In this document: in pieces, positions 1-61,936 of the stretch
Layout of the letters: each line of letters starts with the position of its first letter
Numbering within the stretch: the first letter of the stretch is position 1
Source: Pseudobdellovibrionaceae bacterium
Lineage (GTDB): Bacteria > Bdellovibrionota > Bdellovibrionia > Bdellovibrionales > Bdellovibrionaceae
Length of the DNA: 61,936 bases
Assembly: GCA_039810425.1 (NCBI GenBank)
Contig: JBDHWW010000020.1
Location: 1-61,936, forward strand
Reading direction: 5' to 3'
The notes under the pieces: generated by a model
Databases searched by the model: none
Told to the model about the DNA's origin: nothing
The model's input: the letters and a program-made list of their open reading frames with translations, nothing else
Made by a program: the position numbers and the translations under genes

Positions 1-6
1 GGGAGT

Positions 7-42
7 TTGAGGGGAGAGCCCTCAACAGACAGGATGTCTGTT
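7..42. repeat. Two adjacent short palindromes (REP-like hairpins)
   Basis: TTGAGGG-gagag-CCCTCAA (7-25) and AACAGAC-aggat-GTCTGTT (24-42). Intergenic and at the window edge; other copies not seen. Confidence 0.35.
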
Positions 43-240
43 TGCAGTGACTTTGCGGCAATAAAAAACTCTGTATTTTCCACCAAAGATCCCCGCCCGC
101 TTGGCACAAAACAGCCCTTCTAATAAACGCAGAGGTAACCGATGAGTTTCATGAGGCCTCCCGTCGCTTTATTATCTGTACGCAAGCTTTAGCACTTAAG
201 TCCAGTTTCTAACGGGAGGAAATCAAAGCCGGCGAAAAAA

Positions 241-1104
<864 letters not shown>

Positions 1105-1407
1105 TTAGCACCGTTTACTAAAGCCAGGCAAGAAGCGAAGTTGCAAAACCACCCCACCCCCTATCGGACCGCGTAACCCCACCCACGCGTGATTCCGTGC
1201 GACTCGGCGGTTAGGCGGTGCCCTCCCGGTATTTGAATCGAAGCGAGATGAATCCATTTCTTTTGCCTTTGGATTCTGATCCCCCATGCGTGGTTCTTCC
1301 GTACTTTCGTTTTGTCGCAGTCGAATCATGGCAATCAAAAAGTGGAGACGATGATTCCTTCATTCGAGGGCAATATAATAATTCGCGCCGGGCCGAAGGA
1401 CGCCTGC

Positions 1408-4400
1408 CTATTTCAAGCCGAGCAAGAGGTCGAAGTCCGCCTTGCTGAGGGCGTTGCTGCCTGGGCCGACTTCGGTTTCTTTTTCGGTGTTAGTGAACAG
1501 AACCTGGAACTTGCGATCTTTGCGGTCCTTCAAGAGCTCGATCTTTTCTTCCAGCGATTCATGCATGATGTATCTAAATACCTGGACCGCTTTGTTCTGG
1601 CCAATACGGTGCGCGCGGTCTGTCGCTTGATTTTCAACCGACGGATTCCACCATGGCTCCAAATGGAAAACGTAGCTTGCTTTCGTGAGGTTTAAGCCCA
1701 CACCGCCTGTTTTAAGCGTCATTACAAGCACCGCCCCGCCCGCAGTGTTATTAAACTGTTGCAAGAGGGTCTGGCGCTGTTTGGTCGGAATCCCCCCGTG
1801 CAGGGAAAACACTGGAATGCCCGCAGCCTTCAAAAGGCCCACGGTCCGCTCCAGCGTTTGCAAGAACTGGGTAAACACCAAAGCACTTTCGCCGGACTCT
1901 ACGATCTCTGCCACTGAATCCATCAGCGTTTCGAGCTTCGGCGGCACTTTTTCGTATTTCACATTCGGCAACGCCGCCGGATCCGAACACGCTTGGCGCA
2001 AACGCAAAAGCGCCGTCAGCATTTGTAGCTGCACGCTCGCTTCCCCCTGAGCGGCCATGGTTTCTTGCACCCGCTGATTGTATGAAAGCGCGATATCCCG
2101 ATAAATCGATTTTTGCCGTTCTTCAAAGGCGATACTGACTTTGGTTTCTTGTTTCTCCGGCAACTGATCAAGAATTTCTTTTTTCGTTCGGCGAAGCAGG
2201 AGCGGTTTAATTTTGAGTTTTAAATCATCCATCTCTTCGCGGGTCACCATTTCGCTATTGACGAACTGGCGGCGGAAGTCATCAATCTTACCAAGGCTTC
2301 CCGGCACGAGCAGATCCACCAAAGAATAGAACTCGCCATAATGATTTTCCATGGGTGTTCCGGTCAGGCAAATTTTGAACTGCGCCGTGAGCGCGCGCGC
2401 GCTGCTTGTGCGTTTTGTCGTGATATTTTTTAAGTTTTGGGCTTCATCGAAGATAAGAACTTTCCACTTATACTGGTTTAAGAAATTCTCATGCTCCATC
2501 AAAAGACCATAGGTCGTGATCACCACGACTTGTTCTTTGTGTTCAAGGCGGCGGCCGATACGGCCCATTTCCTTATTCGAAAATACTTCAAGAGGAATTT
2601 CCGGCGTGAACTTTTCCACTTCCGATTGCCAGTTAAAAATCAGCGACGAAGGCACCACAATCAGCACCTGCCCCATCTCGCCTTTTTCGCGAAGATCATC
2701 GAGGAACGCGAGCGCCTGTAAAGTCTTTCCAAGCCCCATGTCATCAGCAAGAAGCGCCCCTAAACGGAGCTGATAAAGATCCTGCAGCCATAAAACGCCA
2801 CGCGCTTGGTATGGTTTTAGCTCTGCCTTCATCGAAGGCGGCAAAGTTAACAGCCGGCTTGCACCGCCCAGATTGTCATAGAATTTACAAAGCTTATCCC
2901 ACTCCTCATCACCGCGCATGCCCACGCCCGACGCCCGAAGGGCCAGCAGTTCCAAAGTCTGATGACGAGGCAGGTGATAGACCTTATCGTCGGCTTTACG
3001 TTTGGTATTTTCTGCTTTGCCTTTTTGCAGCTTCTGCCAGAAGTTTTCAAGGCGGCGCAACGATGGCATCTGTTTTTGCGGCACCAGGAAAAGCTTGCCT
3101 TCGTATTCAATCACGCCGCCAGAGCCAAGGCTCAGGAACTTGTCTGGATCCACCTCTTCGCCACGCAGAAAAAATTTCGGATTCAACTCAAACCAGTTAA
3201 AATTCTTTTGCTCACCCTCAACCTGCAACAGGAAGTCGACATGGAACTCATCGTCCTGCAACTCCTGTAACGGTTGGTCCTTATAGTAAATTCGGTAGCC
3301 ATGGGGAATCACCGCCTGTAAAGCCTCCAGCGCCGTATGCACGCCGCCGCCCGCCTTCTTTTCCCCCTCCGCCACAGGAAAGTGAAAACTCGCGTCGCTC
3401 CACGCCTGACCTTTGCCGGATTCTTGATTGGAAATCTTAGAAAGCAACGAAGTCCGGGATTTTTTAAAAACTTCCCCTCCAGTCACGAGCGCCATTTTTT
3501 TCAAAATTTCATAAAGCAGGCGGAACTCGCGCTCCATCACCCCTTCAAGAACGACTTCGCCATATTCCGAGTAAAATGCTTCGCTGTTGTGCAACGCTTT
3601 AAACGTCAGTTGCACGAAATCTTCAAAACATGCAAGCACCGGGCGCGAGCAAAGCTCCGTCAACGCGAGGTCTTTAACAAACACCCCACCTTGGCCGGCG
3701 ATTAGTAAGCTCTGCACCCGCGGATGCAGGAAAAAAAACAGAGCGTCTTTTTTCACCACCGAGCCGTCCGTCAGATGACCTTCGAAATGCAAAGACAGGG
3801 TTTCCAGCAAAACGTACTGAAGAATACCCAGGTGTTTGAGCATCTTCATGTCCCACTCACGTTTTGTCCGAATGCGCGTGGCAAGGTCTTTGGCGTCCAC
3901 GTTCAATAAATAAGGCAGGCCCTGCGACAAAGCTTGTAAATACAAAACTGTCTTCGTGGACCAACCCCGGCGCACAAGGTCCTTTTGTCCATTTACCCGC
4001 GCTTGATGCTGGATATAGAAACTGCCGTTTTCCTGCAAACGGATTTCCGTCAAACTCTGATGCGGCTGGAGCGTGCGGCTTTCGCCCTCGACCTTGACTG
4101 GAATCGCGCGTGTGCGCAAATAGCGCAGCAAGGTTTTTACTTCCAGTTCGCCAGTCAAGTCCACCGTCGGCATCTGACGTTCCGTCAACCAGAGATCTTC
4201 AGAAATCCCCGAAAGTGTCTCTTGCAACTGGCTAAGTTCACGCATCCACGGATGCACAAGGACCACGCCGTCAACAGGTTCCACGGCAAACGATTCATAA
4301 AAATTCAAGGGCCGCTTGCGGAAGCTCATGAGCTTAAATTCCGCTTCGAGCTCTTTGCGCTCGCGGAAATCCACGCGCCAGTCGACTTCGTTGACCGGAT

Positions 4401-5466
4401 CAAACTCCACCGCCTGAATCTTCATGGCTTTATAAGCGGGGCTCTTTGTCTGTAAATAAAGGCCTATCTTGCGACGGTTATGATAACTCACAACATTCGC
4501 AAGCAATGCCTGCATGATCTCTTCCAGTTCATGCAATGCTTGGCTGATGAAACCCGCGCCGGCTTGCTGAATCAGCGGCCATTTCACAAACACCGATGTT
4601 GGAAGTTTCGTCTGCGGCAATAATTCGCCAGGGACCATACGCTGCAAAGGATGGCGCAGGATCTCGCGCGCGCTGATTTGCTGACCATTGCTAAAATTGT
4701 AGCGGATCATATCCGCCATGCGGTTTTGTTTATTCACTTCATTAAAGTAGTGTTCCGAATAGGCGGTGAGTTTTTTCCGGAAGACCTCGGGCAAATTCCA
4801 CAGGCGAGGCGAAAGAATCTCTTTGCCTTTTTCGACTTCGATCAGTTTGTACTTGGCAAAATTCTCATCCAGCAATGCGCCAAGGGCCGGGCCTTTTAAG
4901 AGTGGCGTTTCATCAAGAACCAGACTCAAAGACTCCAGCAGCACACCCACGGTGGCCGGATCGTTATACCGGGGATTATCAAACGCGCCGAGAAATTCCG
5001 GCCCTTTGATTTCCTCGGCGAGATGTTTAAGATCCGGATGCTGAAGGTCTTCGGCTTCCATCGTGGTGACTTGCCATAAAAGAATAAAGCTCGCCCACTG
5101 ATGCGGGCAAGTCGCGGCGGAACGGCCATTTTCGGTGCAATGAGAGCAGGAAAAATTCAAAATCCCCTGGGGCTTTTCTTCGACAATCCGGACGGTGACC
5201 TTGCGTTCAGTGTTCCAGAAAAAAATCAGGGACATGATTCCCGGCTCAACACTTTTGAGCTCATAACCCTCGAGGGCGCCGCTCGCGATGAGTTTTAGCG
5301 CCTCTTCATAGGGCATGCGCTCGCCCAAGGGCACCCGTTCGCTCGGATCCTTCAAGTGGGAAACATTTTGCAAAGTCATGGGAATCAGAAACAATTTAAG
5401 CCCTTCAGGCCCCTGTTTTGGCCATCCGGTAGAATGCACAATCTGGACCTCGAAGTCACGCGCCAT
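1408..5466 (-). CDS. SNF2-family DEAD/DEAH helicase with N-terminal SWIM-like Zn finger
   Basis: LLADDMGLGKT (motif I), DEAQ (II), TGTPMEN (III), GGVGLNL and QATDRAHRIGQ (V/VI). N-terminal CSHC...CPH. Confidence 0.93.
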   Translation of the reverse strand: MARDFEVQIVHSTGWPKQGPEGLKLFLIPMTLQNVSHLKDPSERVPLGERMPYEEALKLIASGALEGYELKSVEPGIMSLIFFWNTERKVTVRIVEEKPQGILNFSCSHCTENGRSAATCPHQWASFILLWQVTTMEAEDLQHPDLKHLAEEIKGPEFLGAFDNPRYNDPATVGVLLESLSLVLDETPLLKGPALGALLDENFAKYKLIEVEKGKEILSPRLWNLPEVFRKKLTAYSEHYFNEVNKQNRMADMIRYNFSNGQQISAREILRHPLQRMVPGELLPQTKLPTSVFVKWPLIQQAGAGFISQALHELEEIMQALLANVVSYHNRRKIGLYLQTKSPAYKAMKIQAVEFDPVNEVDWRVDFRERKELEAEFKLMSFRKRPLNFYESFAVEPVDGVVLVHPWMRELSQLQETLSGISEDLWLTERQMPTVDLTGELEVKTLLRYLRTRAIPVKVEGESRTLQPHQSLTEIRLQENGSFYIQHQARVNGQKDLVRRGWSTKTVLYLQALSQGLPYLLNVDAKDLATRIRTKREWDMKMLKHLGILQYVLLETLSLHFEGHLTDGSVVKKDALFFFLHPRVQSLLIAGQGGVFVKDLALTELCSRPVLACFEDFVQLTFKALHNSEAFYSEYGEVVLEGVMEREFRLLYEILKKMALVTGGEVFKKSRTSLLSKISNQESGKGQAWSDASFHFPVAEGEKKAGGGVHTALEALQAVIPHGYRIYYKDQPLQELQDDEFHVDFLLQVEGEQKNFNWFELNPKFFLRGEEVDPDKFLSLGSGGVIEYEGKLFLVPQKQMPSLRRLENFWQKLQKGKAENTKRKADDKVYHLPRHQTLELLALRASGVGMRGDEEWDKLCKFYDNLGGASRLLTLPPSMKAELKPYQARGVLWLQDLYQLRLGALLADDMGLGKTLQALAFLDDLREKGEMGQVLIVVPSSLIFNWQSEVEKFTPEIPLEVFSNKEMGRIGRRLEHKEQVVVITTYGLLMEHENFLNQYKWKVLIFDEAQNLKNITTKRTSSARALTAQFKICLTGTPMENHYGEFYSLVDLLVPGSLGKIDDFRRQFVNSEMVTREEMDDLKLKIKPLLLRRTKKEILDQLPEKQETKVSIAFEERQKSIYRDIALSYNQRVQETMAAQGEASVQLQMLTALLRLRQACSDPAALPNVKYEKVPPKLETLMDSVAEIVESGESALVFTQFLQTLERTVGLLKAAGIPVFSLHGGIPTKQRQTLLQQFNNTAGGAVLVMTLKTGGVGLNLTKASYVFHLEPWWNPSVENQATDRAHRIGQNKAVQVFRYIMHESLEEKIELLKDRKDRKFQVLFTNTEKETEVGPGSNALSKADFDLLLGLK

Positions 5467-5612
5467 TTATAGACTAAAGACATATCTGACGAGGGCCAAG
5501 AGGCCGGTTTTGGAGCCTGTGGCGATGGTATAGAAAGAAATGTTCGATTTACAGACGTTGGGGAAGCTCATTGGCTTTAAAAATCAGCGGCTTATGCCGT
5601 AAGTAAGCGTAT

Positions 5613-6950
5613 ATGGACCACGTCAGGGTTGAGTCTTCCAAAACTATGCTGATTTTAAAGGCGCAAACTTATAGTTTGGCAGCGACGGAAGTTTTCTTGC
5701 GCAACCGTGGCTGGAGACTTTTTACAACGACCGATGTAAAAGAGGCCCTCCTTAAGCTCGTCGAACAAAAATTTACATACGTTCTTCTCAGCGTTGATCA
5801 TCCGAATAAAAAAACCTCTCTTTTGCCGCAGTTGATCCGCCATAAGTTTTCAACGGTGGTGATGTGCTACTCCGAAAACACTTCCACTTTGTCATACAAC
5901 CGTCTGAACGCCGCGGACTGCGAATACAAAATCTATGCACCGGTGACCGGCCCTGCGGTGGAACGCACGATCACGAAATACTTGCGCGATCTGCAAACTC
6001 GGAGTTTGCTGACGATCAAGCCCGACGCGGTCGAGTCCCTGCTCTATCGTCCGCCGCATGAAGATCCCCGTATAGAGTCCACCGGCGTGTTTGTTAAAGG
6101 CAAAGGCCGTTCCCGCGGTTTTGGCTCCGTGACGGCAAAAGACCAAAACTTTAACGAGATCGAAGGCCGCATCCGCAGCGAGCACCGCAAAGATCCAGAG
6201 TTCCAGCAGCGCCATTTCTCACAAAGAAAAAAACGCAGCGATGCGCTGGATACGATTATTGCGCGCGGTTCACAAATGTCACTGCTTGAAAACGTCGAGT
6301 TCCAGGACGGTATCATAGAGCATCCAGTGGAAGAGACCATCCACTCCGGCTGCATCATCGTCGAATCCGAACGCTTTTCCGGTTATCTGGTGACAGCCAT
6401 GGGCCACAACGAGCACATTAGTGATGAGTTCCTCGCAGGTGTGAAGAAAAAACTTTTTAAATACCTCAAAGACAACGGCGAGCATCTCACCGAGAGCGAG
6501 GCCCTGGATATTACACTAAAACCTGTGGCATTTGAGCCTTGGGCGCTTGAGTACGCGGACTTCCTAAGAACATCCGTGCATAAAGGCGATGAGGTGGCAA
6601 TTGCCTTCTTCCCTCGCCGCCCGGTTTATGTGACACTGGAAAACTCCGTTCACAAGGACATGGCAACGATTCACCTCAAAGATCTTAAAGGTGATCGTGA
6701 GGTGAATTTCGATTTGTATCTTTATTTAGCCACTAATAAAAAATATGTGCTTTACACGCCCCAGGGCAGCGTCTTCTATCAAAAGCAGCTCAATCGCCTG
6801 AAACAGCAGGGAGTGACCCATATGCACATCCCGAAGACCGCCACAGAGGCAGTGGCAAAGTACAATGCCCAAAACTACCTCAATGATCTCGTCGAGGCCT
6901 TTGACCAGAGCGAATATGCTCCCGGCAAGGCCCTTGAGAAGAGCGCGTAA
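5613..6950 (+). CDS. Hypothetical signalling protein: degenerate receiver-like N-terminus plus a C-terminal domain of the kind found before HD-GYP domains
   Basis: 445-aa ORF. REC-like pattern with Ser at the Asp position (YVLLSVDHP). C-terminal VNFDLYLYLATNKKYVLY segment resembles the middle of 45262..46644. Confidence 0.6.
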   Translation: MDHVRVESSKTMLILKAQTYSLAATEVFLRNRGWRLFTTTDVKEALLKLVEQKFTYVLLSVDHPNKKTSLLPQLIRHKFSTVVMCYSENTSTLSYNRLNAADCEYKIYAPVTGPAVERTITKYLRDLQTRSLLTIKPDAVESLLYRPPHEDPRIESTGVFVKGKGRSRGFGSVTAKDQNFNEIEGRIRSEHRKDPEFQQRHFSQRKKRSDALDTIIARGSQMSLLENVEFQDGIIEHPVEETIHSGCIIVESERFSGYLVTAMGHNEHISDEFLAGVKKKLFKYLKDNGEHLTESEALDITLKPVAFEPWALEYADFLRTSVHKGDEVAIAFFPRRPVYVTLENSVHKDMATIHLKDLKGDREVNFDLYLYLATNKKYVLYTPQGSVFYQKQLNRLKQQGVTHMHIPKTATEAVAKYNAQNYLNDLVEAFDQSEYAPGKALEKSA

Positions 6951-7086
6951 TTCACCATTGACTTGAACAAACGCGGGACCACCTGAGTCGATATTGCAAG
7001 TGCCAGAACGACGTTCATCCGTTTGGATTTCTGTCCCTGAGAAGACCATCACCTTCTTGATTTTGGCCACTAGCCACACCCGCCTG
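6951..7086 (-). pseudogene. Remnant of a trypsin-like (S1) serine protease gene
   Basis: Minus strand reads AGVASGQNQEGDGLLR in one frame, then TEIQTDERRSGTCNIDSGGPAFVQVNGE in another. GDSGGP is altered to IDSGGP. No His/Asp catalytic region and no credible start. Confidence 0.7.
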
Positions 7087-7088
7087 GC

Positions 7089-8810
7089 TTACTTCGTCTC
7101 TTGATTTTGATTTTCTTCGCTGACGATTTTTTCAAGGGCCTTATCAACCGCCTGAGCGATTTGCAGCTTCTTCTGATTCGCCATCCATCCTGAGTTTTCC
7201 GCGCGGACTTTCACCAACTCTTGTTTCGCAATGGGATCTTTGAAGAAATTTAAAGCATTTGTGCCGGCCTCTTTCAGGTCCTTGTCGCTAGATCTCAGCA
7301 AGTCGAGAATCTGTGGCAAAGCCGGGGCACCGATCTTGCCAAGAGTCTGGCTGCACCACTTCCGCACTTCAGAATCTTTATCACGTGCGCATTGAGTCGC
7401 CGTTTCAAGAGCCGCATCAGGCTCTTCGGATTTCACATCCATTTCCGCCAGGGCGCGGGTCGCCACCGGTTTAATGAGGCGTTTAGGCTCTGTGACCTCT
7501 TGGCGGATGGCCAGGAAGCCCGGATGACCTAAACACTCCAGCGCATCAATCGCCGGGTCGTTTTGATCACCGGTTTTAATCGCGGCCACAACGCTTTCGA
7601 TATGCGGCTCAGCCATTTTTCGGCTCTCCTTCGGCAGTGAGCAGATCATACTGATCGCGCGTCGGCTTGACGGAGAACTATGCCCGAGGTTCGCAGATAC
7701 GTACTCAGCCACAAGGTCCTCGCGTTTTAACTTTTTTACCAGTACGCGCGAAGCCACCGCGCTTGTCTTATCGTTATCTAATAGACCCGTCAGCCGCTTC
7801 ATCGTCCACTTAGCTTCGTCCTCACCCAACTTGGGCAATACGATCGCCGCAGCCTCGATCACTTCGACTGGCTCTTTTTCCGAGATTCTTTTTACGAGCA
7901 AGTAGCCAATGCGCTTCACATCGTCACGCGGGAACTTCATCATGGCGCGAACCGCAGCCGCACGCACTGGTGCGCTCGGATGATCGGTCATGATTTTTGC
8001 CAATTTCGGCAAACCCACAACGGATTTGATCTCAATACACTTCATCGCCGCAATCGCCCAGTAGACCGTGTCTTCGGGGCCAGTTGGAACGAGGTTTGTT
8101 TGAACTTCTTTGCTCTGCTCCTGGCAAGGTTTGCCGGACTTCACTGCCTCTTGAAACTGAATTGCGAGTTCGCTCTTAGCGGCAACTTCGGTCTTAAGGG
8201 CTTCTTCCTCCACCGGTGGCTCTTTAGCGACTTCGCTTTCGCCGACCGCTTTCACCTGTGGAACCATCACGAACTCTGGCCGACTCGCGACGTAAGCATT
8301 AAAAACCATGTTACCCAGAAAGATCGCCGTGATGGGAACCAAGGCAAACACCGGAATGCTCAATAAGAACGCAGAAAACCGGCTAAACGCCACCCGCGAG
8401 CACCACACCAGAATCGGCCCCATGATGCTACGAACGATGATGAACAAACAAATTGTGCTGATGCCGGGAACGACAGCGCCATGCCAGACCACCGGAGCCC
8501 AAGGAGCTTGGCCGGCCATATAGAAACCAAAGGCCACTCCCGCCGCTAAAACTGCGCGCAGCAACCAACCCCATGGAGATCTTTTCAAAGCGCTCGGCAG
8601 TGAATGGGCAATCCAAATTCCAGCTTTACTGAGAGTCGCGAAGTTCGCATAGAGGCAAGCCGCAACACCCACCCAAAGACCGTACCAAACGTAGGTTGCA
8701 TATTTATGCTGAAAGTGAAAGCTCATCCCGTCACTGACGATGGCTGCAATAATCACTATAAACAGCAGAAACCATGGGACAAGCAATGCCCGCAGCACAT
8801 TTATTTTCAT
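7089..8810 (-). CDS. Membrane protein with ~5 N-terminal TM helices and C-terminal HEAT/PBS-like repeats
   Basis: Hydrophobic N-terminal ~170 aa, then repeats such as PSAPVRAAAVRAM and DSEVRKWCSQTLGKIG. Start moved to ATG 8810 (GGAGG SD). Confidence 0.7.
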   Translation of the reverse strand: MKINVLRALLVPWFLLFIVIIAAIVSDGMSFHFQHKYATYVWYGLWVGVAACLYANFATLSKAGIWIAHSLPSALKRSPWGWLLRAVLAAGVAFGFYMAGQAPWAPVVWHGAVVPGISTICLFIIVRSIMGPILVWCSRVAFSRFSAFLLSIPVFALVPITAIFLGNMVFNAYVASRPEFVMVPQVKAVGESEVAKEPPVEEEALKTEVAAKSELAIQFQEAVKSGKPCQEQSKEVQTNLVPTGPEDTVYWAIAAMKCIEIKSVVGLPKLAKIMTDHPSAPVRAAAVRAMMKFPRDDVKRIGYLLVKRISEKEPVEVIEAAAIVLPKLGEDEAKWTMKRLTGLLDNDKTSAVASRVLVKKLKREDLVAEYVSANLGHSSPSSRRAISMICSLPKESRKMAEPHIESVVAAIKTGDQNDPAIDALECLGHPGFLAIRQEVTEPKRLIKPVATRALAEMDVKSEEPDAALETATQCARDKDSEVRKWCSQTLGKIGAPALPQILDLLRSSDKDLKEAGTNALNFFKDPIAKQELVKVRAENSGWMANQKKLQIAQAVDKALEKIVSEENQNQETK

Positions 8811-8893
8811 TGAGTCCTCCAGTTCACCAAACCTCAAAAATAAATGAATTCGCAGGTCTAGGTCCAGCATTGATGACCTTTTGACGCGCCCCT

Positions 8894-10339
8894 TTATGGA
8901 TGAAGGGCTCTGTGAATAAGAGATTTTTCTCCGGCCGCGTACTTTCTGGCGTCTTCTTGACGGATTCGTTCGAGGGTTTCACGCAATTGGGCGTTGGTCA
9001 TCGGACGCTGATGCTTTTGGAAATAGACTTCGTCTTGTTTGCGAATCTCTTCCAAAAGGTCCTCAGCCACGCTGTTCAGGACTGTCATGACACCCAAAGT
9101 TTTTGCCGGGATCTCTTTGTCGATATTTGGGGCCCCGGTCACCAGGCGTACCAGCGGCCACAACGGGGTTTTGCGGCTTGGTTGAACCAGGTATTTCGCG
9201 GCCGTGGATTTCAGCGTGTCGTGGAAATTGTAATGCAAATCACTCATCCAGCGCATGAGCTCTGACAGAATCGCATCCTTGTGGCGTGAGTCACGCAAAA
9301 GACGATAGTCCTTCCAATCCAGTACCAAGTCAAAATTTGGATCAGTCTCCAAATCATCTGGTGTAATGATATGGCCTTTTTTCAGATTCATCTTATTGAG
9401 AAAATCCGGGTTGTCCAGAGTCAGATTCGCCGGGTTCATCGGAACCTTGACCTGCCCCAGTGAGGCCTTATCGTAAGCGTAAATGGCCAGCTCCACGCAT
9501 GACATCTTTGAGTAGTCCGCGAAATTCATGCTGTAGTCGTAACTAATTTTATCCCGCGCCGCTTTGTTGGCAAAGTCCGTGGCCTTCTGCCCCATTGTTG
9601 CGTCCTTGGGCCGTAACACCAGCAACCGCGCATTTTCATTCTTAAGCGCAAAATCAATATCGTAGTGAGCGACGCCGACCCCCACATAGGATTCCACCGT
9701 CCCGACTTTTTGTGTTTTTGCATTAACGTCGACAAACACCACGTGGCTGAAGTGTGAACGGTTGTCACTGATTTGCGAGATGATCGCGCTGATGAAAGAA
9801 ACTCCGCGGGCCAGCATCAAATCGCCGGCCTGGAATTTGAACTGAGGATCATCTAAATCCGGGCGCACAAAATACGGCGGATAAGCTTTGCGGTCGTAGA
9901 TCGGCACAGGTTGCTTTTGGAAATCAAGTTTCGCCGGGTTTTCTTGTTTTACCGAGTAAGCGAAATCGCCAAGATAGTCTTCGCCATCGCGAAGCTTATG
10001 AAACACATCGCGAGCAAGGATCACGCAGTCTCTCTTCACATCAGGGAGTTTTCTGTGGATACTCAAGCGAAGCTGCCAGAAACTATTGATCGTATCCATC
10101 GCATGCGCTTTCAGGTCGGCGTTGGTATACGCATTCCAATCGATGTTGCGCAAATTTTGTTGCAATGAAGCGAGCGTGCCTGAGCATGTATTGCGGTCAT
10201 AGTTTGGCGAGGTCACTTCAGCAAGAAATTGATTCATGTCCTCTCGGATGACTCCAGAATCCACCGACGAGGGTTTGCGCAAGGTCGAAGCGCATCCAAA
10301 ACTGACGACCAATAAACCAAAAACCAAATTGCGAATCAT
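8894..10339 (-). CDS. Lipoprotein, permuted papain-like NlpC/P60 amidase (YiiX/YebB family)
   Basis: Lipobox-like SFGC. GDLMLARG, FSH (His) precede YDY...MSCVEL (Cys), the permuted order. Start ATG 10339 after GGAGGG. Confidence 0.8.
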   Translation of the reverse strand: MIRNLVFGLLVVSFGCASTLRKPSSVDSGVIREDMNQFLAEVTSPNYDRNTCSGTLASLQQNLRNIDWNAYTNADLKAHAMDTINSFWQLRLSIHRKLPDVKRDCVILARDVFHKLRDGEDYLGDFAYSVKQENPAKLDFQKQPVPIYDRKAYPPYFVRPDLDDPQFKFQAGDLMLARGVSFISAIISQISDNRSHFSHVVFVDVNAKTQKVGTVESYVGVGVAHYDIDFALKNENARLLVLRPKDATMGQKATDFANKAARDKISYDYSMNFADYSKMSCVELAIYAYDKASLGQVKVPMNPANLTLDNPDFLNKMNLKKGHIITPDDLETDPNFDLVLDWKDYRLLRDSRHKDAILSELMRWMSDLHYNFHDTLKSTAAKYLVQPSRKTPLWPLVRLVTGAPNIDKEIPAKTLGVMTVLNSVAEDLLEEIRKQDEVYFQKHQRPMTNAQLRETLERIRQEDARKYAAGEKSLIHRALHP

Positions 10340-10477
10340 GCGCCCTCCAAAACCGATTTCTCTCTCCAATTTCTATTTTCCAGCGCGAAGCCCTTGGGGT
10401 CTACGCGACCAAAGAAGTGATTCGTCGCCCTGCGTTTACATGGACATCAAAGGACGGTTTGCTATGCTGATGGGACT

Positions 10478-12493
10478 ATGAAAAATACCGCTAAAATTGC
10501 ATGTCTTCTGACGCCCTTTATTCTTTCAACTTCCTTTGCGGCCAAAGACGCCTGGACAAAAGATCCCGTCGCTTCGTCGGAAATTCCCGCAAAGCGCGAA
10601 TTTCCATTGAACACCGACATCAACCCTTGTCAGGACTTCCATGGCTATGTTTGTTCGAAAGTCGAAAACTCGTTTAAACTTCGCGAAGACCGCAGCAATC
10701 ATATGTTCTCGTTCAGCGATTCGCGCGAAAGATTGCTTGAAAGTAAAAAGCAATACATGAACGAGATCGGCAAAAAGAAGAAGCTCGATCCGCGCGCTGC
10801 ACAGATTCGTGGTTTCTATCTGGCGTGTATGAATGAGCGCGCCTCGGCAATGGCTGAAAAGAAAGAAGTCGTTCGCACCGTCAAAGCTGTTTCGGCTTTA
10901 AAAGATTCAGCGGCTGTCATGGCCTTCTCAAATGAGAAGATACCGACGTCCTTTGACAAGTTCATCTACGTCTGGGCCGGCGCGAACCTGGACGATCCGC
11001 ACAAATACGATGCGATTGTGGGCGCGAATTTTATGCGCCTTCAGGACCACAAGTACTATGAAAACGCCGGGCTCGTAAAAGACTACGAAAAACTCCTGTC
11101 GGAGTTCTTCAAAACGGTTTATGGCCGCAAACTCACCACCGCTCAGGCGCAGAATAAAGCCGAAGCCATTGTCACCTTTGAAAAAGACTTTATTCAAACC
11201 TACCCGAAGGCGGCGGTTCGCCGCCAGCGCTGGAGTGAAAAACGTGTTCAAACCCAGGAAGAGTTCTTAAAGAAGTACCCAAACCTAAAGGCGGAAATGA
11301 TTTTCAAAAACTTTCCGGCAACGATGCTCGTGAACACTCCGGTTCCGGAGTCTTTGGAGTTTGTGAATGCAAACTTAAACAAATACCCGGCCGAAGTGTG
11401 GCGGGATTTGTATTTATTGAAAAACCTCGATGATGTTTTGGATGACGGTTACAAAAAGTACTTTACCCAAAATTTTGATTTCGAAAAGAATTACTTCGGA
11501 GGCCCTGTTAAGCGCTCGGAACGCCAAGAGCGCTGTACCAGGAGGTCGATGAGTGCCTTCACCAAGGAGCTGGACGCGACGTTGCTTGAACAACTCTTTC
11601 CGAATTTTGATGAAGCTCAGGTGCAAGAGATGGGTCAACGGATCCGCGAAAGTATTTTGCGCGGTCTTGCCAACAACGACTGGCTTTCCAAAGACGCCAA
11701 GAAACACGCCGCTGAGAAAATCAAGACAGCTCGGTTACAACTCGTAAAACCGCACAATGACCGCGAATGGGATTTTAATCTTGTCGGCAAGTATTCAGAA
11801 ACCGACAAAATGGCCAACCAACATCAGTTCAATGAACTGCGATGGAAAAAGATGCTGACGGAAGCACAAGGCCCTGTGAATCAAGACGCTTGGGGCATGG
11901 GCCCGCTCACGGTGAATGCGTACTATAGCCAAAATGAAAATAAATTCGTCGTCCCTATCGGGATTTTGCAATACCCGTTCTTTGATTCAAAGCAGACTAT
12001 TTACGAAAACTTGGGCGCGATCGGCACGGTCATGGGGCACGAACTCGGTCACAGTATTGATGACAACGGCTCTAAGTACGATGACAGCGGCAAGCTGAAT
12101 CCATGGATGCCGATGAAGGATTTGCAAGAATTCAACAAGCGCTCGGAACGCCTGGTGGAGTTCTTTAACAAGGCCGGCCATGATGGCAAACTGACTTTAG
12201 GTGAAAACGTCGCCGACCTTGTAGGCCTGACCTTCTCCTATAGTGCGGCCTTCCCGACAGAAAAGCCAACCAAAGAAGAACAGCAAAAATTTTTCGTGGC
12301 GTATGCCAGAACTTGGTGTGCGGTGACACGTCCTGATTATGAAAAGCTCATGATGAAGACGGATCCCCATGCCATGGGCTGGGCGCGCATCAACGAACAA
12401 GTGAAGCACCAAGCGGCCTTTGCTGAAGCCTTTGGCTGCAAAGCCGGGGATGCCATGAATCTGCCGGATAAAGAGCGGGTAAAAATCTGGTAG
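10478..12493 (+). CDS. Secreted M13 (neprilysin/PepO-like) zinc metallopeptidase
   Basis: Signal peptide; PCQDF...C, VNAYY, HELGH, GENVAD and DPH motifs. Confidence 0.95.
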   Translation: MKNTAKIACLLTPFILSTSFAAKDAWTKDPVASSEIPAKREFPLNTDINPCQDFHGYVCSKVENSFKLREDRSNHMFSFSDSRERLLESKKQYMNEIGKKKKLDPRAAQIRGFYLACMNERASAMAEKKEVVRTVKAVSALKDSAAVMAFSNEKIPTSFDKFIYVWAGANLDDPHKYDAIVGANFMRLQDHKYYENAGLVKDYEKLLSEFFKTVYGRKLTTAQAQNKAEAIVTFEKDFIQTYPKAAVRRQRWSEKRVQTQEEFLKKYPNLKAEMIFKNFPATMLVNTPVPESLEFVNANLNKYPAEVWRDLYLLKNLDDVLDDGYKKYFTQNFDFEKNYFGGPVKRSERQERCTRRSMSAFTKELDATLLEQLFPNFDEAQVQEMGQRIRESILRGLANNDWLSKDAKKHAAEKIKTARLQLVKPHNDREWDFNLVGKYSETDKMANQHQFNELRWKKMLTEAQGPVNQDAWGMGPLTVNAYYSQNENKFVVPIGILQYPFFDSKQTIYENLGAIGTVMGHELGHSIDDNGSKYDDSGKLNPWMPMKDLQEFNKRSERLVEFFNKAGHDGKLTLGENVADLVGLTFSYSAAFPTEKPTKEEQQKFFVAYARTWCAVTRPDYEKLMMKTDPHAMGWARINEQVKHQAAFAEAFGCKAGDAMNLPDKERVKIW

Positions 12494-12714
12494 AACTAGC
12501 GGACGTCTTGGCAGACGTTCGTGGCTGCGTTTGCGGACGAAATGAGGAACAGGGATAATAAGGAAGGTATAAGTATTCTTTAAGGCTGTCCTGTTTCTCG
12601 GCACTGTCAAAAGTGGCGCCCACAAACTGGATTTAAGCCACGGGTCCAGCCGCCTCCGGAATCGGCGAAATGGCGCACCAAAAAAGAATGGTGTCACTCT
12701 GCGGGAGCTTACTT

Positions 12715-13353
12715 CTATTTCATAAAAAAGTCGTAGCGGTAGCCATAGCCGCCGTGGCCATCGCACTTGTAAAGGCCGCGGATCATCCGCATGTCAACGA
12801 CCGCCAGATACTCCTGGCGGATCGGGATGCGCATCTGCCCGCTCCAGTCACCACTTTCCACAAAGTACTTATCTGAGAGCTGAAAAGGCATGCCAAAGAG
12901 TGTTTTCGAGACCAACCCCACCAAAGATTGCAAGCGCTTTCCCAAAGCCGCTTGATCCAGGTTCTCCAACTTCACATTGCAGTTCTGCGTGATCAGCGTG
13001 ATTTGGTCGACGGTCTTTTGGGCTTTGTAAAAAACCTGCACACGGGACCAAATCCATTCTTTGCTTTGATCTGTCGGCGGTTTATCCGTCGGCAATTGAA
13101 AGTTAAACTCAGTCCCCGTTTTTGGAAACGCCTGCGTCTTTGCGCCCGCTATGGCAATCGTCTGAAGCTTTGCATAGATCTCTTCTGGTGCGTGGTCCCC
13201 CGGCGCTTTAAAAAGGCCTGGTTTCATCGAGGCCTCCGTGGCCGCCGCGATCTCGCCGTCAGAACCACGTTCCACTTCGGTCGCGTTTTGAGGCTCTGTT
13301 CCTAACCCTGCACAACCGAGCATAAAACAGCAAAGCGCCAGTAAATATCTCAC
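12715..13353 (-). CDS. Hypothetical lipoprotein
   Basis: 212-aa ORF with MLGC lipobox; start overlaps the lysA stop by 4 nt. Confidence 0.65.
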   Translation of the reverse strand: MRYLLALCCFMLGCAGLGTEPQNATEVERGSDGEIAAATEASMKPGLFKAPGDHAPEEIYAKLQTIAIAGAKTQAFPKTGTEFNFQLPTDKPPTDQSKEWIWSRVQVFYKAQKTVDQITLITQNCNVKLENLDQAALGKRLQSLVGLVSKTLFGMPFQLSDKYFVESGDWSGQMRIPIRQEYLAVVDMRMIRGLYKCDGHGGYGYRYDFFMK

Positions 13354-14549
13354 AGCACCACCTCGGCCGGTGGATCTTGCAAGTTGTAATCAGATCGCAT
13401 CACAAAACCATAAGCACCGACATCAGCAATCACGACAAAGTCGCCCTCTTGAATTTCTGGCAATGTACGATCTATCGCCAGAAAGTCGCCGGATTCACAA
13501 ATCGGTCCTACGACATCATATTTTTTTGCCACCCCTTGGCCCTCTTTCAAAGTCCAGACGCGGTGATGGGCCCCGTACAGTGTCGGGCGCATCAGGTGAT
13601 GCATGCCTGTATCAACGATCATGAAGTTCTTGACCGGGGTTTGCTTTAGATACTGCACTTGCGTCAGCAACACACCCGCATGGGCCACCAGCCAACGGCC
13701 CGGCTCGGTTTGGATTTTAGCTTTCAGGCCTTTCAGCACATCAAAAACAATCGCGGCGTATTCGTTTAATAACTTTTCTTCGGCTTCAAGCTCTTGCTCT
13801 TCGTAGTAGATCCCCAGACCACCGCCGATATCGAAGGTATCGACAGACGGAAATTCTTTTTGCAGCTCTTCATACACGGGACGAAGCAATTGCAAAGCGT
13901 CTCGGAAGCCCGACAGATTGTGCATCTGCGAGCCCAAGTGCAAGCTCATCCCGCGGAAATCCACGAAGTCAGCGTTGGCTTGTAGAATTTCTTTAAGCTG
14001 TGGCCAATCCGTCAATGCCATGCCGAATTTATTATTATGCAAGCCCGTTGCGATGTACGGATGAGTTTCAATACTCACATCGGGATTTAAGCGAAACACC
14101 ACGCGGGCTTTTTTCCTCATCTCACGCGCGATCTGCGCAATCCGGCGAAGTTCAGAAATGCTTTCGACGTTGAGTTGACGGATGCCCAACTCCAGCGCCT
14201 GACGGACTTCTTTCACCGTCTTTCCGACACCGCTATAGATCATTTCACCGGCTTTAAAACCGGCCTCCATCGCCGTGTGGATTTCACCGCCACTGACCAC
14301 ATCCACCCCAATTCCCATCTTGTGAAGACCGCGTAAAACCTGAGGATGAAAATTCGCTTTCATCGCATAGTACACCTGTACACCTGGCAAGGCTTTTTGC
14401 AATAGGCTTGCGCGTTCTTTCAGAATCTCGAGGTCATAAGCGTAAACAGGCTTTTCGTAGTTCTTCGTGAGGGGTTCTAGCGACTTCTTTTGGGGTCCTA
14501 GCACCAATTTGTGATTCTCATATTGCAAATACAACTTCGCTTTTGACAT
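13350..14549 (-). CDS. lysA: Diaminopimelate decarboxylase
   Basis: YAMKAN (PLP Lys), HPYIATG...KFG, HLGSQ, DIGGG, EPGR, GPICESGD, GAYG. Confidence 0.96.
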   Translation of the reverse strand: MSKAKLYLQYENHKLVLGPQKKSLEPLTKNYEKPVYAYDLEILKERASLLQKALPGVQVYYAMKANFHPQVLRGLHKMGIGVDVVSGGEIHTAMEAGFKAGEMIYSGVGKTVKEVRQALELGIRQLNVESISELRRIAQIAREMRKKARVVFRLNPDVSIETHPYIATGLHNNKFGMALTDWPQLKEILQANADFVDFRGMSLHLGSQMHNLSGFRDALQLLRPVYEELQKEFPSVDTFDIGGGLGIYYEEQELEAEEKLLNEYAAIVFDVLKGLKAKIQTEPGRWLVAHAGVLLTQVQYLKQTPVKNFMIVDTGMHHLMRPTLYGAHHRVWTLKEGQGVAKKYDVVGPICESGDFLAIDRTLPEIQEGDFVVIADVGAYGFVMRSDYNLQDPPAEVVL

Positions 14550-14626
14550 CTCTCACCCTCATGAGGTTCTATAAGGGCCTTGATTTTCGGCCCTGATTTT
14601 CAAGCTTAACGGGACGGTGAGGTCGT

Positions 14627-15283
14627 ATGCAAACATCTGTTTTTGGATATAGCTCTTTGGGACTACCCATCATAGCCTATGAATTCCGCAATTCAGGTCC
14701 CGAGGTTCTGATCCTCGGTGGCGTTCATGGCGATGAGGTCGAAGGTGTTTTAGCCGCTCAAGCCCTGCTCCACAAATTTATGACCTCTTTCCCCTATCAT
14801 TTGAACCTGGTTTTGGTTCCGCAATTCAACATCGAGGGCGTTTTGAACAAAACCCGCGGCAATGCGCGCGGAGTCGATCTCAACCGAAACCTCACCACCA
14901 AGGACTGGTCGCCTGAAGTAAAGACTCCGCGATACCATCCAGGGCCCTCGGCCGGAAGCGAGCCTGAAAATCAGGCGCTGATGGAATACATTAACGAGAA
15001 AAAACCAAAGTGGATTTTGTCTCTGCACTCTTGGCACCCAGTACTGAACGTCAATGGCGACTGCCGGGCTGAGGCCGAAGTTTTGGCCAAACACACGGGT
15101 TACAAAATCGACGACGACATTGGCTATCCGACTCCAGGCTGCTTGGGCACCTATGCGGGTCTTGAGCGCCAATCCCCGACGCTGACCTACGAAATCGAGC
15201 GCGGCCAGGATCACGCCGAGATTTTAAAAATCCATGTGCCGGCGATTTTGGAAGCTTTGAAAGAAACTGAGAAAAGGAAATAA
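14627..15283 (+). CDS. mpaA: M14 zinc carboxypeptidase, murein-peptide amidase A-like
   Basis: HGDE, NARGVDLNRN, SLHS, GYPTPG and TYE motifs; no signal peptide. Confidence 0.8.
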   Translation: MQTSVFGYSSLGLPIIAYEFRNSGPEVLILGGVHGDEVEGVLAAQALLHKFMTSFPYHLNLVLVPQFNIEGVLNKTRGNARGVDLNRNLTTKDWSPEVKTPRYHPGPSAGSEPENQALMEYINEKKPKWILSLHSWHPVLNVNGDCRAEAEVLAKHTGYKIDDDIGYPTPGCLGTYAGLERQSPTLTYEIERGQDHAEILKIHVPAILEALKETEKRK

Positions 15284-15285
15284 GC

Positions 15286-16113
15286 ATGTCACTAGCGATC
15301 TCTATCCAATCCATCTGGGACGAAGTTCAAGCCGGCAGCAAGATCGATGATCTTTCCACGGAAAAGAAAAGTGCCATCGAACAAACCATCGCAGGCCTTG
15401 ATAACGGCACTTTGCGGGTCTGCGAAAAAAGCGCCACCGGCTGGATCACTAACGAGTGGATCAAAAAAGGCATTTTGCTTTATTTCCGCTTGATGAAAAT
15501 GTCTTTGATGAAGGCCGGTGATTTTAATTACTTTGACAAAATCCCCGTGAAACACTGGACCGGCAACGAAGGTGTTCGTGCGGTTCCACATGCGCTGGCC
15601 CGCCGTGGAAGCTTTATTGAAAGCGGCGCGATCTTGATGCCGTCTTACGTGAATATCGGCGCCTTCGTGGGCTCGGGCACTATGGTCGACACCTGGGCAA
15701 CAGTGGGAAGTTGCGCCCAGATCGGTAAAAATGTTCACCTCTCTGGGGGCGTGGGGATCGGCGGAGTTTTAGAGCCTATCCAAGCTTCACCAGCGATCGT
15801 TGAAGACAATGCGTTTATTGGCAGTCGCTGCATCGTGGTTGAAGGTGCGGTGATCGAAGAAGGTGCGGTTCTCGGAGCCGGTGTGACCATCACCGCTTCG
15901 ACAAAAATCATCGACGTGACAGGGCCCAAGGAAGTGATGTATAACGGCCGCGTTCCTAAAAACTCCGTGGTCATCCCCGGCACGGTGATGAAGAAATTCC
16001 CGGCCGGAGAATACGGCACACCGTGCGCGCTCATCATCGGCCAGCGCAAACCCAGCACGGATTTGAAGACATCACTCACAGACGCGCTTCGCGACTTCCA
16101 GGTTTCAGTTTAG
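15286..16113 (+). CDS. dapD: Tetrahydrodipicolinate N-succinyltransferase
   Basis: WIKKGILLYF, LMPSYVNIGA, VDTWATVGSCAQIG, GIGGVLEP. Confidence 0.97.
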   Translation: MSLAISIQSIWDEVQAGSKIDDLSTEKKSAIEQTIAGLDNGTLRVCEKSATGWITNEWIKKGILLYFRLMKMSLMKAGDFNYFDKIPVKHWTGNEGVRAVPHALARRGSFIESGAILMPSYVNIGAFVGSGTMVDTWATVGSCAQIGKNVHLSGGVGIGGVLEPIQASPAIVEDNAFIGSRCIVVEGAVIEEGAVLGAGVTITASTKIIDVTGPKEVMYNGRVPKNSVVIPGTVMKKFPAGEYGTPCALIIGQRKPSTDLKTSLTDALRDFQVSV

Positions 16114-16195
16114 CAGTTCGAGGCCCCCAAAGGGCTTTGCCCTCGCCAGGGGCGCTACCTGCTCGCGAAGAACTCGGTCGGCAGTCTTCACAAGA

Positions 16196-17440
16196 TTAGT
16201 TCTTGATTCTCAGCGCCTGGGCAGGCTCGATTTCACTTGACGTGCGCGCTGGATACCAAGCGCCTCCTAAGCAAACAAAGAAGCCGACAATGAAGACCCC
16301 CCAAATCAGCCACGGGTCGACAAGGGCCGGAATCTGAGAGTCATAATAGATATCCGGCAGAATGTTCACCGGATTTTTTTCGATATAATAACTAATCCCC
16401 GTGCCAAAGATCAGGCCCGGAATCAAACCAAACGCCGCAAGCATCATCCCCATTTGGGTAAAAATCTTCACCGTGCGCTGATTCGAAAGCCCCAGAGTTT
16501 TAAGAATCGCGATATCGCGTTTCTTCTGCGACATCAGAAGCGCCAAAACCGACAAGATGGAGCTGGCCGCGATCAGGCCCGCGAGCCCCAAAAAAACGCC
16601 GATAATGACTTTCTCTAAGCGAAGTGCAAAAAACAAAACAGAGTTCCGGTCCATCCAGGTCTCAGCAATCACATCCGAGAACTTCTCGACCTCTTTTTTA
16701 AGGTCGTCCAAGTCCTTACCTTCTGGAGTCCATACCTCAATGCCGACTTTGCGGCTCGCCGCTCCTGCCAGTGTGTTGAGAGTCATATTTCTTTGATAAA
16801 ACACAAACTGTGAATCGAGATCGGCCAAATTCGTCGAAATGATTTTACTGACGCGGACTTTTTCAAATTTCGGAGACTCGCCCGGGGGAAGCAACAAGCC
16901 CTCTGGCGGAACCACTGTCAGGAAGTCCCCTTCAAACACCCCGAGGGACCGTGCAAGGTCGACACCGACGACCACCTCTCCTTTGCCGGGAAGCTCTTCA
17001 GGCCGCCAGAACTGAACATTTTCGTGATGTTTTTTCTCTTCCATCTGGTGAATTTGTTCGACCATGAACTTTAAGCTCTCGGCACTGACTCCGCGGGCGA
17101 TGGCGCCATGGAACTGACCATCCATCGTGCGTAAAATCACATCCTGAGTTTCATAGACATAGGCTTTATTCAGAGGATTTTCTTTAAGACGTTGAAAAAC
17201 CGGATGTAACTCCAGCGTCGATCCACGGTTCACGCCATTCACTGTGATATACAGATGCGGTTCCAGCGCGAGAATGCGCTTATGGATGCTTGCATTCATC
17301 CCATTCATAACAAACAGCACGATCAGAAAGGCAGTCACACTCAGGGCAATCGCTCCCACGGAGAGCCACGCAAGGCGTTTTACCAGCGCTCCGGCGCGTT
17401 TTGAGAAAATGAAATGACTGAAGAAATCCCGTACGAGCAT
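16196..17440 (-). CDS. LolC/LolE-like (MacB/FtsX) ABC permease
   Basis: TM1 followed by VMNG, a periplasmic domain, KKRDIAILKTLG, three C-terminal TMs and YPA...PAQALR. Probable start ATG 17440. Confidence 0.88.
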   Translation of the reverse strand: MLVRDFFSHFIFSKRAGALVKRLAWLSVGAIALSVTAFLIVLFVMNGMNASIHKRILALEPHLYITVNGVNRGSTLELHPVFQRLKENPLNKAYVYETQDVILRTMDGQFHGAIARGVSAESLKFMVEQIHQMEEKKHHENVQFWRPEELPGKGEVVVGVDLARSLGVFEGDFLTVVPPEGLLLPPGESPKFEKVRVSKIISTNLADLDSQFVFYQRNMTLNTLAGAASRKVGIEVWTPEGKDLDDLKKEVEKFSDVIAETWMDRNSVLFFALRLEKVIIGVFLGLAGLIAASSILSVLALLMSQKKRDIAILKTLGLSNQRTVKIFTQMGMMLAAFGLIPGLIFGTGISYYIEKNPVNILPDIYYDSQIPALVDPWLIWGVFIVGFFVCLGGAWYPARTSSEIEPAQALRIKN

Positions 17441-17635
17441 CGGCCTTATTCTGAGGTCAAAGAGATGTCTTTTCAACTAAAGTGAAACGACCGTCTGCAA
17501 CAATTGGGTGCGCAGCAGGAGTTTTTACGCCCCGGACCGTTTTTTACGTTCCCAAGCGCTTTTTTGCACGAATGAGAAAACAACCGGCGGCCTTTCCGAA
17601 AGTCCGTGCCGGCTTTCTTCCCAAAGGCCACTCAA

Positions 17636-18628
17636 TTACTTTGCTTCCGGAGAAGCGGGCTTGCGATCTTTGGCCGCTTCCTTGGCGGCTGCGGCGGCCT
17701 CCTCGTCGCGGACTTCTTGAACGCTGCCGCGGATAAGGAGACTCTTCTGCATGGCTTTGAGCATCACCACAGTTTCATTCAATGCTTCAACGGCGCGCTT
17801 CGTCGCCTGGGGAAGCTCCGGTCCGATGGCATTCAATGCCGGTCCCAACACTCGGAAGTCTTTAGTTAGCCCCGCCAAGTTTTTGCTCATCTCTGCAACG
17901 TCTTTCGCTAACTCGGGATTTGCCCGGTTCAGTTCCGGCAAGATGTTATTCAACTCTTGCGTCGTTACCGCCAAGTTACCAACCACGTTTTGCAAGTTGC
18001 CTTTGTGAGTCGCTTGGCGGCTCAGCTTCGTCATTTCGTTTGCCATGATTTCAATATTTGCCAAAAGCGGATCCAAGCGGTCAAAGATACGCACCAAAGA
18101 TTGCGTCCGGTCCTTGCTTGTCAAAGCCTCTACCATGTGAGCGAGGTTTTCCAGCGTTGTGCTTAGCTTCGTCAAATGACTGCCGAGCGCCTTGCCGCTC
18201 AAGAGCGTCATGATATCCATCGTCTCCGCCGAAGCCAAAGACTGATGCTGAGGCATCTCCGGGGAAAATTCTGAACCCACTGTCACTTCAAGCACGCGAT
18301 CACCGATGATGAATGGGCGGATCAACGACGTCGTACTGTCACGACGGATGCGCGGCTGGAATTTGTCCAGCACGTAAAAACTGACTTTGATTTTATTGTC
18401 TGCTTGAAGCTCGACATCTTCAACCGCACCGGCCCGCAGACCCGCCATCTGAACGATCGTCCCCGGATGAACCCCATCAGCGACTTCAAACGTCGTTGAG
18501 TAGTAGCTCTTTGTTGAAAACCAGCCCTGCCTGACAGCCACACTCAAAGCTGTGAGCAACACGCCCAAGACGGCCGCCAGCACAAAGATCCCGGCCACTC
18601 GTTCATACCTGTTGAACTTGTGTTTCAT
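17636..18628 (-). CDS. MlaD/MCE-domain protein with long helical C-terminus
   Basis: N-terminal TM; ADGVHPGTIVQMAGLRAGAV and IIGDRVLEVTVG MCE motifs. Confidence 0.9.
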   Translation of the reverse strand: MKHKFNRYERVAGIFVLAAVLGVLLTALSVAVRQGWFSTKSYYSTTFEVADGVHPGTIVQMAGLRAGAVEDVELQADNKIKVSFYVLDKFQPRIRRDSTTSLIRPFIIGDRVLEVTVGSEFSPEMPQHQSLASAETMDIMTLLSGKALGSHLTKLSTTLENLAHMVEALTSKDRTQSLVRIFDRLDPLLANIEIMANEMTKLSRQATHKGNLQNVVGNLAVTTQELNNILPELNRANPELAKDVAEMSKNLAGLTKDFRVLGPALNAIGPELPQATKRAVEALNETVVMLKAMQKSLLIRGSVQEVRDEEAAAAAKEAAKDRKPASPEAK

Positions 18629-19356
18629 AGATGAACCACCTTTTTTTCGTGATCCACTGCCTGCTGATAGATCTGACCATCATCGAGATGGATGACTTGA
18701 TAGTTAAAAAGACTCATGTATTTTTCATCGTAAGAGCTCATGAAGATATGTTTCAAGTGCCCCTCCCCACGCATTTTGTGGATATAGTCGACAAACGTAT
18801 AGAGCGTATCCTGGCCCAAGCCTACGGAAGGATCATCCATGACTAAAACCTGCGGCTCCATCACAAGAGCACGAAGCAAACATGCAAGCTTTCTCACCCG
18901 GCCAGGGATGTGCGCCGGTCTTTCATGGGCGAATTTCTCAATTTCAAAAGTTTTAATGATGCCCTCAACACGGGCTTTTGCCTCGTTCATTGGAATGATC
19001 TTGTGATAGGCCAGTGGCAGCATCAAATTATCATACACCGTGCGGTTGCTGATCAGGCCACCGTAGTCAAACGTGTAGCCGATCGCCAAACGATACGGCA
19101 GGAATTCTTCAAAAGACATTTCAAGAACATTTTGGTCGTTGACATAGAAAAAGCCTGATTGCGGCACCAGCAAGCCCGCCAGAATCTGGAGCAACGTCGA
19201 CTTGCCGTGGCCTTCAGTTCCCTTCACCCACACGACTTCATTCATTGGGAATTCGAAATCCGCATTTTGCAAAAGTGGAGACTGCCCTTCGTGCGAAAAT
19301 GTCACGTGTTCAAACTTCATGCTATCGACTTTTCCGATACGACCCTCGTTCGCCAT
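18625..19356 (-). CDS. MlaF-like ABC ATP-binding protein with degenerate motifs
   Basis: Walker A GTEGHGKST. Signature reads IPGRVRK, Walker B reads VMDDP, H-loop reads SSYD. Lies between the MlaE-like and MlaD-like genes. Confidence 0.8.
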   Translation of the reverse strand: MANEGRIGKVDSMKFEHVTFSHEGQSPLLQNADFEFPMNEVVWVKGTEGHGKSTLLQILAGLLVPQSGFFYVNDQNVLEMSFEEFLPYRLAIGYTFDYGGLISNRTVYDNLMLPLAYHKIIPMNEAKARVEGIIKTFEIEKFAHERPAHIPGRVRKLACLLRALVMEPQVLVMDDPSVGLGQDTLYTFVDYIHKMRGEGHLKHIFMSSYDEKYMSLFNYQVIHLDDGQIYQQAVDHEKKVVHL

Positions 19357-20192
19357 TAGACAACTCCTAAATTCTGCAGCTGGTTCAAATAGAACAACGT
19401 CGTCACCGTCAGGTTGAAGACAATCACATAGATCACGCTGTTCACCACAGCTTGGGTCGTGACCTGGGGGACTTCATGCGGACTCTTTTTCACCGACAGG
19501 CCCTGATAACAGGATACGACGAAAATAATCATGCCACTGAAACTGTTCTTGGCAAAAAAGATGAAGACGTCTTCTTTTGCAAAACCCCTCATCAATGAAT
19601 CAAGGTAGAAAGAAAACGGCATGTCCTGAAGAAACTTGGTGATAAAGAATCCGCCGATCAAAGACAAAATATTAAAGTAAAATGCCAGGCACACCACACT
19701 GATCACTCCCCCTAACACCCGCGGGAAGACGATGAAACTCAGCGGATTGATCCCCATGCTCTCTAACGCCTCGATCTCGCGGTTGGCACGCATGTTGCCA
19801 ATTTCACTCGCCACCGCCGTTCCGGAGCGTGCAATAACAACGAGGGCGACGAGCAAGGGACCTGCCTCGCGGACGATTATCACGATGAGGAAGTTCCCGA
19901 TCATTTGGGTTCCCCCCAGCAAGCTTAAATTCGCCATGGATTGAAGAACAACGACGCTGCCGGTAGCCAGGGCCATCACGGAAACCAGCGGCAAAGCCTG
20001 CCAACCTGTGAAATATATTTGCGCGGAGATCACGCTCACAATAGTGCGGAAGCCTTGAGCTTGGTCAAGAACAGCGGCTCTCATTGACAGATAAACCATC
20101 AACAAGACACGCAAAGTGTACTCGATATTTTTTGTTACGAACTGGCCAAGAGCACACACTCTGGCATCAATCTCCGCCCATAAACTTCCCAT
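19356..20192 (-). CDS. MlaE-family ABC permease
   Basis: VREAGPLLVALVVIARSGTAVASEIGNM...EIEALESMGINP...PRV. Confidence 0.93.
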   Translation of the reverse strand: MGSLWAEIDARVCALGQFVTKNIEYTLRVLLMVYLSMRAAVLDQAQGFRTIVSVISAQIYFTGWQALPLVSVMALATGSVVVLQSMANLSLLGGTQMIGNFLIVIIVREAGPLLVALVVIARSGTAVASEIGNMRANREIEALESMGINPLSFIVFPRVLGGVISVVCLAFYFNILSLIGGFFITKFLQDMPFSFYLDSLMRGFAKEDVFIFFAKNSFSGMIIFVVSCYQGLSVKKSPHEVPQVTTQAVVNSVIYVIVFNLTVTTLFYLNQLQNLGVV

Positions 20193-20240
20193 GCTTTTCT
20201 ATCGGATTAGCTTTAAAAAAAACACACGGACCTAGGTCCT

Positions 20241-20831
20241 TTAGTAAGCCCACAGGGAATAAAAAAGTGATTTTAGTGCTTCAAACCCCGCCTCGGCAAA
20301 ACCGACCTCGTAGCGACCTGAAACAACTGCATGTTTAAAGATCTCAATATTCTCCGGAAAGGCCCCTCTAAAGGTCTTGTACGCGCGGTGCATATGGGGC
20401 CGGGAGGTGACCAAAACAATATCGCGGCAACGAAGCGCTTCAACGATACTCAAACTCTGCTGAGCATTGCCGTAAGTGGTTTCAGAACGTTTTTCAATGA
20501 CGACGTCATCTTCCTTGAGGTTTCCATAAAAACTCCACACCGGCATGATTTCCCGCAGACGCGAGTTCGGATTCACACCCGAGATAATGAGTTTTTTTAC
20601 ATTTTGATTTGCGAGGAGATCAAAACCCTCACGGACCCGGCCCGCACCGCCCGTCAATACAACGGCGCAATCGGCATTCTGGGATTTTTTCCAGTTCACC
20701 ACCGGCTCGCCGATGACACCGCGGTATTCCGCATTGAAACGAAAGGCCACCGCCAGAGCCAGGATGAGCAAGGCCCAAAAAGTTCTTTTGCGAAAAAGAG
20801 GTTTGGGCTTTGGTGCTTCTGGCGGCTGCAT
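20241..20831 (-). CDS. DUF218 (YdcF/ElyC/SanA-like) membrane-anchored protein
   Basis: VVLTGG, LIISG, SETTYGNA, LVTSRPHMHRA. Confidence 0.88.
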   Translation of the reverse strand: MQPPEAPKPKPLFRKRTFWALLILALAVAFRFNAEYRGVIGEPVVNWKKSQNADCAVVLTGGAGRVREGFDLLANQNVKKLIISGVNPNSRLREIMPVWSFYGNLKEDDVVIEKRSETTYGNAQQSLSIVEALRCRDIVLVTSRPHMHRAYKTFRGAFPENIEIFKHAVVSGRYEVGFAEAGFEALKSLFYSLWAY

Positions 20832-20839
20832 GGAACCTC

Positions 20840-21217
20840 CTAGCGATGAGCCAGGACTTCTATTTCCACGTTCACACCCTTTGGCAACGCGGCCACGGCC
20901 ACCGTTGAACGGGCTGGTGGGTTTGTCGCAAATGATTTGCCATAGATTTCATTCACGGTCGCGAAATCAGACATATTGGTCAAAAAAATGGTCGTCTTGA
21001 CAACATTGCTGAAATTCATATCCGCCGCTTTCAAAACGCCCTCGATGTTTTTGATGACCATCTCAGTTTGAGTTTTGATATCGCCAGTGAAAACTTCATT
21101 TGTTTTTGGATCAATAGAAATTTGGCCCGAGCAGAACAAGAAAGAGTCCATTTGCACCGCTTGGGAGTAGGGGCCAATCGCCTGAGGAGCATTGTCTGTA
21201 GAAATAATTTTTTTCAT
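20840..21217 (-). CDS. ridA: RidA/YjgF reactive enamine/imine deaminase
   Basis: APQAIGPYSQAV, SGQI, PPARS, LPKGVNVEIE. Confidence 0.95.
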   Translation of the reverse strand: MKKIISTDNAPQAIGPYSQAVQMDSFLFCSGQISIDPKTNEVFTGDIKTQTEMVIKNIEGVLKAADMNFSNVVKTTIFLTNMSDFATVNEIYGKSFATNPPARSTVAVAALPKGVNVEIEVLAHR

Positions 21218-21242
21218 GATTCAAATCCTTTTAGAAAACTTT

Positions 21243-21734
21243 TTAAAAATAGAAGGTCACAGCAGCTTGCATTGGCGTGTCGCCGACGGTTCTGAAGCGA
21301 ACGTCCTTCAAGGACACGACGCCCACGCCCCCTTGGAAACTAAGACTTAAATTCTCAAGACCGGCAAAGAAAAACTCCGCACCGAAAAGACCGCTCAAGT
21401 AGAAACCCGATTGTTTATCACCCGCCACTTCACGGTTGATCAAACCGAGTTCGCCACCCATGGTGAAGTTCATATTGTCTTCTTTGAAAACAATACGCTG
21501 CACACCACCGCTTAAGGCGAAACGAGAGTAGTCCTTCTCCGTGTCAATCGCCAAGCCACCTGTCAGACCGATTTCCGTCGTTGGCCAGTACTTCACCGAC
21601 AAGGCGGGAATGGAGATGGAAGTATCGTTTTTGACACCGATCCCGAGGCGGTTCACAAGTTCCTTCGCCGAAGCGATATTTGTGAATGCCGTGAGACCCA
21701 CGAAAATGCCTAGAATAGCAGCGGTAAAGCGCAT
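21243..21734 (-). CDS. Small outer-membrane beta-barrel protein
   Basis: Signal peptide, alternating amphipathic beta strands, C-terminal TFYF. Start ATG 21734 after AAGGAG. Confidence 0.75.
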   Translation of the reverse strand: MRFTAAILGIFVGLTAFTNIASAKELVNRLGIGVKNDTSISIPALSVKYWPTTEIGLTGGLAIDTEKDYSRFALSGGVQRIVFKEDNMNFTMGGELGLINREVAGDKQSGFYLSGLFGAEFFFAGLENLSLSFQGGVGVVSLKDVRFRTVGDTPMQAAVTFYF

Positions 21735-21995
21735 AAGTTTCTCCTTAAAGAGCTGCCTATTAAAGTCGACAATCATGCGAAAATTCAAGCCCAATCAAAA
21801 GATGCTCAAAAAATGGGCCCATTTGAGAAATACCGAGTCATGCAACACCCTGCCAAGGTGGCAAAAACAACGCAAAAGCAGCCCGCGAAAATTGGTGATG
21901 TGGAAACGAAAACCCCAGAGGGCGTCAAAATTCTAGTGGTTAAAAAAGATAACTCCGACGTTGAAACCTTGCGCAATATCCTGAATTTGTCACTG

Positions 21996-22014
21996 GTCTT
22001 GAGTATCTCAAGAC
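21996..22014. promoter_or_regulatory. Perfect 8-bp inverted repeat, candidate operator
   Basis: GTCTTGAG-TAT-CTCAAGAC just upstream of a TAGTCT -10-like hexamer (22017-22022) and the ATG at 22029. Confidence 0.45.
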
Positions 22015-22028
22015 TGTAGTCTGACACT

Positions 22029-22433
22029 ATGCCTGACAACGATATACCGAAGACGGTAAGAGATTTTGTTTTTGAGTACATCGATTCGGTGGAGCAATTG
22101 GAGATTTTGCTCCTCCTCGAATCGGACTCAAAAAAAAGCTGGTCCCTGGCGGAACTGAGCGGACTCCTGCGTTCGAATCTCAATTCCGTCGAAAAGCGTA
22201 TCAGCCTGCTTCTCGCGCAAGGTCTTATTATTAAAAACGAAGAGTCCCACTTCTCCTTCTTTTTGGAGGACGCGGATCTTAATCAGACGATTCACAGTCT
22301 GGCTGATATTTACAAAGTTCATCGCTATAAAATTCTTGAAATGATTTTTTCGCCGATGAAGAAGAGTCGGGATTTAGCGGAAGCTTTCCGCCTTTCCCCG
22401 GCTAAACCAAACAAAGGAGACTCCAGTGGCTGA
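22029..22433 (+). CDS. Winged-helix-like protein of the type found next to DUF5985 genes
   Basis: IDSVEQLEILLLL...WSLAELSGLLRS...VEKRISLLLAQGLI HTH pattern; ends LAEAFRL. Confidence 0.7.
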   Translation: MPDNDIPKTVRDFVFEYIDSVEQLEILLLLESDSKKSWSLAELSGLLRSNLNSVEKRISLLLAQGLIIKNEESHFSFFLEDADLNQTIHSLADIYKVHRYKILEMIFSPMKKSRDLAEAFRLSPAKPNKGDSSG

Positions 22434-22689
22434 AACCGTTTATCTGTTATGTGCCGTCATGAGTATACTTTGCACGCTGCTGCTATTCCGCGGCTATCGC
22501 AAGAGCGCGAACAAACTCTTACTTTGGACGGCGCTGAGCTTTGCGCTAATGGCCTGCAATAATATTTTCCTGTACGTCGATCTGGCGATGCTCCCCAACA
22601 TGGATCTTCATGGGCCCTTCTGGCGGAACGTCTTAGGCACCTTATCGGGCGCAACCCTCCTTTACGGACTTATTTGGGAGCTGACATGA
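22426..22689 (+). CDS. DUF5985-family small membrane protein (3 TM)
   Basis: VYLLC...LLFRGY...LLLW...NNIFLYVDL. GTG start overlaps the upstream gene. Confidence 0.75.
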   Translation: MAETVYLLCAVMSILCTLLLFRGYRKSANKLLLWTALSFALMACNNIFLYVDLAMLPNMDLHGPFWRNVLGTLSGATLLYGLIWELT

Positions 22690-22982
22690 TGAGTATGAAC
22701 TATACACTCTTTCTTGCCGGCATCAGCATGGCGACCTTTGCCGCCTCTGGTTTATTCTTTGTGAAACTCTGGAGAGCCGCTCAAGATCGCTTCTTTGCGT
22801 TCTTTGCGATTGCCTGTGGTCTGCTGTCCATCGAGCGTGTCGTGGCCCTTTTCGTCCAAGGAGTTTTCGATTCCGACCTCGTACCACTGCCGGAGTCAAC
22901 GAGTTGGATCTATCTGATCCGTCTCTTGGCGTTTTTGATGATTGTGATTGCGATTGTCAGCAAGAACATGCACAAAAAATAA
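22686..22982 (+). CDS. DUF5985-family small membrane protein (3 TM), second type
   Basis: GLFFVKLWR...DRFF..FA...IER...YLIRLLAF...KN. ATGA overlap with the previous stop. Confidence 0.75.
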   Translation: MMSMNYTLFLAGISMATFAASGLFFVKLWRAAQDRFFAFFAIACGLLSIERVVALFVQGVFDSDLVPLPESTSWIYLIRLLAFLMIVIAIVSKNMHKK

Positions 22983-23003
22983 CTATTCCGCTGAGATCAA
23001 GGT

Positions 23004-25016
23004 TCAGTGCGCGGCCAGGTTTGAGATCTGTGAAATCAAGAGGCGGCGATCTATCGGCTTGGTTAAATGATCTGAACAACCGGCCGCCAGGCAACGGTCC
23101 CGGTCTTCCTTCAGCGCGTGCGCCGTCAATGCGATGATCGGCCCCTCGTAGCCTTTACCTCGAAGTGTCGTCGTTGCTTCGTAACCGTCCATCTCGGGCA
23201 TTTGAATATCCATCAGGATAATGCCGTACGTGCCGTTCAGTGCTTTTTCAACTCCCTCAACGCCGTTGTTAGCGACTTCCACCTGAGCGCCCGCCCCGGT
23301 CAGGAAGCGGCTAATAAGAATTTGATTGATGGGCGCATCCTCAACAAGGAGAACTTTAATGCCCTGAAGTGCACTACTGTCGTTCATAGCCGGGAAGTCC
23401 TGTCTGATCTCAACAATTTCTTTTTCGAGTGAATCAAAATACGGAACGGCCCCGGCCGGCGTGCCGTTGACTTCGATCAAGAAGCAACTTCCCTCGCCGG
23501 AGTGACTGCTTTCAAGCGAGACGTTTCCGCCCAACGCTTCGGCAAGTTTGCGTGAAAGCGCCAAGCCCAACCCGGTGCCGCCAAAACGGCGCGTGGTCGA
23601 ACTATCGACCTGCACAAACGGATGAAAGAGTTTTTCCGCCAACTGGCGATCAATACCCACCCCCGTGTCTTTAATGCGGAAGGAAAGCCGATTGCCGCTC
23701 CAAGCGGCTTCGAGCACCACTTTGCCTTTTTCCGTAAACTTGACCGCATTACTGATCATATTCAATAAAATCTGGCGAAGACGCGTTGGATCCGTGATCA
23801 CTTTCTGAGGAATCTTGGTTTTAAAGTTAAATTCAAGACCCACGCCTTTGGCCTGCGCCTTCACCAGCATCAGCGTGTGTAGATCGCGCAAGAGCGAAGC
23901 GAGATTCACTTCGATATTTTCAATGTCCAAGCGGCCCGCTTCGACTTTTGAAATATCCAGAATTTCGTCGATAATTCTAAGTAACTGTTGACCGCTGCGC
24001 ATGATGGTCGTGAGGTTCTGCGTGCGCTCCTCAGCGGAAACATCAGAATTCAGCATCAACTCCGCAAAGCCCAGCATCGCCCCCAGCGGCGTGCGGATTT
24101 CATGGCTCATATTTGCCAAAAACTGCGTCTTTGCGACACTTGCGGCGACAGCGGCTTGCTTTGCATCGAAGATCTCGTCCTCGGCGATTTTTCTATCGTG
24201 GATGTCCATGCTCGTGCCGATCCACGATGTCACTTTGTCAAAGATGTCAAACTCAGGCACTTCGCGGACCGTGTGCCAGCGAAACTCACCATCGTGGCGG
24301 CGCACGCGGATCTCGATCTCAAACGGAGTTCCGCTGTTCATCGAATCAAGCCATGCTTTCAGGAAGATCCGCAAATCCTGGGGATGAATCGCATCCTGCC
24401 ATCCTGAGCCCACGCTTTGTTCTTGGGTCAACCCCGTATAGCTGGTCCATAGCCTATTGAAGTAATCCAAAGTCCCATCGACTTTCGATTTCCAGATCAT
24501 TACCGGAACCGCATCGGCAAGATTGCGATAACGCTTCAACGTTTCCATTTCAAACTGCGCAAGCTGCAGAAACCGGGCCTGTCGCTCGGTTTGGCGGATC
24601 ATTTCATTCTGCTCTTGCAACTGCCGTTTCTTAAAATAGAATTCGACAAAAAAGCTCACTTTAGAACGCAAAATCTGCGGTTCAAACGGTTTAAAGATAT
24701 AGTCCACCGCGCCGACTTCATAGCCGCGGTAAATATGCATGTCATCCTTGTTGATCGCCGTCACGAAGATGATCGGCGTATGACGGTATTGCTCATTTTG
24801 CCGAATACGACGGGCGGTTTCAAAACCGTCCATCTCCGGCATCTGAACATCCAGGAGGATCACGCCAAAATCATGCTGATCCAAAAGGCGCAGGGCTTCC
24901 AATCCTGACTGCGCCCGAATCAAGTTGACGTTTGGCAGGTTTAAAACAGCTTCTAAAGCAATGAATCCATCTAACCGGTCGTCAACGATAAGAATATCAA
25001 CTGGAGGATGTCGCAT
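23004..25016 (-). CDS. Hybrid sensor histidine kinase REC-PAS-HisKA-HATPase-REC
   Basis: ILIVDD/LLDVQMP, PAS (IHPQD), [13 protein letters not shown] and G boxes, C-terminal ILMDIQMP; no TM segment. Confidence 0.95.
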   Translation of the reverse strand: MRHPPVDILIVDDRLDGFIALEAVLNLPNVNLIRAQSGLEALRLLDQHDFGVILLDVQMPEMDGFETARRIRQNEQYRHTPIIFVTAINKDDMHIYRGYEVGAVDYIFKPFEPQILRSKVSFFVEFYFKKRQLQEQNEMIRQTERQARFLQLAQFEMETLKRYRNLADAVPVMIWKSKVDGTLDYFNRLWTSYTGLTQEQSVGSGWQDAIHPQDLRIFLKAWLDSMNSGTPFEIEIRVRRHDGEFRWHTVREVPEFDIFDKVTSWIGTSMDIHDRKIAEDEIFDAKQAAVAASVAKTQFLANMSHEIRTPLGAMLGFAELMLNSDVSAEERTQNLTTIMRSGQQLLRIIDEILDISKVEAGRLDIENIEVNLASLLRDLHTLMLVKAQAKGVGLEFNFKTKIPQKVITDPTRLRQILLNMISNAVKFTEKGKVVLEAAWSGNRLSFRIKDTGVGIDRQLAEKLFHPFVQVDSSTTRRFGGTGLGLALSRKLAEALGGNVSLESSHSGEGSCFLIEVNGTPAGAVPYFDSLEKEIVEIRQDFPAMNDSSALQGIKVLLVEDAPINQILISRFLTGAGAQVEVANNGVEGVEKALNGTYGIILMDIQMPEMDGYEATTTLRGKGYEGPIIALTAHALKEDRDRCLAAGCSDHLTKPIDRRLLISQISNLAAH

Positions 25017-25021
25017 ACTTC

Positions 25022-28000
25022 CTATTTTTCCTTCTTAAACCGCGAGTACATCACCGCCAACAAATGACTTTCATCCACTGGCTTTGTCACGTAGTCCGAA
25101 GCCCCGGCTTCTAAACATTTCTCACGGTCGCCTTTCATGGCTTTTGCCGTGAGCGAGATAATCGGAAGCTGACCAAACTCCGGAATCTTACGAATACCGC
25201 GAGTGGCCTCAATTCCATCCATCTCCGGCATCATCGTATCCATCAAAACAAGGTCGGTGTCCGGGTTTTCCTTAAGGACCGCAATACCTTGCTTCCCGTT
25301 CTCAGCATAGATCACGTTCATGCCGCGCATTTTTAAAATGCTTGTCAGTGCAAAGACGTTACGAACGTCGTCATCGACAACGAGAATTTTTTTACCCGTA
25401 AAATCCGCATCCACGGGAAGGGACTCCACCTCACGCGGCGCCTCGGTTGCTTCAAGCATGCCCAAGACATCGCCCACATACTTCTGCGGCAAATAAAGGG
25501 TGAAACGGCTACCGTGGCTCGGCTCAGACTCAACCTCAATAATACCGCCCAAAAGACGAGCGATTTCGCGGCTGATCGTAAGACCCAAACCCGTCCCACC
25601 GTATTTACGGCTGGTTGTACCATCGGCTTGCTGGAATGCTTCGAAAATCAGTTTCTGCTTCTCGGGAGCGATACCGATACCGGTATCTGTCACACGGAAC
25701 ATAAACGTGTTCTTACCTTTCAGTCCGAGCTCTTCAGCGTGCTTTTTATCCGCCAAACCAATCTCAAGCTTCACGCTGCCTCTCTCGGTGAACTTAAAGG
25801 CATTGGATAGCAAGTTTTTAAGGATCTGCTGCAAACGGTTTTCATCGGTGAACATCGCTTTCGGCAAGTGCGCCCCCATTTCAACCTTAAACTCCAACGT
25901 CTTGTGTTCGGCCACAGGACGGAAGGTCTGCTCGAGGTACTCGAGCACGCTTTCGAGTTCCACCGCCTTCGGATTGACCGGCATTTTTCCGGCTTCGACC
26001 TTGGAAAGATCGAGGATTTCGTTGATCAGCGCCAACAAGTCCTGACCTGCCGAGTGAACCGTGCTTGCGAACTTCACTTGCTCGCTGCTGAGGTTCTTGT
26101 CGCGGTTTTCAGCCAACGTTTTAGAAAGAATGAGCAAGCTATTCAGCGGCGTACGAAGTTCATGCGACATGTTCGCCAAGAACTCCGATTTGTATTTCGA
26201 AATAAGTGACAGCTGTTCGGCTTTCTCTTCCAGGGAGCGCGACGCCAGCTCCACCTCTTGGTTTTTGACCTCGAGGAGCTTTGCTTTGTCTTCGAGTTCT
26301 TTCGCCTGAGCTTCCAGTTCGGCATTGGAACGCTTCAACTCTTGCAGAAGTTCTTCCGTTCTCATGCTTGACGAGATCATGTTCAGGATAACCCCGATGG
26401 AATCCATCAGTTGGTCTAAGAAGTTGATATAGTTCTGGGAGAACGTGCGAGTTGAAGCCAATTCGATCACGGCTTTGAGCTCACCTTCAAAGAGCACCGG
26501 CAACACGATCACGTTGCGTGGTTTTTCGTCGTGAAGGCTTGAGCTGATCACCACGTAGTCTTCTGGAGAATGAGTCAAAAGAATGCGTTTTTTCTCAAAC
26601 GCGCACTGGCCCACCAGACCTTCTTTCAAACGATAGCGGTTCGAAACGTTTTTGCGTTCGGTGAACGCGTAGCTTGCAATCAGATTCAAGCTTTGTTGCT
26701 CATCGGACTCTGTTTCAAGCATGAAGAATGTTCCTTGATGGGCATCCACGAGCGGTGTCAGCTCCGACATAATCAACTGCGCCACCGCAGTGACTGAACG
26801 CTGACCCTGCATCATACTTGAGAACTTCGCGAGATTGGTTTTTAACCAGTCTTGCTCCGTATTTTTCTGAGTCGTATCTTTTAAGTTGCCGATCATGAAG
26901 TTGATATTCTCTGAAAGGGCGGCAACTTCGCCTTGGGCTTCAACGGTGATGGAACGGGTCAAGTCACCCTTTGTGACCGCGGTGGACACTTCGGCGATCG
27001 CACGGACTTGAGCCGTCAAGTTGCCCGCAAGCTGGTTCACATTGTCGGTCAAATCTTTCCAGGTTCCCGCTGCTCCAGGAACTTTTGCCTGGCCCCCCAG
27101 CTTCCCTTCGATACCCACTTCGCGGGCCACGGTCGTAACCTGATCCGAGAAGGTTCTCAGAGTATCCGTCATTGAATTGATGGTTTCCGCAAGAGCGGCC
27201 ACTTCCCCTTTGGCTTCAAGCACGAATTTTTGATTCAAGTCCCCGTTGGCGACCGCCGTGACGACCTTCACGATACCGCGCACTTGAGTGGTCAAGTTTG
27301 AGGCCATAAAATTAACGTTGTCGGTTAAGTCTTTCCAAGTCCCCGCAACCCCAGGAACGCGCGCCTGTGCGCCGAGCTTCCCTTCGATACCCACTTCACG
27401 AGCCACGGTGGTGACCTGGTCGGCAAAAATTCTGAGAGTGTCGGTCATTGAATTGATGGTTTCCGCAAGAGCGGCCACTTCCCCTTTGGCCTCAAGAACG
27501 AATTTTTGATTCAAATCGCCGTTGGCGACCGCCGTGACGACCTTCACGATACCACGCACTTGCTTTGTGAGGTTGGAGGCCATGAAGTTCACGTTGTCGG
27601 TCAAGTCTTTCCAGGTCCCGGAAACCCCGCGCACTTCCGCTTGGCCTCCGAGCTTTCCTTCCGTTCCAACCTCTTTCGCCACGCGAGTCACCTCGGAAGC
27701 AAAAGATGAGAGCTGGTCGACCATCTTGTTGATAACATCTTTGATTTGCAGGATTTCACCGCGCGCATCGACGGTGATCTTTTGTCCCAAATCGCCAGAG
27801 GCAATCGCCGTTGCTACTTTAGAAACGTCACGGAGCTGAACCGTCAGGTTCGAAGCCATCACGTTCACGTTGTCAGTCAAATCTTTCCAAGTCCCGGAGA
27901 CCCCTTTTACTTCCGCTTGGCCTCCGAGCTTTCCTTCCGTTCCGACCTCTTTCGCCACGCGAGTCACCTCGGAGGCGAAGGAGTTCAACTGATCCACCAT

Positions 28001-30514
28001 CGTATTGATGGTGTCTTTCAGCTCCAGGATTTCGCCGCGGGCATCGACGGTGATTTTTTGTGAAAGATCGCCTTTTGCCACCGCCGTCGTTACTTTGGCG
28101 ATGTTACGGACTTGAGTGGTTAAATTATTCGCCAGACCATTTACGTTGTCGGTCAAATCTTTCCAGGTTCCAGCAACACCTTTTACATCGGCCTGACCCC
28201 CAAGACGGCCTTCGGTGCCTACTTCTTTCGCCACACGAGTCACTTCAGCAGCAAAGCTTCTGAGCGTGTCCACCATGGTGTTAATGGTATCTTTGAGCTC
28301 GAGGATTTCACCTTTCGCGTCCACCGTGATTTTTTGTGAAAGATCGCCTTTTGCCACCGCCGTCGTTACTTTGGCGATGTTACGGACTTGCGCGGTCAGG
28401 TTGCCGGCAAGACCATTCACATTATCAGTGAGATCTTTCCAAGTCCCAGACACCCCTTTTACTTCCGCCTGTCCGCCGAGTCGGCCTTCGGTCCCTACTT
28501 CTTTCGCCACGCGAGTCACTTCGGCTGCAAACGAGTTCAGCTGATCCACCATGACGTTAATGGTGTTCTTGAGTTCGAAGATCTCGCCTTTGGCATCCAC
28601 CGTGATTTTTTGTGAAAGATCGCCTTTTGCCACCGCCGTCGTTACTTTGGCGATGTTACGGACTTGCGCGGTCAGGTTGCCGGCAAGACCATTCACATTA
28701 TCAGTGAGATCTTTCCAAGTCCCAGACACCCCTTTTACTTCCGCCTGTCCGCCCAGCTTTCCTTCCGTGCCTACTTCCTTCGCCACACGAGTGACTTCAG
28801 AGGCAAAAGACGACAGCTGGTCGACCATCTTGTTGATAACATCCTTGATCTGCAGGATTTCACCCTTTGCTTCAACCGTGATTTTTTGTCCAAGATCGCC
28901 GTTCGCAATAGAGGTCGCCACTTTAGACACGTCACGGAGCTGAACCGTCAGATTTGATGCCATCGCGTTGACGTTGTCGGTCAGATCCTTCCAAGTTCCA
29001 GACACACCCTTTACATCGGCCTGGCCACCGAGCTTACCCTCGGTACCCACTTCCTTCGCCATACGAGTGACTTCAGCAGCGAAACTTCGGAGGGTGTCCA
29101 CCATGGTGTTAATGGTATCTTTGAGCTCAAGGATTTCACCTTTCGCATCCACCGTGATCTTTTGTGACAAGTCCCCGTTGGCGACGGCCGTGGTTACTTT
29201 GGCGATGTTACGAACCTGGGCGGTCAGGTTACCGGCAAGACCATTCACATTATCAGTGAGATCCTTCCAAGTTCCAGACACACCCTTTACGTCGGCCTGG
29301 CCACCGAGCTTACCCTCGGTACCCACTTCCTTCGCTACGCGAGTGACTTCAGAGGCAAAGGAATTCAACTGGTCCACCATGACATTAATGGTATTTTTTA
29401 ATTCAGAGATTTCGCCGCGGGCATCAACGGTGATTTTTTGTGAAAGATCGCCTTTTGCCACCGCCGTCGTTACTTTGGCGATGTTACGAACCTGAGCGGT
29501 CAAATTATTCGCCAGACCATTTACGTTGTCGGTCAAATCCTTCCACGTACCCGATACGCCTTTTACGTCGGCCTGACCGCCGAGACGGCCTTCGGTACCC
29601 ACTTCCTTCGCCACACGAGTCACCTCGGCGGCGAAGGAAGACAACTGATCCACCATGACGTTGATGGTGTTCTTGAGTTCAAAGATCTCACCTTTGGCAT
29701 CCACCGTGATTTTTTGTGACAAATCCCCCTTGGCAACGGCGGTCGTCACTTTTGCGATATTACGTACTTGATCCGTCAAGTTTCCAGCAAGGATGTTTAC
29801 GTTATCAGTCAAATCTCTCCAGATACCAGACGCACCTTTTACGTCGGCCTGGCCACCGAGTTTTCCCTCGGTGCCCACCTCTTTCGCAACACGCGTTACT
29901 TCAGAGGCAAACGAATTCAGTTGATCCACCATGGCATTGACCGTTGTACCGATACGGAGGAATTCCCCTTTTACGGTTCGGCCATCAATTTCCAAGGACA
30001 TCTTTTGTGACAAGTCCCCTTTCGCAACGTGGGTGATGACCCGCGCGACCTCGGTTGTCGGCTGCACCAGGTCCCCGATGAGCAAGTTCACAGAGTCGAC
30101 ACTCGTCGCCCAGGCTCCGCGAACAGTTCCCATGGAAACACGTTCCGACATCTTACCTTCTTGGCCCACGGTGTTTCGCACGCGCGAAAATTCATTCGCC
30201 ATGCTTTCATTCATTTCAATAATATCGTTAAGAACTTCACCGATCTCGGCGATGATGCCCTCGTGAAGCTGCGGCATGCGCACATTGAACTCGCCTCGAC
30301 GAACCGCCTTTACCGTAAAAAGCAGCTGCCGAAGCTGTTCATGAGCCGTATTCAAAGGGAAATCGCCTTTGGGAATTTCGCGATAAAAAGGCGTGTTCGC
30401 CATGGGAGGGGCGTTGAGTTTTTTGGACTTTGCAACACTCGCCTTTTGACTTTTGCCAAGCTTAGATTTTTTGAGCTCGCCATTTTGTGAAGACCTCACT
30501 GATGGTTTTTCCAT
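25022..30514 (-). CDS. Cytoplasmic poly-HAMP hybrid histidine kinase (HAMPn-GAF-HisKA-HATPase-REC; Nik1/group III-like)
   Basis: 11 W(K/R)DLTDNVN units of 92 aa plus one degenerate unit, [22 protein letters not shown], single C-terminal REC. Confidence 0.96.
26930..30150 (-). repeat. Intragenic tandem repeat, 276-bp period (HAMP units)
   Basis: ~12 units; 28320-28477 and 28596-28753 are identical by eye. Outer boundaries approximate. Confidence 0.9.
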
Positions 30515-30873
30515 GAAATCCGATCCCCCTTGAAGTTTTTATATTTTTCTATGGCTAACATGGAGGACACGTTAAAAAGTAATGACGATTTCTTCACACA
30601 TGTAAAATTCTTTAGAAATGCATCTAAACTCCGCCTATTTATTTAAAGATCCTGAAAACCCCGTGATGTTTTCTTCAAATAATGCATCGTTGCATATTTG
30701 CCGATCGCGTAAAAACGAATAGGAAACCGGCCTTTTTTTTCAGATTTTTTCCTCTGAAAGGTCTGACGACGTTTATCCAGGTTTGCGTTATATTTGCCTT
30801 ATGGCTCACGACCAAGGAACCGTTTGTCCACCCTGGACCCGGCTTTCCCGGGCAGTTGTTTTAAGATGTATAA

Positions 30874-31818
30874 ATGAAGTTTTTTCTGCATTTCCTTGTC
30901 TTTTTGAGCCTTGGTTGGCCCGCCTTTGCTAAGACAAAACACAAATCTAAATCACCGCTGCAAGCCGATGCCGTCTGGGTGGGAAAAGAACTCAAGCGTA
31001 TGGGTCTTTCAAAAAGCTATATTGCGGAATCAATGAAATATTATGAGCCGGCGAGCTTTGACTCGACCGTCACGTTGAACTTGCTCGGTTTCCTGCGCCC
31101 GGCCGGCGAACACATGAACCGCGTGAATGCCGAGGCCGTGCGCGAAACACAAAGTTTTGTGCGGAAAAATCAGCCGGCGTTTGATTTAGCCGAACAAAAA
31201 TACGGTGTGCCCGGCAATGTGATTTCAGCTCTGCTGTGGATTGAAACCCGCCACGGCGATAACCTGGGGAAGTTCCACATCAACAGCGTGTACTTGCACC
31301 TCCTGCAAGCGGACTTGAAAAAAAACCGCGTGCTCCTCACGAAACTAGCGTTTGAGAAAAATAAAAAAGAACAGCGCTTTACGAAGAAAGAGCTGCGTAA
31401 GCTCATGGCCGAAAGAACCAAGAAAAAAGCCGCTTGGGCGCGGGAGCAGGTTCTCGCCATGGCCGGTATTCGTAAAAAGAAGCATCTCGACATCACCACT
31501 CTGCGGGGTTCCTACGCCGGGGCCTTTGGCCTATCGCAGTTTATTCCGTCGAGCTACATGGAGTACGCAAAGCCCGCTAAACCCGGCACTGTCGTAAAGC
31601 TGGCGGAAGCTCCGGATGCGATCATGAGCGTCGCTTATTACTTGCATCGCAGTGGCTGGAAGAGCGCAAACCCCGATTCCCACGTCGAGGCTTTGATGAA
31701 GTACAACAATAGCCGCGATTACGCCGACAGTATTTTGGAAATTTCAAGACAGGTTCTGGCCGCTCAGCCGACGGCCGCGAAAAATCGCGGTGTCTCTTCC
31801 GTGAATGAGAAAAAATAA
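30874..31818 (+). CDS. Lytic murein transglycosylase, MltB/SLT_2 family
   Basis: Signal peptide; WIETRHG (catalytic Glu), GSYAGAFGLSQFIPSSY, YNNSRDYA. Confidence 0.92.
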   Translation: MKFFLHFLVFLSLGWPAFAKTKHKSKSPLQADAVWVGKELKRMGLSKSYIAESMKYYEPASFDSTVTLNLLGFLRPAGEHMNRVNAEAVRETQSFVRKNQPAFDLAEQKYGVPGNVISALLWIETRHGDNLGKFHINSVYLHLLQADLKKNRVLLTKLAFEKNKKEQRFTKKELRKLMAERTKKKAAWAREQVLAMAGIRKKKHLDITTLRGSYAGAFGLSQFIPSSYMEYAKPAKPGTVVKLAEAPDAIMSVAYYLHRSGWKSANPDSHVEALMKYNNSRDYADSILEISRQVLAAQPTAAKNRGVSSVNEKK

Positions 31819-31964
31819 GCAGGCGCCGTCAAAACCACCTTAGGTTTGGAACAGGTCGCCAAAAATCTCGAGACCCCAAAGGCCGCCTTAAGAAGCTTGA
31901 ACTGACGCCCTCCACAGTTGAAATAAGTTGGTTTTTGGCGGACTAAGTGCTCTAATTTTCGCCT

Positions 31965-33590
31965 ATGAATCAAGAATATTTTGAATGGACCCTGTTATTA
32001 GCCCGTTGGTTGCACATCATCGTTGGTATCACGTGGATTGGCACCTCGATTTTCTTTATGTGGCTTGACCGCACATTCACGCCAAATCCCAATTCCAAAA
32101 ACGCCGGCCACGTGGGTGATCTGTGGATGGTTCACGGGGGTGGCTTCTATCATGTCGAAAAACTTTTGATGGGCCCCACCAAAGTCCCCGAAGAGCTTCA
32201 CTGGTTTAAGTGGGAGTCTTATTGGACTTGGATGAGCGGAATCTTTTTGCTCATCGCTATTTTCTACACCGGTAGCGGCACGTTCTTACTCGACAACAGC
32301 GTTTCAGGAATCACGTACTGGCAAGCCGTCGGCATTGGTGTTGGCTCGATTTTAGTTTCCTGGTTCTTTTATGACTTCCTGTGGGAATCAAAACTCACCA
32401 AACAAAAGCCCGTCATCGGCCACATTTTGACAATTCTCTGGCTTGCCGGAATGGCTTATTTCCTTTGCCATACCTTGAGCGGCCGTGCGGCTTATATTCA
32501 TATCGGCGCGATGCTCGGCACTTGGATGACGGCCAATGTGTTTCTCCGGATCATTCCCCGCCAAGTGAAAATGGTCGAGGCCGCAAAGAAGGGCGAACCG
32601 GTCCATCCAGACTGGGGTCAGAACGCGAAGAACCGTTCAACCCATAATACTTACTTCACCCTGCCTGTGATTTTCCTGATGCTCAGCAACCACTTTTCAC
32701 AAACCTATGGCAATCAGTGGAACTGGCTCATTTTACTTTTGATCAGTGCCGCAGGGGCCGCGATTCGTGAATTCTTTGTGGTGCGTTTGAAAAACCCGGC
32801 GCGCTCAAGAGCTTTTGCCGCCATCGGTCTCTGCCTCATTCTTGGAGTTGTCGTGTTTACACGCGAGAACACCGGCAGCACGGCCGCCGCTCAAGAAGCG
32901 CATCACGAGGCTCCTTCGCCTAAAACCGCAGCCGTCACGGCCGTTGCGGAGGGCACAGGGGGGGTGATGGGGGTTGTCAGCTTTAATGGCGACGCTCCTC
33001 AAACGGAAAAACTTCTTTTGCCGTTTGCATGCGCCTCTCATTACAACGGCGACGCCTATTCAAATGAGATTCTTATTAAAAATGGTAAGCTCAAAAACGT
33101 TCTCGTGCGTGTGGTAAAAGGCCTTGACGCCAAAACTTATACGGACGTACCGGCGGAGCCCGTCATCGTCGACCAAGTGGGCTGTCAGTACGAACCACGC
33201 GTGACCGCAGCCCGCGTGGGGCAAAAAGTGGAGTTCATCAATAGCGATGCGCTTTTCCACAACGTGCGTTCTATCACAACCAGCAACGAAGTGTTCAACA
33301 TTTCAATGCCGAATAAAAATGACCGCTTCACCAAAATCTTCCAGAAGCCAGAGATATTCGTGCAAACCAAGTGCAGTGTTCACCCATGGATGAATGCCTA
33401 TGTCGCCGTGATGGACCACCCGTTCTACAGCGTATCTAACGACCGTGGCGAGTTTGTGATTAAAAACCTGCCGCCGGGGCATTACACGCTAGAGGCGTGG
33501 CATGAGGTCTTTGGCACTCAAACCAAAGAAATCGATATCAAAGCCAACGACACGACCAAGGAAGAATTTGAATTTAAGAAAAAGGACTAA
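31965..33590 (+). CDS. puuD: PuuD-type integral-membrane urate oxidase domain fused to a cupredoxin-like (not cytochrome c) domain
   Basis: RWLHIIVGITWIGTS, LWMVHGGGFY, LHWFKWESYWTWMSG, SGRAAYIHIGAMLGT, RSTHNTYFTLPVIFLMLSNH. C-terminus has HNV...CSVHPWM and no CxxCH. Confidence 0.9.
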   Translation: MNQEYFEWTLLLARWLHIIVGITWIGTSIFFMWLDRTFTPNPNSKNAGHVGDLWMVHGGGFYHVEKLLMGPTKVPEELHWFKWESYWTWMSGIFLLIAIFYTGSGTFLLDNSVSGITYWQAVGIGVGSILVSWFFYDFLWESKLTKQKPVIGHILTILWLAGMAYFLCHTLSGRAAYIHIGAMLGTWMTANVFLRIIPRQVKMVEAAKKGEPVHPDWGQNAKNRSTHNTYFTLPVIFLMLSNHFSQTYGNQWNWLILLLISAAGAAIREFFVVRLKNPARSRAFAAIGLCLILGVVVFTRENTGSTAAAQEAHHEAPSPKTAAVTAVAEGTGGVMGVVSFNGDAPQTEKLLLPFACASHYNGDAYSNEILIKNGKLKNVLVRVVKGLDAKTYTDVPAEPVIVDQVGCQYEPRVTAARVGQKVEFINSDALFHNVRSITTSNEVFNISMPNKNDRFTKIFQKPEIFVQTKCSVHPWMNAYVAVMDHPFYSVSNDRGEFVIKNLPPGHYTLEAWHEVFGTQTKEIDIKANDTTKEEFEFKKKD

Positions 33591-33593
33591 GCC

Positions 33594-33917
33594 ATGATCA
33601 GCACTCACATTCTTGACACCAGCATCGGCAGTCCTGCGGCGGATGTTGCGGTTTCTTTGAAAAGAAAAGACGGCGACGCCTGGAAAGACCTTGGCAAGGG
33701 CGTCACGGATTCAGACGGCCGTTTCGTTTTTGACTGTGAAAAAGTCATCGGCACTTATCAGATTGTTTTTGATACCGGGGACTACTTTAAAAAATCCGGC
33801 CGCGAGAGCTTTTTTATGAACACGCCGGTGATTTTTAAAATCTCGGATGTGAGTCGTAAGTATCACGTGCCTCTCTTGTTAAACCCCTTTGGATACTCCA
33901 CCTATCGCGGAAGTTAA
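33594..33917 (+). CDS. uraH: 5-hydroxyisourate hydrolase (transthyretin-like)
   Basis: ISTHILDT, TDSDGR, YHVPLLLNPFGYSTYRGS; no signal peptide. Confidence 0.97.
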   Translation: MISTHILDTSIGSPAADVAVSLKRKDGDAWKDLGKGVTDSDGRFVFDCEKVIGTYQIVFDTGDYFKKSGRESFFMNTPVIFKISDVSRKYHVPLLLNPFGYSTYRGS

Positions 33918-33930
33918 GGCGGCGGCCGTT

Positions 33931-36900
33931 ATGTCTCAACGAGAAATCCCCTACTATCTGGACTATGCCTCTGAAAATCTTTTGAATTACTTGCAGCCGG
34001 AATTAAAGCCTGTTCCCGGCAATCCGGAACTGCAACAAGTCGGCAGCATGGGGGGCCTTGAAAGCCCCGAGTCCTTGAAGTTTTTGTGTGAACTTTACGA
34101 TGCGGTAAAGCCGGAACTGCAAAAAGTTCTTGAACAGCGGATTGTCGATCGCAAGTTTATCGATGAGCGTACCAAAGCCTGCTATGAGCTCAATAAGTCG
34201 TTAGGCATTGATTTCCTTGATCCGCGCTATCATACGGTTCTCGGCCAAGAAGATGCCGGGGGGCGTATCGTCATGGGCCCTAAAAATGATTTTTACTGCA
34301 AGCCCGGCGGCGGAAAGCCGGTCGCTGAGATTCCGAAATTCTTGCAAGGCAACCATGTGACGTTGTTCGGTCCACCCGATGATGCCAAACTTTCAATCAA
34401 CGCGATGAATGCCTACCACCGCAAGCTCCACGCTGAACCCGCAGTGGTGGCGGAGCTTTTAAAAACTCACACCAGTGAGGCCAAATGGGGTGCTGACGAC
34501 GAGGACTCCAAAACGCCCCTGCGCCGCGATTTGATTTCGGCCGGCGAAAACCTCACCGGATGCTTTAACAAAAACCTTCACTTCGTCGATCCAAAATCGC
34601 ATAAAGAATACCAACTCGAAAAAGAGCATCTTTCACTGCCGGTGAAACGATTTCCGGGGCTGGCGATGCCGTGCTTGTTCCTCTACTACAAAAACAACCC
34701 CTTGCCCTTGCATATGTATGATTTTGCGTTGCACCTCTTTGAACACTGGCAAAACCCGGAAGCTTTGGCATTCTATGTACCCAAACTCGAAACCGAAGAA
34801 GAAGCCCGCTACATCCGCCTCCTGATTGAGACCGCAGAGAAAATGATCGCAAAACTCCACCCGGCCTATCAGGTTGGTACGGTCCGCTTGTTGATCGTGC
34901 TTGAAAATCCACGCGCGGTTTTCCGCGTGAACGAAATCATGGATGAACTCTATCCGTACTTTGCCGGCGCTTCCCTCGGGTGGCATGACTACTTGGGATC
35001 TACCGCAAGACTCTTTAAAGAGGATGCGAACTATCGCATCCCGGTGAAGGCCGATCCGAACATCGTGATTAAATACATTAAAGGCTCGCATGATCTTCTT
35101 GCCAATGTCGTGGGTCCGCGCGGTGGGATTAAGATCGGTGGCATGTACGGCATTCTTCCCATCGACACCGACCTCACGAATCCCTCTTTTCAGATCACCA
35201 TGAAGGGCTTCATCAAAGACGTCATCACACAGATGAAACGTCAGCTCTCGGGTTTCTGGGTCGCCCACCCGGATTTTGTGCGCTTAGGCCTTGCCCTGAT
35301 TGAAGCGTGGAAGTTTCATGCCTCAGGCGATTCAAGCAAACTCGAGATGATGATTAAGTCTTTGCTCGAGCCAAAGTATCACAAAGAGATTTTGGATTTC
35401 GTTTTCGGTCCAGACATCCAGGGCCTTGATATTACGGACCCCCTTTATGCCCGCTCACTGATTGTTGCCGACATTAAGGAATCGACTTATATCGCGAACA
35501 ATCACCCGGAAGAAATCCGTTACAACATCTTCCAATCGCTTCAGTATCTGACCGACTGGCTTTCCGGAAATGGCTGCGTCGCCCTGCCAACGCAGATCGA
35601 AGGAATCCCCGCGCGCGTGATGGACGACCTGGCCACGGCCGAGCGATCACGTTGGGAAGTCTGGCATGAACTTCACCATGGCCGCTTTAGTATCGGCAAC
35701 TTTTTAAAAATCGCCCACGAGGAACTGCACTTTATCCGTAAGGATCTTTCAAACGGAAAAAAGATCGTTCAAGTGAAATGGAATGAACGCACGGAAAAAT
35801 GGTACCCGGTGGCCATGAATCTGATGCTTCACTTGATGACCAGCGATCATCCGGTGGAGTTCGCCTCTGAATTACTTTTGCCATTTACTTTAGATTCCAT
35901 CCGCCACTCGCAGGACCCTTGGCAAGCAGTGACGAAGATCGATCCTGTGAAGTACGCGATTAAACCATATGTTACGCGCTTTAATTATTACTTCTCGATG
36001 TGTGGGAGCCTCGCTTTTGCCACCGAAATGGCAAAGAACTTGACGGTGGATCTTGCGCAAACTGAAAAGTTGATCCGCCAGTTTGATATGGCTCAGATTC
36101 TAGAAGCCGCAAGCTTCCATGGGGATATTGGCGAAGCCAAGAAAACTCTCGATGCCATGGCCTCGAAAGAACAGGCCCTCGTTCATCAAGAAGATAAAGC
36201 GCTCCAAGAAGAGCTGCTGGTTCAGGGGAAAGCCTACCGCGAGAAGTTCGGCATGAAGTTTTTGATTTCAGCCCAGGGAAAATCCGGCAAGGAACTATTG
36301 ACGGCGCTGCAAAATCGCAGGAACAACTCGCTGGCGGCTGAAATGGACCATGCGCGCGCAGCGCTTTGGGAAATCACCAAAAAGCGCCTCACCGCTCATC
36401 CCATGAATCAGCTGCAAGATTTTATCACCGAGGCGCTGAAGCGCCACAACGTCAACGCCGCCCAGGTTTCAATTTCAACCGGCGAAGGTCTTTTACAAGA
36501 TCTGGCCTTCGGCCAGGCCACGACGGGGACCTGGTTTGAAGTCGCCTCGCTGAGTAAAACCCTCGGCAGTTGCTATGCGATGGAATACTTCCGCAAAAAA
36601 GGTATTCCGCTCACTACCCCCGTCAACGCGCTCTTCGCAAAAAGCTCCTCGGGCTTTAGGTTAAAATCCCTCAACCGGCAACATCCCGAATGGGCGGACC
36701 AAGTCACGTTGGCTCACTTGATGAGTCACGCCGCCCTGAACATGCATTATGTGATCGGCACTCCGGCAAACGAACCGATGCAAAATCTCAAGGAACTTGT
36801 TGAAGGCTCTGTCGGGGTTATCAACGAACCGGGCACGAAATTCCAATACTCGGGTGCAGGCTTTTTAGTGCTGGAACACCTTATTGAGGCGCTGGAGGGA

Positions 36901-38616
36901 AAACGTATTCAAGACCTCACTCGTCCGTTTTTGGATCAATTGGGACTGACAGACTTTTCATTTGAGCAAAAAAATCTGCCGGGAGTACAATACGCAACGG
37001 CCTATGATGTTGCGGGAGTTGAAATCCCAGGAGGCCGCAAGCTCTTCCCCGCTTTTGCCGCGGGCGCGATGGGGACAGCTCACGCCATCGAAGAATTCTT
37101 AACCGCCCTCACAAAGGCGTTTCATGGCGTGAAAGGCTTTGGGCCGATCTCGCATGATACGGCGATGCGGATGCTGTATGGAACAGATAAAGGCTGCCGT
37201 AAGTTCATGGGCACGAAAATGGGCCTCGGCATCTTTACCGCGGAAGCCGGACCGAATCGCCTCGCGATCCATCAGGGAGCCAACGATGGCTATCGTTGCT
37301 TGTTTGCCCATTGCTATGACGGTCCTGCCAAAGGCCAGGGCTTTACGGTTCTTTGCAATGCCGAACTCAACGGCGTGCTTTTCATCTCCGAAGTTGCGCA
37401 AGCTCTGCTGAAAGAATTCAATATCGCGGGCATTGACTACCGCCGCTTTAAGAAAACTTTCGTCAGTTCAGAAATTCCACAAGAGCAGATCGTCAACATC
37501 GGCTATCGTGATTTGATTTTCGATGCCTTCGAATCCGATTTGCCGGAAGAGATCATCGAAAAGGGTCCTCTTGATCCATTGGCGAAATACAATTTTGCGA
37601 TGGGTGCAAAGATTATCGAAACAACGAATCAAGGCTTTGCCCGCGCGGCGAATCTGCTATCGGACCATCTGCCGTTATTTGACCCGAAACTCTTTGGCCG
37701 CCAAGGTAAGATCATGGACAGCTGGGAAACCGTCCGGCACAACCAAAAAACCTGCGATGAGTTGGTTTTTGAATTGAAGAAACCTGCAGCGATCCACTAT
37801 GTCGCCGTTTCCACCAAGTACCATCTCGGCAATCAGGCCCAGTTTACAAAGCTTGAGGGCTTGAACGACGACACAAAAGCATGGCAGGAACTCATTCCAA
37901 AGACGGCTCTTGAAGGCCATGCACTGAAGCGGATGACAACGTCAACGGGTGTGGCGAAATTCCGCCAGATCAAGATGTCTCTCTATCCCGATGGGGGTAT
38001 TTCACGTCTGGGACTTTATGACGAGTCTTTGCCTGAAACGGAAAAATCCAAGTACGATTCACCGGAGCGCGCAAAGAGCGAGGTTTTTACGGATGAAATC
38101 CCCAAAACTCAGCGCTCACTGGCGCCGAAGTATGATGCCAGCGCCAAGGAGCTCGCCGCGAACTGGCAGGCCGCTGGGGATGAGGTCGATGTTGCGAGTC
38201 TTGCCTATGGTGCAAAGGTCGTGAAAGCGACGAACGAGCACTTTGGCCCCGCGGCTCAGGTGATTTCACCCTACCCTCCACTTCATATGTTTGACGGGAT
38301 GGAGTCGGCTCGCAGCCGTGACGAGGGGCACTTTGAGGAAATCGTCATTGAGCTTGCAAGACCCGCGGCAATTCATCGTTTGGAACTCGATTTTACGTAC
38401 TTTGTGAATAACAATCCGTTAGAAGTGTCCGTCGAAGGCCTGGCCGCCGGCGCCTGGATGCCCCTTGTTCCCCGCACCAATGTGAAAGCCTACGCGGCAA
38501 ATAAATTCACGATGGACCTTTCGCTGGCGGAAAAAATCACCCAAATAAAGCTTACGGCTTTTCCGGACGGTGGGATCAATCGGGTTAAAGCTTTTGCGCG
38601 AAGGGGTCCGCTATAA
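33931..38616 (+). CDS. Four-domain fusion: malate synthase / OHCU decarboxylase / beta-lactamase-family serine hydrolase / allantoicase
   Basis: One uninterrupted ORF. Malate synthase: FYVPKLE, WVAHP, WLSGNGCV, MDDLATAE. UraD: HGDIG, EQA, YREKFGMKFLI. Serine hydrolase: SLSK, YSG, HQG. Allantoicase: DSWET/PDGGISRL and DGMESAR/PDGGINRV. ATG 33931 preferred over TTG 33889. Confidence 0.9.
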   Translation: MSQREIPYYLDYASENLLNYLQPELKPVPGNPELQQVGSMGGLESPESLKFLCELYDAVKPELQKVLEQRIVDRKFIDERTKACYELNKSLGIDFLDPRYHTVLGQEDAGGRIVMGPKNDFYCKPGGGKPVAEIPKFLQGNHVTLFGPPDDAKLSINAMNAYHRKLHAEPAVVAELLKTHTSEAKWGADDEDSKTPLRRDLISAGENLTGCFNKNLHFVDPKSHKEYQLEKEHLSLPVKRFPGLAMPCLFLYYKNNPLPLHMYDFALHLFEHWQNPEALAFYVPKLETEEEARYIRLLIETAEKMIAKLHPAYQVGTVRLLIVLENPRAVFRVNEIMDELYPYFAGASLGWHDYLGSTARLFKEDANYRIPVKADPNIVIKYIKGSHDLLANVVGPRGGIKIGGMYGILPIDTDLTNPSFQITMKGFIKDVITQMKRQLSGFWVAHPDFVRLGLALIEAWKFHASGDSSKLEMMIKSLLEPKYHKEILDFVFGPDIQGLDITDPLYARSLIVADIKESTYIANNHPEEIRYNIFQSLQYLTDWLSGNGCVALPTQIEGIPARVMDDLATAERSRWEVWHELHHGRFSIGNFLKIAHEELHFIRKDLSNGKKIVQVKWNERTEKWYPVAMNLMLHLMTSDHPVEFASELLLPFTLDSIRHSQDPWQAVTKIDPVKYAIKPYVTRFNYYFSMCGSLAFATEMAKNLTVDLAQTEKLIRQFDMAQILEAASFHGDIGEAKKTLDAMASKEQALVHQEDKALQEELLVQGKAYREKFGMKFLISAQGKSGKELLTALQNRRNNSLAAEMDHARAALWEITKKRLTAHPMNQLQDFITEALKRHNVNAAQVSISTGEGLLQDLAFGQATTGTWFEVASLSKTLGSCYAMEYFRKKGIPLTTPVNALFAKSSSGFRLKSLNRQHPEWADQVTLAHLMSHAALNMHYVIGTPANEPMQNLKELVEGSVGVINEPGTKFQYSGAGFLVLEHLIEALEGKRIQDLTRPFLDQLGLTDFSFEQKNLPGVQYATAYDVAGVEIPGGRKLFPAFAAGAMGTAHAIEEFLTALTKAFHGVKGFGPISHDTAMRMLYGTDKGCRKFMGTKMGLGIFTAEAGPNRLAIHQGANDGYRCLFAHCYDGPAKGQGFTVLCNAELNGVLFISEVAQALLKEFNIAGIDYRRFKKTFVSSEIPQEQIVNIGYRDLIFDAFESDLPEEIIEKGPLDPLAKYNFAMGAKIIETTNQGFARAANLLSDHLPLFDPKLFGRQGKIMDSWETVRHNQKTCDELVFELKKPAAIHYVAVSTKYHLGNQAQFTKLEGLNDDTKAWQELIPKTALEGHALKRMTTSTGVAKFRQIKMSLYPDGGISRLGLYDESLPETEKSKYDSPERAKSEVFTDEIPKTQRSLAPKYDASAKELAANWQAAGDEVDVASLAYGAKVVKATNEHFGPAAQVISPYPPLHMFDGMESARSRDEGHFEEIVIELARPAAIHRLELDFTYFVNNNPLEVSVEGLAAGAWMPLVPRTNVKAYAANKFTMDLSLAEKITQIKLTAFPDGGINRVKAFARRGPL

Positions 38617-38629
38617 AAAATCCAGCGGG

Positions 38630-39451
38630 TTAAAGAGTGTGGCAGCTCACGCCTGGCACTTGGATTACGTCATCTATCTTAAGTGTTTGGTTTGAGTTCG
38701 CCGTGAGGAACTCACCGCCGCCCACGGAAGAAATATTTCTCAGGTACTTCGTCTGCGATTCAACGAAAGATTGAGAGTAATAATAAACCGTATTGAGGCT
38801 CACTTGGCCTGGCGCCAAAGCGCGGATCGAAGAAGCATCCGGAATCACATCGTCCGGGGTTCTGTAGTCCGTCGCTTGGCCGTCCGAGACCACCACCACC
38901 ACATAGGCTGCTTGTTGGGCCATGTTCGCCGTAAGGTCGGCGCTGATAATGTTCCTTGCCATATTCAAAGCGGCCTTATACGGGGTATTGCCGCTATCTG
39001 CGGTATTCATAAAACTGTTATAACCAGAGTTCACGACAGACATATCTTGCGAGAACACCCCATCGTTGCCCACTTTAATTTGAGCGTTTGCGGAAACACC
39101 TTGAAAAGAGATCATACCGAAGTAGAAATTGCCGCGGCCTTGATACGCGCTGATGAAATTGCTGAGTGTTGCTGAACGCCATTTCTTTTGGGGATCTGTT
39201 GCTACCGCGCCCCCTTCGCCGGCGTTGGAGCCTGAGGTATCAACGATAAAAAGGACTTTCACGATTTTGCTCGAACTCACTGTCGTTGGCCGGCACGTGG
39301 AATCATCCCCACCGTTATTATCGCCCGTGACCCCATTCAACGCATTGGCGTCCAAATCTGTTGTGAACTTTGCATTAGAGCAGTTTTGGAAAACGAGAAC
39401 CAACGAGAAAAACGTCACTCCGAGTGCTATTTTACCAAAGTTGATTTTCAT
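38630..39451 (-). CDS. Exported VWA-domain protein with FQNCS lipoprotein-like signal
   Basis: VFQNCS; VLFIVDTSGS (MIDAS), TPY, VSDGQATD. Start ATG 39451. Confidence 0.85.
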   Translation of the reverse strand: MKINFGKIALGVTFFSLVLVFQNCSNAKFTTDLDANALNGVTGDNNGGDDSTCRPTTVSSSKIVKVLFIVDTSGSNAGEGGAVATDPQKKWRSATLSNFISAYQGRGNFYFGMISFQGVSANAQIKVGNDGVFSQDMSVVNSGYNSFMNTADSGNTPYKAALNMARNIISADLTANMAQQAAYVVVVVSDGQATDYRTPDDVIPDASSIRALAPGQVSLNTVYYYSQSFVESQTKYLRNISSVGGGEFLTANSNQTLKIDDVIQVPGVSCHTL

Positions 39452-39608
39452 ATGATTCCCCCGCCTAACTAACATATAAACTATGCAAGTTCCGTGAGAC
39501 CCCACCTCCGGCCCCGGAACGATCCTGTTGGCTCTCAGCTTGAGCCTGCGTCCAATAATACGAGGGCCGTAAAAGACTTCGTCGTAGCAAAGCGGGAATT
39601 TTGGGGAT

Positions 39609-40331
39609 TTAAGGCGCCTTTTCAAGACCGGGGTCTGCGGCGCAAGGGCTTATATTCGATTCCGCGCCATCGTTGAAATCCATATTGTGGATCTTTTGCA
39701 CATCCCGCAAACGTGTCAAAGCCGCAGCCAGCATCTTTGGGAGCGCGCCGAACTGGTTTCCCACTTGGCTGATCGCCGAGCTGATGATGATTTCATTCAG
39801 CGGGATCAAACGTGGGACAGGATTGCCTCCGAGTGTCTCACATTCAGACACGGGAGTGACCACAGAGTGCTTACGGCAAACCCCAGGGCGATTCTCGTAG
39901 TTGCGACAGGCATTGTCGTCACCGAGAAGCACGCAGCGATTCGATTTCACCGCTCCTTGTGCCCACTGAGGATCCAAGCGCTCGCGCCTGGCCTGCGTTT
40001 GCAAACGCTCTTCATCAATCTCAATTCCCTGCTGCAAGAGCGAGCGCGCCAAACGATCCGCATCGTCTTCACTGATTTCCACCTCGAGGTGGCAACACGC
40101 GCTGCAGCCTCTCTGACAGGTCGTTTTGATATGTGAACTCAGGGCAATTTGTTCTTCGATAAGCTCATGCGTGACGGTGGCACGCTCAGCTCCCGGACGG
40201 TAGGTCGCAAGAAGGTCGTGATAGTGATTCAGTAAGCGATCCACTTCGCATTCAAAACTTGCGAATTCTTCAGGAGTCAGAGTGGTCTTATAGACGGTAA
40301 GAAGAGCGCGAAGCTGCGGAGTCATTTTCAT
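39609..40331 (-). CDS. YkgJ-family cysteine-cluster (Zn/Fe-chelating) protein
   Basis: CQRGCSACCH, CVLL...CRNYENRPGVCR. Confidence 0.88.
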   Translation of the reverse strand: MKMTPQLRALLTVYKTTLTPEEFASFECEVDRLLNHYHDLLATYRPGAERATVTHELIEEQIALSSHIKTTCQRGCSACCHLEVEISEDDADRLARSLLQQGIEIDEERLQTQARRERLDPQWAQGAVKSNRCVLLGDDNACRNYENRPGVCRKHSVVTPVSECETLGGNPVPRLIPLNEIIISSAISQVGNQFGALPKMLAAALTRLRDVQKIHNMDFNDGAESNISPCAADPGLEKAP

Positions 40332-40479
40332 ATACCTTTAAGTGTATCCCTCCACCCGACTGGCGGCGAGATCCGTTTTTACAAATAAGGTCGAGGTCGA
40401 GGCGTTGAGCCTGAATTTCATTGAGCTTGATTTAGCTTAAATGGATTGCTCGCCTTTTCCAGTAAATCCATATATAAAA

Positions 40480-40932
40480 CTACTTTCCTTGAATAACCTC
40501 AAAATAAGCCCGGCAGTAATCAGACTCCGTATTGGCCCGGTTGAACTTTAACACCTGGTCCATCTTACGCGCCCGGCAGCGATTGAGCGCCGGCCCAATC
40601 AAGCCCGAGGGATGCTCCTTGATGAATTGCGCAAGCTCCGCCTTACATTGGGCCTCAGCCCCCTGCCAAGCCGTTTCACAGAGTGCTTTTTCAAGTTTGT
40701 AACAGCGGCCCTGGGGGCTGCTCTCTCCACAAGGTCGCTTGGCCAGTTCTTCTTCCATGGCAGGTTTCATCACAAAAAGGGAGGTTAAATGAAAAGCGAA
40801 TATGATGGTGAACAAAGCCCCCGCCCCGATCTCCCAATAAGGCTGAATGCCGAAAAGTTTAGCGAGGGGTCGAAAGAAAATAAAAACGAGGCCCAAAAGG
40901 AATAAAACGCCATAAAAAACGGTCATAGTCAT
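40480..40932 (-). CDS. Hypothetical membrane protein with Cys-rich soluble domain
   Basis: Two N-terminal TMs and six Cys in the C-terminal part. Start is 40932 or 40944. Confidence 0.6.
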   Translation of the reverse strand: MTMTVFYGVLFLLGLVFIFFRPLAKLFGIQPYWEIGAGALFTIIFAFHLTSLFVMKPAMEEELAKRPCGESSPQGRCYKLEKALCETAWQGAEAQCKAELAQFIKEHPSGLIGPALNRCRARKMDQVLKFNRANTESDYCRAYFEVIQGK

Positions 40933-41087
40933 AAGCGAAAGCATAGCACCCGAGTTGTCGCGAATCTAGTCACTTTTCGGAAGAAACTTCATGGTCGATT
41001 GCTTGTACTCGCCCTTAAGAGCCTCTTAGGTTTGGTACTGGGATTGCTATATTCCAGGTGTTGGTAAAAATACCCTTGGGAGGACTT

Positions 41088-41747
41088 ATGGGAATGAACC
41101 TGCTTAAATCGACACTTGCAGCCACTGTGGTTCTTGTGAGTTTGAACGCCTGGAGCACTGAGAGCGACCCGGCTCTTTCGACTGAGTTGAACAACACAAT
41201 GAACTCTATGAACCAGCAAAAAGCGACTTTGCACCTGGAGTCTGAAGTTGTAGCCCTTGATAACGAAGAGTATCAGGCCGCTGAAAAGCAAACTGTTAAC
41301 GAAATTAATAAGCTTCACAGCGAGATCAAAGACCTCGAGCGCCAACGGCGCAGTCTTACCAAAGAAGCGGACCGCGCTCGTTTGAATGCGGAGTTGGCGA
41401 CAAAACGCCTTCAGTTGAAACAAACCCAAAAAGCCGACGCTCAAAACCGGTTGGCTCAAGCCAATAACGAGAAGAAAAAAGCGGAGCACAGCCACTCTCA
41501 AGTAAAAGCGAAAGTAGAGTTGACTGAACAGCAATTGTCTCAAGCCAAGCAAAAAACGACTGAAACATTGAATGGCCTTCGCGAAATCGAAAGAGACAAT
41601 GTAAAGTTGAAAAACCGCATTGAGCAAATGAAACGATCCATTGCCCTTGAAAAGAAAAAGAAAGACAGCCTACGTTCAAAGCGCACGAAGTTGACTTCTG
41701 AAGGCCAGCGCTTGCGCAAGCAAGTGGCGGCTCTTGAAAGACGTTAA
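41088..41747 (+). CDS. Secreted coiled-coil protein
   Basis: GGAGGA SD, signal peptide, then ~180 aa of K/E/Q/L/A-rich heptads. Confidence 0.7.
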   Translation: MGMNLLKSTLAATVVLVSLNAWSTESDPALSTELNNTMNSMNQQKATLHLESEVVALDNEEYQAAEKQTVNEINKLHSEIKDLERQRRSLTKEADRARLNAELATKRLQLKQTQKADAQNRLAQANNEKKKAEHSHSQVKAKVELTEQQLSQAKQKTTETLNGLREIERDNVKLKNRIEQMKRSIALEKKKKDSLRSKRTKLTSEGQRLRKQVAALERR

Positions 41748-41757
41748 TCCACCCTTC

Positions 41758-42450
41758 CTAAAAGATCGCCGCGCTTTCGTCTTCGATCGGCGCGGCCTCG
41801 TAGCTCTCGGCCTCTCGCAGGGACTTTTTATTAAAGTAAAAATGTAAAAGCCCTGCGCTGACGCCCAAAACAAAGCCCACGAAATGACTCTTGTAACTGA
41901 TCGACGGGTCAAACGCCTCAGCGGGCATAAAAAGTAACAACCCCACACCCATTGCCCTGAGGAACCTGTGCATCAGGGTGCGTTTACGATCAATCATAAA
42001 ATACAAAATCAGCCACGCCCCCCCCATCCAGAAGACCACTCCAGAAAGACCGATCAGGCGAACCTCCATCGGCATTCCGTGAAGGACGTAGAGATTGATT
42101 ATCCCGCCAAAGGCGAAGGCCGCCACAAGCACGCGCGCGATACCGAAATACCCCGTCAAAAATGTTCCCAAGATAAAAAATAAAAATGAATTGCTGAGTA
42201 AGTGCTTGCCGTCACCATGAACAAATAGGCTCGTCCAGGCTTTCCAGTATTGGTGCTTGCTAAAAACGGCCTCGCGGCTGGCGCTCATCCATTCTTCGGC
42301 ACCCGCGAAGTTCGTCCAAGCGGCAATACTTAAAAGAACAACGATGAGAGTCGTGAACGCCATAGCGACGGGCGCTAGCGGGTTGGGCTTTCGGCTTAGA
42401 AGAGTCTCCCGCAAAACATAAGTTGACGATGGCACTGCAAACGGGTCCAA
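41758..42450 (-). CDS. Rhomboid intramembrane serine protease
   Basis: FVHGDGKHLLSN, GLSG (Ser), SHFVGF (His). Probable TTG start 42450 after AGGAGG. Confidence 0.9.
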   Translation of the reverse strand: MDPFAVPSSTYVLRETLLSRKPNPLAPVAMAFTTLIVVLLSIAAWTNFAGAEEWMSASREAVFSKHQYWKAWTSLFVHGDGKHLLSNSFLFFILGTFLTGYFGIARVLVAAFAFGGIINLYVLHGMPMEVRLIGLSGVVFWMGGAWLILYFMIDRKRTLMHRFLRAMGVGLLLFMPAEAFDPSISYKSHFVGFVLGVSAGLLHFYFNKKSLREAESYEAAPIEDESAAIF

Positions 42451-42511
42451 ACGGCCTCCTGGTCGATAAACATTGAGACCGCCAGCTCCTTTGTCAAGAT
42501 GAGTCAAATAA

Positions 42512-43501
42512 TCACATGAAATCCGCGACTTTAGCGACGAGCTTGCCGCGCACTCGGTGGGCGGCCAAGCGCTCCAAGCCTAAAGGAATGTTCTCAAACG
42601 GCAGAATTTCAGTCAGTGTTGAAAAGACTTTTTTATCTTCAATCAGTTTTGAAATTTCAGCACCGATCACGCCAAGATCTTTCTTGTCGTCGTGAGACCC
42701 CAGAGTGAAAGCACCAGCTAAAAAAACCATTTGAACACTCAACGCCTTTTCAAAGAGCGGAATATTTGATACATCCGGCACGTCCACAAGCCCCACGAAG
42801 TGACCCGCGAAACCCAGCAATTTGAAGTTCTCGGCGACCTGAGGCCCTCCGAGAGTGTCCAGCACGAGGCTCACGCCCCGCCCATTGGTGTAATCCATGA
42901 TCTTCTCAAAAATATTTTCATCGTGGTAGTTGATTACAAACTCGGCTCCCAAATCACGCACGAATGAAAAATTGTCCTTTGAGCAGGTGGTGATGACACG
43001 AAGGCCTTGGCGTCGCGCAAATTGGATGGCAAAACTGCCGACGCCCCCTGAACCTGCATGGATTAATACTTTCTGGCCCTCGCGTAAATTCAATTTGCGG
43101 TTAAAAACTTGATAAGCCGTCCAACCCGCGACAGGAATTGCCGCCGCTTCTTCAAACGAACTCTTTGCCGGCATCAACGCAAGAGCACTGGCGGAAGTCA
43201 CAGCGTACTCGGCAAAACTCCCTGGACGGGCGATATCAAAAAGCCCGTACACACGGTCGCCAACTTTAAGGTCTTTAACATCCGCGCCAACTTTATCCAC
43301 AACTCCGGCGCCATCAGCCCCGAGCGTGTGTGGATAACTCCAGGCGACGTGCCCCCAATCCGCAGCTTTATAGTCCACGGGGTTGAGCCCCACCGAATGA
43401 ATGCGCACCCGCACCTCATCGGACTTTGGCTCTGGTATCGGCAGGTCCTCGATATGCAGACTCCCACGATCACCGGCTTTATCCAACACGAAGGCTTTCA
43501 T
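42512..43501 (-). CDS. NAD(P)H-dependent quinone-oxidoreductase-like MDR enzyme
   Basis: LNPVDYK, LGADGAGVV, HAGSGGVG, GKLV; no catalytic Zn ligands. Start ATG 43501. Confidence 0.9.
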   Translation of the reverse strand: MKAFVLDKAGDRGSLHIEDLPIPEPKSDEVRVRIHSVGLNPVDYKAADWGHVAWSYPHTLGADGAGVVDKVGADVKDLKVGDRVYGLFDIARPGSFAEYAVTSASALALMPAKSSFEEAAAIPVAGWTAYQVFNRKLNLREGQKVLIHAGSGGVGSFAIQFARRQGLRVITTCSKDNFSFVRDLGAEFVINYHDENIFEKIMDYTNGRGVSLVLDTLGGPQVAENFKLLGFAGHFVGLVDVPDVSNIPLFEKALSVQMVFLAGAFTLGSHDDKKDLGVIGAEISKLIEDKKVFSTLTEILPFENIPLGLERLAAHRVRGKLVAKVADFM

Positions 43502-43502
43502 A

Positions 43503-44153
43503 TCAGAAATCCCCCTCTTTAACGTAAGGTTGGCTCCAGAGGCAAACCTGCAAGAGCACGGACTTGATCCACGCCTGATACATGCATTCAACATCTTCCG
43601 CATTGTGGGTTTGTCTTTTTGCCAGGAATGGTTTCAAAGTCGCCGTCAGCGGATAAACCAGCGCTAAAATATAGCGGAAGCTTATTTTCTCGACAGAGTC
43701 CGCATCGTCGGTTTGGTTTTTTCTTGTAAGATGTCTTAGCGCTATTTCATGCTGATAGTTCAGCCACTGCTGATCGTAGTTCGCATCGGCCGTGTCTAAG
43801 ATCCACTGTTTAAATCGCAGACGGACCGAATCCATATAATCTTTATTCAAGCGATGATCGTTCTTGTGGCTAAAGAAAATGGCGAGCTGCGGCTCTACTT
43901 GAATGAAGCTATACCAGACATCAAGAATGTCATCGGTTTGATCCTCAAGCACTTCACGTGACATGCGAATGTACTTTTCATCCTCATCGGTCCAAAGAAT
44001 GGTATTTTTTAAAAGCGCCAGCTCTTTCAAAGACACCGGGCTTTTCGTAACTATTTTTGTGCCATAGGTGTAGCCAGGAATCCCCTTCCCACCATGAAGA
44101 GGGGCCTTAAACTTTTTAGATCTGTCCTGATGGGTTGTACCGGAATGTTGCAT
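43503..44153 (-). CDS. Protoglobin (single-domain haem globin)
   Basis: IPGYTYG, ILDVWY, RFKQWILDT, YQHEIALRH, KNQTD and LWSQPYVKEGDF match the archaeal protoglobin pattern. Confidence 0.92.
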   Translation of the reverse strand: MQHSGTTHQDRSKKFKAPLHGGKGIPGYTYGTKIVTKSPVSLKELALLKNTILWTDEDEKYIRMSREVLEDQTDDILDVWYSFIQVEPQLAIFFSHKNDHRLNKDYMDSVRLRFKQWILDTADANYDQQWLNYQHEIALRHLTRKNQTDDADSVEKISFRYILALVYPLTATLKPFLAKRQTHNAEDVECMYQAWIKSVLLQVCLWSQPYVKEGDF

Positions 44154-44316
44154 CGAAAATCTCCTTATTCATACTGCATGAGTGCAATTTATTGTGAATT
44201 CAGAGTAAGTTTTCGATGTCGTGAACTCCGCCGAACTATTGGAAGATATCGGAATACAAAGTCTAGTTCTTGCGTTCAATCCGCTAAATAAACCACGGCG
44301 CGCGCGTTTTCTCCGG

Positions 44317-45213
44317 CTAGTATTGCCAAGGGAATTTTGAAAAGTTCTTCGGGCGTTTTTCGAGGAAAGAATCCCGGCCCTCTTTGGCTTCTTCAGTGCC
44401 GTAAGCTAAACGGGTCGCCTCACCAGCAAAGAGCTGCTGACCCACAAGACCATCGTCGATCATATTAAAGCCGTATTTCAACATACGCATCGCGGTGGGG
44501 CTCTTGGAGTTCATCTCGCGCGCCCATTTCAGTGCCACATTCTCAAGTTCCGCGTGTGGCACCACGGCGTTCACCATGCCCATGTCGAAAGCTTCTTGAG
44601 CCGTGTAGTTTGCACCCAAGAAAAAGATCTCGCGGGCGCGCTTTTGTCCGACCATGCGGGCCAAGTATGCGGACCCATAACCGCTATCAAAGCTTGCGAC
44701 GTCTGGATCCGTTTGTTTAAAGACCGCGTGCTCTTTGCTCGCCAAAGTTAAATCGCAAACCACGTGCAAAGAGTGGCCACCACCTACAGCCCAGCCCGGT
44801 ACGACCGCCATCACCACCTTTGGCATAAAACGAATTAAGCGTTGAACTTCCAGAATGTGTAAGCGGCCTAAGCGCGCCAAGTCCATCTTGTTCATCGCTT
44901 CGCTCCCAGAGCTTTCGTATTTATAACCGTCTTTACCGCGGATGCGCTGGTCACCGCCGGAGCAGAATGCCCAGCCGCCGTCTTTCGACGAAGGACCATT
45001 GCCGGTGAGGATCACAACGCCCACATCCGGAGTCACGCGCGCATGTTCCAAAGCCGTGTAGAGCTCATCCACGGTTTGTGGACGAAAGGCATTGCGAACT
45101 TCAGGACGGTTCAAAGCAATGCGAACGGTGCCCTGACCTTTGGCGCGGTGATATGTGACGTCGTTGAATTTGAATTCCTTGATTTCAGTCCAAAGTTCCG
45201 GATTGAAAGACAT
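44317..45213 (-). CDS. menB: 1,4-dihydroxy-2-naphthoyl-CoA synthase
   Basis: NRPEVRNAF, FCSGGDQ, GGGHSLH, SFDSGYGSAYLAR. Confidence 0.97.
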   Translation of the reverse strand: MSFNPELWTEIKEFKFNDVTYHRAKGQGTVRIALNRPEVRNAFRPQTVDELYTALEHARVTPDVGVVILTGNGPSSKDGGWAFCSGGDQRIRGKDGYKYESSGSEAMNKMDLARLGRLHILEVQRLIRFMPKVVMAVVPGWAVGGGHSLHVVCDLTLASKEHAVFKQTDPDVASFDSGYGSAYLARMVGQKRAREIFFLGANYTAQEAFDMGMVNAVVPHAELENVALKWAREMNSKSPTAMRMLKYGFNMIDDGLVGQQLFAGEATRLAYGTEEAKEGRDSFLEKRPKNFSKFPWQY

Positions 45214-45261
45214 TGCTGGCTCCTTGTTTCGAAGGGCCGAAATTTACCGCCTCCCGGAAAC

Positions 45262-46644
45262 TTAGGCAATCAGGACTTTTTCAATTTTATCCAAAAACTC
45301 GGCATTAAAACGTTTTAAGGAGACCTTTTCCTCTTCCCACACCTGCTTGCGGACGAAATCATGAGTGATGATCCCGTCTTCGAGGGCGGCACGGACGCGG
45401 CGATCCATCAATTCCGAGAATAAAATCAACTTAGATTCGACGGGAATTTGATCTGCCGGCACCTGGTTCGGAAAGCCCTGCTGATCATTGCGTTCGTGGG
45501 TACAAACAATGCAACTTTTCACCTCTTGTGAAACATCCAGGTTGCGGAACATCACGCGGTTGAGCGAACCCATCGGATGAGATTTGAATTTTTCTAAATC
45601 CTTTGCATCTAACTGCGACTCCGTCTTCTTGAGTATATTTTTATAATTCGCCGCCGGCAAATCCAGCAACCCGATATCCGCAAGCAGAGTGGCAATGATC
45701 AGCGTGCGCATATCTGCCAGCAACTGCCCCTTTTGCGCGATTTGGAGCGCGTACGCAAGAATGTAAACTCCACGCTCGTATCGACAGAATTTGAAATCCA
45801 AAGCTTGCGCGATCACGTTCCAAACATCCGGACAGTTGTTAAGATACCCCGCCAGCGCTTGGGCCACGACAACGAACTCTTCGATCTTCGCCGCCAGAAT
45901 TTCTTTCTTGACCAACTCTGAGTCGAGCAACAACGACAGCATCAGCTCACTGTAAAGGCCCATCAGCGTCATCATCGTGGCACGGCAGCGTTTCTTTAGC
46001 GCCGTCCCCGAGGAGTCATGATAAGTTTCGATGTACTTGCGATACTCTTCCAGATTTTCACGACGGACATAAATTTGTTTTGCCGGTTCGAGCTTACGGT
46101 ATTTCTTGTCACTGAAAGTAAATCCCGAGAAAAGCACCGGTAGAAATTTCTGATTCAACGAAAGCTTATGATACGCATTGAAGGACACTTGTGTGCTGGG
46201 AAACAAGTCTGTCACCGGCACCGGCAAGTACGTGCCTTGAATGATCAACGCCGAAAGGTAATACAACTTCGCGCTGCCAAGTATTTCTTGGAACAAAATC
46301 ATATGATGTGCACCGGCACCACGCATGAAATCGCAGTCCTCAACCGTCTCGTGGCCATCCACCACAACGACGACTTGAGTGCGCGGGAATATCTCGCGCA
46401 AAAGCCCCAAGGCCCGCATGCGCTCTTGGATGCTGGCCGCACCACCAAGCTCAATCAAAGTCATCAACGGCGAGCTCTCCGTGCGGGTATCAAGAGGAAT
46501 GTCTTCGACGCTGGCACAGATCTCTGAGCGGAACTCATAATGTTCCGCAATGTCACTGACTATTGACAATAGCTCGGAATTCTTGGCAAGAACCAAGAAT
46601 TCGATGCGTTTTGGTATTTGCGAAATGACCGCTTCATCAGACAT
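45262..46644 (-). CDS. Degenerate REC + HD-GYP-like protein, probably catalytically inactive
   Basis: LLADIG in place of LLHDIG, HP, HERNDQQGFP; REC-like N-terminus without the Asp. Start is 46644 or 46671. Confidence 0.75.
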   Translation of the reverse strand: MSDEAVISQIPKRIEFLVLAKNSELLSIVSDIAEHYEFRSEICASVEDIPLDTRTESSPLMTLIELGGAASIQERMRALGLLREIFPRTQVVVVVDGHETVEDCDFMRGAGAHHMILFQEILGSAKLYYLSALIIQGTYLPVPVTDLFPSTQVSFNAYHKLSLNQKFLPVLFSGFTFSDKKYRKLEPAKQIYVRRENLEEYRKYIETYHDSSGTALKKRCRATMMTLMGLYSELMLSLLLDSELVKKEILAAKIEEFVVVAQALAGYLNNCPDVWNVIAQALDFKFCRYERGVYILAYALQIAQKGQLLADMRTLIIATLLADIGLLDLPAANYKNILKKTESQLDAKDLEKFKSHPMGSLNRVMFRNLDVSQEVKSCIVCTHERNDQQGFPNQVPADQIPVESKLILFSELMDRRVRAALEDGIITHDFVRKQVWEEEKVSLKRFNAEFLDKIEKVLIA

Positions 46645-46735
46645 TTTCGAGACACTCTCCCCTGGCAACATTTCGGCTTTTTTGAAGGGCTTCTAAATTA
46701 AAAACCGCTTAAAGATCCCCGACCGAGGTCGGGTC

Positions 46736-46764
46736 TTGACAAGGACAAGCAAACATTGAATAGT
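46736..46764 (+). promoter_or_regulatory. Sigma70-like promoter
   Basis: TTGACA-17 bp-AATAGT upstream of the chalcone-isomerase-like gene, preceded by palindrome CCCGACC-ga-GGTCGGG (46718-46733). Confidence 0.45.
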
Positions 46765-46789
46765 TTCATCACCTTTGGAGGCCTCACCT

Positions 46790-47431
46790 ATGGAATTCAC
46801 TCTGAAAATGAACAGTAAAATGAAGCATTTTGCCCTTATAGGCACGAGCATGGCACTACTCACAGCCGGTGCCTTTGCTCAAGCCGGGACCAACCAGCTT
46901 GAGGGCGTCACGCTTTCCACCAATGGCCTGACTAAAGAGGGGCAGAAATTATCTTATATCGGAGCGGGCCTTCGTAACAAAAAAGTGATCCTGGTGAATG
47001 TGCGCGTGTATGTCGGTGAGTTCTTTGTCGGTGACACGGCGAAATTTAAAAAGTCCGACGCGCTCAAAACTGTGACAGAGGCTTCTCCGGCCCTCATCCA
47101 ACTCCACTTTTTGCGCGATGTGGATGCCGAAAAAGTTCAGTCCTCATTTAAAGAAGCGCTTGAAGCCAACAAGATTGACTTGAAAAAACCTGAAATTCAG
47201 AAATTCTTAGACGCCGTAAAAACCGGCGGCGAAGCCAAGAGCGGCAAAATGTTGTCGATCTATGGCGTTAAAAAAGGTGATGGCTCTGAAGTTATCACCT
47301 ATGAGGACTCCAACTCCAAAGCCACCACTGTTTCAGGAGGGGCTGGATTCATTCAGGAGATCTTCGCAATTTGGCTTGGCACTCCCTCTGACGGCGGCGT
47401 TGCCAAACTCACGGAAGACATCCTGAAGTAA
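46790..47431 (+). CDS. Exported chalcone-isomerase-like (lipid-binding) protein
   Basis: Signal peptide; GAGLRNK...VRVYVG, FLRDV, F..IWLG..P. Exact start uncertain. Confidence 0.8.
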   Translation: MEFTLKMNSKMKHFALIGTSMALLTAGAFAQAGTNQLEGVTLSTNGLTKEGQKLSYIGAGLRNKKVILVNVRVYVGEFFVGDTAKFKKSDALKTVTEASPALIQLHFLRDVDAEKVQSSFKEALEANKIDLKKPEIQKFLDAVKTGGEAKSGKMLSIYGVKKGDGSEVITYEDSNSKATTVSGGAGFIQEIFAIWLGTPSDGGVAKLTEDILK

Positions 47432-47435
47432 TCCT

Positions 47436-49832
47436 TTAGTTCGTCACGCCCCCTTGTTGAGGGGGCTGCATCAGGGCCGTTGGTTGAAGGAATATCTGAC
47501 TCATCAAATCCACATCCAAATCCAACGCCGCTTTTAAAACTTCATTCACATTCTCTACAAAGACAAACTTCATACTGTTACGAATTTCCTGCGGAACTTC
47601 GGCCAAGTCTTTTTCGTTTTTCTTCGCGAGGATGACCTTTTCAATTCCCGCCCGATGGGCGGCAAGGACCTTTTCCTTAATCCCCCCCACCGGCATCACC
47701 GAGCCGCGCAGGGTAATCTCACCGGTCATGGCCAGTTTCGGATCGACTTTATGCTGCGAGAACAACGAGGCCAGACTCGTCAACAAGGTCACCCCGGCGG
47801 ACGGGCCATCTTTTGGAATCGCTCCCGCAGGCACGTGAATGTGGATATCCTGCTTGGTGAAATCCACGAGGGGATTGATCAGAGGAAGCCGTGACCTTAG
47901 CAAACTTAAGGCGATCTGCGCGGACTCTTTCATCACTTCGCCCAATTGGCCCGTAATCATCAAATGACCACTGCCCGGCATGCGCGTGCTTTCAATGAAC
48001 AAAATATCACCACCCATCGGAGTCCAAGCAAGCCCCGTAACGACCCCGGCGGCTGCGGCATTCTCGGCGACTTCGGAGGTGTAACGTTCAGGCCCCAAGA
48101 TCTCTTCAAGATCCGTGGTATCTATGGTCACCACGGACTTTTGGTTTTTCAGCACCTTCTCGGCGGCGGCCCTGCAGAGAGCGGCAATTTTACGCTGCAA
48201 TTCACGCACGCCAGCCTCGCGGGTGTAGTGGCTAACTAAGTGATGAAGGGCGGCATCGGTCACTTCTAACTGATCCGGACGGATGCCATGCTCTGCATAC
48301 TGTTTTGCCAACAAATGGTTTTTCGCGATGTGGAATTTTTCTTCCGTCGTGTAACCATTGACCTCGATGACTTCCAGACGATCCATCAACGGACCCGGAA
48401 TGCCCTCAAGGCTGTTGGCCGTAGCGATAAAAAAGACGTTTGATAAATCATAGCCCACTTCCAAGTAGTGGTCTTGGAAGTGATTGTTTTGCTCAGGGTC
48501 CAAAACCTCGAGCAAGGCCGCCCCCGGATCTCCTTGGAATCCACGCCCCAGCTTATCCACTTCGTCGAGAACAAAGACCGGATTGTTTTCGCCGGCTTTT
48601 TTCATGCCGTTGATAATCCGCCCTGGCAACGCCCCCACATAGGTGCGTCGGTGCCCGCGGACCTCCGCCTCGTCCCGGACCCCGCCCAGGGAAATACGCA
48701 CATACTGGCGTCCCAGGGCCTTTGCGATACTTTGACCGAGCGAAGTCTTACCGACCCCGGGTGGACCGACAAATAACAAGATGTTTCCTTTGTTATTGTT
48801 TTTAAGCTTCATCACCGCCAAGTATTGCAGAATGCGTTTCTTAATTTTACTCAAGCCATAGTGATCGGCATCAAGGATCTCACGAGCCTTGTCGAGGTCG
48901 ATTGTGTCTTCATGCGAAGCTTTGCTCCAGGGGAGTGCGGTCAACAAATCCAGATAGTTTTGGATGATCTGGAATTCCGGCGACTGCGGAGAAATGTTTT
49001 TTAAGCGCTGCACTTCCGCGAGGGCGACCTTCTTCGCCTCTTCGCTCATGCCGGCCTCTTCGATGCGCTGGGTGTACTTGTCACCGTTAGCGCCTCCGCC
49101 CGTTTCTTCTTCACCGAGCTCTTCGCGAATGGTTTTAAGCTGCTCGCGCAAAATATGTTCGCGCTGAGTTTGTCCGAGTTTTGAACTCACTTTGCTGCGG
49201 ATCTCGGCTTGCACTTGCAAATTTTCTTTAAAGTTCTGCATGTGCACGAGAAGCGCCATCACCCGTGATTTCAAATTAATATTCTCGAGCAATTCTTGCT
49301 TCTCACGCAATGAGACATCAATGTGCGCGGCGCAGAGATAAGACAAGAATGCGAGATCCTCAACACCCTCGATCATTTCATCAAGTTGTTCGGTATTGCT
49401 GGGAACGTATCGCAAAATCTGACGCGACTGATTCTTGAGGCTTTCCATCAACGCTTCGCTCGTCGCGGTGTCGATATCAACGATATCTTCGAGTGGTTCT
49501 GCGAAGGCTTGAAAATACTGATCCCTTAAGATGACATCGGTGATCTTCATGCGTTGGTGGCCGCGCAGAATCGCTTGGAATCCGGCTTCGGCATTGCCGC
49601 GAACAGATTCGACTTTACACAGAGTCCCGACGGTACAAAGGTCCTCGGTCGAAAGCGCCCCCTGATCAGGAGATTTCTGTGCGACGGCTAAAATCCAGGA
49701 TTGATTCTCGTGAGCTTTATTGAGAGCAAGAATGCTCTTCTCACGTCCAATCCTGAGCGCCTGTCCCACTCCGGGATAAATCACCGTATTTTTAAGGGGA
49801 AGAACAGGAAGAAAACCAGTTGGAATGGACAT
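47436..49832 (-). CDS. lon: ATP-dependent Lon protease
   Basis: GPPGVGKTS, GHRRTYVGA, PKDGPSAG (Ser), GGIKEK (Lys). Confidence 0.98.
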   Translation of the reverse strand: MSIPTGFLPVLPLKNTVIYPGVGQALRIGREKSILALNKAHENQSWILAVAQKSPDQGALSTEDLCTVGTLCKVESVRGNAEAGFQAILRGHQRMKITDVILRDQYFQAFAEPLEDIVDIDTATSEALMESLKNQSRQILRYVPSNTEQLDEMIEGVEDLAFLSYLCAAHIDVSLREKQELLENINLKSRVMALLVHMQNFKENLQVQAEIRSKVSSKLGQTQREHILREQLKTIREELGEEETGGGANGDKYTQRIEEAGMSEEAKKVALAEVQRLKNISPQSPEFQIIQNYLDLLTALPWSKASHEDTIDLDKAREILDADHYGLSKIKKRILQYLAVMKLKNNNKGNILLFVGPPGVGKTSLGQSIAKALGRQYVRISLGGVRDEAEVRGHRRTYVGALPGRIINGMKKAGENNPVFVLDEVDKLGRGFQGDPGAALLEVLDPEQNNHFQDHYLEVGYDLSNVFFIATANSLEGIPGPLMDRLEVIEVNGYTTEEKFHIAKNHLLAKQYAEHGIRPDQLEVTDAALHHLVSHYTREAGVRELQRKIAALCRAAAEKVLKNQKSVVTIDTTDLEEILGPERYTSEVAENAAAAGVVTGLAWTPMGGDILFIESTRMPGSGHLMITGQLGEVMKESAQIALSLLRSRLPLINPLVDFTKQDIHIHVPAGAIPKDGPSAGVTLLTSLASLFSQHKVDPKLAMTGEITLRGSVMPVGGIKEKVLAAHRAGIEKVILAKKNEKDLAEVPQEIRNSMKFVFVENVNEVLKAALDLDVDLMSQIFLQPTALMQPPQQGGVTN

Positions 49833-49884
49833 TTTTCATCTCCTTTGTGGAAAGGATCACTATAAAGGATCTTTCTAAAGGTAA

Positions 49885-49912
49885 AGATGTGTCCAATCGT
49901 GAATACGTCAAG
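49885..49912 (-). promoter_or_regulatory. Possible sigma32-like promoter for lon
   Basis: CTTGAC-N14-ACACATCT resembles CTTGAA-N13/14-CCCCATNT. Confidence 0.3.
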
Positions 49913-49959
49913 CTGCGACCACGCCGCTCTTTTGAACCCTATGTTGCAACACATCGCCA

Positions 49960-50334
49960 CTAGAAATGCTTATCCCATTGATCTTCTTTGAATCCCAGGA
50001 GGCCAAAATCTTTTCCTAAAACAAAAGGACGTTTGATGAGCTTGCCATGTTTCGCTAAAAGATCCAAAGCTTCCGCTTCGCTCATTCCCGACAACTTTTC
50101 TGAAATTTTCATTTCTCTATAAAGAACGCCTGACGTGTTGAAGAGTTTTTTGATCTCTCCACCGTCTGCCTTCACATGGGAAAGCATCGCCTTTATCTCG
50201 ACTTTGGTCGGCGGCTGCTCGGCGATCGGGATGGCCTGATACTTTACTTTATGGGCATCGAGGTATTTCAGAGCTTTTTTGCAAGTGCTGCAACCGGCGT
50301 ATTCGTAGACTTTTATTGATGACATGGATGACAT
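49960..50334 (-). CDS. ArsC/Spx/MgsR family protein
   Basis: CSTCKKA, LFNTSGVLYRE, LIKRP. Confidence 0.92.
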   Translation of the reverse strand: MSSMSSIKVYEYAGCSTCKKALKYLDAHKVKYQAIPIAEQPPTKVEIKAMLSHVKADGGEIKKLFNTSGVLYREMKISEKLSGMSEAEALDLLAKHGKLIKRPFVLGKDFGLLGFKEDQWDKHF

Positions 50335-50455
50335 AAGGCCTCCGGGGATATTGAGGCTTTAGTTTTAATGGACGCGGCCAAATTAATCTAGAGACTTTGT
50401 GAAACTTTCTGCTTATGCTAGTCAGAAATAACCCCTTTTTGGAGGATTCTCAGAC

Positions 50456-50785
50456 ATGAAGTTTGCCAAGTACCTTCTCACGGCAGCATTGATTTTGCCT
50501 TTTTTCGCGCACGCTCAGGATAGCTTTCCACCACCGGACGCAGCGGCACCACCAGCAGCACCAAGCCTTAACGATCCGGCTCTTGACGGCTTGCCTAATG
50601 AAGGTTCCCCTGGCTCCGTAGCTCAACCATCAGCGCCTTCAACTCCGGCGACTGAACTTGGCGAAACGAAGAAGTCTAAAAAGAAAGCAAAAAAAGAGTC
50701 GAAGAAGTCTGCAAAGAAAGACAAAAAGGGTAAAAAAGACTCAAAGAAAGCTAAAAACAAAAAGAAAAAGAAACACCACTCTTAG
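50456..50785 (+). CDS. Small secreted low-complexity protein (Pro/Ala-rich, then Lys-rich tail)
   Basis: GGAGG SD, signal peptide ending AHA, tail KKSKKKAKK...KKKKKHHS. Confidence 0.75.
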   Translation: MKFAKYLLTAALILPFFAHAQDSFPPPDAAAPPAAPSLNDPALDGLPNEGSPGSVAQPSAPSTPATELGETKKSKKKAKKESKKSAKKDKKGKKDSKKAKNKKKKKHHS

Positions 50786-50811
50786 TTCGCGAAAAACGAG
50801 AGATGCATTTA

Positions 50812-50835
50812 AAACCCCGGCCCAAACCGGGGTTT
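50812..50835. terminator. Bidirectional intrinsic terminator
   Basis: AAACCCCGG-cccaaa-CCGGGGTTT between convergent genes. Confidence 0.7.
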
Positions 50836-51409
50836 ATGGCGAGCCTGCGTAGGCTGTCCAAAAGATCCAGAGACCGAATCCCAAAAATAAGCTTGCGGCG
50901 AACCAGCGCATGTATTTCATATTCACTTTATGCGCCAGTTGATCTCCCACGAAAACTGCAGCACCATCTGTTAACATCATTCCCATTGTCGTACCCAAGG
51001 TGACGGCCCACGCGGACTTGAATTTAGCCCCCAAAGCTATTGTCGCCAATTGGGTCTTGTCCCCCATCTCCGCCATGAAAAATAAAAATACCGTCATCAA
51101 GAAGGGTCCGTATTTTGAATCCTTGCTCAGTTCGTCGGCCTTATCTGGCTTGAGCGTCCACAGTGCGAACACCACAAACAGCGTTCCCAGAACATTGGAC
51201 ATCATCATGGGGCTCACCGTTGTCGCGACCCAATGACCTCCCCACGACGCCAATGCGTGGTTCAAAATCGTCGCCACGAAAATGCCCGCCAAGATCGGGA
51301 CCGGTTTTTTATATTGTGCTGCTAACGAGAAGGCCAAGAGCTGCGTTTTGTCGCCCATTTCACTGGCGGCAACAAGGAGAAAAGAACTGCTGATGGATTC
51401 AAATGACAT
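50834..51409 (-). CDS. TMEM165/GDT1 (UPF0016) Mn2+/Ca2+ transporter
   Basis: Two EMGDKTQL motifs. Start ATG 51409. Confidence 0.95.
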   Translation of the reverse strand: MSFESISSSFLLVAASEMGDKTQLLAFSLAAQYKKPVPILAGIFVATILNHALASWGGHWVATTVSPMMMSNVLGTLFVVFALWTLKPDKADELSKDSKYGPFLMTVFLFFMAEMGDKTQLATIALGAKFKSAWAVTLGTTMGMMLTDGAAVFVGDQLAHKVNMKYMRWFAASLFLGFGLWIFWTAYAGSP

Positions 51410-51450
51410 AGATGACTCACTTCTTCGGTTTTTTATGGGAAATTTTGTAG

Positions 51451-51497
51451 AGTGAGCCTTGCCCCAATATTGCCGAACCAACCACTCCCTGTGTCTA
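51451..51497 (-). promoter_or_regulatory. Candidate minimal yybP-ykoY (Mn2+) riboswitch
   Basis: Leader has GGGAGUGG...CAAUAU...GGCAAGGC. It lies downstream of TTGACG-18-TATTTT and upstream of a UPF0016 gene. Confidence 0.5.
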
Positions 51498-51572
51498 AGA
51501 AGAAAATAACAAACGCCCGTAAAAACCGTCAAGTTTTGCCATGCTTTGATCTTAGTTGAGAGGGGGTCTCAA

Positions 51573-51827
51573 GTGGAAGACAGCTGGGAAATATTTATTG
51601 ATAACCTGATTGAAGACAATGAGATGGAATACGGCGATTTTAAACGCCAGATGGATAGTCAGCTCCACCGCCTGGTGGAGACCTCTCCTCCCATTTCTGA
51701 CGAGCAAGCCCATGAACTCTATAGAATTCGCCAGGACTATCTATGGACCGATCATCCCGACGAAGACATCGACATCATCAAACGCGATATTAAAAATCGT
51801 GTTGAAAGAATCGCGCAACTACACTGA
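51573..51827 (+). CDS. Small acidic hypothetical protein
   Basis: GAGGGGG SD, GTG start at 51573, 84 aa. Confidence 0.55.
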   Translation: MEDSWEIFIDNLIEDNEMEYGDFKRQMDSQLHRLVETSPPISDEQAHELYRIRQDYLWTDHPDEDIDIIKRDIKNRVERIAQLH

Positions 51828-53105
51828 CTCGAGAATCGCCGTCACTCCCATACCGCCTGCCGTGCAAACGGAGATCAAGCCACGTTTGCCTTTGGTCCCT
51901 CTAAGCATCTTGCCGAGCGTGCCCACGAGCCGCGCCCCCGTTGCCGCAAAGGGATGACCGGTCGCCACGCTGCTGCCTTTGATATTGAGCTTGCTGCGGT
52001 CAATAGAACCCAGCGCTTTGGCTAAGCCAAGACGCTTTTGACAGTACTCATCCGACTCCCACGCTTTCAGCGTACAAAGCACTTGCCCCGTGAAAGCCTC
52101 ATGAATTTCATAAAAATCAAAATCCTGCAAACTGAGCCCATTACGTGCGAGCATCCTTGGCACGGCCACCGTCGGTGCCATCAAGAGGCCTTCACCGTGA
52201 ACGAAGTCCACCGCCGCAGATTGCGAATCAACGAAACGCGCCCAAGGTTCTAAACCGAGGTCCTTCAAACCCTTTTCAGAACACATCAACACCGCCGCCG
52301 ACCCATCCGTCAGCGGGCTGCTGTTTGCCGCAGTCAGCGTTCCTTGGCCAGATTTTTTATCAAAGGCGGGTTTTAGTTTTCCAAGTTTTTCCATGGTTGA
52401 ATCACGGCGGAGAATTCCATCCTGGGTATTTCCTTGGAACTCGAAGACGAGGTCCGTAAAGAAACCTTCGTCGTAGGCTTTTGCCAAATTCAAGTGGCTC
52501 AAAAGCGCCAGCCTATCTTGATCTTCACGGGAGATCTTCCACTCCTTCACCATGAGCTCGGTATGTTCCCCCATGGAAAGTCCGGTGCGCGCCTCCGCAT
52601 TGCGAGGCGTATCTGGTTTAAAGTCTTTAAAGCCAAATGCCAAAGCTTTGGCGATACGGGCTCCGGCATTCGGGGCATCACGAAGGTTTAAAATTTTATG
52701 GGTAAACGAGCGTGGAAAAAGAATCGGCACATCGCTATTCGTATCAAAACCCGCCGCAATCCCCCCGTCCACTTGGCCGGCGGCGATTTTCAACGCCAGT
52801 TGCGCGGAGTTATCCAGCGAAGTCCCGCACGCACGCTGAGAAAAATAGGCTGGCGTGCATGGATTCAGCTCGGTGCTCAGAATCACCTCGCGGGCGATCG
52901 GCCACTCCGTCGAGCGGTTCATGACGGCACCAATAGCGACCTCGTCAAGAAGCTTTCCTTGAAGTTTATAGCGCGTAACGAGGCGGTTGAGACTGCCTAA
53001 CATGAGCTCAGAAGTCTTTACATCTCTGTAGTTCGTTCCTGATTTAAAAAATGGAATGCGGGCGGCACCAGCAACATAAGCTGGCTGTTGGGGTCGATTT
53101 GCCAT
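51819..53105 (-). CDS. Acetyl-CoA C-acyltransferase (thiolase, FadI-like)
   Basis: RACGTS, EIHEAF, GHPFAATG, CTAGGMG. Confidence 0.94.
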   Translation of the reverse strand: MANRPQQPAYVAGAARIPFFKSGTNYRDVKTSELMLGSLNRLVTRYKLQGKLLDEVAIGAVMNRSTEWPIAREVILSTELNPCTPAYFSQRACGTSLDNSAQLALKIAAGQVDGGIAAGFDTNSDVPILFPRSFTHKILNLRDAPNAGARIAKALAFGFKDFKPDTPRNAEARTGLSMGEHTELMVKEWKISREDQDRLALLSHLNLAKAYDEGFFTDLVFEFQGNTQDGILRRDSTMEKLGKLKPAFDKKSGQGTLTAANSSPLTDGSAAVLMCSEKGLKDLGLEPWARFVDSQSAAVDFVHGEGLLMAPTVAVPRMLARNGLSLQDFDFYEIHEAFTGQVLCTLKAWESDEYCQKRLGLAKALGSIDRSKLNIKGSSVATGHPFAATGARLVGTLGKMLRGTKGKRGLISVCTAGGMGVTAILESV

Positions 53106-53289
53106 GACATCCTCCGTGTTGTCTATGGCCTTTATGCTTTCTTATTTTACAGTCACTGACAAAGGAATTGTCTTGATCTCGCCGCGAGCAATCAATTGCA
53201 TCCAAAGTGCCATCTGAAACTTCCACGCGGATATTTGTCAACCGGCGGAGTCCTTGCTTAAAGAGCCCCTGCCGTCACGATCACCGCCA

Positions 53290-55410
53290 TTACTTTTCCC
53301 CAGTGATTTTGGTTTTCTTTAGCAACAACGAGTTACTGACCACCGACACGGAGCTCATCGCCATCGCCGCCCCCGCGATCACGGGATTTAAAAGCCCCAC
53401 CGCCGCCAGCGGAATACCGAGCGTGTTGTAAATGAACGCAAAGAACAAGTTCTGACGGATCTTTTTCAAAATCACTTTAGAAAGCCTCATGGCCAACTCG
53501 ACCGAGCGCAAGTCATTCTTCATCAAGGTCACGTCCGCCGTTTCAATCGCAATATCCGTTCCTGAGGACATCGCGAAACTCACATCCGCCATCGCCAACG
53601 CCGGAGCATCATTAATCCCGTCACCGACCATGCCGACCCGAAGATTTTTTCTTTTCAGCATCAAAATCACGTTGGCCTTATCGACCGGGTGAACTCCGTG
53701 CTTAAACTCAGAGATCCCGGCTTTATCCGCGATCTCTTTGGCTGTTGCTTCGTTGTCTCCTGTTAGCATCATGACACGCACGCCTTGACGCTGAATCTCC
53801 GCGATAGCTCCTTTAGAGCTTTCACGAATGCGGTCTTTGACTTCAAAGTTTGCAAGCACCCGAGTATCGAGCGTGAGTGCCATCGGCGCTCGCTCATCCA
53901 CACGGCCCAAGAAATAGCTCCGACCGTCCACCGTGGCCTGCACTCCTTTTCCGGGAAGGGCGGAAAAGCCTTGAACCGGGCGCGGGCGCAGCCCCGCTTG
54001 ACGAGCCTCCTCAATGACGGCATGAGCTAGTGGATGCGAGGAGCCCTGCTCAAGATCCAAAGAAATTTGCAGGATTTGTTCGCGCGAGTAGGTGTCGGCA
54101 AAGATTTGCAAGTTCGTGACGACCGGCTTGCCTTCCGTGATGGTCCCGGTTTTATCTAAAACGAGAACTTCGATTTTCTCCGCAAGCTCAAGTGCTTTGG
54201 CATCACGGAATAAAATCCCGGCTTGCGCGGCTTTCCCAATCCCGACCACCACCGCAGTCGGAGTCGCCAGTCCCAAAGCACAAGGGCACGCGATCACCAG
54301 AACTGAAACCGAGGCGACAAACGCCAGCTGCAAATCCTGCGTCAGCGCCCATGTCGCAAAGAACGTGACGACCGCAATGGCCACAACCACCGGCACAAAA
54401 ATGCCGGAGATCTTATCGGCCAATCTCTGAATCGGTGCTTTCGAACCTTGGGCCGCAGTCACAATTTTAATAATATGCGCAAGCTGTGTTTGATTGCCGA
54501 CGCTGGTTGCCTTCACGCGCAGGCTCCCCTCCAGATTCAAGGTCGCGGCATACACAGCATCCTCTGGTTTCTTGGCCACCGCCAAACTTTCGCCAGTCAG
54601 CATCGACTCGTCTACGGAAGACTCCCCAGAGACCACCAGCCCATCAACAGGGATCGACTCGCCATTTTTCACAACGACAATGTCGTTTTTCTTAAGGTCA
54701 CTCACACTCACTTCGCGAACTTCACCATCAACCTCCACAAAAGCCGTCTTCGGCTGTAAGCGAATGAGACTTTCAACAGCTTCGGAGGTCTTCCCCTTCG
54801 CACGCGACTCCATAAGCTTTCCAAGCAGAATTAAAGTAATGACGGCGGTGCTTGCTTCAAAATACACGTGCTGCTCAGACCACCCACGTAACGTCACGAT
54901 CGCGCTGAGCAGATACGCCATGGAAGTGCCAAGAGCCACAAGGACATCCATGTTCGCGCTTTTCGCACGAAGGGCATAGAAAGATCCACGATAGAATCGA
55001 TAGCCAATCCAGAACTGCACAGGCGTAGCCAGAACTAGCTGCAACCAACGCGGCAGCAGTTCGTGGTGCCCGCCGGTGAACATGGCAAACATCTCCACCA
55101 AAAATGGAGCGGTCAACATGGCTGAAATTAAAAAATGCCTCAAATCACGGCGGTACTCGGCAGCGGCCTCTTCTTTTGCTCGAGCCACATCCACTTCGGA
55201 GTTGAGCGGAAACGCCTGATAGCCCACGCCTTGGACGGCCTTGATGAGATCCTCAACCTGGACCTCACTCTCGGGCGTAAATAAAATGTGGGCTTTCTCT
55301 GTGGCGAAATTAACCGTTGCTTGTACGCCGTCCAACTCGTTCAGCGACTTTTCAATTTTCGCCGCACAATTGACGCACGTCATGCCAATGAGCTGTAGAT
55401 CCATTTCCAT
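53290..55410 (-). CDS. copA: Cu(I)-translocating P1B-type ATPase
   Basis: GMTCVNC, TGES, CPC, DKTGT, HP, GDGIND, YN, MAMSS. Confidence 0.94.
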
Positions 55411-55495
55411 ATTACATTACTCCGTTCACAGACCATTAGGGAACATCCCCCCAGTTTGTGACAAAGAAAATGATAATGGGTCCTAAGGCTTATAA

Positions 55496-55981
55496 TTACA
55501 ATTTATTCACTTCGCTCAAGATGCGAGGAACTTCATCTAAGTGTTTCTTCGCATACTTGATATACTCGACCGCTTTCACCTGAAGCAAACGGCCATCCTT
55601 CATTTTCTGGCAAAGAACCGGTTCCAAAGGATCGGTGACGTTGTAGATAGACTTGTGTTGCGGCCACAAGTTCTCTTCGTCGTTGCTGCCACCCATGCAA
55701 AGAGGGATGTAATGGTCAATTTTGAAATCCATGCGATTCATGTCGCGGGTGCGGTAACCCAATTGGTCATATTTTACGAACAGACCCCTCTTCTCCTGGG
55801 AATCCACATTGCGATTGCAGTATGGAATCTGCTCAGGATAGCGATGCGCATCTGGGTGATCGCAGAGTTTTCCAGGAGTCAGAGTAGCATCTGGTCCTGA
55901 TGGAAATCTCGCGTTAGTTTGGTATGCGAATGTGTTGATCGAGAAAACGGACAATACGATAGCGACATACAGTTTGAACAA
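55496..55981 (-). CDS. Secreted HNH-type nuclease-like protein
   Basis: TTG start after GGAGGGG, signal peptide, IDHYIPLCMGGSNDEENLWPQ. Confidence 0.75.
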   Translation of the reverse strand: MFKLYVAIVLSVFSINTFAYQTNARFPSGPDATLTPGKLCDHPDAHRYPEQIPYCNRNVDSQEKRGLFVKYDQLGYRTRDMNRMDFKIDHYIPLCMGGSNDEENLWPQHKSIYNVTDPLEPVLCQKMKDGRLLQVKAVEYIKYAKKHLDEVPRILSEVNKL

Positions 55982-56185
55982 GTTCCCCTCCAAATAGTCT
56001 GCCATTAGTTGGTGGCAGGTAGAAACGTCGGACCGTATTTCCGACATATATTTGCACTTACTCAGGAACAATGACTAACAATGCGCCCGAACGATGACAA
56101 TACATTTTACTTACATGATACAGCACGTTGGAGGACATTGTTTCGTCCGCACCAAGAATGGTATGTAAGACCTTAGAGGATTTTA

Positions 56186-57199
56186 ATGCTGGAATTTATA
56201 ATTGTTATCGCCTGCCTTGTTGTAAACGCCATACTCTCTGGCACGGAGATGGCTTTTGTTTCAACTGGAAGATTTCACCTTCGTGAACTTGCACGCCAAG
56301 GTTCAGCTAAAGCCCAACATTTGATGGATATGAAGTCACGGCCTGAGCGCATCCTTTCCATCATTCAGATTGGAATCACGCTTGTCGGCGCCATCGCCGC
56401 CGCCGTGGGTGGTGCTGGTGCCGAAGAGTCCCTGTCTCCTTACTTTGAATCCCGCTTCCACGTTTCTGCCGACACCGCAGAGAGCATATCGCTGGCCCTC
56501 GTGGTTCTGCCACTGACGGTTTTCAGCGTGATCTTCGGCGAGTTGTTCCCAAAAGCGATCGCTCTTCGCAATCCCCATAAAATTGCCTTGATGATGACAC
56601 CGTTTTTACGCCTTTCCGATAAAACTCTGAGCCCCCTCATTAACCTACTGGAAAACAGTACGAACTTTCTTCTAAGAATTTTTAAAATCAAACAGACAAC
56701 CGGGGCCGATGCCGGCAGCGAAGGGGAGCGCCCCGGTTACGCGGTTTCTTTTGGAATCATGAAGCGCCTGAATGTCAAAGACATCATGGTCCCGCTTGAC
56801 GAAGTCATCCGCCTGAATTGCAATATGGGAATTCAAGAGGTTTCCAAGATTATCTCAGAGTCGGGCCACACCCGTTTGCCGGTCCAAAAAGAGAATCGCG
56901 TGACCGGCATTCTGAACTCCAAAGAGTTTCATCTTTTTAAAGACTCCAACCAAACGGACTGGCTCACGATTGTTCGCGGCGCCCTTTATCTGGAAGAAAA
57001 CACCGATATCATGACCGCCCTCAAGATGCTCCAAGGGCAGCACAAACACATGGCCATCGTTATTAGCGCCGGGGAACCCGTTGGCATTGTCACAATTGAG
57101 GACATCATCGAGGAATTCATCGGTGACATTTACGATGAAGACGACGATAATCTCGTCAAGCAACTTGTCCGCTCCCGCGCCAACCTTCGCCGCCGCTAG
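56186..57199 (+). CDS. CNNM/DUF21-CBS (hemolysin-family) membrane protein
   Basis: SGTEMAF, IQIGIT, FGELFPK, GHTRLPV, GIVTIEDIIEE..G.I.DE. Confidence 0.93.
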   Translation: MLEFIIVIACLVVNAILSGTEMAFVSTGRFHLRELARQGSAKAQHLMDMKSRPERILSIIQIGITLVGAIAAAVGGAGAEESLSPYFESRFHVSADTAESISLALVVLPLTVFSVIFGELFPKAIALRNPHKIALMMTPFLRLSDKTLSPLINLLENSTNFLLRIFKIKQTTGADAGSEGERPGYAVSFGIMKRLNVKDIMVPLDEVIRLNCNMGIQEVSKIISESGHTRLPVQKENRVTGILNSKEFHLFKDSNQTDWLTIVRGALYLEENTDIMTALKMLQGQHKHMAIVISAGEPVGIVTIEDIIEEFIGDIYDEDDDNLVKQLVRSRANLRRR

Positions 57200-57209
57200 A
57201 GGTCCGACT

Positions 57210-57752
57210 ATGGCAATAAAAAGAATTTGCGTCTATTGTGGCGCCGGAACCGGTAATAATCCCCAGTTTGCCGCCGTTGCAAAACAGCTGGGCCAGGCCC
57301 TCGTCGCTCATAATATTGAACTTGTCTATGGCGGTGGCAAAGTCGGCCTGATGGGCATCGTTGCCGATGCCGTGATGGAAAAAGGTGGACGCGTGACAGG
57401 AATCATTCCGCAAAAACTGATGGAACTGGAACAAGGCCACACCGGAATCACCGATCTGCGCATCGTCAATAATATGCATGAAAGAAAAGCCACGATGGCG
57501 TCCATGGCGGATGCGTTCATCGCGCTTCCCGGTGGATTTGGAACCCTCGAGGAGCTCTTTGAGGTCCTCACCTGGTCACAGATCGGCTATCATGCAAAAC
57601 CGGTTGCGATTCTTGATGTGGATAACTACTACCACCATCTTCATCAGTTCATCCAGCATGCACTGAGTACGGACCTGATTAAAAAACAATATGGGAAACT
57701 CTTTCAAGTCACCGCTAGTATTGAGGCGGCGTTAAAAATCTGCCTGACTTAA
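57210..57752 (+). CDS. LOG-family nucleotide monophosphate phosphoribohydrolase
   Basis: LVYGGG..GLMG, MHERK, PGGFGTLEE. Start ATG 57210. Confidence 0.95.
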   Translation: MAIKRICVYCGAGTGNNPQFAAVAKQLGQALVAHNIELVYGGGKVGLMGIVADAVMEKGGRVTGIIPQKLMELEQGHTGITDLRIVNNMHERKATMASMADAFIALPGGFGTLEELFEVLTWSQIGYHAKPVAILDVDNYYHHLHQFIQHALSTDLIKKQYGKLFQVTASIEAALKICLT

Positions 57753-57855
57753 CGGCCGCGAACTAGGTTCCTAGGAGCGGCAAACACCTGAATCTTTTGC
57801 AAAAGCCCTGAGACTGTTGGCGCCTCTGATGGGTTTCGGTCTATGACCTCAACCC

Positions 57856-58722
57856 ATGGAATCTAAAGTACTTCTTTTTTTGAGTCTCATCTTTCTTATC
57901 TCCTGCCATCGCGTCCTCGTCCGCGAAGCCGAATTCCCGCAAAGTGAAAGCCGTCACATCATCGGCGGCGAAAACGCCTCGGCAAAAGAATTCCCCTTCA
58001 TCGTCAACATCTGGCAAAACAGCCCTCAAGACAGCTTCGTTGACCACCTTTGCGGCGGCAGCCTCGTTGCAAAAAATTGGGTGTTGACGGCGGCGCACTG
58101 TGTGCTTGAGGACGTGACCGATACGACCGTCAAGACAGTAAAGGCCGCCGAGTTGAGTCTTTATATAGGCAGCGATTTGATCTCGGGCGATGGCGGTCGC
58201 AAATATACGGGAAAATCCATCGTCGTTCATCCGGACTTTTCTTGGCCAAAGCATGACATCGCCTTGGTGGAGCTCACTGAAGACGTGACCGATGTCGCAC
58301 CCGTCTTGATGAACACGAAGAAAGATCTGGGAGCTTCGCAAGCCGGCCTTGTTGCCACGGTGGCGGGCTGGGGGCTCACCGATCCACAGGGCCGTATTGA
58401 TGGCAAATATTTGCAGAAAGTTTCAGTGCCCCTCATTTCTCGAACTCAATGCGGTCAAGACTGGTTTCCACAAAAGCGCGGCTGGAAAATCGAATTCGAC
58501 ATGCTCTGCGCCTCAAGCACCGGCGATACGAAATCCTCATGCTCCGGCGACAGCGGTGGGCCGTTGGTAATTTCAGAAAACGGCGTTACCACTTTGATCG
58601 GCGTTGTCAGTTGGGGCAATGCCTGCCGGGAGGCCGACGTCCCCCACCGCTCAAATGTTGAGGGTTATGCCGATGTCGCAGAGGCCCTTTCGTGGATTCA
58701 AAAAACGATCCGCCAAAAGTAG
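57856..58722 (+). CDS. Trypsin-like (S1A) serine protease, probable lipoprotein
   Basis: LISC, IIGG, CGG, TAAHC, DIAL, GDSGGP, GVVSWG. Confidence 0.96.
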   Translation: MESKVLLFLSLIFLISCHRVLVREAEFPQSESRHIIGGENASAKEFPFIVNIWQNSPQDSFVDHLCGGSLVAKNWVLTAAHCVLEDVTDTTVKTVKAAELSLYIGSDLISGDGGRKYTGKSIVVHPDFSWPKHDIALVELTEDVTDVAPVLMNTKKDLGASQAGLVATVAGWGLTDPQGRIDGKYLQKVSVPLISRTQCGQDWFPQKRGWKIEFDMLCASSTGDTKSSCSGDSGGPLVISENGVTTLIGVVSWGNACREADVPHRSNVEGYADVAEALSWIQKTIRQK

Positions 58723-58734
58723 CAAAGATCAAAA

Positions 58735-59607
58735 TCATTCGAAGCGGATGTCGGAAAACTCCGTGGTCATTTCACTCTCCGCAGCGTCTATTTTGCAATT
58801 GGGAGTAAAATGGGCGACGTCCACCTGGGGATTGCCGACCTTCGAAGGCGCCATCATTGGCAAGTCAACAACATACTCAGACAGAGCCTTGTGATCTTTT
58901 GAAAACACGAATTTCTTCTGCCCTTCGACCCAGTCGAGGCCTAAGAGGACGCTCTCGCCGACCTTCACGGAACCGAGTTCTTTTTCAAAGAGAATATGGC
59001 TTGGATTGCGGCCTGGTGGAGTGTGTTCTTCGCGCAAATAACAAGGGACGTCGCATAACAGGACGACGGCTTTCAAGCTTAATGTATCAGCCGGAGTTTT
59101 ATCCAGCGACGAACGTGCAAGGCCAATCACCGTAAAGATATCCCCGCGCACATTGCTAGGGTTTTTTGAAAGCGTGTTAAAGAAAAAGCCACCAACCGTC
59201 GTTCTGATCAAACTTTGGACCTGATTGCTGTCACAGGGGTCGAGCTTCAGGCTCATGACGCGAACGCGGGCCTCAAGATGATTGGCGATTTTACTGCCAT
59301 GACGAAAACGCGCCACCAAGTGATTCGCGCCCGACCCCGCATCATCTTTGGTCGATGCCCGGGAGTCTAATGAAATTAAAACTTTGCCATCATCAATTTT
59401 AACGGCGTGAACCGGAGATTCCGTAAACGAGCGGAAAAAGACTTTCCACTGAGGCGTCGCAAAGAGAAGCTGCATCGGTTTTTCATAGACACTTTTCTCG
59501 GAGCGCGGCCCCGCCCGCTTTGTTCCATGGGACCGATAATAAAATCCCGCCCCGGCTAAAACAACCAGGGCCGTAATTCCTATTCTAATGGCGACTTTTT
59601 TATTCAT
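58735..59607 (-). CDS. Hypothetical membrane-anchored beta-rich protein
   Basis: Long ORF with N-terminal TM; no motif recognised. Probable start 59607. Confidence 0.6.
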   Translation of the reverse strand: MNKKVAIRIGITALVVLAGAGFYYRSHGTKRAGPRSEKSVYEKPMQLLFATPQWKVFFRSFTESPVHAVKIDDGKVLISLDSRASTKDDAGSGANHLVARFRHGSKIANHLEARVRVMSLKLDPCDSNQVQSLIRTTVGGFFFNTLSKNPSNVRGDIFTVIGLARSSLDKTPADTLSLKAVVLLCDVPCYLREEHTPPGRNPSHILFEKELGSVKVGESVLLGLDWVEGQKKFVFSKDHKALSEYVVDLPMMAPSKVGNPQVDVAHFTPNCKIDAAESEMTTEFSDIRFE

Positions 59608-59680
59608 AAATCTATTCTGCGAAGCCTTTGAAAGAGAAACAACCCTTTCTTTCAAGAATTGTTCTTGCTAGCATCGGGAT

Positions 59681-61084
59681 ATGATAAAAATAGTAACGAT
59701 TTTTTCTTGGTTTTTCTATTTTTCCGCCGCACAGGCTTTAAGCGCGGTGGACTTTGATAAATCCGCGGGCAATGTTAGAAAACTCACGGCCAAACTTATT
59801 GAACAGAAAACAACAAATCCCCCGGGCAATGAGGGCAAAGCGGTTGAAGCTCTTGCCGCACCCCTTAAGAAAGCAGGAATCTCGTTTCATGTTGACGAGT
59901 TTGCGCCCGGCCGAAAGAGTCTTGTCGCTCGGCTGCCGGCATCGTCTACGGCTACAGGTTTAAAACCATTGGTCTTGCTGGCCCACTTGGACGTTGTCGG
60001 AACAGACGATCAGGATTGGACGACAACACCTCATAAACTGACGGAAAAAACGGGCTACCTTTATGGCCGTGGAGTGGTCGACGATCTCTCGATGGCCGCC
60101 GCAAGTGTTGAGATTCTTGTTTTGCTAAAGAAATATAACACCCCACTTAAGCGTGACCTGATTGTCGCGCTCACCGGTGACGAAGAAAGCGGTGGCGCGG
60201 GTCTGCGCTCGCTCTTAAAGAAGCATCCTGAATGGGTTCAGGCCGGAATTGTTTTGAATGAAGGCGCCTCGCCATTGCTGGACCAAACCGGAGGTGTTTC
60301 CATGGTCCGCTACCAAGTAACCGAGAAAACTCAGCAAGATTATATTCTGAAAGCAACCGGTAAAGGCGGCCACTCGGCACGCCCCTATCAGGAAAATGCG
60401 ATTGTTCGTTTGGCAAATGCGGTCAAAAGCATCAGCGAAACCCCGCATCCCCGCAAATTGCAACCTGTGATGAGGAACTTCTTTGAAGAAAAGGCAAAAG
60501 GCGAAGAGTCTCGGTTCGCCAAGCTCTTTCGCAAAATTGCCGCCTCAACAAATCCGGTTGCTGAAGAGGATTTCAAAATGTTGAAGGATCGGCCCGGAAT
60601 GGCTGCTTATCTGACGACGACCTGCACGCCAACTTTGATTTCAGGTGGAACGCGCGCCAATATACTGCCCTCAGAAGCCAGCGCCACTGTGAACTGCCGA
60701 ATCGTGCCCGATGAAACTCCCGAAATGGTTTTAAGGCGCCTGCAAGAAGCCACTAAAAATCAGGATATCGAAGTGACTCTGGGACCTTCGATGGACGGAA
60801 GCCCTAACATTTCACCCACGGAGGGTGAGGGCCCAGCGGCCATCCGCAAAATCGCTGGTGAAATGTGGCCGGGGGTTCCCGTGGTTGCCAGCAGCCAGCT
60901 CGGCATGACGGATGCTCGTCGCTATCGCGCCCTCGGTGTACCCGCCTATGGCCTCAACCCTTTCCCACTCAGTGAAAGCGATCTTGTTCGAACTCATGGG
61001 GCCGACGAACGTATGCCGGTTTCAAGCCTGCGCACCGGAATAGAGTTTTACTATCGTCTAGTTATGGAACTTTCGTCTCGTTAA
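59681..61084 (+). CDS. Secreted M20/M25/M40 metallo-hydrolase
   Basis: Signal peptide; AHLDVV, YGRGVVDD, DEESGG, GGHS, HGADER. Confidence 0.93.
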   Translation: MIKIVTIFSWFFYFSAAQALSAVDFDKSAGNVRKLTAKLIEQKTTNPPGNEGKAVEALAAPLKKAGISFHVDEFAPGRKSLVARLPASSTATGLKPLVLLAHLDVVGTDDQDWTTTPHKLTEKTGYLYGRGVVDDLSMAAASVEILVLLKKYNTPLKRDLIVALTGDEESGGAGLRSLLKKHPEWVQAGIVLNEGASPLLDQTGGVSMVRYQVTEKTQQDYILKATGKGGHSARPYQENAIVRLANAVKSISETPHPRKLQPVMRNFFEEKAKGEESRFAKLFRKIAASTNPVAEEDFKMLKDRPGMAAYLTTTCTPTLISGGTRANILPSEASATVNCRIVPDETPEMVLRRLQEATKNQDIEVTLGPSMDGSPNISPTEGEGPAAIRKIAGEMWPGVPVVASSQLGMTDARRYRALGVPAYGLNPFPLSESDLVRTHGADERMPVSSLRTGIEFYYRLVMELSSR

Positions 61085-61166
61085 AAGACGGAGTTGATAA
61101 ACCACATTTTACCCTCATGCATTGCGATTTTTGACAATTCAAATAGACTTAACAGAGGAGATGCCA

Positions 61167-61355
61167 ATGAAAATGATGTTCGTTTCCACCCTTGTTCTCT
61201 GTCTGTTCGTAAGCCCTATGACTTTTGCTAAAAACAAAGGTGCAAAAAATAAAAAAGCTAAAATGATGCAACTCTGCAAAGAGGAACATCCAGACGCAAC
61301 CCACAAACTCTTGAAAAAATGCGTCCGCGATAAAATGAGAGCCAGCAAAAAATAA
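61167..61355 (+). CDS. Small basic secreted protein
   Basis: GAGGAG SD, signal peptide, Lys-rich mature part with two Cys. Confidence 0.6.
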   Translation: MKMMFVSTLVLCLFVSPMTFAKNKGAKNKKAKMMQLCKEEHPDATHKLLKKCVRDKMRASKK

Positions 61356-61630
61356 CACAGTCCCACTGCACCTTTACTGAAATCCCATCTCGGCTCGTCT
61401 CCAAAATATAGTGATAGGAACTAAAGATGATCTTTTGAAGAGTTTACGCCAAAGATCAAGTATGGCTATCCTACCGACCTCATACTTTTATCTCTCGGCT
61501 GAAAAAGACTCGTGTGCCATATTCGCTACAAGAATATTTAAAAGAAAATTCTCTGGACATCGTTGCCTGGCCGCCCCCAGGCTCTCCGTTTTAAAAGGCG
61601 CCCGCACCGGGGAGGGCCTCGCAGCCACTA

Positions 61631-61936
61631 TTATCCCGGGCGTTTCGTTTTCTTCTTTCTCACCAGCAGCCCACGCCCCTCTAAATCATTGAGTTCATGA
61701 TAGGCGGCCACGGCTTTAAACTGCTTCCCCCAAGACAAAATCTTAGTAAAAGGGCGAAGATCAAAAAGGCCCTTGAGGGACCTTCCTTTAAGCTTTGAAA
61801 GGAGGCTCACCAGTAAAGAAGTCAGGGTTCTGATAAAAGCCAAATAAGCGTCCCGCGAAGGAAGTTTAACCAACAAATGAATATGCGACCAGTTCAGTGA
61901 AACCTCATAAAGTTGAATCCCATACCTCTTGGCATG
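61631..61936 (-). mobile_element. 3' part of a Y1 HUH transposase (RAYT / IS200-like), cut by the window edge
   Basis: Frame is open to the window end: HAKRYGIQLYEVSLNWSHIHLLV (HUH = HIH)...AVAAYHELN (Tyr). Confidence 0.75.

Follow-up and report, generated by a model that had tools for sequence, protein, structure and literature searches.

Urate degradation is a textbook pathway, and for the opening of allantoin the literature that we surveyed names two enzyme families only: AllB/DAL1 (TIGR03178), an amidohydrolase barrel, and PuuE/HpxB (TIGR03212), which has the polysaccharide-deacetylase fold. At the head of the pathway, the membrane protein PuuD of Agrobacterium fabrum (Atu2314) is linked to uraH and uraD, and its CXXCH cytochrome has been reported to be strictly conserved (PMC4562309). 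Further along, the zebrafish protein DrMSL/UGL is a proven ureidoglycolate lyase with a malate synthase fold; it has lost the acetyl-CoA site and carries Arg276Ile, a number that we assume follows E. coli malate synthase A (MSA). The zebrafish and Nematostella enzymes keep the lyase activity apart from that of malate synthase, and a bifunctional ureidoglycolate lyase/malate synthase has been proposed as ancestral (PMC10120013). Consecutive enzymes of the pathway may also be joined, as in allantoin synthase, a UraD-UraH fusion of plants, diatoms and bacteria (PMC13751858); the terms "lactamase" and "serine hydrolase" occur 0 times in the main text of that review.

A compact urate-degradation operon

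The window analysed here, a 61,936-nt stretch of DNA from a Pseudobdellovibrionaceae bacterium, contains a three-gene urate operon in which a beta-lactamase-fold domain probably serves as a previously undescribed, serine-dependent allantoinase. Its features are as follows.

31965..33590, + strand: puuD (541 aa; PF06181 Urate_ox_N, E 3e-109, aa 5-298)
33153..33416, + strand: cupredoxin domain of PuuD (about aa 397-484; predicted type-1 copper ligands H432, C470, H473, M476)
33594..33917, + strand: uraH, 5-hydroxyisourate hydrolase (107 aa, without signal peptide; TIGR02962 above cut-off)
33931..38616, + strand: four-domain fusion gene (1561 aa counted from ATG)
33931..35940, + strand: fusion domain 1, divergent malate-synthase fold (aa 1 to about 670; likely ureidoglycolate lyase)
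35998..36396, + strand: fusion domain 2, OHCU decarboxylase, UraD (aa 690-822; PF09349 above cut-off)
36397..37545, + strand: fusion domain 3, beta-lactamase-fold serine hydrolase (aa 823-1205; PF00144; candidate allantoinase)
37594..38616, + strand: fusion domain 4, allantoicase (aa 1222-1561; PF03561 twice)

As the initial annotation had it, the three genes lie head to tail with gaps of 3 nt and then 13 nt, and a Pfam scan of 45 ORFs in the window agrees with its statement that no transporter, transcription regulator or xanthine dehydrogenase adjoins them. An SLT transglycosylase gene on the same strand precedes the operon by 146 nt, and downstream a VWA-domain gene runs convergently. Their spacing suggests that the three genes are co-transcribed. 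A promoter and terminator scan gave signals no better than chance, and four low-share runs yielded short pieces only; these runs are probably DNA and have no bearing on co-transcription either way. The open frame of the fusion extends 5' to an alternative TTG start at 33889.

The fusion protein consists of a malate-synthase-fold (MS) domain (MS TIM-barrel and MS_C), OHCU decarboxylase, beta-lactamase-fold serine hydrolase and allantoicase, with Pfam matches to OHCU_decarbox (aa 709-820), Beta-lactamase (aa 829-1143) and two Allantoicase repeats, and no membrane segment. Scoring of 7999 candidates gave 636 matches, and the 120 fusions listed from these all show this four-domain make-up, with 59-100% identity, which rules out a frameshift or assembly artefact. 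UraD and allantoicase queries each matched 79 of 80 fetched loci. No record in the plasmid collection covers 80% of the fusion. Like allantoin synthase, the protein joins consecutive urate-pathway enzymes, but it leaves UraH as a protein of its own and links UraD to three downstream domains. In the literature searched, which covers subscription journals thinly, we found no earlier account of the four-domain fusion, a copper-type PuuD or an allantoinase of the serine-hydrolase kind. The single match near the topic of a serine-hydrolase allantoinase concerns LACTB2.

Three of the parts belong to established families. The uraH product scores 124.7 bits against the HIU hydrolase model TIGR02962 (cut-off 87.45). 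The UraD domain matches PF09349 at 67.5 bits (cut-off 24) with the first ~38 model positions missing, matches OHCU decarboxylases in the PDB (E 4e-8) and retains the conserved H730 and E747 of this family. The allantoicase domain has two PF03561 repeats and matches yeast allantoicase (E 2e-30), though it falls in a divergent clade, 21-25% identical to the canonical enzymes. None of the UraD, allantoicase and MS domains reaches its NCBIfam equivalog cut-off: 72.1 vs 139.4 for TIGR03180, 190.3 vs 277.9 for TIGR02961, and 129.5 vs 594.5 for malate synthase A (TIGR01344).

A blue-copper-type domain in PuuD

PuuD consists of a membrane domain (aa 5-298) followed by a periplasmic-type C-terminal region. 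It has the full-length DUF989/PF06181 membrane domain and lies in a purine cluster, like Atu2314, with which it shares both this domain and linkage to uraH and uraD (PMC4562309); 45 positions are invariant over 12 copper-type and 14 cytochrome-type sequences. Unlike in Atu2314, however, the CXXCH motif is absent C-terminal to the membrane domain, and the cytochrome is replaced by a cupredoxin with a C-x-x-H-P-W-M motif, inserted into a transthyretin-like beta-sandwich. This domain matches Blue copper protein 5fc9 (E 7e-7) as well as amicyanin, and its predicted model (pLDDT 92) matches the folds of plastocyanin, amicyanin and NirK. The four predicted ligands are invariant in 42 aligned sequences. 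By its fold and its His/Cys/His/Met set, the domain fits a type-1 copper cupredoxin and is predicted to bind copper. The fetched loci, which overlap so that the counts are not independent, contain 64 PuuD ORFs: 45 of the copper type, 17 with CXXCH and 2 with neither.

A beta-lactamase-fold domain in the allantoinase position

The third domain of the fusion has the fold of the PF00144 serine hydrolases together with their SxxK nucleophile, catalytic Tyr and third motif (S873-x-x-K876, Y973-S-G and H1114-Q-G), which are at least 98% conserved in the 120 fusions listed. Over the same fusions its conservation is 0.68, vs 0.66-0.67 for UraD and allantoicase. The predicted model (pLDDT 96.3) is closest to the IS11 esterase 7spn (Z 35.2, rmsd 2.8, 336 aligned), and the domain shares its fold (Z 31-35) and SxxK/Y/H-x-G motifs with that enzyme, R61 DD-peptidase and Ochrobactrum D-amino acid amidase. 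Compared with the class C beta-lactamase, family VIII esterase and D-amino acid amidase members listed, it has at most 22% identity to any solved structure; unlike the solved members of this superfamily, it sits inside a cytoplasmic fusion and has signatures of its own, HxxxxMHYV and HQ[GA]AN[DE]G. In a quick tree that includes 11 generic relatives, the subfamily groups as a single clade (SH-aLRT 100), and the ESM Atlas returned generic beta-lactamase clusters only. A class C beta-lactamase, that is, a resistance enzyme, is ruled out by the internal position in the fusion, the lack of a membrane segment and 15-18% identity to AmpC-type structures; gene context and location likewise rule out a role in antibiotic resistance or the cell wall.

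The distribution of the domain points to the allantoinase step. Among 401 genomes of the same phylum, each at least 90% complete, 104 have OHCU decarboxylase, and of these 72 have the beta-lactamase-fold domain only, 29 AllB only, one both and two neither. In the 297 genomes without OHCU decarboxylase, the domain occurs 0 times and AllB once. PuuE (TIGR03212) is found in 0 of the 401 and is absent from the source genome, while the same model finds matches in Caulobacter, used as a positive control. The mutual exclusion of the domain and AllB gives a Fisher p of 3e-22, an overstatement because cassettes are swapped as wholes and related genomes are not independent. The genome with both (G263) has AllB fused to UraD plus a beta-lactamase-allantoicase gene, and in one of the two with neither (G294) a 3547-nt contig ends within alc. 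Both cassette types are present, in different genomes, within genera g110, g166 and g122. The AllB cassette, puuD-allB-alc-uraD-uraH-DUF6986, corresponds gene by gene to the fusion operon, and its AllB takes the position matching the beta-lactamase-fold domain. Neither the operon nor the source genome has an AllB above the TIGR03178 cut-off, and 25 further fusion genomes, reached via GTDB loci and of unstated completeness, have 0/25 for AllB over cut-off and 0/25 for PuuE. Some Planctomycetota and Myxococcales fusion genomes carry dihydropyrimidinase (3 of the 5 top sub-cut-off matches checked), conceivably acting on allantoin.

Further support comes from a dinoflagellate protein, P0228 of Polykrikos kofoidii (1004 aa), in which the domain shares a chain with an allantoicase and a lyase of the AllA type (PF04115, E 7e-33). 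The allantoicase is above the TIGR02961 cut-off and nearer to canonical allantoicases (34-37% identity) than to the bacterial-fusion type (about 20-25%), so the fusion appears to have arisen independently. Because P0228 already holds ureidoglycolate lyase and allantoicase, the allantoinase step alone remains for the beta-lactamase-fold domain. As a single transcript assembly, P0228 may be a chimera.

Judging from this exclusion, the fusion partners and the motifs, the domain is very probably a third, previously undescribed kind of allantoinase. The proposed reaction, and the slot between OHCU decarboxylase and allantoicase, would be those of AllB/DAL1 and PuuE/HpxB; unlike either, the enzyme is a penicillin-binding-protein-like serine hydrolase.

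The malate-synthase-fold domain

The MS domain has about 25% identity to E. coli MSA (AceB) and contains counterparts of its R166, E250, D278, D447, C438, M330, W365 and P369. The malate synthase A catalytic and metal set is invariant in the 120 fusions listed; we take R240 and D566 to be the catalytic Arg and Asp, and E325 and D353 to bind Mg. Also kept are K153, M405, P447 and C549, which presumably line the acetyl-CoA site. Unlike in AceB, several substrate-site positions are substituted, invariantly among the fusions listed: R276 to W351, W277 to H352, T95 to F146, F118 to D190 and L122 to K194; the position of A331 is also changed. For the acetyl-CoA site the picture is therefore mixed, the four kept residues standing against changes at the T95, F118, L122 and A331 positions. 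Judged against the published description of DrMSL, both proteins link an MS fold to allantoicase and purine breakdown and are altered at E. coli position R276, but the present domain is bacterial, fused and about 670 aa long with insertions, and it appears to retain residues that DrMSL lost.

Its genomic slot is that of a ureidoglycolate lyase. AllA is absent from all 72 fusion genomes, including the source genome. Of the 31 AllB genomes, 26 have DUF6986, 4 others, all of one family, have AllA, and G263 has a stand-alone MS of the fusion type. Another stand-alone MS homologue, at a single locus seen twice (L155/L156), has UGlyAH and a gene of the allantoate amidohydrolase family as neighbours, and the fetched stretch contains no allA. 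The MS domain is therefore likely to split ureidoglycolate. According to excerpts of PMC3793230, ureidoglycolate also decays spontaneously, so a lyase would not be strictly required. Whether the domain also condenses glyoxylate with acetyl-CoA to malate we consider evenly balanced.

This bears on the initial annotation, which read the three genes as possibly encoding nearly the whole route from urate to malate, up to six steps. The compact urate-degradation operon stands; the malate end point is not secure, because the substrate-site changes are invariant and the domain occupies the ureidoglycolate-lyase slot. The operon nevertheless probably covers more of the pathway than was claimed: with the beta-lactamase-fold domain as allantoinase and the MS domain as ureidoglycolate lyase, six steps would lead from urate to glyoxylate, and if the MS domain additionally makes malate, three genes would encode seven.

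The remaining pathway and alternative readings

The initial annotation had named xanthine dehydrogenase, guanine deaminase, urease and NCS2 permeases as genes to look for. Guanine deaminase and xanthine dehydrogenase-like genes are present in the source genome (99.88% complete, 149 contigs), unlinked to the operon, but neither urease nor NCS1 or NCS2 permeases were found. An XdhB-family gene occurs in 72/72 fusion genomes, and urease in 1 of the 71 others. The source genome also yielded no urea carboxylase, glyoxylate carboligase or second malate synthase, and no isocitrate lyase (PrpB only); of its five M20 matches, three were scanned and none fits the allantoate amidohydrolase model. Since neither urease nor urea carboxylase was found, nitrogen probably leaves as urea.

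We propose the following route. The guanine deaminase and xanthine dehydrogenase-like enzymes would supply urate, which PuuD would oxidise at the membrane to 5-hydroxyisourate, passing electrons to its own blue-copper domain rather than to cytochrome c. UraH would yield OHCU and the fused UraD domain (S)-allantoin, as their families suggest. The beta-lactamase-fold domain would then open the hydantoin ring via an acyl-enzyme on Ser873, with Lys876/Tyr973 as base, giving allantoate, from which the divergent allantoicase domain would release urea and ureidoglycolate. The MS domain would cleave the latter to urea and glyoxylate, and may join glyoxylate with acetyl-CoA to form malate. Purine nitrogen would exit as urea, and two carbons and electrons would be retained.

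Fusion genomes lack a recognised gene at two steps, allantoinase and ureidoglycolate lyase, so the assignments could be differently arranged: the beta-lactamase-fold domain might act on ureidoglycolate or in a side step, the MS domain might be an ordinary malate synthase, as its retained R240, E325, D353, D566, C549 and M405 would favour, and the opening of allantoin might fall to dihydroorotase or another unlinked or promiscuous enzyme. The dihydroorotase of the source genome does score 273.6 bits on the AllB model, under the 357.85 cut-off; the two PF01979 matches there are dihydroorotase and HutI, both above cut-off, and no unlinked known allantoinase was found in it. This arrangement is improbable, however. 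P0228 has its own ureidoglycolate lyase yet retains the domain; AllA is also missing in 27 of the 31 AllB genomes, which, except G263, do without the domain; and the acyl-enzyme chemistry of serine hydrolases is fitted to cyclic amides rather than to the cleavage of a C-N bond by a lyase. A stronger contender, though still the lesser prospect, accepts the allantoinase and takes the MS domain as solely a ureidoglycolate lyase, with glyoxylate going to glycine via an aminotransferase and no malate formed. The invariant substrate-site changes, including R276 to W351 at the position altered in the zebrafish lyase, would fit, as would the lack of a malate synthase beside AllA cassettes and the class V aminotransferases on contig C72 of the source genome and adjoining the G263 cassette. 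Against it, D566 and the four presumed acetyl-CoA residues are kept in at least 118 of the 120 fusions listed, whereas the zebrafish lyase lost that site, and the fused domain is the source genome's sole malate synthase match, with no glyoxylate carboligase found.

Distribution and eukaryotic homologues

The operon had also been read as a predator adaptation, plausibly for drawing carbon and electrons from the nucleic acids of digested prey, with an HNH-like nuclease and a LOG gene of the window as possible upstream suppliers. The closest named full-length homologues of the fusion among the matches listed are indeed Bdellovibrio and Bacteriovorax records, the near-absence of urease points to the disposal of nitrogen, or the recovery of carbon or electrons, more than to the uptake of nitrogen, and the source genome yielded no NCS1 or NCS2 permease, which fits an internal purine source. 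Yet within the phylum the beta-lactamase-fold domain is found in 73 of the 401 genomes and missing from 328 (29/30 in genus g10, 15/15 in g3), and records titled Planctomycetota, Phycisphaerales and Oligoflexus have it too, as do protists. The nuclease-like and LOG genes lie about 17-19 kb from the operon with nothing to tie either to it, and the HNH-like ORF has no Pfam or NCBIfam match. Predator-specific purine recovery is thus not supported, and we regard the adaptation as a whole as unlikely.

Tentatively, a broader picture can be drawn in which a beta-lactamase-fold allantoinase class spans Bdellovibrionota, Planctomycetota and the peroxisomes of several protist lineages, a single chain leads from OHCU to malate with the MS domain as a bifunctional lyase/synthase, and a blue-copper urate oxidase feeds it. 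If the domain is indeed an allantoinase, a conserved family whose present annotation is "serine hydrolase" would gain a function, and a gap in the pathway would be closed in about 1/5 of the Bdellovibrionota genomes sampled and, probably, in several algae and protists too; the beta-lactamase fold would also prove able to open a purine-derived ring. The MS domain offers a direct test case for the proposed bifunctional ancestor, and a four-step single chain with a urate oxidase lacking haem attachment is of interest to the design of urate-degrading enzymes.

Eukaryotic purine breakdown takes place partly in peroxisomes, according to excerpts of PMC9244630 and PMC8919083. In keeping with an allantoinase role, a PTS1-type C-terminal tripeptide ends 8 of 22 near-complete stand-alone homologues of the beta-lactamase-fold domain; within these proteins such tripeptides have a baseline of 0.29% per position, and of the 120 bacterial-type fusions listed 2 end in one.

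Operon and fusion architecture

The three co-directional genes first noted from the sequence are real, as judged from ORF coordinates and Pfam/NCBIfam matches, and are separated by gaps of 3 nt (puuD/uraH) and 13 nt (uraH/fusion):

31965-33590, + strand: puuD, 541 aa, PuuD membrane domain
33594-33917, + strand: uraH, 107 aa, HIU hydrolase, above cut-off
33931-38616, + strand: fusion, 1561 aa, with malate synthase (MS) fold, OHCU decarboxylase (UraD), beta-lactamase fold and two allantoicase repeats

The GC content of the operon is similar to that of the remaining window. Fusion matches made up 636 of the 7999 candidates scored, and the architecture is identical in all 120 matches listed; among these, the closest named homologues are from Bdellovibrio sp. 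HCB2-146 (73%) and HCB337 (70%), followed by Bacteriovorax and one Planctomycetes record. In the best 80 of 216 confirmed GTDB stretches, the fetched sequence around the fusion includes uraH in 65 cases, puuD in 48 and xdh genes in 21-26.

According to the available text of PMC13751858, conversion of urate to glyoxylate requires urate oxidase, UraH, UraD, allantoinase, allantoicase and ureidoglycolate lyase. Recognisable operon genes cover four of these six steps. Neither of the allantoinases AllB and PuuE, nor the ureidoglycolate lyase AllA, was found in the operon or in its own genome (99.88% complete), where PF01979 matches two proteins, dihydroorotase and HutI. Within the fusion, two of the four domains, the MS fold and the beta-lactamase fold, have no step from a recognised family. 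In our literature search, neither the fusion nor a serine-hydrolase allantoinase nor a copper PuuD turned up. The feature is real and belongs to a known pathway, in which two enzyme variants, and perhaps a third, are undescribed.

The beta-lactamase-fold domain as a probable allantoinase

The beta-lactamase-fold domain (aa 823-1205) is very probably the allantoinase. Its place, after UraD and before allantoicase, follows the order of the pathway. Conservation across 120 fusions is at least 98% for the motifs S873-L-S-K876, Y973-S-G and H1114-Q-G, and the domain as a whole is conserved to the same degree as its neighbours. Its predicted model (pLDDT 96.3) has fold matches to family VIII esterases, D-amino acid amidase and R61 DD-peptidase, with Z of 31-35 and identity of at most 22%.

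We searched one sample of 401 genomes from the same phylum for UraD, the beta-lactamase-fold domain, AllB and PuuE. UraD was present in 104, of which 72 have the beta-lactamase-fold domain without AllB and 29 have AllB without the domain. One genome, G263, carries the two together, and in the remaining two both are missing: G371, where the UraD match is weak and partial, and G294, where the contig stops inside the allantoicase gene, alc. Co-occurrence of the domain with UraD is built in because the two are fused, so the informative part of these counts is the absence of AllB. PuuE was found in 0 of the 401 genomes. Three genera hold both cassette types, in different genomes. In the loci examined, the AllB cassette reads puuD-allB-alc-uraD-uraH-DUF6986, or a near variant, and corresponds one-to-one to the fusion operon with the beta-lactamase-fold domain opposite AllB. 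In 25 more fusion genomes (completeness not given), assigned by record title to Planctomycetota, Phycisphaerales, Myxococcales, Oligoflexus and others, AllB above the cut-off and PuuE were likewise not found. Three of the top five sub-cut-off matches in this set were checked, and are dihydropyrimidinases.

G263 encodes an AllB-UraD fusion of 617 aa (L025:6386-8236). A separate cluster (L026:624-8728) holds a cytochrome-type puuD, a beta-lactamase-allantoicase protein (772 aa), a class V aminotransferase, a single allantoicase repeat and a stand-alone MS-fold gene.

Homologues in eukaryotes

When the beta-lactamase-fold domain was searched against all representatives at 50% identity, 100 proteins matched with E of 1e-30 or lower. 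In a quick tree the subfamily forms a single clade against 11 generic relatives. Among the 100 are beta-lactamase-allantoicase fusions from Biecheleria cincta, from Incisomonas marina and from an assembly of Oithona nana, as well as a stand-alone homologue from Phaeocystis cordata. In a 1004-aa protein of Polykrikos kofoidii (P0228), represented by one transcript, the domain is fused with an AllA-type ureidoglycolate lyase and with an allantoicase of the canonical type, which scores over the equivalog cut-off. Since its allantoicase is canonical, this fusion arose separately from the bacterial one. With lyase and allantoicase already in the chain, only the allantoinase step is left between allantoin and glyoxylate, which is evidence for the allantoinase reading independent of the genome counts. 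A PTS1-type C-terminal tripeptide ends 8 of 22 near-complete stand-alone homologues, for most of which the source names no origin, compared with 0.29% per position within these proteins and with 2 of 120 bacterial-type fusions. Two four-domain fusions end in such a tripeptide.

The Incisomonas protein (P0188) has EF-hand motifs between its two domains and a PTS1-type C-terminal tripeptide. The Oithona (copepod) fusion, found in the genome assembly and in ENA contigs (P0329/P0238 cluster), may genuinely belong to the animal or may come from an associated protist.

The MS-fold domain: probable ureidoglycolate lyase, possible malate synthase

Counterparts of R166, E250, D278, D447, C438, M330, W365 and P369 of E. 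coli malate synthase A are invariant in 120 fusions, and the positions of T95, F118, L122, R168, R276, W277 and A331 carry other, near-invariant residues. According to the available text of PMC10120013, a zebrafish MS-fold protein in which Arg276 is changed acts as ureidoglycolate lyase rather than as malate synthase. AllA is found in 0 of the 72 fusion genomes and DUF6986 in 0 of 14 tested. Among the 31 AllB genomes, 26 have DUF6986, four have AllA, all outside the DUF6986 set (DUF6986 in 0 of 4), and in the last, G263, the fusion-type MS domain is present as a stand-alone gene.

Records of Desulfogranum, Myxococcota and Bradymonadaceae contain stand-alone MS-fold relatives of ~680-700 aa. 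In one such locus (L155/L156, seen twice among 80 metagenome loci) the MS-fold gene adjoins genes for ureidoglycine aminohydrolase and an allantoate amidohydrolase-family protein, which form the other route to ureidoglycolate. The exclusion of AllA and DUF6986, this locus context and the zebrafish lyase together make it likely that the MS-fold domain is the ureidoglycolate lyase.

The L155/L156 locus (13-9986) comprises an ABC transporter, a 226-aa ORF, the MS-fold gene (64% identity to a Desulfogranum marinum protein), the ureidoglycine aminohydrolase and allantoate amidohydrolase-family genes, and a regulator. The 226-aa ORF, which has no NCBIfam match at 1e-15, resembles a hydantoin racemase.

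DUF6986 (PF22484), the last gene of AllB cassettes L019-L024, L027 and L028 (G113, G303, G216, G208, G096, G173, G275 and others), is itself a candidate ureidoglycolate lyase; its sole PDB match is citrate lyase (E 0.007).

The near-complete urate-to-malate pathway proposed in the initial annotation keeps four recognisable steps, with allantoinase and lyase candidates in the fusion, and we give its final step, malate formation by the MS-fold domain, an even chance. The domain is the only malate synthase match in its own genome, where isocitrate lyase and glyoxylate carboligase were not found; a class V aminotransferase could remove glyoxylate instead. Three AllA genomes tested have an ordinary malate synthase A elsewhere in the genome, next to a gene that, from its N-terminal sequence, we take to be isocitrate lyase.

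A probable copper-type PuuD

The PuuD known from PMC4562309 has a C-terminal cytochrome c whose CXXCH is strictly conserved; the available text of that paper contains neither "copper" nor "cupredoxin". In contrast, the C-terminal region of the window's PuuD lacks CXXCH, matches blue copper proteins in sequence, and is modelled as a cupredoxin inserted into a transthyretin-like sandwich. H432, C470, H473 and M476 are invariant in 42 sequences, and 45 of the 64 PuuD ORFs in fetched loci are of the copper type. Electrons from urate oxidation would pass from PuuD to its own copper domain.

Physiology and distribution

Two candidates for upstream steps lie elsewhere in the genome: on contig C2 an Xdh-like cluster with xdhC, for which PucD is the best model although the score stays below cut-off, and on C91 a guanine deaminase of the Bacillus type. 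All 72 of 72 fusion genomes carry an XdhB-family gene. The C2 cluster (16005-20987; L130) is PucD-type and differs from the XdhAB type that many relatives have next to the operon (26% identity). The search for urease and NCS2 permeases came back empty, as did those for urea carboxylase and NCS1 in the same genome; urease occurs in 1 of 72 fusion genomes, this one included in the count. Because urease is nearly absent, and urea carboxylase and NCS1/NCS2 permeases were not found in this genome, the pathway looks geared to disposing of purines while recovering electrons and two carbons, and not to taking up nitrogen.

A role specific to predation is unlikely: 328 of the 401 same-phylum genomes are without the beta-lactamase-fold domain, which also occurs outside the phylum. 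The nuclease-like and nucleosidase genes of the window that were suggested to act upstream lie about 17-19 kb from the operon. The HNH-like ORF (55496-56071, - strand) has no Pfam/NCBIfam match, and the LOG-family gene (57081-57752, + strand) passes TIGR00730.

Other observations

Two small contigs of the genome, C107 and C129 (L141, L144), carry ORFs unlike the remaining genome and are possible bin contamination (stated contamination 2.74%). Elsewhere in the window, an 1830-aa hybrid histidine kinase (25022-30514, - strand) has many near-identical repeats, by eye HAMP repeats, and is followed by a PAS hybrid kinase (23004-25016, - strand), with a DUF5985 gene nearby (22029-22982). At 42512-45213 (- strand), a protoglobin gene lies between zinc-dehydrogenase-family and crotonase-family genes.

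Follow-up and report, generated by a model that had tools for sequence, protein, structure and literature searches.

We propose that a beta-lactamase-fold domain, embedded in a multidomain protein of a Pseudobdellovibrionaceae bacterium, is a serine-nucleophile allantoinase (EC 3.5.2.5) unrelated to AllB and PuuE. Based on strong comparative evidence, namely, domain fusions, gene context, missing AllB and PuuE, phyletic complementarity and intact motifs, we put the probability of this assignment at roughly 0.7. The allantoinase reaction belongs to the textbook route by which purine nitrogen is recycled, and two unrelated enzyme classes are known for it. Somewhat more cautiously, we favor the broader view that the domain represents a third, independent allantoinase class, which would act through an acyl-serine on a penicillin-binding-protein fold and which occurs in Bdellovibrionota, as part of a four-step fusion, and in peroxisome-targeted proteins from marine algae and protists, and that the ureidoglycolate lyase step has three interchangeable solutions within one phylum, namely, AllA, DUF6986 and a bacterial malate-synthase-like (MS-like) domain.

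The window, i.e., the whole stretch of DNA analyzed, is 61,936 nucleotides long. Within it, a PuuD-type urate oxidase gene and then a 5-hydroxyisourate (HIU) hydrolase gene lie upstream of the fusion gene, with the following features:

31965..33590, + strand: PuuD-type integral-membrane urate oxidase, 541 aa (PF06181 Urate_ox_N, E 3.4e-109, residues 5-298)
in 31965..33590, + strand: C-terminal CarboxypepD_reg-like beta-sandwich extension of PuuD (PF13620, residues 475-535)
33594..33917, + strand: HIU hydrolase, 107 aa, C-terminal end YRGS (TIGR02962, 124.7 bits against a cut-off of 87.45; PF00576)
33931..38616, + strand: four-domain fusion gene, 1561 aa from ATG 33931 (ORF list, translation and identical database protein P0003)
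33931..35988, + strand: MS-like domain, proposed ureidoglycolate lyase (PF01274 and PF20659)
35998..36399, + strand: OHCU decarboxylase domain (PF09349, E 2.5e-18, residues 723-834; NF010372, residues 704-837)
36400..37548, + strand: beta-lactamase-fold (PF00144) serine hydrolase domain, candidate allantoinase (PF00144, AlphaFold, Foldseek, own clade)
36547..36558, + strand: S-L-S-K motif with the proposed nucleophile Ser887 and general-base Lys890 (aligned relatives)
36847..36855, + strand: Y-S-G motif (Tyr987), counterpart of the class C Y-x-N box (Y150, S151 and G152 invariant in the alignment)
37270..37296, + strand: H-Q-G-A-N-D-G-Y-R strand, H-x-G counterpart of the K-T-G box (invariant Asn1132, Gly1134 and Arg1136)
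37597..38613, + strand: allantoicase domain, two repeats (PF03561, E 5.4e-52, two stretches; TIGR02961, E 3.7e-56)

The domain order by Pfam (MS_TIM-barrel 266-468, MS_C 540-653, OHCU_decarbox 723-834, Beta-lactamase 843-1157 and Allantoicase from 1239) bears out the first-pass annotation, which had placed a beta-lactamase-fold domain between the OHCU decarboxylase and allantoicase domains of a single open reading frame. The mechanical ORF of the fusion spans 33889..38616 (+) and begins at TTG 33889; the true start is probably the ATG at 33931 (M15), because the identical database protein P0003 has 1561 aa and because an ORF begun at TTG 33889 would run into the HIU hydrolase gene.

The product of OHCU decarboxylase is (S)-allantoin, and the substrate of allantoicase is allantoate. 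Collectively, the enzymes of the operon would convert urate to glyoxylate and two molecules of urea: PuuD would oxidize urate, HIU hydrolase would convert the PuuD product, the OHCU decarboxylase domain would yield (S)-allantoin, the beta-lactamase-fold domain would open the hydantoin ring to give allantoate, the allantoicase domain would release ureidoglycolate and urea, and the MS-like domain would split ureidoglycolate into glyoxylate and urea. With the MS-like domain as the probable lyase, ring opening is the only step left for the beta-lactamase-fold domain.

The serine hydrolase domain occupies residues 838 to ~1220 of the 1561-aa protein and matches PF00144 over residues 843-1157 (E 2.2e-20, 73.5 bits, gathering score 27). 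Of the span initially given for it, 36400..37430, the start stands, but the end falls short: a C-terminal helix, Q-E-x-I-V-N-x-G-x-K-x-L-V-F-x-A-F, is kept in all relatives and is part of the domain, and since the high-confidence part of the 391-residue domain model reaches about residue 383, we place the end near nt 37548. The AlphaFold model (pLDDT 93.7, pTM 0.93) displays a two-domain alpha/beta plus all-alpha fold, which Foldseek identified as the class C beta-lactamase/DD-peptidase fold, with a probability of 1.00 for all matches listed, E 5e-20 to 1e-15 and TM 0.6-0.7. Sequence identity to AmpC-type structures is 14-19%, the best PDB sequence match has E 1e-5, the ESM Atlas matches are generic PF00144 clusters only, and the domain showed no similarity to the AllB family (TIGR03178). 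A quick tree separates the family from the nearest PF00144 proteins as a clade of its own (100% SH-aLRT); four rows of this tree have long branches and an uncertain position. The tree covers 82 of 186 full-length domain sequences: proteins of <1300 aa contributed all of their 61 sequences, and those of >=1300 aa every sixth of their 125.

In PF00144 enzymes, the canonical second motif is Y-x-N and the canonical third is K/H-T/S-G, on a strand beside the active site. The codons noted earlier for S-L-S-K, Y-S-G and H-Q-G, at 36547, 36847 and 37270, are exact and correspond to residues 887, 987 and 1128. In the first motif, S-x-S-K, the two serines and the lysine are unchanged in 24 out of 24 aligned relatives (alignment A1), and nearly all full-length family representatives have SLSK. 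The Asn of the second motif is replaced by Gly throughout the family and in 12 out of 13 outgroup proteins, with the motif Tyr present and invariant. The third motif, H1128-Q-G here, is H-Q-A in most relatives, and H291, N295, G297 and R299 of this strand are invariant in A1; indeed, S-x-S-K, Y-S-G and H..N.G.R all remain invariant in relatives down to ~30% identity. Family-specific residues include Tyr954, Phe1106 and Gly1059. Most of the motifs are also present in the nearest outgroup proteins, so they do not by themselves specify the substrate. Unlike clinical-type AmpC, a secreted enzyme that stands alone and has Y-x-N and K-T-G, the domain is internal to a 1561-aa fusion and carries Y-S-G and H-Q-G.

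We infer the substrate, stereospecificity and acyl-enzyme chemistry of the domain, the mechanism being modeled on class C beta-lactamases, DD-peptidases and D-amino-acid amidases. Lys890 and Tyr987 would activate Ser887 for attack on the ring C4 carbonyl; breakage of the N3-C4 amide would leave an acyl-serine, from which water would then free allantoate. The H-Q-G strand may provide the oxyanion hole, and family-specific residues such as Tyr954, Asn1132 and Arg1136 might bind the ureido groups. To our knowledge, no enzyme of the beta-lactamase fold has been reported to open a hydantoin or imide ring, and in the literature searched, mostly outside subscription journals, none of the papers listed links allantoinase to the beta-lactamase/serine-hydrolase fold, and none was found on allantoinase in Bdellovibrio.

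The absence of AllB and PuuE, first noted for the window, holds for the entire genome, which is 99.88% complete: PuuE (TIGR03212) has no match, and nothing exceeds the AllB cut-off (TIGR03178, 357.85), the best match scoring 273 bits. That best match is a dihydroorotase, with 694 bits on NF006559 (cut-off 482). No AllA, ATP-dependent hydantoinase or urease alpha domain was found in the genome either. Among 301 genomes sampled from the same phylum, Bdellovibrionota, 61 have allantoicase, and 34 of these carry the domain, each time within the allantoicase reading frame; 33 of the 34 lack AllB above the cut-off, and 13 have no AllB-like match even at E <= 1e-60. Conversely, AllB adjoins a free-standing allantoicase in all 27 allantoicase genomes without the domain (26 above the cut-off and one, G163, with AllB split across two contig ends), and PuuE occurs in 0 of the 61. 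All the computational checks suggested in the first-pass annotation thus favor its reading of the domain as an allantoinase, and the anti-correlation with AllB is nearly perfect (33/34 without AllB versus 27/27 with it), even if the counts overstate its statistical weight because related genomes are not independent, and AllB and the domain are not strictly exclusive, as one genome, G270, has AllB together with the domain-allantoicase gene. Both types are found inside single genera (g83 and g99). The AllB-type operon reads PuuD-AllB-Alc-OHCU-HIUase-DUF6986 and the domain-type operon PuuD-HIUase-[MSL-OHCU-domain-Alc]; this comparison and the mutual exclusivity of AllA, DUF6986 and the MS-like domain therefore pair AllB with the domain. 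In five further fusion genomes, labeled Planctomycetota or Myxococcales, AllB above the cut-off and PuuE were each found in 0 out of 5. A polysaccharide deacetylase encoded directly downstream of the fusion in another genome of the same genus (G244) might have been an unrecognized PuuE but was rejected, with only weak matches to peptidoglycan/spore deacetylase models, far below cut-offs; a search for its homologue in the window's genome found none.

Gene context was compared across 80 related loci from named genomes, many of them cut by contig ends. For the fused forms in this set, the link with purine catabolism is all but obligatory: allantoicase directly follows the domain in 80/80 loci and OHCU decarboxylase precedes it in 79/80; the MS-like domain is present in 75/80 loci, PuuD in 55/80 and XdhB in 26/80, and HIU hydrolase is nearby in 65/80. 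The order of the bacterial fusion, OHCU decarboxylase, domain, allantoicase, is that of the pathway. Allantoicase repeats are present in 30 of the 66 family representatives scanned, and a further 5 are fragments, yet with OHCU or MS-like domains. Independent architectures include domain plus allantoicase (~750 aa), OHCU decarboxylase plus domain plus allantoicase (~1000 aa), and a dinoflagellate protein (P0165) in which the domain is combined with an AllA-type ureidoglycolate lyase and allantoicase and which ends in SKL. Eukaryotic relatives come from haptophytes, chlorarachniophytes, chrysophytes and dinoflagellates, with stand-alone forms in Prymnesium parvum, Amorphochlora, a chrysophyte, and MMETSP and EukProt transcripts; the eukaryotic relatives often carry SKL/SRL of the peroxisomal type at the C-terminus, and 8 of 31 representatives have a PTS1-like C-terminal tripeptide.

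The argument by elimination requires that the MS-like domain be a ureidoglycolate lyase. This domain scores only 129.5 bits against TIGR01344 (cut-off 594.5) and, aligned to E. coli malate synthase MSA (3cuz), has Trp in place of R276. Across the phylum, the ureidoglycolate lyase slot is filled in a mutually exclusive manner by AllA (3/61), DUF6986 (24/61) or the MS-like domain (34/61). In PMC10120013, eukaryotic MS-like proteins were shown to be ureidoglycolate lyases without malate synthase activity, and the group (UGL) is stated to comprise eukaryotic sequences only. Because of this precedent and the exclusivity with AllA and DUF6986, the bacterial MS-like domain is probably the source of the ureidoglycolate lyase activity and not a malate synthase. 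Like the UGL of Danio rerio in PMC10120013, it is a divergent malate synthase homologue, in the bacterial fusion linked to allantoicase, and Arg276 (E. coli numbering) is substituted in both, whereas Trp365 is kept in the bacterial domain and is Met in the fish enzyme. Homology between the MS-like domain and DUF6986 is unsupported, as the two showed no similarity when the domain was compared by BLASTP with a DUF6986 protein (best E 1.9); a weak malyl-CoA lyase match of DUF6986 (E 0.0055) is the sole hint of MS-like kinship, and DUF6986 was not mentioned in any of the papers listed from the literature searched, mostly outside subscription journals.

Nevertheless, five residues of malate synthase (R166, E250, D278, W365 and D447) are all retained in the MS-like domain, R276 being the only change, which weakens the elimination argument, and the domain is the sole MS barrel of its genome. 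It could then be a true malate synthase consuming glyoxylate, with the beta-lactamase-fold domain acting as an amidase for another ureide bond (ureidoglycolate, urea, oxalurate or side-product clean-up), a reading that also accommodates the lack of urease alpha domain and AllA in the genome and the fact that linear amides are common substrates of the fold, as in the D-amino-acid amidase 2drw retrieved by Foldseek. We consider this unlikely, since it would leave 33 of the 34 genomes without any candidate for allantoin ring opening, and since the complement of the domain across genomes is AllB, the MS-like domain matching instead the AllA/DUF6986 slot. Furthermore, the dinoflagellate fusion already has an AllA-type lyase, so that the lyase role in this protein does not fall to the domain, and according to PMC10120013 the eukaryotic MS-like proteins are ureidoglycolate lyases that lack malate synthase activity.

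It is quite unlikely, in turn, that allantoin is opened by a promiscuous dihydroorotase or dihydropyrimidinase paralogue, with the domain playing an accessory part in the fusion, be it as a scaffold, in substrate handling or regulation, or as a racemase-like helper. Amidohydrolases of these two types are present in every domain-bearing genome that gave an AllB-like match, in 21 of the 34 at E <= 1e-60 (205-286 bits), the match of the genome studied here being itself a dihydroorotase, and moonlighting is possible in principle. However, AllB-type genomes have the same paralogues, as second or third matches, and yet keep a dedicated AllB, and 13 of the 34 domain-bearing genomes have no such match at that threshold. 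At one related locus, a dihydropyrimidinase is encoded 6 kb downstream of the fusion, but it sits in a pyrimidine-catabolism cluster, between genes for methylmalonate-semialdehyde dehydrogenase and a nitrilase-superfamily carbamoyl-amidase. The strict conservation of the Ser/Lys/Tyr/His motifs in both bacteria and eukaryotes also favors catalysis over scaffolding. The AllB-like tblastn match found in 1 of the 80 loci (L019) is a dihydropyrimidinase (TIGR02033, 608 bits) in a pyrimidine-catabolism cluster and not an allantoinase. Finally, although the PF00144 match is generic and the closest solved structures are those of esterase 7spn, DD-peptidase R61 and AmpC-type enzymes, it is highly improbable that an ordinary enzyme of one of these kinds (beta-lactamase, DD-peptidase or esterase) has been joined to purine enzymes by chance or through an assembly or gene-calling artefact, given the same uninterrupted frame in 34/301 genomes of the phylum, single-contig assemblies among them, and in the 80 loci, the location inside a cytoplasmic-type fusion, the separate clade in the quick tree and an identity to any solved structure of <= 22%.

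As a serine-nucleophile allantoinase, the domain would resemble AllB/PucH/DAL1 (TIGR03178) in the reaction and in the pathway position, and AllB, encoded directly beside allantoicase, occupies the complementary allantoicase genomes of the phylum. AllB/PucH/DAL1 is a cyclic amidohydrolase with a binuclear-metal TIM barrel. It has no sequence or fold kinship with the domain, is free-standing rather than fused, and uses metal-activated water in place of the Ser-Lys-Tyr apparatus, for which a covalent acyl-enzyme would be expected. PuuE/HpxB (metal-independent, polysaccharide-deacetylase fold, TIGR03212) provides a precedent for a non-homologous allantoinase and was reportedly identified through gene context and phyletic complementarity, the same logic as here; it differs in having another fold and no serine nucleophile, in contrast to the domain with its Ser887. 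PF00144 enzymes act on amide or ester bonds, which they open or cleave via an acyl-serine. Those compared here, namely, class C beta-lactamases, the Streptomyces R61 DD-peptidase, 2drw, family VIII esterases (IS11 7spn and Est-Y29) and LACTB, share the fold and the three-motif active site with the domain, which departs from them in having Y-S-G rather than Y-x-N and in residing in purine-catabolic fusions. A metal-independent allantoinase variant and HpxB/PuuE are mentioned in a 2026 review (PMC13751858).

If the assignment is true, it would close a gap in the metabolism predicted for predatory bacteria and for algae of ecological importance, among them dinoflagellates and Prymnesium parvum, which forms toxic blooms; in these algae, purines and ureides are relevant as sources of nitrogen. 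It would also add hydantoin rings to the chemistry of the beta-lactamase/PBP fold and correct thousands of annotations as 'serine hydrolase', 'malate synthase' or 'CubicO peptidase'. The fusion would also offer a natural four-enzyme system for studying the channeling of unstable ureide intermediates.

The first-pass annotation had placed a serine hydrolase domain of the beta-lactamase fold between OHCU decarboxylase and allantoicase domains, an order confirmed by a Pfam scan of the translated fusion, which found four families consecutively:

31965-33590, + strand: PuuD-type membrane urate oxidase, upstream of the fusion (PF06181, E 3.4e-109)
Directly upstream of the fusion, + strand: HIU hydrolase (TIGR02962, over the cut-off)
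33889..38616, + strand: fusion open reading frame (ORF listing and translation)
Fusion residues 266-468 and 540-653, + strand: malate synthase (MS) TIM barrel and C-terminal domain (Pfam)
Fusion residues 723-834, + strand: OHCU decarboxylase (Pfam)
Fusion residues 843-1157, + strand: Beta-lactamase, PF00144 (Pfam, E 2.2e-20)
Fusion from residue 1239, + strand: two allantoicase repeats (Pfam)

NCBIfam models gave the same domain picture, with a malate synthase match (129.5 bits) far under the equivalog cut-off of 594.5. Because an identical protein is recorded with 1561 aa, the true start is most likely the ATG at 33931, 14 nt past the stop of the upstream gene. With the urate oxidase and HIU hydrolase directly upstream on the same strand, the locus is a urate-degradation operon. 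The PuuD of the window and those of several relatives carry a ~240-aa C-terminal extension matching a CarboxypepD_reg-like beta-sandwich (PF13620), with a further, faint amicyanin-like match; the PuuD proteins described so far have a cytochrome c domain at the C-terminus, and some PuuD genes in operons with the known allantoinase AllB encode just ~403-408 aa. Elsewhere in the window, at 25022-30514 on the - strand, lies an 1830-aa sensor histidine kinase/response-regulator hybrid, the N-terminal two thirds of which consist, in translation, of many tandem ~90-aa units in a poly-HAMP-like array (repeat unit [15 protein letters not shown]...[18 protein letters not shown]).

The codons proposed for the active-site motifs proved exact (SLSK at nt 36547, YSG at 36847, HQG at 37270); the domain itself is present, but its end had been set ~40 residues short, since in the alignment with stand-alone relatives a conserved C-terminal helix (Q-E-x-I-V-N...L-V-F-x-A-F) continues beyond it. 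An AlphaFold model (27 sequences; mean pLDDT 93.7, pTM 0.93) is confident to about residue 383 of 391, and the PDB matches listed by Foldseek are all enzymes of the class C beta-lactamase/DD-peptidase fold, including the IS11 esterase 7spn (E 5e-20, TM 0.70), a Pyrococcus PBP homologue, LACTB, the R61 DD-peptidase, D-amino-acid amidase and AmpC, all at ≤22% identity; the best PDB match by sequence reached E 1e-5. In domain alignment numbering, S50, S52, K53, H110, Y117, Y150, S151, G152, H291, N295, G297 and R299 are invariant in 24 aligned relatives, so that strong purifying selection acts on a catalytic Ser/Lys/Tyr/His apparatus. What sets the family apart from the 13 closest PF00144 proteins outside it are Tyr954 (11 of the 13 have Gly), Gly1059, Phe1106, Phe1116 and Asn1123, together with a one-residue insertion at Gly1145. 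A maximum-likelihood tree, from a quick search and with four long-branched rows, separates the family (69 rows) from this outgroup with 100% SH-aLRT.

The absence of the known allantoinases from the window extends to the whole genome (99.88% complete), in which we found no match to PuuE, to the ureidoglycolate lyase AllA or to an ATP-dependent hydantoinase; the best AllB match fell under the cut-off and is a dihydroorotase equivalog. In an even sample of 301 genomes across the phylum, 34 carry the domain (E ≤ 1e-30), always within a long open frame also holding allantoicase. Allantoicase is present in 61, namely these 34 and 27 with a free-standing ~340-aa allantoicase; PuuE was found in none of the 61. 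AllB exceeds the cut-off in 27 of them, 26 without the domain plus one, G270, with both; in a further domain-less genome, G163 (83% complete), AllB is broken between two contig ends, with one part adjoining allantoicase. The predicted anti-correlation with AllB is thus borne out, 33 of the 34 domain genomes lacking AllB and 27 of the 27 others having it beside allantoicase, as counted over related genomes rather than independent samples. No AllB-like match was found even at E ≤ 1e-60 in 13 of the 34, and the 205-286-bit AllB-like paralogues of the remainder also occur in AllB-type genomes. Both types coexist within genera g83 (G073, G224) and g99 (G236, G215) and within families f19, f22 and f29, so the pattern is not a single ancient split. 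Five fusion-bearing genomes beyond the sampled set yielded neither AllB over the cut-off (0/5) nor PuuE (0/5). The two systems are not strictly exclusive, since both are present in G270; there, a split version of the domain system (L010, G270:C12:1-14000) comprises a 772-aa domain-allantoicase gene, a lone single allantoicase repeat of 166 aa and a separate 735-aa MS-like gene, alongside a class-V aminotransferase resembling the aspartate-glyoxylate aminotransferase BhcA (207 bits, under the cut-off).

Scanning a single genome for each species identified 255 that encode a relative. In the best 80 loci, many cut by contig ends, tblastn with the window's own proteins placed allantoicase directly after the domain in all 80, upholding the expected linkage to purine genes, and OHCU decarboxylase ahead of it in 79; the MS-like domain was found in 75, HIU hydrolase in 65, PuuD in 55 and xanthine-dehydrogenase-like subunit B in 26. 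These loci belong mostly to Bdellovibrio, Bacteriovorax, Bacteriovoracaceae, Halobacteriovoraceae, Peredibacter, Oligoflexus and Silvanigrellaceae, with a few MAGs labelled Planctomycetota, Phycisphaerales or Myxococcales. The only AllB-like match in the 80 (L019) proved to be a dihydropyrimidinase (608 bits on TIGR02033) encoded within a cluster for pyrimidine catabolism. In G244, of the same genus as the window, a 299-aa polysaccharide deacetylase gene directly follows the fusion (L011:13452-14351); its product does not resemble PuuE, and the window's genome encodes no homologue of it.

Four annotated loci show the AllB-type operon as [Xdh]-PuuD-AllB-allantoicase-OHCU decarboxylase-HIU hydrolase-DUF6986, against [Xdh]-PuuD-HIU hydrolase-[MS-like-OHCU decarboxylase-domain-allantoicase] for the domain type, so that cancelling common functions leaves AllB and DUF6986 versus the domain and MS-like. 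Over the 61 allantoicase-bearing genomes, AllA (3), DUF6986 (24, exactly the remaining AllB-type genomes and 0 of the 34 domain-type) and MS-like (the 34 domain-type) are mutually exclusive and jointly exhaustive, and therefore fill one functional slot. According to PMC10120013, eukaryotic MS-like proteins are ureidoglycolate lyases by experiment, without malate synthase activity, their group holds eukaryotes only, and Arg276 is one of two highlighted positions. When aligned to malate synthase A of E. coli, the MS-like domain of the window has Arg276 substituted, whereas Trp365, R166, E250, D278 and D447 are kept. A role as malate synthase is possible, given that these residues are retained and that the window's genome has no other MS barrel. 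Once the shared slot is assigned to ureidoglycolate lyase, AllB pairs with the beta-lactamase-fold domain, as expected of an allantoinase. The MS-like domain (33931-35988) also has hundreds of stand-alone ~680-aa bacterial relatives, in Desulfobulbales-type genera, Myxococcota, Bradymonadaceae and Planctomycetes. DUF6986 (PF22484, ~450-470 aa), the last gene of AllB-type urate operons (L004:11071-12477, L005:10842-12260, L007:10588-11937, L012:11062-12420), is a candidate uncharacterised ureidoglycolate lyase, being confined to 24 genomes without AllA and MS-like; the literature searched did not contain the term 'DUF6986'.

Across 1.84 billion representatives, 2681 proteins matched at E ≤ 1e-3, of which 93 reached E ≤ 1e-30. 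Pfam architectures, read for 66 representatives, comprise MS-like+OHCU+domain+allantoicase (~1550 aa), OHCU+domain+allantoicase (~1000 aa) and domain+allantoicase (~750 aa); allantoicase repeats occur in 30, five are fragments with OHCU or MS-like domains still present, and 31 have the domain alone. The stand-alone forms are eukaryotic (Prymnesium parvum, Amorphochlora amoebiformis, a chrysophyte, and MMETSP and EukProt transcripts). One protein, P0165 from the dinoflagellate Polykrikos kofoidii (EukProt), joins the domain to an AllA-type ureidoglycolate lyase (PF04115, E 6.7e-33) and allantoicase, and ends in SKL. With lyase and allantoicase already supplied, its domain contributes something else, which independently points to the adjoining step, allantoinase. 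PTS1-like terminal tripeptides ([SAC][KRH][LMI]) end 8 of the 31 stand-alone representatives, by rough estimate far above the chance rate (well under 1%), as well as the fused P0165 and P0243; urate oxidase and allantoicase are peroxisomal in many eukaryotes, according to PMC8919083. Fused allantoicase repeats score ~60-110 bits each in Pfam versus ~140-190 bits for free-standing ones of the same phylum, and the whole cassette may thus have a separate evolutionary origin, possibly common to the eukaryotic forms.

Collectively, fusion, gene context, elimination and phyletic complementarity argue, at a probability of about 0.7, that the domain functions as an allantoinase, best described as a non-homologous, new form of a known enzyme activity. 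A literature search, with most subscription journals outside it, returned no paper linking allantoinase to the beta-lactamase fold or to Bdellovibrio, and a term search of a 2026 review on the enzymes of uric acid catabolism found neither 'lactamase' nor 'Bdellovibrio'. Relatives are named in databases as 'serine hydrolase', 'malate synthase', 'allantoicase/CubicO group peptidase' or 'hypothetical protein'.

Enzymes of the beta-lactamase fold cleave cyclic and linear amides via an acyl-serine. In the proposed mechanism, the hydantoin ring would be attacked at C4 by Ser887, Lys890 and Tyr987 serving as acid/base, and cleavage of the N3-C4 bond would give an acyl-enzyme, hydrolysis of which would yield allantoate for the neighbouring allantoicase domain. 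S-selectivity is expected, since the upstream OHCU decarboxylase produces (S)-allantoin. Another contig of the genome carries a xanthine-dehydrogenase-like pair (C2:16227-19548), 26-40% identical to the Xdh of a relative. As no urease alpha domain was found in the whole genome, urea is apparently an end product, and the benefit of the operon may be carbon, obtained as glyoxylate, rather than nitrogen.

What the first reader, a model, noticed from the sequence alone, without database searches (positions are those of the whole stretch)
33931..38616. Four-enzyme polypeptide spanning purine-ring catabolism from OHCU to malate
Seen: one stop-free ~1560-aa ORF with malate synthase (~33931-35960), OHCU decarboxylase (~35970-36395; His at 36118 and Glu at 36169 kept), serine hydrolase (~36400-37430) and two-repeat allantoicase (~37590-38616). 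Established: the three recognised activities belong to the urate > allantoin > allantoate > ureidoglycolate > glyoxylate > malate route and are normally on separate genes or pairwise fusions. Inference: a single-chain metabolon that handles unstable or toxic intermediates (OHCU, ureidoglycolate, glyoxylate). I know no description of this architecture.
Basis: partly seen in the sequence, partly recalled or inferred. Interest (0 to 1): 0.9.

Follow-up and report, generated by a model that had tools for sequence, protein, structure and literature searches.

The report
Four-enzyme urate-breakdown fusion protein
One real, widely conserved 1561-residue bacterial protein joins four enzyme modules of uric-acid breakdown, and its beta-lactamase-like module probably does the job of the missing allantoinase, which would be a new kind of that enzyme.

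Summary
An ATG at 33931 opens a stop-free 1561-aa frame with malate-synthase-like (MSL), OHCU decarboxylase, PF00144 serine hydrolase (BLA) and two-repeat allantoicase domains. It lies directly behind a PuuD-type urate oxidase and an HIU hydrolase.

It is not an artefact. All 119 other listed homologues carry the same five Pfam families. All four domains lie in one frame in 67 of 80 genome loci and 52 of 80 metagenome loci.

New here:
- **Allantoinase.** In a 151-genome phylum sample, the 13 genomes with a separate allantoicase all have AllB next to it. The 17 with the fusion have neither AllB nor PuuE. The BLA domain therefore probably supplies allantoinase.
- **MSL domain.** It keeps the catalytic residues of malate synthase A and most of its acetyl-CoA pocket. 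I read it as a true malate synthase. A ureidoglycolate-lyase role, as in zebrafish DrMSL, is not excluded.
- **Other pathway genes.** The genome has no AllA, isocitrate lyase, glyoxylate carboligase, urease or second malate synthase.

I found no paper on this protein. The scan noted the same architecture four times before, on other DNA. No activity has been tested.

The parts
31965..33590 (+). PuuD-type (membrane) urate oxidase gene, 541 aa, first gene of the three-gene unit
   Evidence: Pfam Urate_ox_N, E 3.4e-109. A homologue lies upstream in 63 of 80 genome loci.
33594..33917 (+). 5-hydroxyisourate hydrolase gene, 107 aa
   Evidence: Pfam Transthyretin, E 3.5e-33. NCBIfam TIGR02962 scores 124.7, above its cut-off of 87.45. 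Present in 77 of 80 genome loci.
33931..38616 (+). Fused four-domain gene, 1561 aa plus stop
   Evidence: Open frame. Five Pfam families. All 119 other listed homologues have the same families.
33931..35940 (+). Malate-synthase-like (MSL) domain, aa 1 to about 670. Key residues: R240 (34648-34650), E325 (34903-34905), W351-H352-D353 (34981-34989), M405, W443, P447, C549, D566 (35626-35628).
   Evidence: Pfam PF01274 and PF20659. Aligns with E. coli MSA 3CUZ. AF2 model pLDDT 90.5; Foldseek TM 0.81-0.83 (by target length) to MSA 3cuz/3cv2. Residues at least 95% conserved in 98 sequences. Coordinates checked.
36055..36390 (+). OHCU decarboxylase domain (Pfam match aa 709-820; the domain probably begins nearer 35941). 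His730 at 36118-36120, Glu747 at 36169-36171.
   Evidence: PF09349 scores 67.5, above its cut-off of 24, over profile positions 39-154 of 155. FHG.IG and EQ are at least 95% conserved.
36403..37530 (+). PF00144 serine-hydrolase (beta-lactamase-fold, BLA) domain, aa 825-1200; candidate allantoinase. S873-x-x-K876 (36547-36558), Y973-S-G (36847-36855), H1114-Q-G (37270-37278).
   Evidence: PF00144, E 2.2e-20. AF2 pLDDT 95.8. Foldseek TM 0.73 to esterase IS11 7spn, then Pab87, LACTB, R61 DD-peptidase and D-amino-acid amidase, at 23% identity or less. Motifs invariant in 38 aligned domains. Phyletic complementarity with AllB.
37603..38601 (+). Allantoicase, two jelly-roll repeats (37603-38019 and 38209-38601)
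   Evidence: PF03561, two stretches, 176 bits against a cut-off of 27. Genome search places the repeats at 37603-38019 and 38209-38601.

Best explanation
The ORF is a genuine multifunctional enzyme of aerobic urate breakdown, and the last gene of a three-gene unit, puuD-hiuH-fusion.

Proposed route:
1. PuuD oxidises urate to 5-hydroxyisourate.
2. The small HIUase makes OHCU.
3. The OHCU-decarboxylase domain of the fusion makes (S)-allantoin.
4. The beta-lactamase-fold serine-hydrolase domain opens the hydantoin ring of allantoin to allantoate through its Ser873/Lys876 pair. This is allantoinase activity from a fold not known to carry it.
5. The two-repeat allantoicase domain releases urea and ureidoglycolate.
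6. Ureidoglycolate gives glyoxylate and a second urea. Which part does this is open: allantoicase side activity, the MSL active site, or spontaneous decay.
7. The MSL domain, a roughly 670-aa relative of malate synthase A, condenses glyoxylate with acetyl-CoA to malate.

Shown: the domains, their conserved catalytic motifs, the gene neighbourhood, and the absence of canonical genes for the missing steps. Inferred: every activity, above all steps 4, 6 and 7.

My sub-odds:
- Real fused gene: 0.97.
- Acts in urate/ureide catabolism: 0.93.
- BLA domain is the allantoinase: 0.65.
- MSL domain has malate-synthase activity: 0.6.
- MSL domain has ureidoglycolate-lyase activity, alone or in addition: 0.35.
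For: **Real and conserved.**
- All 119 other listed homologues (59-84% identity, 1409-1612 aa) carry the same five Pfam families.
- All four domains are in one frame in 67 of 80 genome loci; 10 are cut by a contig end and 3 are split. In metagenome loci the figure is 52 of 80.
- Complete genomes are among them: Bdellovibrio sp. HCB337 and Peredibacter sp. HCB2-198.
- Catalytic motifs of all four domains are at least 95% conserved in 98 unique sequences.

**Pathway context.** PuuD and HIUase lie directly upstream.

**BLA domain as allantoinase.**
- Own genome (99.88% complete): the best AllB-model hit is a dihydroorotase (NF006559, 694 bits), and there is no PuuE hit.
- Phylum sample of 151 genomes: allantoicase occurs in 30. 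Of these, 17 are fused, and 0 of 17 have AllB or PuuE over cut-off. The other 13 have a separate allantoicase, and 13 of 13 have AllB over cut-off on the same contig next to it.
- Both types occur inside families f13 and f16.
- Five genomes behind the loci whose record titles name Planctomycetota taxa: 0 of 5 have AllB or PuuE over cut-off.
- Unfused clusters read PuuD-AllB-allantoicase-OHCUdc-HIUase-DUF6986. This gives a one-to-one match of modules, AllB to BLA and DUF6986 to MSL.
- Where MSL is a separate gene, a canonical allantoinase is beside it: AllB at 516.6 bits in L163, PuuE at 525 bits in L087.
- Short relatives of the BLA domain are nearly all BLA+allantoicase. They include protist entries, one with EF-hands between the two domains.

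**MSL domain as malate synthase.**
- It keeps R166, E250, D278 and D447 of E. coli MSA.
- It keeps acetyl-CoA pocket residues I94>L, G96, M102>L, M330 and P369, and the active-site C438. The residue list is from PMC3112382, read in passages.
- The fold is closest to MSA.
- The genome has no other malate synthase, no isocitrate lyase (the hit is PrpB) and no glyoxylate carboligase over cut-off. It has no urease and no urea carboxylase over cut-off, so malate is the visible gain.
- A malate:quinone oxidoreductase gene lies near the unfused L163 cluster.
Against: - No activity of any domain has been measured, here or in print.
- The BLA domain has no specific similarity to any amidase of ureides. 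Foldseek gives only the general family, and the Atlas gives only generic PF00144 clusters.
- Phyletic complementarity is correlation among related genomes, not independent trials. Many genomes are MAGs, and completeness was not given for the five reached through loci.
- In the MSL domain, R276 of MSA, one of two sites changed in the zebrafish lyase, is also changed here (to an invariant Trp), and T95 is Phe. The domain scores 129.5 against the 594.5 cut-off of the MSA equivalog.
- No AllA-type lyase is present, so a lyase role for MSL is attractive.
- I could not see the paper's alignment of the lyase's acetyl-CoA site, nor any lyase sequence.
- The ureidoglycolate step has no assigned catalyst in my scheme.
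- An XDH-family subunit exists but scores below the XDH cut-offs, so the source of urate is not shown.
Confidence: 0.6

Rival explanations
1. The MSL domain is a ureidoglycolate lyase only, like zebrafish DrMSL, and not a malate synthase. The four domains would then be four consecutive steps, OHCU > allantoin > allantoate > ureidoglycolate > glyoxylate, and the product is glyoxylate plus two urea.
For: - PMC10120013 (sections 10 and 11 read) shows that a malate-synthase homologue is the lyase in zebrafish.
- No AllA is found in the own genome or in any of the 17 fused genomes.
- Each of the 30 allantoicase genomes of the sample has exactly one of MSL (17), DUF6986 (12) or AllA (1).
- The R276 position is changed.
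- A separate MSL also sits after ureidoglycine aminohydrolase in an allantoate-amidohydrolase cluster with no lyase gene (L087).
Against: - The paper says the lyase has lost all conservation at the acetyl-CoA site and has W365M. Here W365 is kept and five of six pocket residues are identical or conservative, and all are invariant or nearly so from Bdellovibrionota to Desulfobulbales.
- The complementarity with AllA rests on one genome.
- With lyase activity only, glyoxylate would have no recognised sink: no carboligase and no other malate synthase.
Confidence: 0.2
2. The MSL domain does both. It splits ureidoglycolate in the glyoxylate site and condenses the glyoxylate with acetyl-CoA without releasing it.
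For: It has marks of both kinds: the R276 site is changed as in the lyase, while the acetyl-CoA pocket and catalytic Asp/Arg are kept as in the synthase. No other lyase and no other glyoxylate sink is found in the genome.
Against: This is pure inference. In the paper the two activities were exclusive: NvMS had no lyase activity and DrMSL no synthase activity.
Confidence: 0.15
3. The BLA domain is not the allantoinase. It has another role: amidase or esterase on another ureide, a ureidoglycolate-splitting enzyme, or a structural or regulatory module. Allantoin would be hydrolysed by an unrecognised enzyme elsewhere.
For: PF00144 enzymes are very diverse, and no member is known to act on allantoin (one search found nothing; from recall I know of none either). 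The similarity is only to the general family.
Against: - Ser-x-x-Lys, Tyr-Ser-Gly and His-Gln-Gly are invariant, so it is a working hydrolase.
- It sits between OHCU decarboxylase and allantoicase, the order of the reactions.
- The complementarity with AllB is perfect: 13 of 13 against 0 of 17.
- Allantoin does not open quickly by itself (established knowledge).
Confidence: 0.25
4. The long frame is an assembly or gene-calling artefact that joins separate genes.
For: The window comes from a metagenome-type assembly. Only the likely source contig spans the whole stretch. A few relatives are split into two frames (L013, L019, L079).
Against: The same fused frame occurs in 67 of 80 genome loci and 52 of 80 metagenome loci, including two complete genomes. 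Linkers and domains are conserved.
Confidence: 0.01

Closest known systems
Urah-Urad 'allantoin synthase' fusions (HIUase + OHCU decarboxylase; plants, diatoms, some bacteria)
   Same: Natural fusion of consecutive uricolytic enzymes that handle unstable intermediates. It is the only ureide fusion discussed in the passages I saw of the October 2026 review PMC13751858.
   Different: That fusion has two domains; this one has four. Here HIUase is a separate gene, and the fusion reaches three or four steps further down the pathway.
AllB/DAL1 (metal amidohydrolase) and PuuE (polysaccharide-deacetylase fold) allantoinases
   Same: The step proposed for the BLA domain. AllB sits directly before allantoicase in unfused clusters of the same phylum.
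   Different: There is no homology. The BLA domain is a PF00144 serine hydrolase with a Ser/Lys pair. Neither AllB nor PuuE is present in the carriers tested.
Zebrafish malate-synthase-like ureidoglycolate lyase, DrMSL (PMC10120013)
   Same: A malate-synthase homologue tied to allantoicase and purine breakdown. The R276 position is changed in both.
   Different: DrMSL has W365M and an unconserved acetyl-CoA site. Here Trp and the pocket are kept. The paper's lyase group held eukaryotes only. Whether MSL is related to that group was not tested.
Malate synthase A (E. coli AceB, 3CUZ) and malate synthases in purine clusters (yeast DAL7; glcB of Paraglaciecola arctica, named in PMC10120013)
   Same: Fold, Mg ligands, catalytic Asp/Arg, and most acetyl-CoA contacts. 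It would use ureide-derived glyoxylate.
   Different: About 22-23% identity and about 150 residues longer. It scores below the equivalog cut-off and has R276W, W277H and T95F. It forms its own roughly 680-aa family, which also occurs as a separate gene in Desulfobulbales, Myxococcota, Bradymonadaceae and Mariniblastus.
Earlier notes of this scan on other genomes (e1-955000, e1-1114346, e1-4157649, e1-7156657)
   Same: Same four-domain protein and the same idea that the BLA domain replaces allantoinase.
   Different: Those notes lean towards MSL being the lyase. My residue test of the acetyl-CoA pocket leans towards synthase.

Membership tests
Malate synthase (isoform A type) | TIM barrel plus C-terminal lid fold | tested here: met
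   PF01274 and PF20659 are over their cut-offs. The AF2 model has TM 0.81-0.83 (by target length) to 3cuz/3cv2.
Malate synthase (isoform A type) | Mg ligands Glu250/Asp278, catalytic base Asp447, enolate-stabilising Arg166 (E. coli MSA numbers; Asp447 is from PMC3112382, the others are recalled and agree with a constant +1 offset in the alignment) | tested here: met
   E325, D353, D566 and R240 align with them. They are invariant in A1 and at least 95% conserved in 98 sequences.
Malate synthase (isoform A type) | Acetyl-CoA pocket: I94, T95, G96, M102, M330, P369 (PMC3112382, section 11) | tested here: met
   L145, F146, G147, L154 (M in most relatives), M405 and P447. Five of six are identical or conservative; T95>F is not. 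The N-terminal part was mapped through B. anthracis MSA 3CUX.
Malate synthase (isoform A type) | Score over the curated equivalog cut-off (TIGR01344) | tested here: not met
   129.5 bits against 594.5. It is a distinct family, not an AceB orthologue.
Malate synthase (isoform A type) | Acetyl-CoA + glyoxylate > malate + CoA | not testable with these tools
   Needs an enzyme assay.
Malate-synthase-like ureidoglycolate lyase (DrMSL group) | Arg276 replaced (Ile in DrMSL) | tested here: inconclusive
   The position is an invariant Trp351: changed, but to a different residue.
Malate-synthase-like ureidoglycolate lyase (DrMSL group) | Trp365 replaced (Met in DrMSL) | tested here: not met
   Trp443 is kept and invariant.
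Malate-synthase-like ureidoglycolate lyase (DrMSL group) | Acetyl-CoA site not conserved | tested here: not met
   The pocket residues are kept. The paper's own residue list (Fig. S14) could not be read.
Malate-synthase-like ureidoglycolate lyase (DrMSL group) | Two-residue insertion at the glyoxylate/acetyl-CoA interface; placement in the lyase clade | not tested
   No lyase sequence or supplement was at hand.
OHCU decarboxylase (PF09349) | Family match and the conserved His and Glu | tested here: met
   67.5 bits against a cut-off of 24, over profile positions 39-154 only. H730 and E747 are kept. The NCBIfam UraD models are below cut-off. Their catalytic role is recalled, not taken from a call.
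Allantoicase (PF03561) | Two allantoicase repeats | tested here: met
   Two stretches, 176 bits against 27. TIGR02961 scores 190 against 278, so it is divergent.
PF00144 serine hydrolases (class C beta-lactamase / DD-peptidase / family VIII esterase fold) | Fold, plus the Ser-x-x-Lys, Tyr-x-x and [K/H]-x-Gly motifs | tested here: met
   73.6 bits against 27. S873-L-S-K876, Y973-S-G and H1114-Q-G are invariant in 38 domains. TM 0.73 to 7spn. The motif names are recalled.
Known allantoinases (AllB; PuuE) | Homology to TIGR03178 or TIGR03212 | tested here: not met
   The fused protein matches neither model. The claim is 'works as', not 'is a member of'.

The most novel reading that the evidence does not exclude
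The beta-lactamase-fold domain is a third, serine-based class of allantoinase, unrelated to AllB and PuuE. The roughly 680-aa MSL family is a new malate-synthase isoform dedicated to ureide carbon, and it may take ureidoglycolate straight to malate. Three genes would then carry urate to malate, in predatory bacteria, planctomycetes and some protists.
Probability: 0.5. Interest if true: 0.85.

Novelty: new variant of a known kind. Interest (0 to 1): 0.72.

Why it matters
**A candidate new allantoinase.** Allantoinase is known from two unrelated folds. A serine-hydrolase type would be a third, and it would fill the allantoinase gap in the 17 fused genomes of the phylum sample and the 5 reached through loci titled as Planctomycetota. 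The protist entries with BLA+allantoicase suggest the same there, but allantoinase genes were not looked for in them.

**The malate-synthase question.** The MSL family, and DUF6986 which sits in the same place in unfused clusters, show that enzymes of the malate-synthase/CitE superfamily are a regular last member of bacterial urate clusters. That bears on the open question raised by the zebrafish work: when such an enzyme is a synthase and when a lyase.

**Possible use.** A natural single chain covering three to five steps of urate disposal is also of interest as a model for engineered urate-lowering enzymes. The fusion of only two steps is already discussed for that purpose in PMC13751858.

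**Annotation.** At present these proteins are named 'serine hydrolase' or 'malate synthase', which hides the pathway.

Tried and rejected
- **Promoter and terminator scan** of 31700-38900: no more sites than in shuffles.
- **Expression:** no RNA holder listed.
- **Reads:** only the probable source contig spans the whole stretch. Three other runs gave pieces of 122-316 bases, so they add little.
- **ESM Atlas** for the BLA domain: only generic PF00144 clusters.
- **Foldseek** of the BLA model: general family only, no functional subfamily.
- **Papers not readable:** Lohman et al. 2008 (MSA structures) is not held. The supplement of PMC10120013, with the lyase alignment, could not be read. The lyase marks are therefore taken from the main text only.
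- **DUF6986 against MSL:** as a single sequence, too weak to use (hhalign probability 2.8%). With profiles, E 3.9e-4 at probability 35%, and a CitE-like PDB hit at E 1.6e-4.
- **AllA against MSL complementarity:** rests on one AllA genome, so I give it little weight.
- **Neighbour search:** AllB, PuuE, AllA, DUF6986, ureidoglycine aminohydrolase and allantoate amidohydrolase homologues were sought in the flanks of 141 fused-type loci (2.16 Mb). There was one hit, a 27%-identical amidohydrolase in L008.
- **Contexts of separate MSL genes:** the genome-contig scan returned only fused relatives among its best 80 of 384. The separate genes came from the metagenome scan, and there are few of them: L085, L086/L087, L116, L153 and L163.
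- **Not run:** Complex prediction, since I make no binding claim; the search of protein representatives; and a tree with the eukaryotic lyase group, for lack of lyase sequences.
- **Assembly artefact:** considered and rejected.
Full report
**1. The observation**

The + strand frame 33889..38616 is open. The first ATG, at 33931, lies 14 bases after the stop of the upstream gene and behind an AAGG. It gives 1561 residues without a stop. That is the length of the identical database entry P0002.

Pfam finds five families:
- MS_TIM-barrel, aa 252-454, and MS_C, aa 526-639.
- OHCU_decarbox, aa 709-820.
- Beta-lactamase PF00144, aa 829-1143.
- Two allantoicase repeats.

All domains are divergent, and every NCBIfam equivalog score is under its cut-off. 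The two genes before it on the same strand are a PuuD-type urate oxidase (31965-33590) and an HIU hydrolase (33594-33917).

**2. Real, not an artefact**

- A search of the large protein collection scored 7999 candidates, of which 636 passed E 0.001. The 120 best are listed. Besides the window's own protein, all 119 have the same five families, at 59-84% identity and 1409-1612 aa. NCBI names them 'serine hydrolase'; JGI names them 'malate synthase' or 'allantoicase/malate synthase'.
- A scan of one genome per species found 384 relatives, of which the best 80 were kept.
  - In 67 of 80, all four domains lie in one frame. One of these, L007, has a further break inside the MSL part.
  - Ten are cut by a contig end and 3 are split into two frames.
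  - HIUase is present in 77 of 80 and PuuD in 63 of 80.
- By their record titles, carriers are Bdellovibrio, Bacteriovorax, Halobacteriovorax, Peredibacter and Oligoflexia, plus Phycisphaerales and Planctomycetia MAGs. In the latter the HIUase gene is divergent and no PuuD is near.
- In 80 metagenome loci, 52 have all four domains in one frame and 22 are cut by contig ends.
- In 98 unique full-length sequences the motifs of all four domains are at least 95% conserved.
- The window's source-like contig covers the stretch without a difference. Other runs gave only short pieces, and no RNA holder was listed.

**3. What the genome lacks**

The window's genome has 3.54 Mb in 149 contigs and is 99.88% complete.
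- It has one malate-synthase match, this ORF.
- It has no AllA-type ureidoglycolate lyase.
- It has no PuuE.
- Its best AllB-model hit (273 bits, cut-off 358) is a dihydroorotase (NF006559, 694 bits).
- Its only 'isocitrate lyase' hit is PrpB, inside a prpD-prpB-prpC group.
- It has no urease.
- No glyoxylate carboligase and no urea carboxylase score over cut-off.
- It has one xanthine-dehydrogenase-family subunit, which scores below the XDH cut-offs.

Two steps of the route therefore have no canonical gene: allantoinase and ureidoglycolate lyase. The fusion has two domains without an obvious step.

**4. The beta-lactamase-fold domain as allantoinase**

The domain folds with high confidence (pLDDT 95.8). 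It resembles esterase IS11, Pab87, LACTB, R61 DD-peptidase, D-amino-acid amidase and AmpC, with TM up to 0.73 and identity of 23% or less. Ser873-x-x-Lys876, Tyr973-Ser-Gly and His1114-Gln-Gly are invariant in 38 aligned domains.

The main evidence is phyletic. The same 151 genomes of the phylum were searched five times.
- Allantoicase occurs in 30 of them.
- Seventeen are the genomes with the fusion. None of the 17 has AllB or PuuE over cut-off.
- Thirteen have a separate allantoicase. All 13, and no other genome, have AllB over cut-off, on the same contig beside allantoicase.
- Both types occur within families f13 and f16, so this is not one deep split. Relatives are still not independent trials.
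- Five genomes behind the loci whose titles name Planctomycetota taxa repeat the result: 0 of 5 for AllB and 0 of 5 for PuuE. Their completeness was not given.

Position supports the same reading.
- Unfused clusters read PuuD-AllB-allantoicase-OHCU decarboxylase-HIUase-DUF6986. The fused unit reads PuuD-HIUase-[MSL-OHCUdc-BLA-allantoicase].
- Module for module, this leaves AllB and DUF6986 against BLA and MSL. DUF6986 belongs to the CitE/malate-synthase superfamily (section 6). AllB therefore pairs with BLA.
- Where MSL is a separate gene, a canonical allantoinase is present in the cluster: AllB at 516.6 bits in L163, PuuE at 525 bits in L087.
- In the flanks of 141 fused-type loci (2.16 Mb), no AllB, PuuE, AllA or DUF6986 homologue was found, apart from one 27%-identical amidohydrolase.
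- Of 65 shorter relatives of the BLA domain, nearly all are BLA+allantoicase pieces or split forms.
- Four entries come from protist data sets: Biecheleria cincta, an MMETSP transcript, a EukProt gene model, and Incisomonas marina. All have BLA followed by allantoicase. The last has EF-hands between the two, which argues against bacterial contamination for that one.

No activity is shown, and I found no paper on a serine-hydrolase allantoinase.

**5. The malate-synthase-like domain: synthase or lyase?**

Dembech et al. (PMC10120013) showed that the zebrafish 'malate synthase-like' protein is ureidoglycolate lyase and not a synthase. I read sections 10 and 11 and further passages. By their text:
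- Its marks are R276I, W365M, an acetyl-CoA site with no conservation, and a two-residue insertion.
- The lyase group held eukaryotes only.

Aligned with E. coli MSA 3CUZ, the chain numbering is offset by a constant +1. Our domain then shows:
- R240 at Arg166, E325 at Glu250, D353 at Asp278 and D566 at Asp447.
- Arg276 is Trp351 and Trp277 is His352, both invariant in the family. Trp365 is kept as Trp443.

The acetyl-CoA contacts of E. coli MSA are listed in Bracken et al. (PMC3112382; passages of sections 10, 11 and others). They are Ile94, Thr95, Gly96, Met102, Met330 and Pro369, with the active-site Cys438 beside them.
- Here they are Leu145, Phe146, Gly147, Leu154 (Met in most relatives), Met405, Pro447 and Cys549.
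- The first four were mapped through B. anthracis MSA.
- Five of six pocket residues are identical or conservative, and they stay fixed from Bdellovibrionota to Desulfobulbales and Myxococcota.

An enzyme that no longer bound acetyl-CoA should have let them drift, as the paper reports for the lyase. The model's nearest folds are MSA (TM 0.81-0.83 by target length) and then MSG. With no urease and no other glyoxylate sink, malate is the visible gain of the pathway.

I therefore favour a true, CoA-dependent malate synthase of a new roughly 680-aa family. I keep the lyase reading at 0.2 and a double function at 0.15.
- For the lyase: no AllA anywhere in the carriers, the changed Arg276 site, and the L087 cluster. 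That cluster reads PuuE, hydantoin-racemase-family gene, MSL, ureidoglycine aminohydrolase, allantoate amidohydrolase. MSL there is the only candidate for what follows ureidoglycolate.
- I could not read the paper's supplement and had no lyase sequence. The comparison with the lyase is therefore indirect.
- The ureidoglycolate step may also fall to allantoicase. The title of reference 42 in that paper calls ureidoglycolate 'a substrate of allantoicase'.

**6. DUF6986, seen in passing but relevant**

- Twelve of the 13 genomes with a separate allantoicase have a DUF6986 gene at the end of the cluster. The thirteenth, G041, has AllA instead. None of the 17 fused genomes has either.
- Five further genomes have DUF6986 without allantoicase.
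- A profile of 14 DUF6986 proteins matches a CitE-like 'citrate lyase' (3r4i, E 1.6e-4), CLYBL (E 0.044) and the MSL profile (hhalign E 3.9e-4, probability 35%).
- So 29 of 30 allantoicase clusters in this sample end with an enzyme of the malate-synthase/CitE superfamily.
- No paper mentions DUF6986.

**7. Comparison with what is known, and novelty**

- Known ureide fusions join two steps: Urah-Urad allantoin synthase, in the passages of PMC13751858 seen. From recall, there are also PucL and PuuE-UraD.
- Malate synthase genes inside purine clusters are known: DAL7, and glcB of Paraglaciecola.
- My searches found no paper on this four-domain protein, on Bdellovibrio ureide genes, or on a bacterial malate-synthase-like lyase.
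- The protein is in public databases under uninformative names.
- This scan has noted the same architecture four times on other genomes, with the same allantoinase idea and a leaning towards the lyase reading. I saw those notes after my own analysis. They are not independent evidence.
- I class the finding as a new variant of a known kind. The pathway and the habit of fusing are known. What is new is the extent of the fusion, the non-homologous allantoinase candidate, and the MSL family.

**8. Limits**

- All functions are inferred.
- Many genomes are MAGs.
- Counts among relatives overstate independence.
- Channelling between domains was not examined.
- The start codon is inferred.

Noticed in passing
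L165:10761-12113, L166:11071-12474, L167:10657-12036 (unfused urate clusters of the same phylum): DUF6986 (PF22484), about 450 aa, closes the cluster PuuD-AllB-allantoicase-OHCUdc-HIUase in 12 of the 13 genomes with a separate allantoicase. It is absent from all 17 fused genomes. Its profile matches CitE-like 3r4i (E 1.6e-4) and MSL (hhalign E 3.9e-4). It is probably a malate-synthase/CitE-type enzyme of ureide catabolism, and no paper mentions it.
   Followed up: partly
L087:2843-13339 (metagenome contig; L086 is a copy): A separate 689-aa MSL gene sits inside an allantoin cluster of the amidohydrolase route: PuuE, an ABC transporter, an Asp/Glu/hydantoin-racemase-family gene, MSL, (S)-ureidoglycine aminohydrolase, allantoate amidohydrolase, GntR. 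There is no lyase gene.
   Followed up: partly
L163:1611-12001 (metagenome contig): A fully unfused version: MSL (682 aa), PuuD, AllB, allantoicase, OHCU decarboxylase and HIUase. A malate:quinone oxidoreductase gene lies about 1.1 kb beyond HIUase on the other strand.
   Followed up: partly
P0316, P0256, P0273, P0288 (protist data sets): BLA-allantoicase two-domain proteins in EukProt/MMETSP entries (Incisomonas marina, Biecheleria cincta and others). The Incisomonas one has EF-hand domains between the two. Bacterial contamination is not excluded for the others.
   Followed up: partly
L019, L079, L013/L090; G107:C32: The gene recurs split into two frames in some Bacteriovoracaceae and Halobacteriovorax assemblies: about 730-761 aa plus 777-794 aa, breaking inside the OHCU-decarboxylase part, and 1012 plus 541 aa in L013. 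The same lengths appear in separate assemblies, so the split may be real rather than a sequencing error.
   Followed up: no
window 31965-33590: This PuuD has, after the Urate_ox_N membrane part, a C-terminal CarboxypepD_reg (transthyretin-like) match (aa 475-535) and a weak amicyanin-like match (aa 410-482, E 8e-4). From recall, the characterised PuuD has a cytochrome c domain there.
   Followed up: no
window 25022-30514 (- strand): An 1830-aa hybrid histidine kinase with 12 HAMP stretches, a GAF domain, HisKA, HATPase and a receiver domain.
   Followed up: no
own genome (G000) and its family: None of the 9 other sampled genomes of the window's own family has the fusion or any allantoicase. 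The gene is patchy within the phylum, which fits gain by transfer. The genome also lacks urease, so the two urea molecules are apparently not used for nitrogen.
   Followed up: partly
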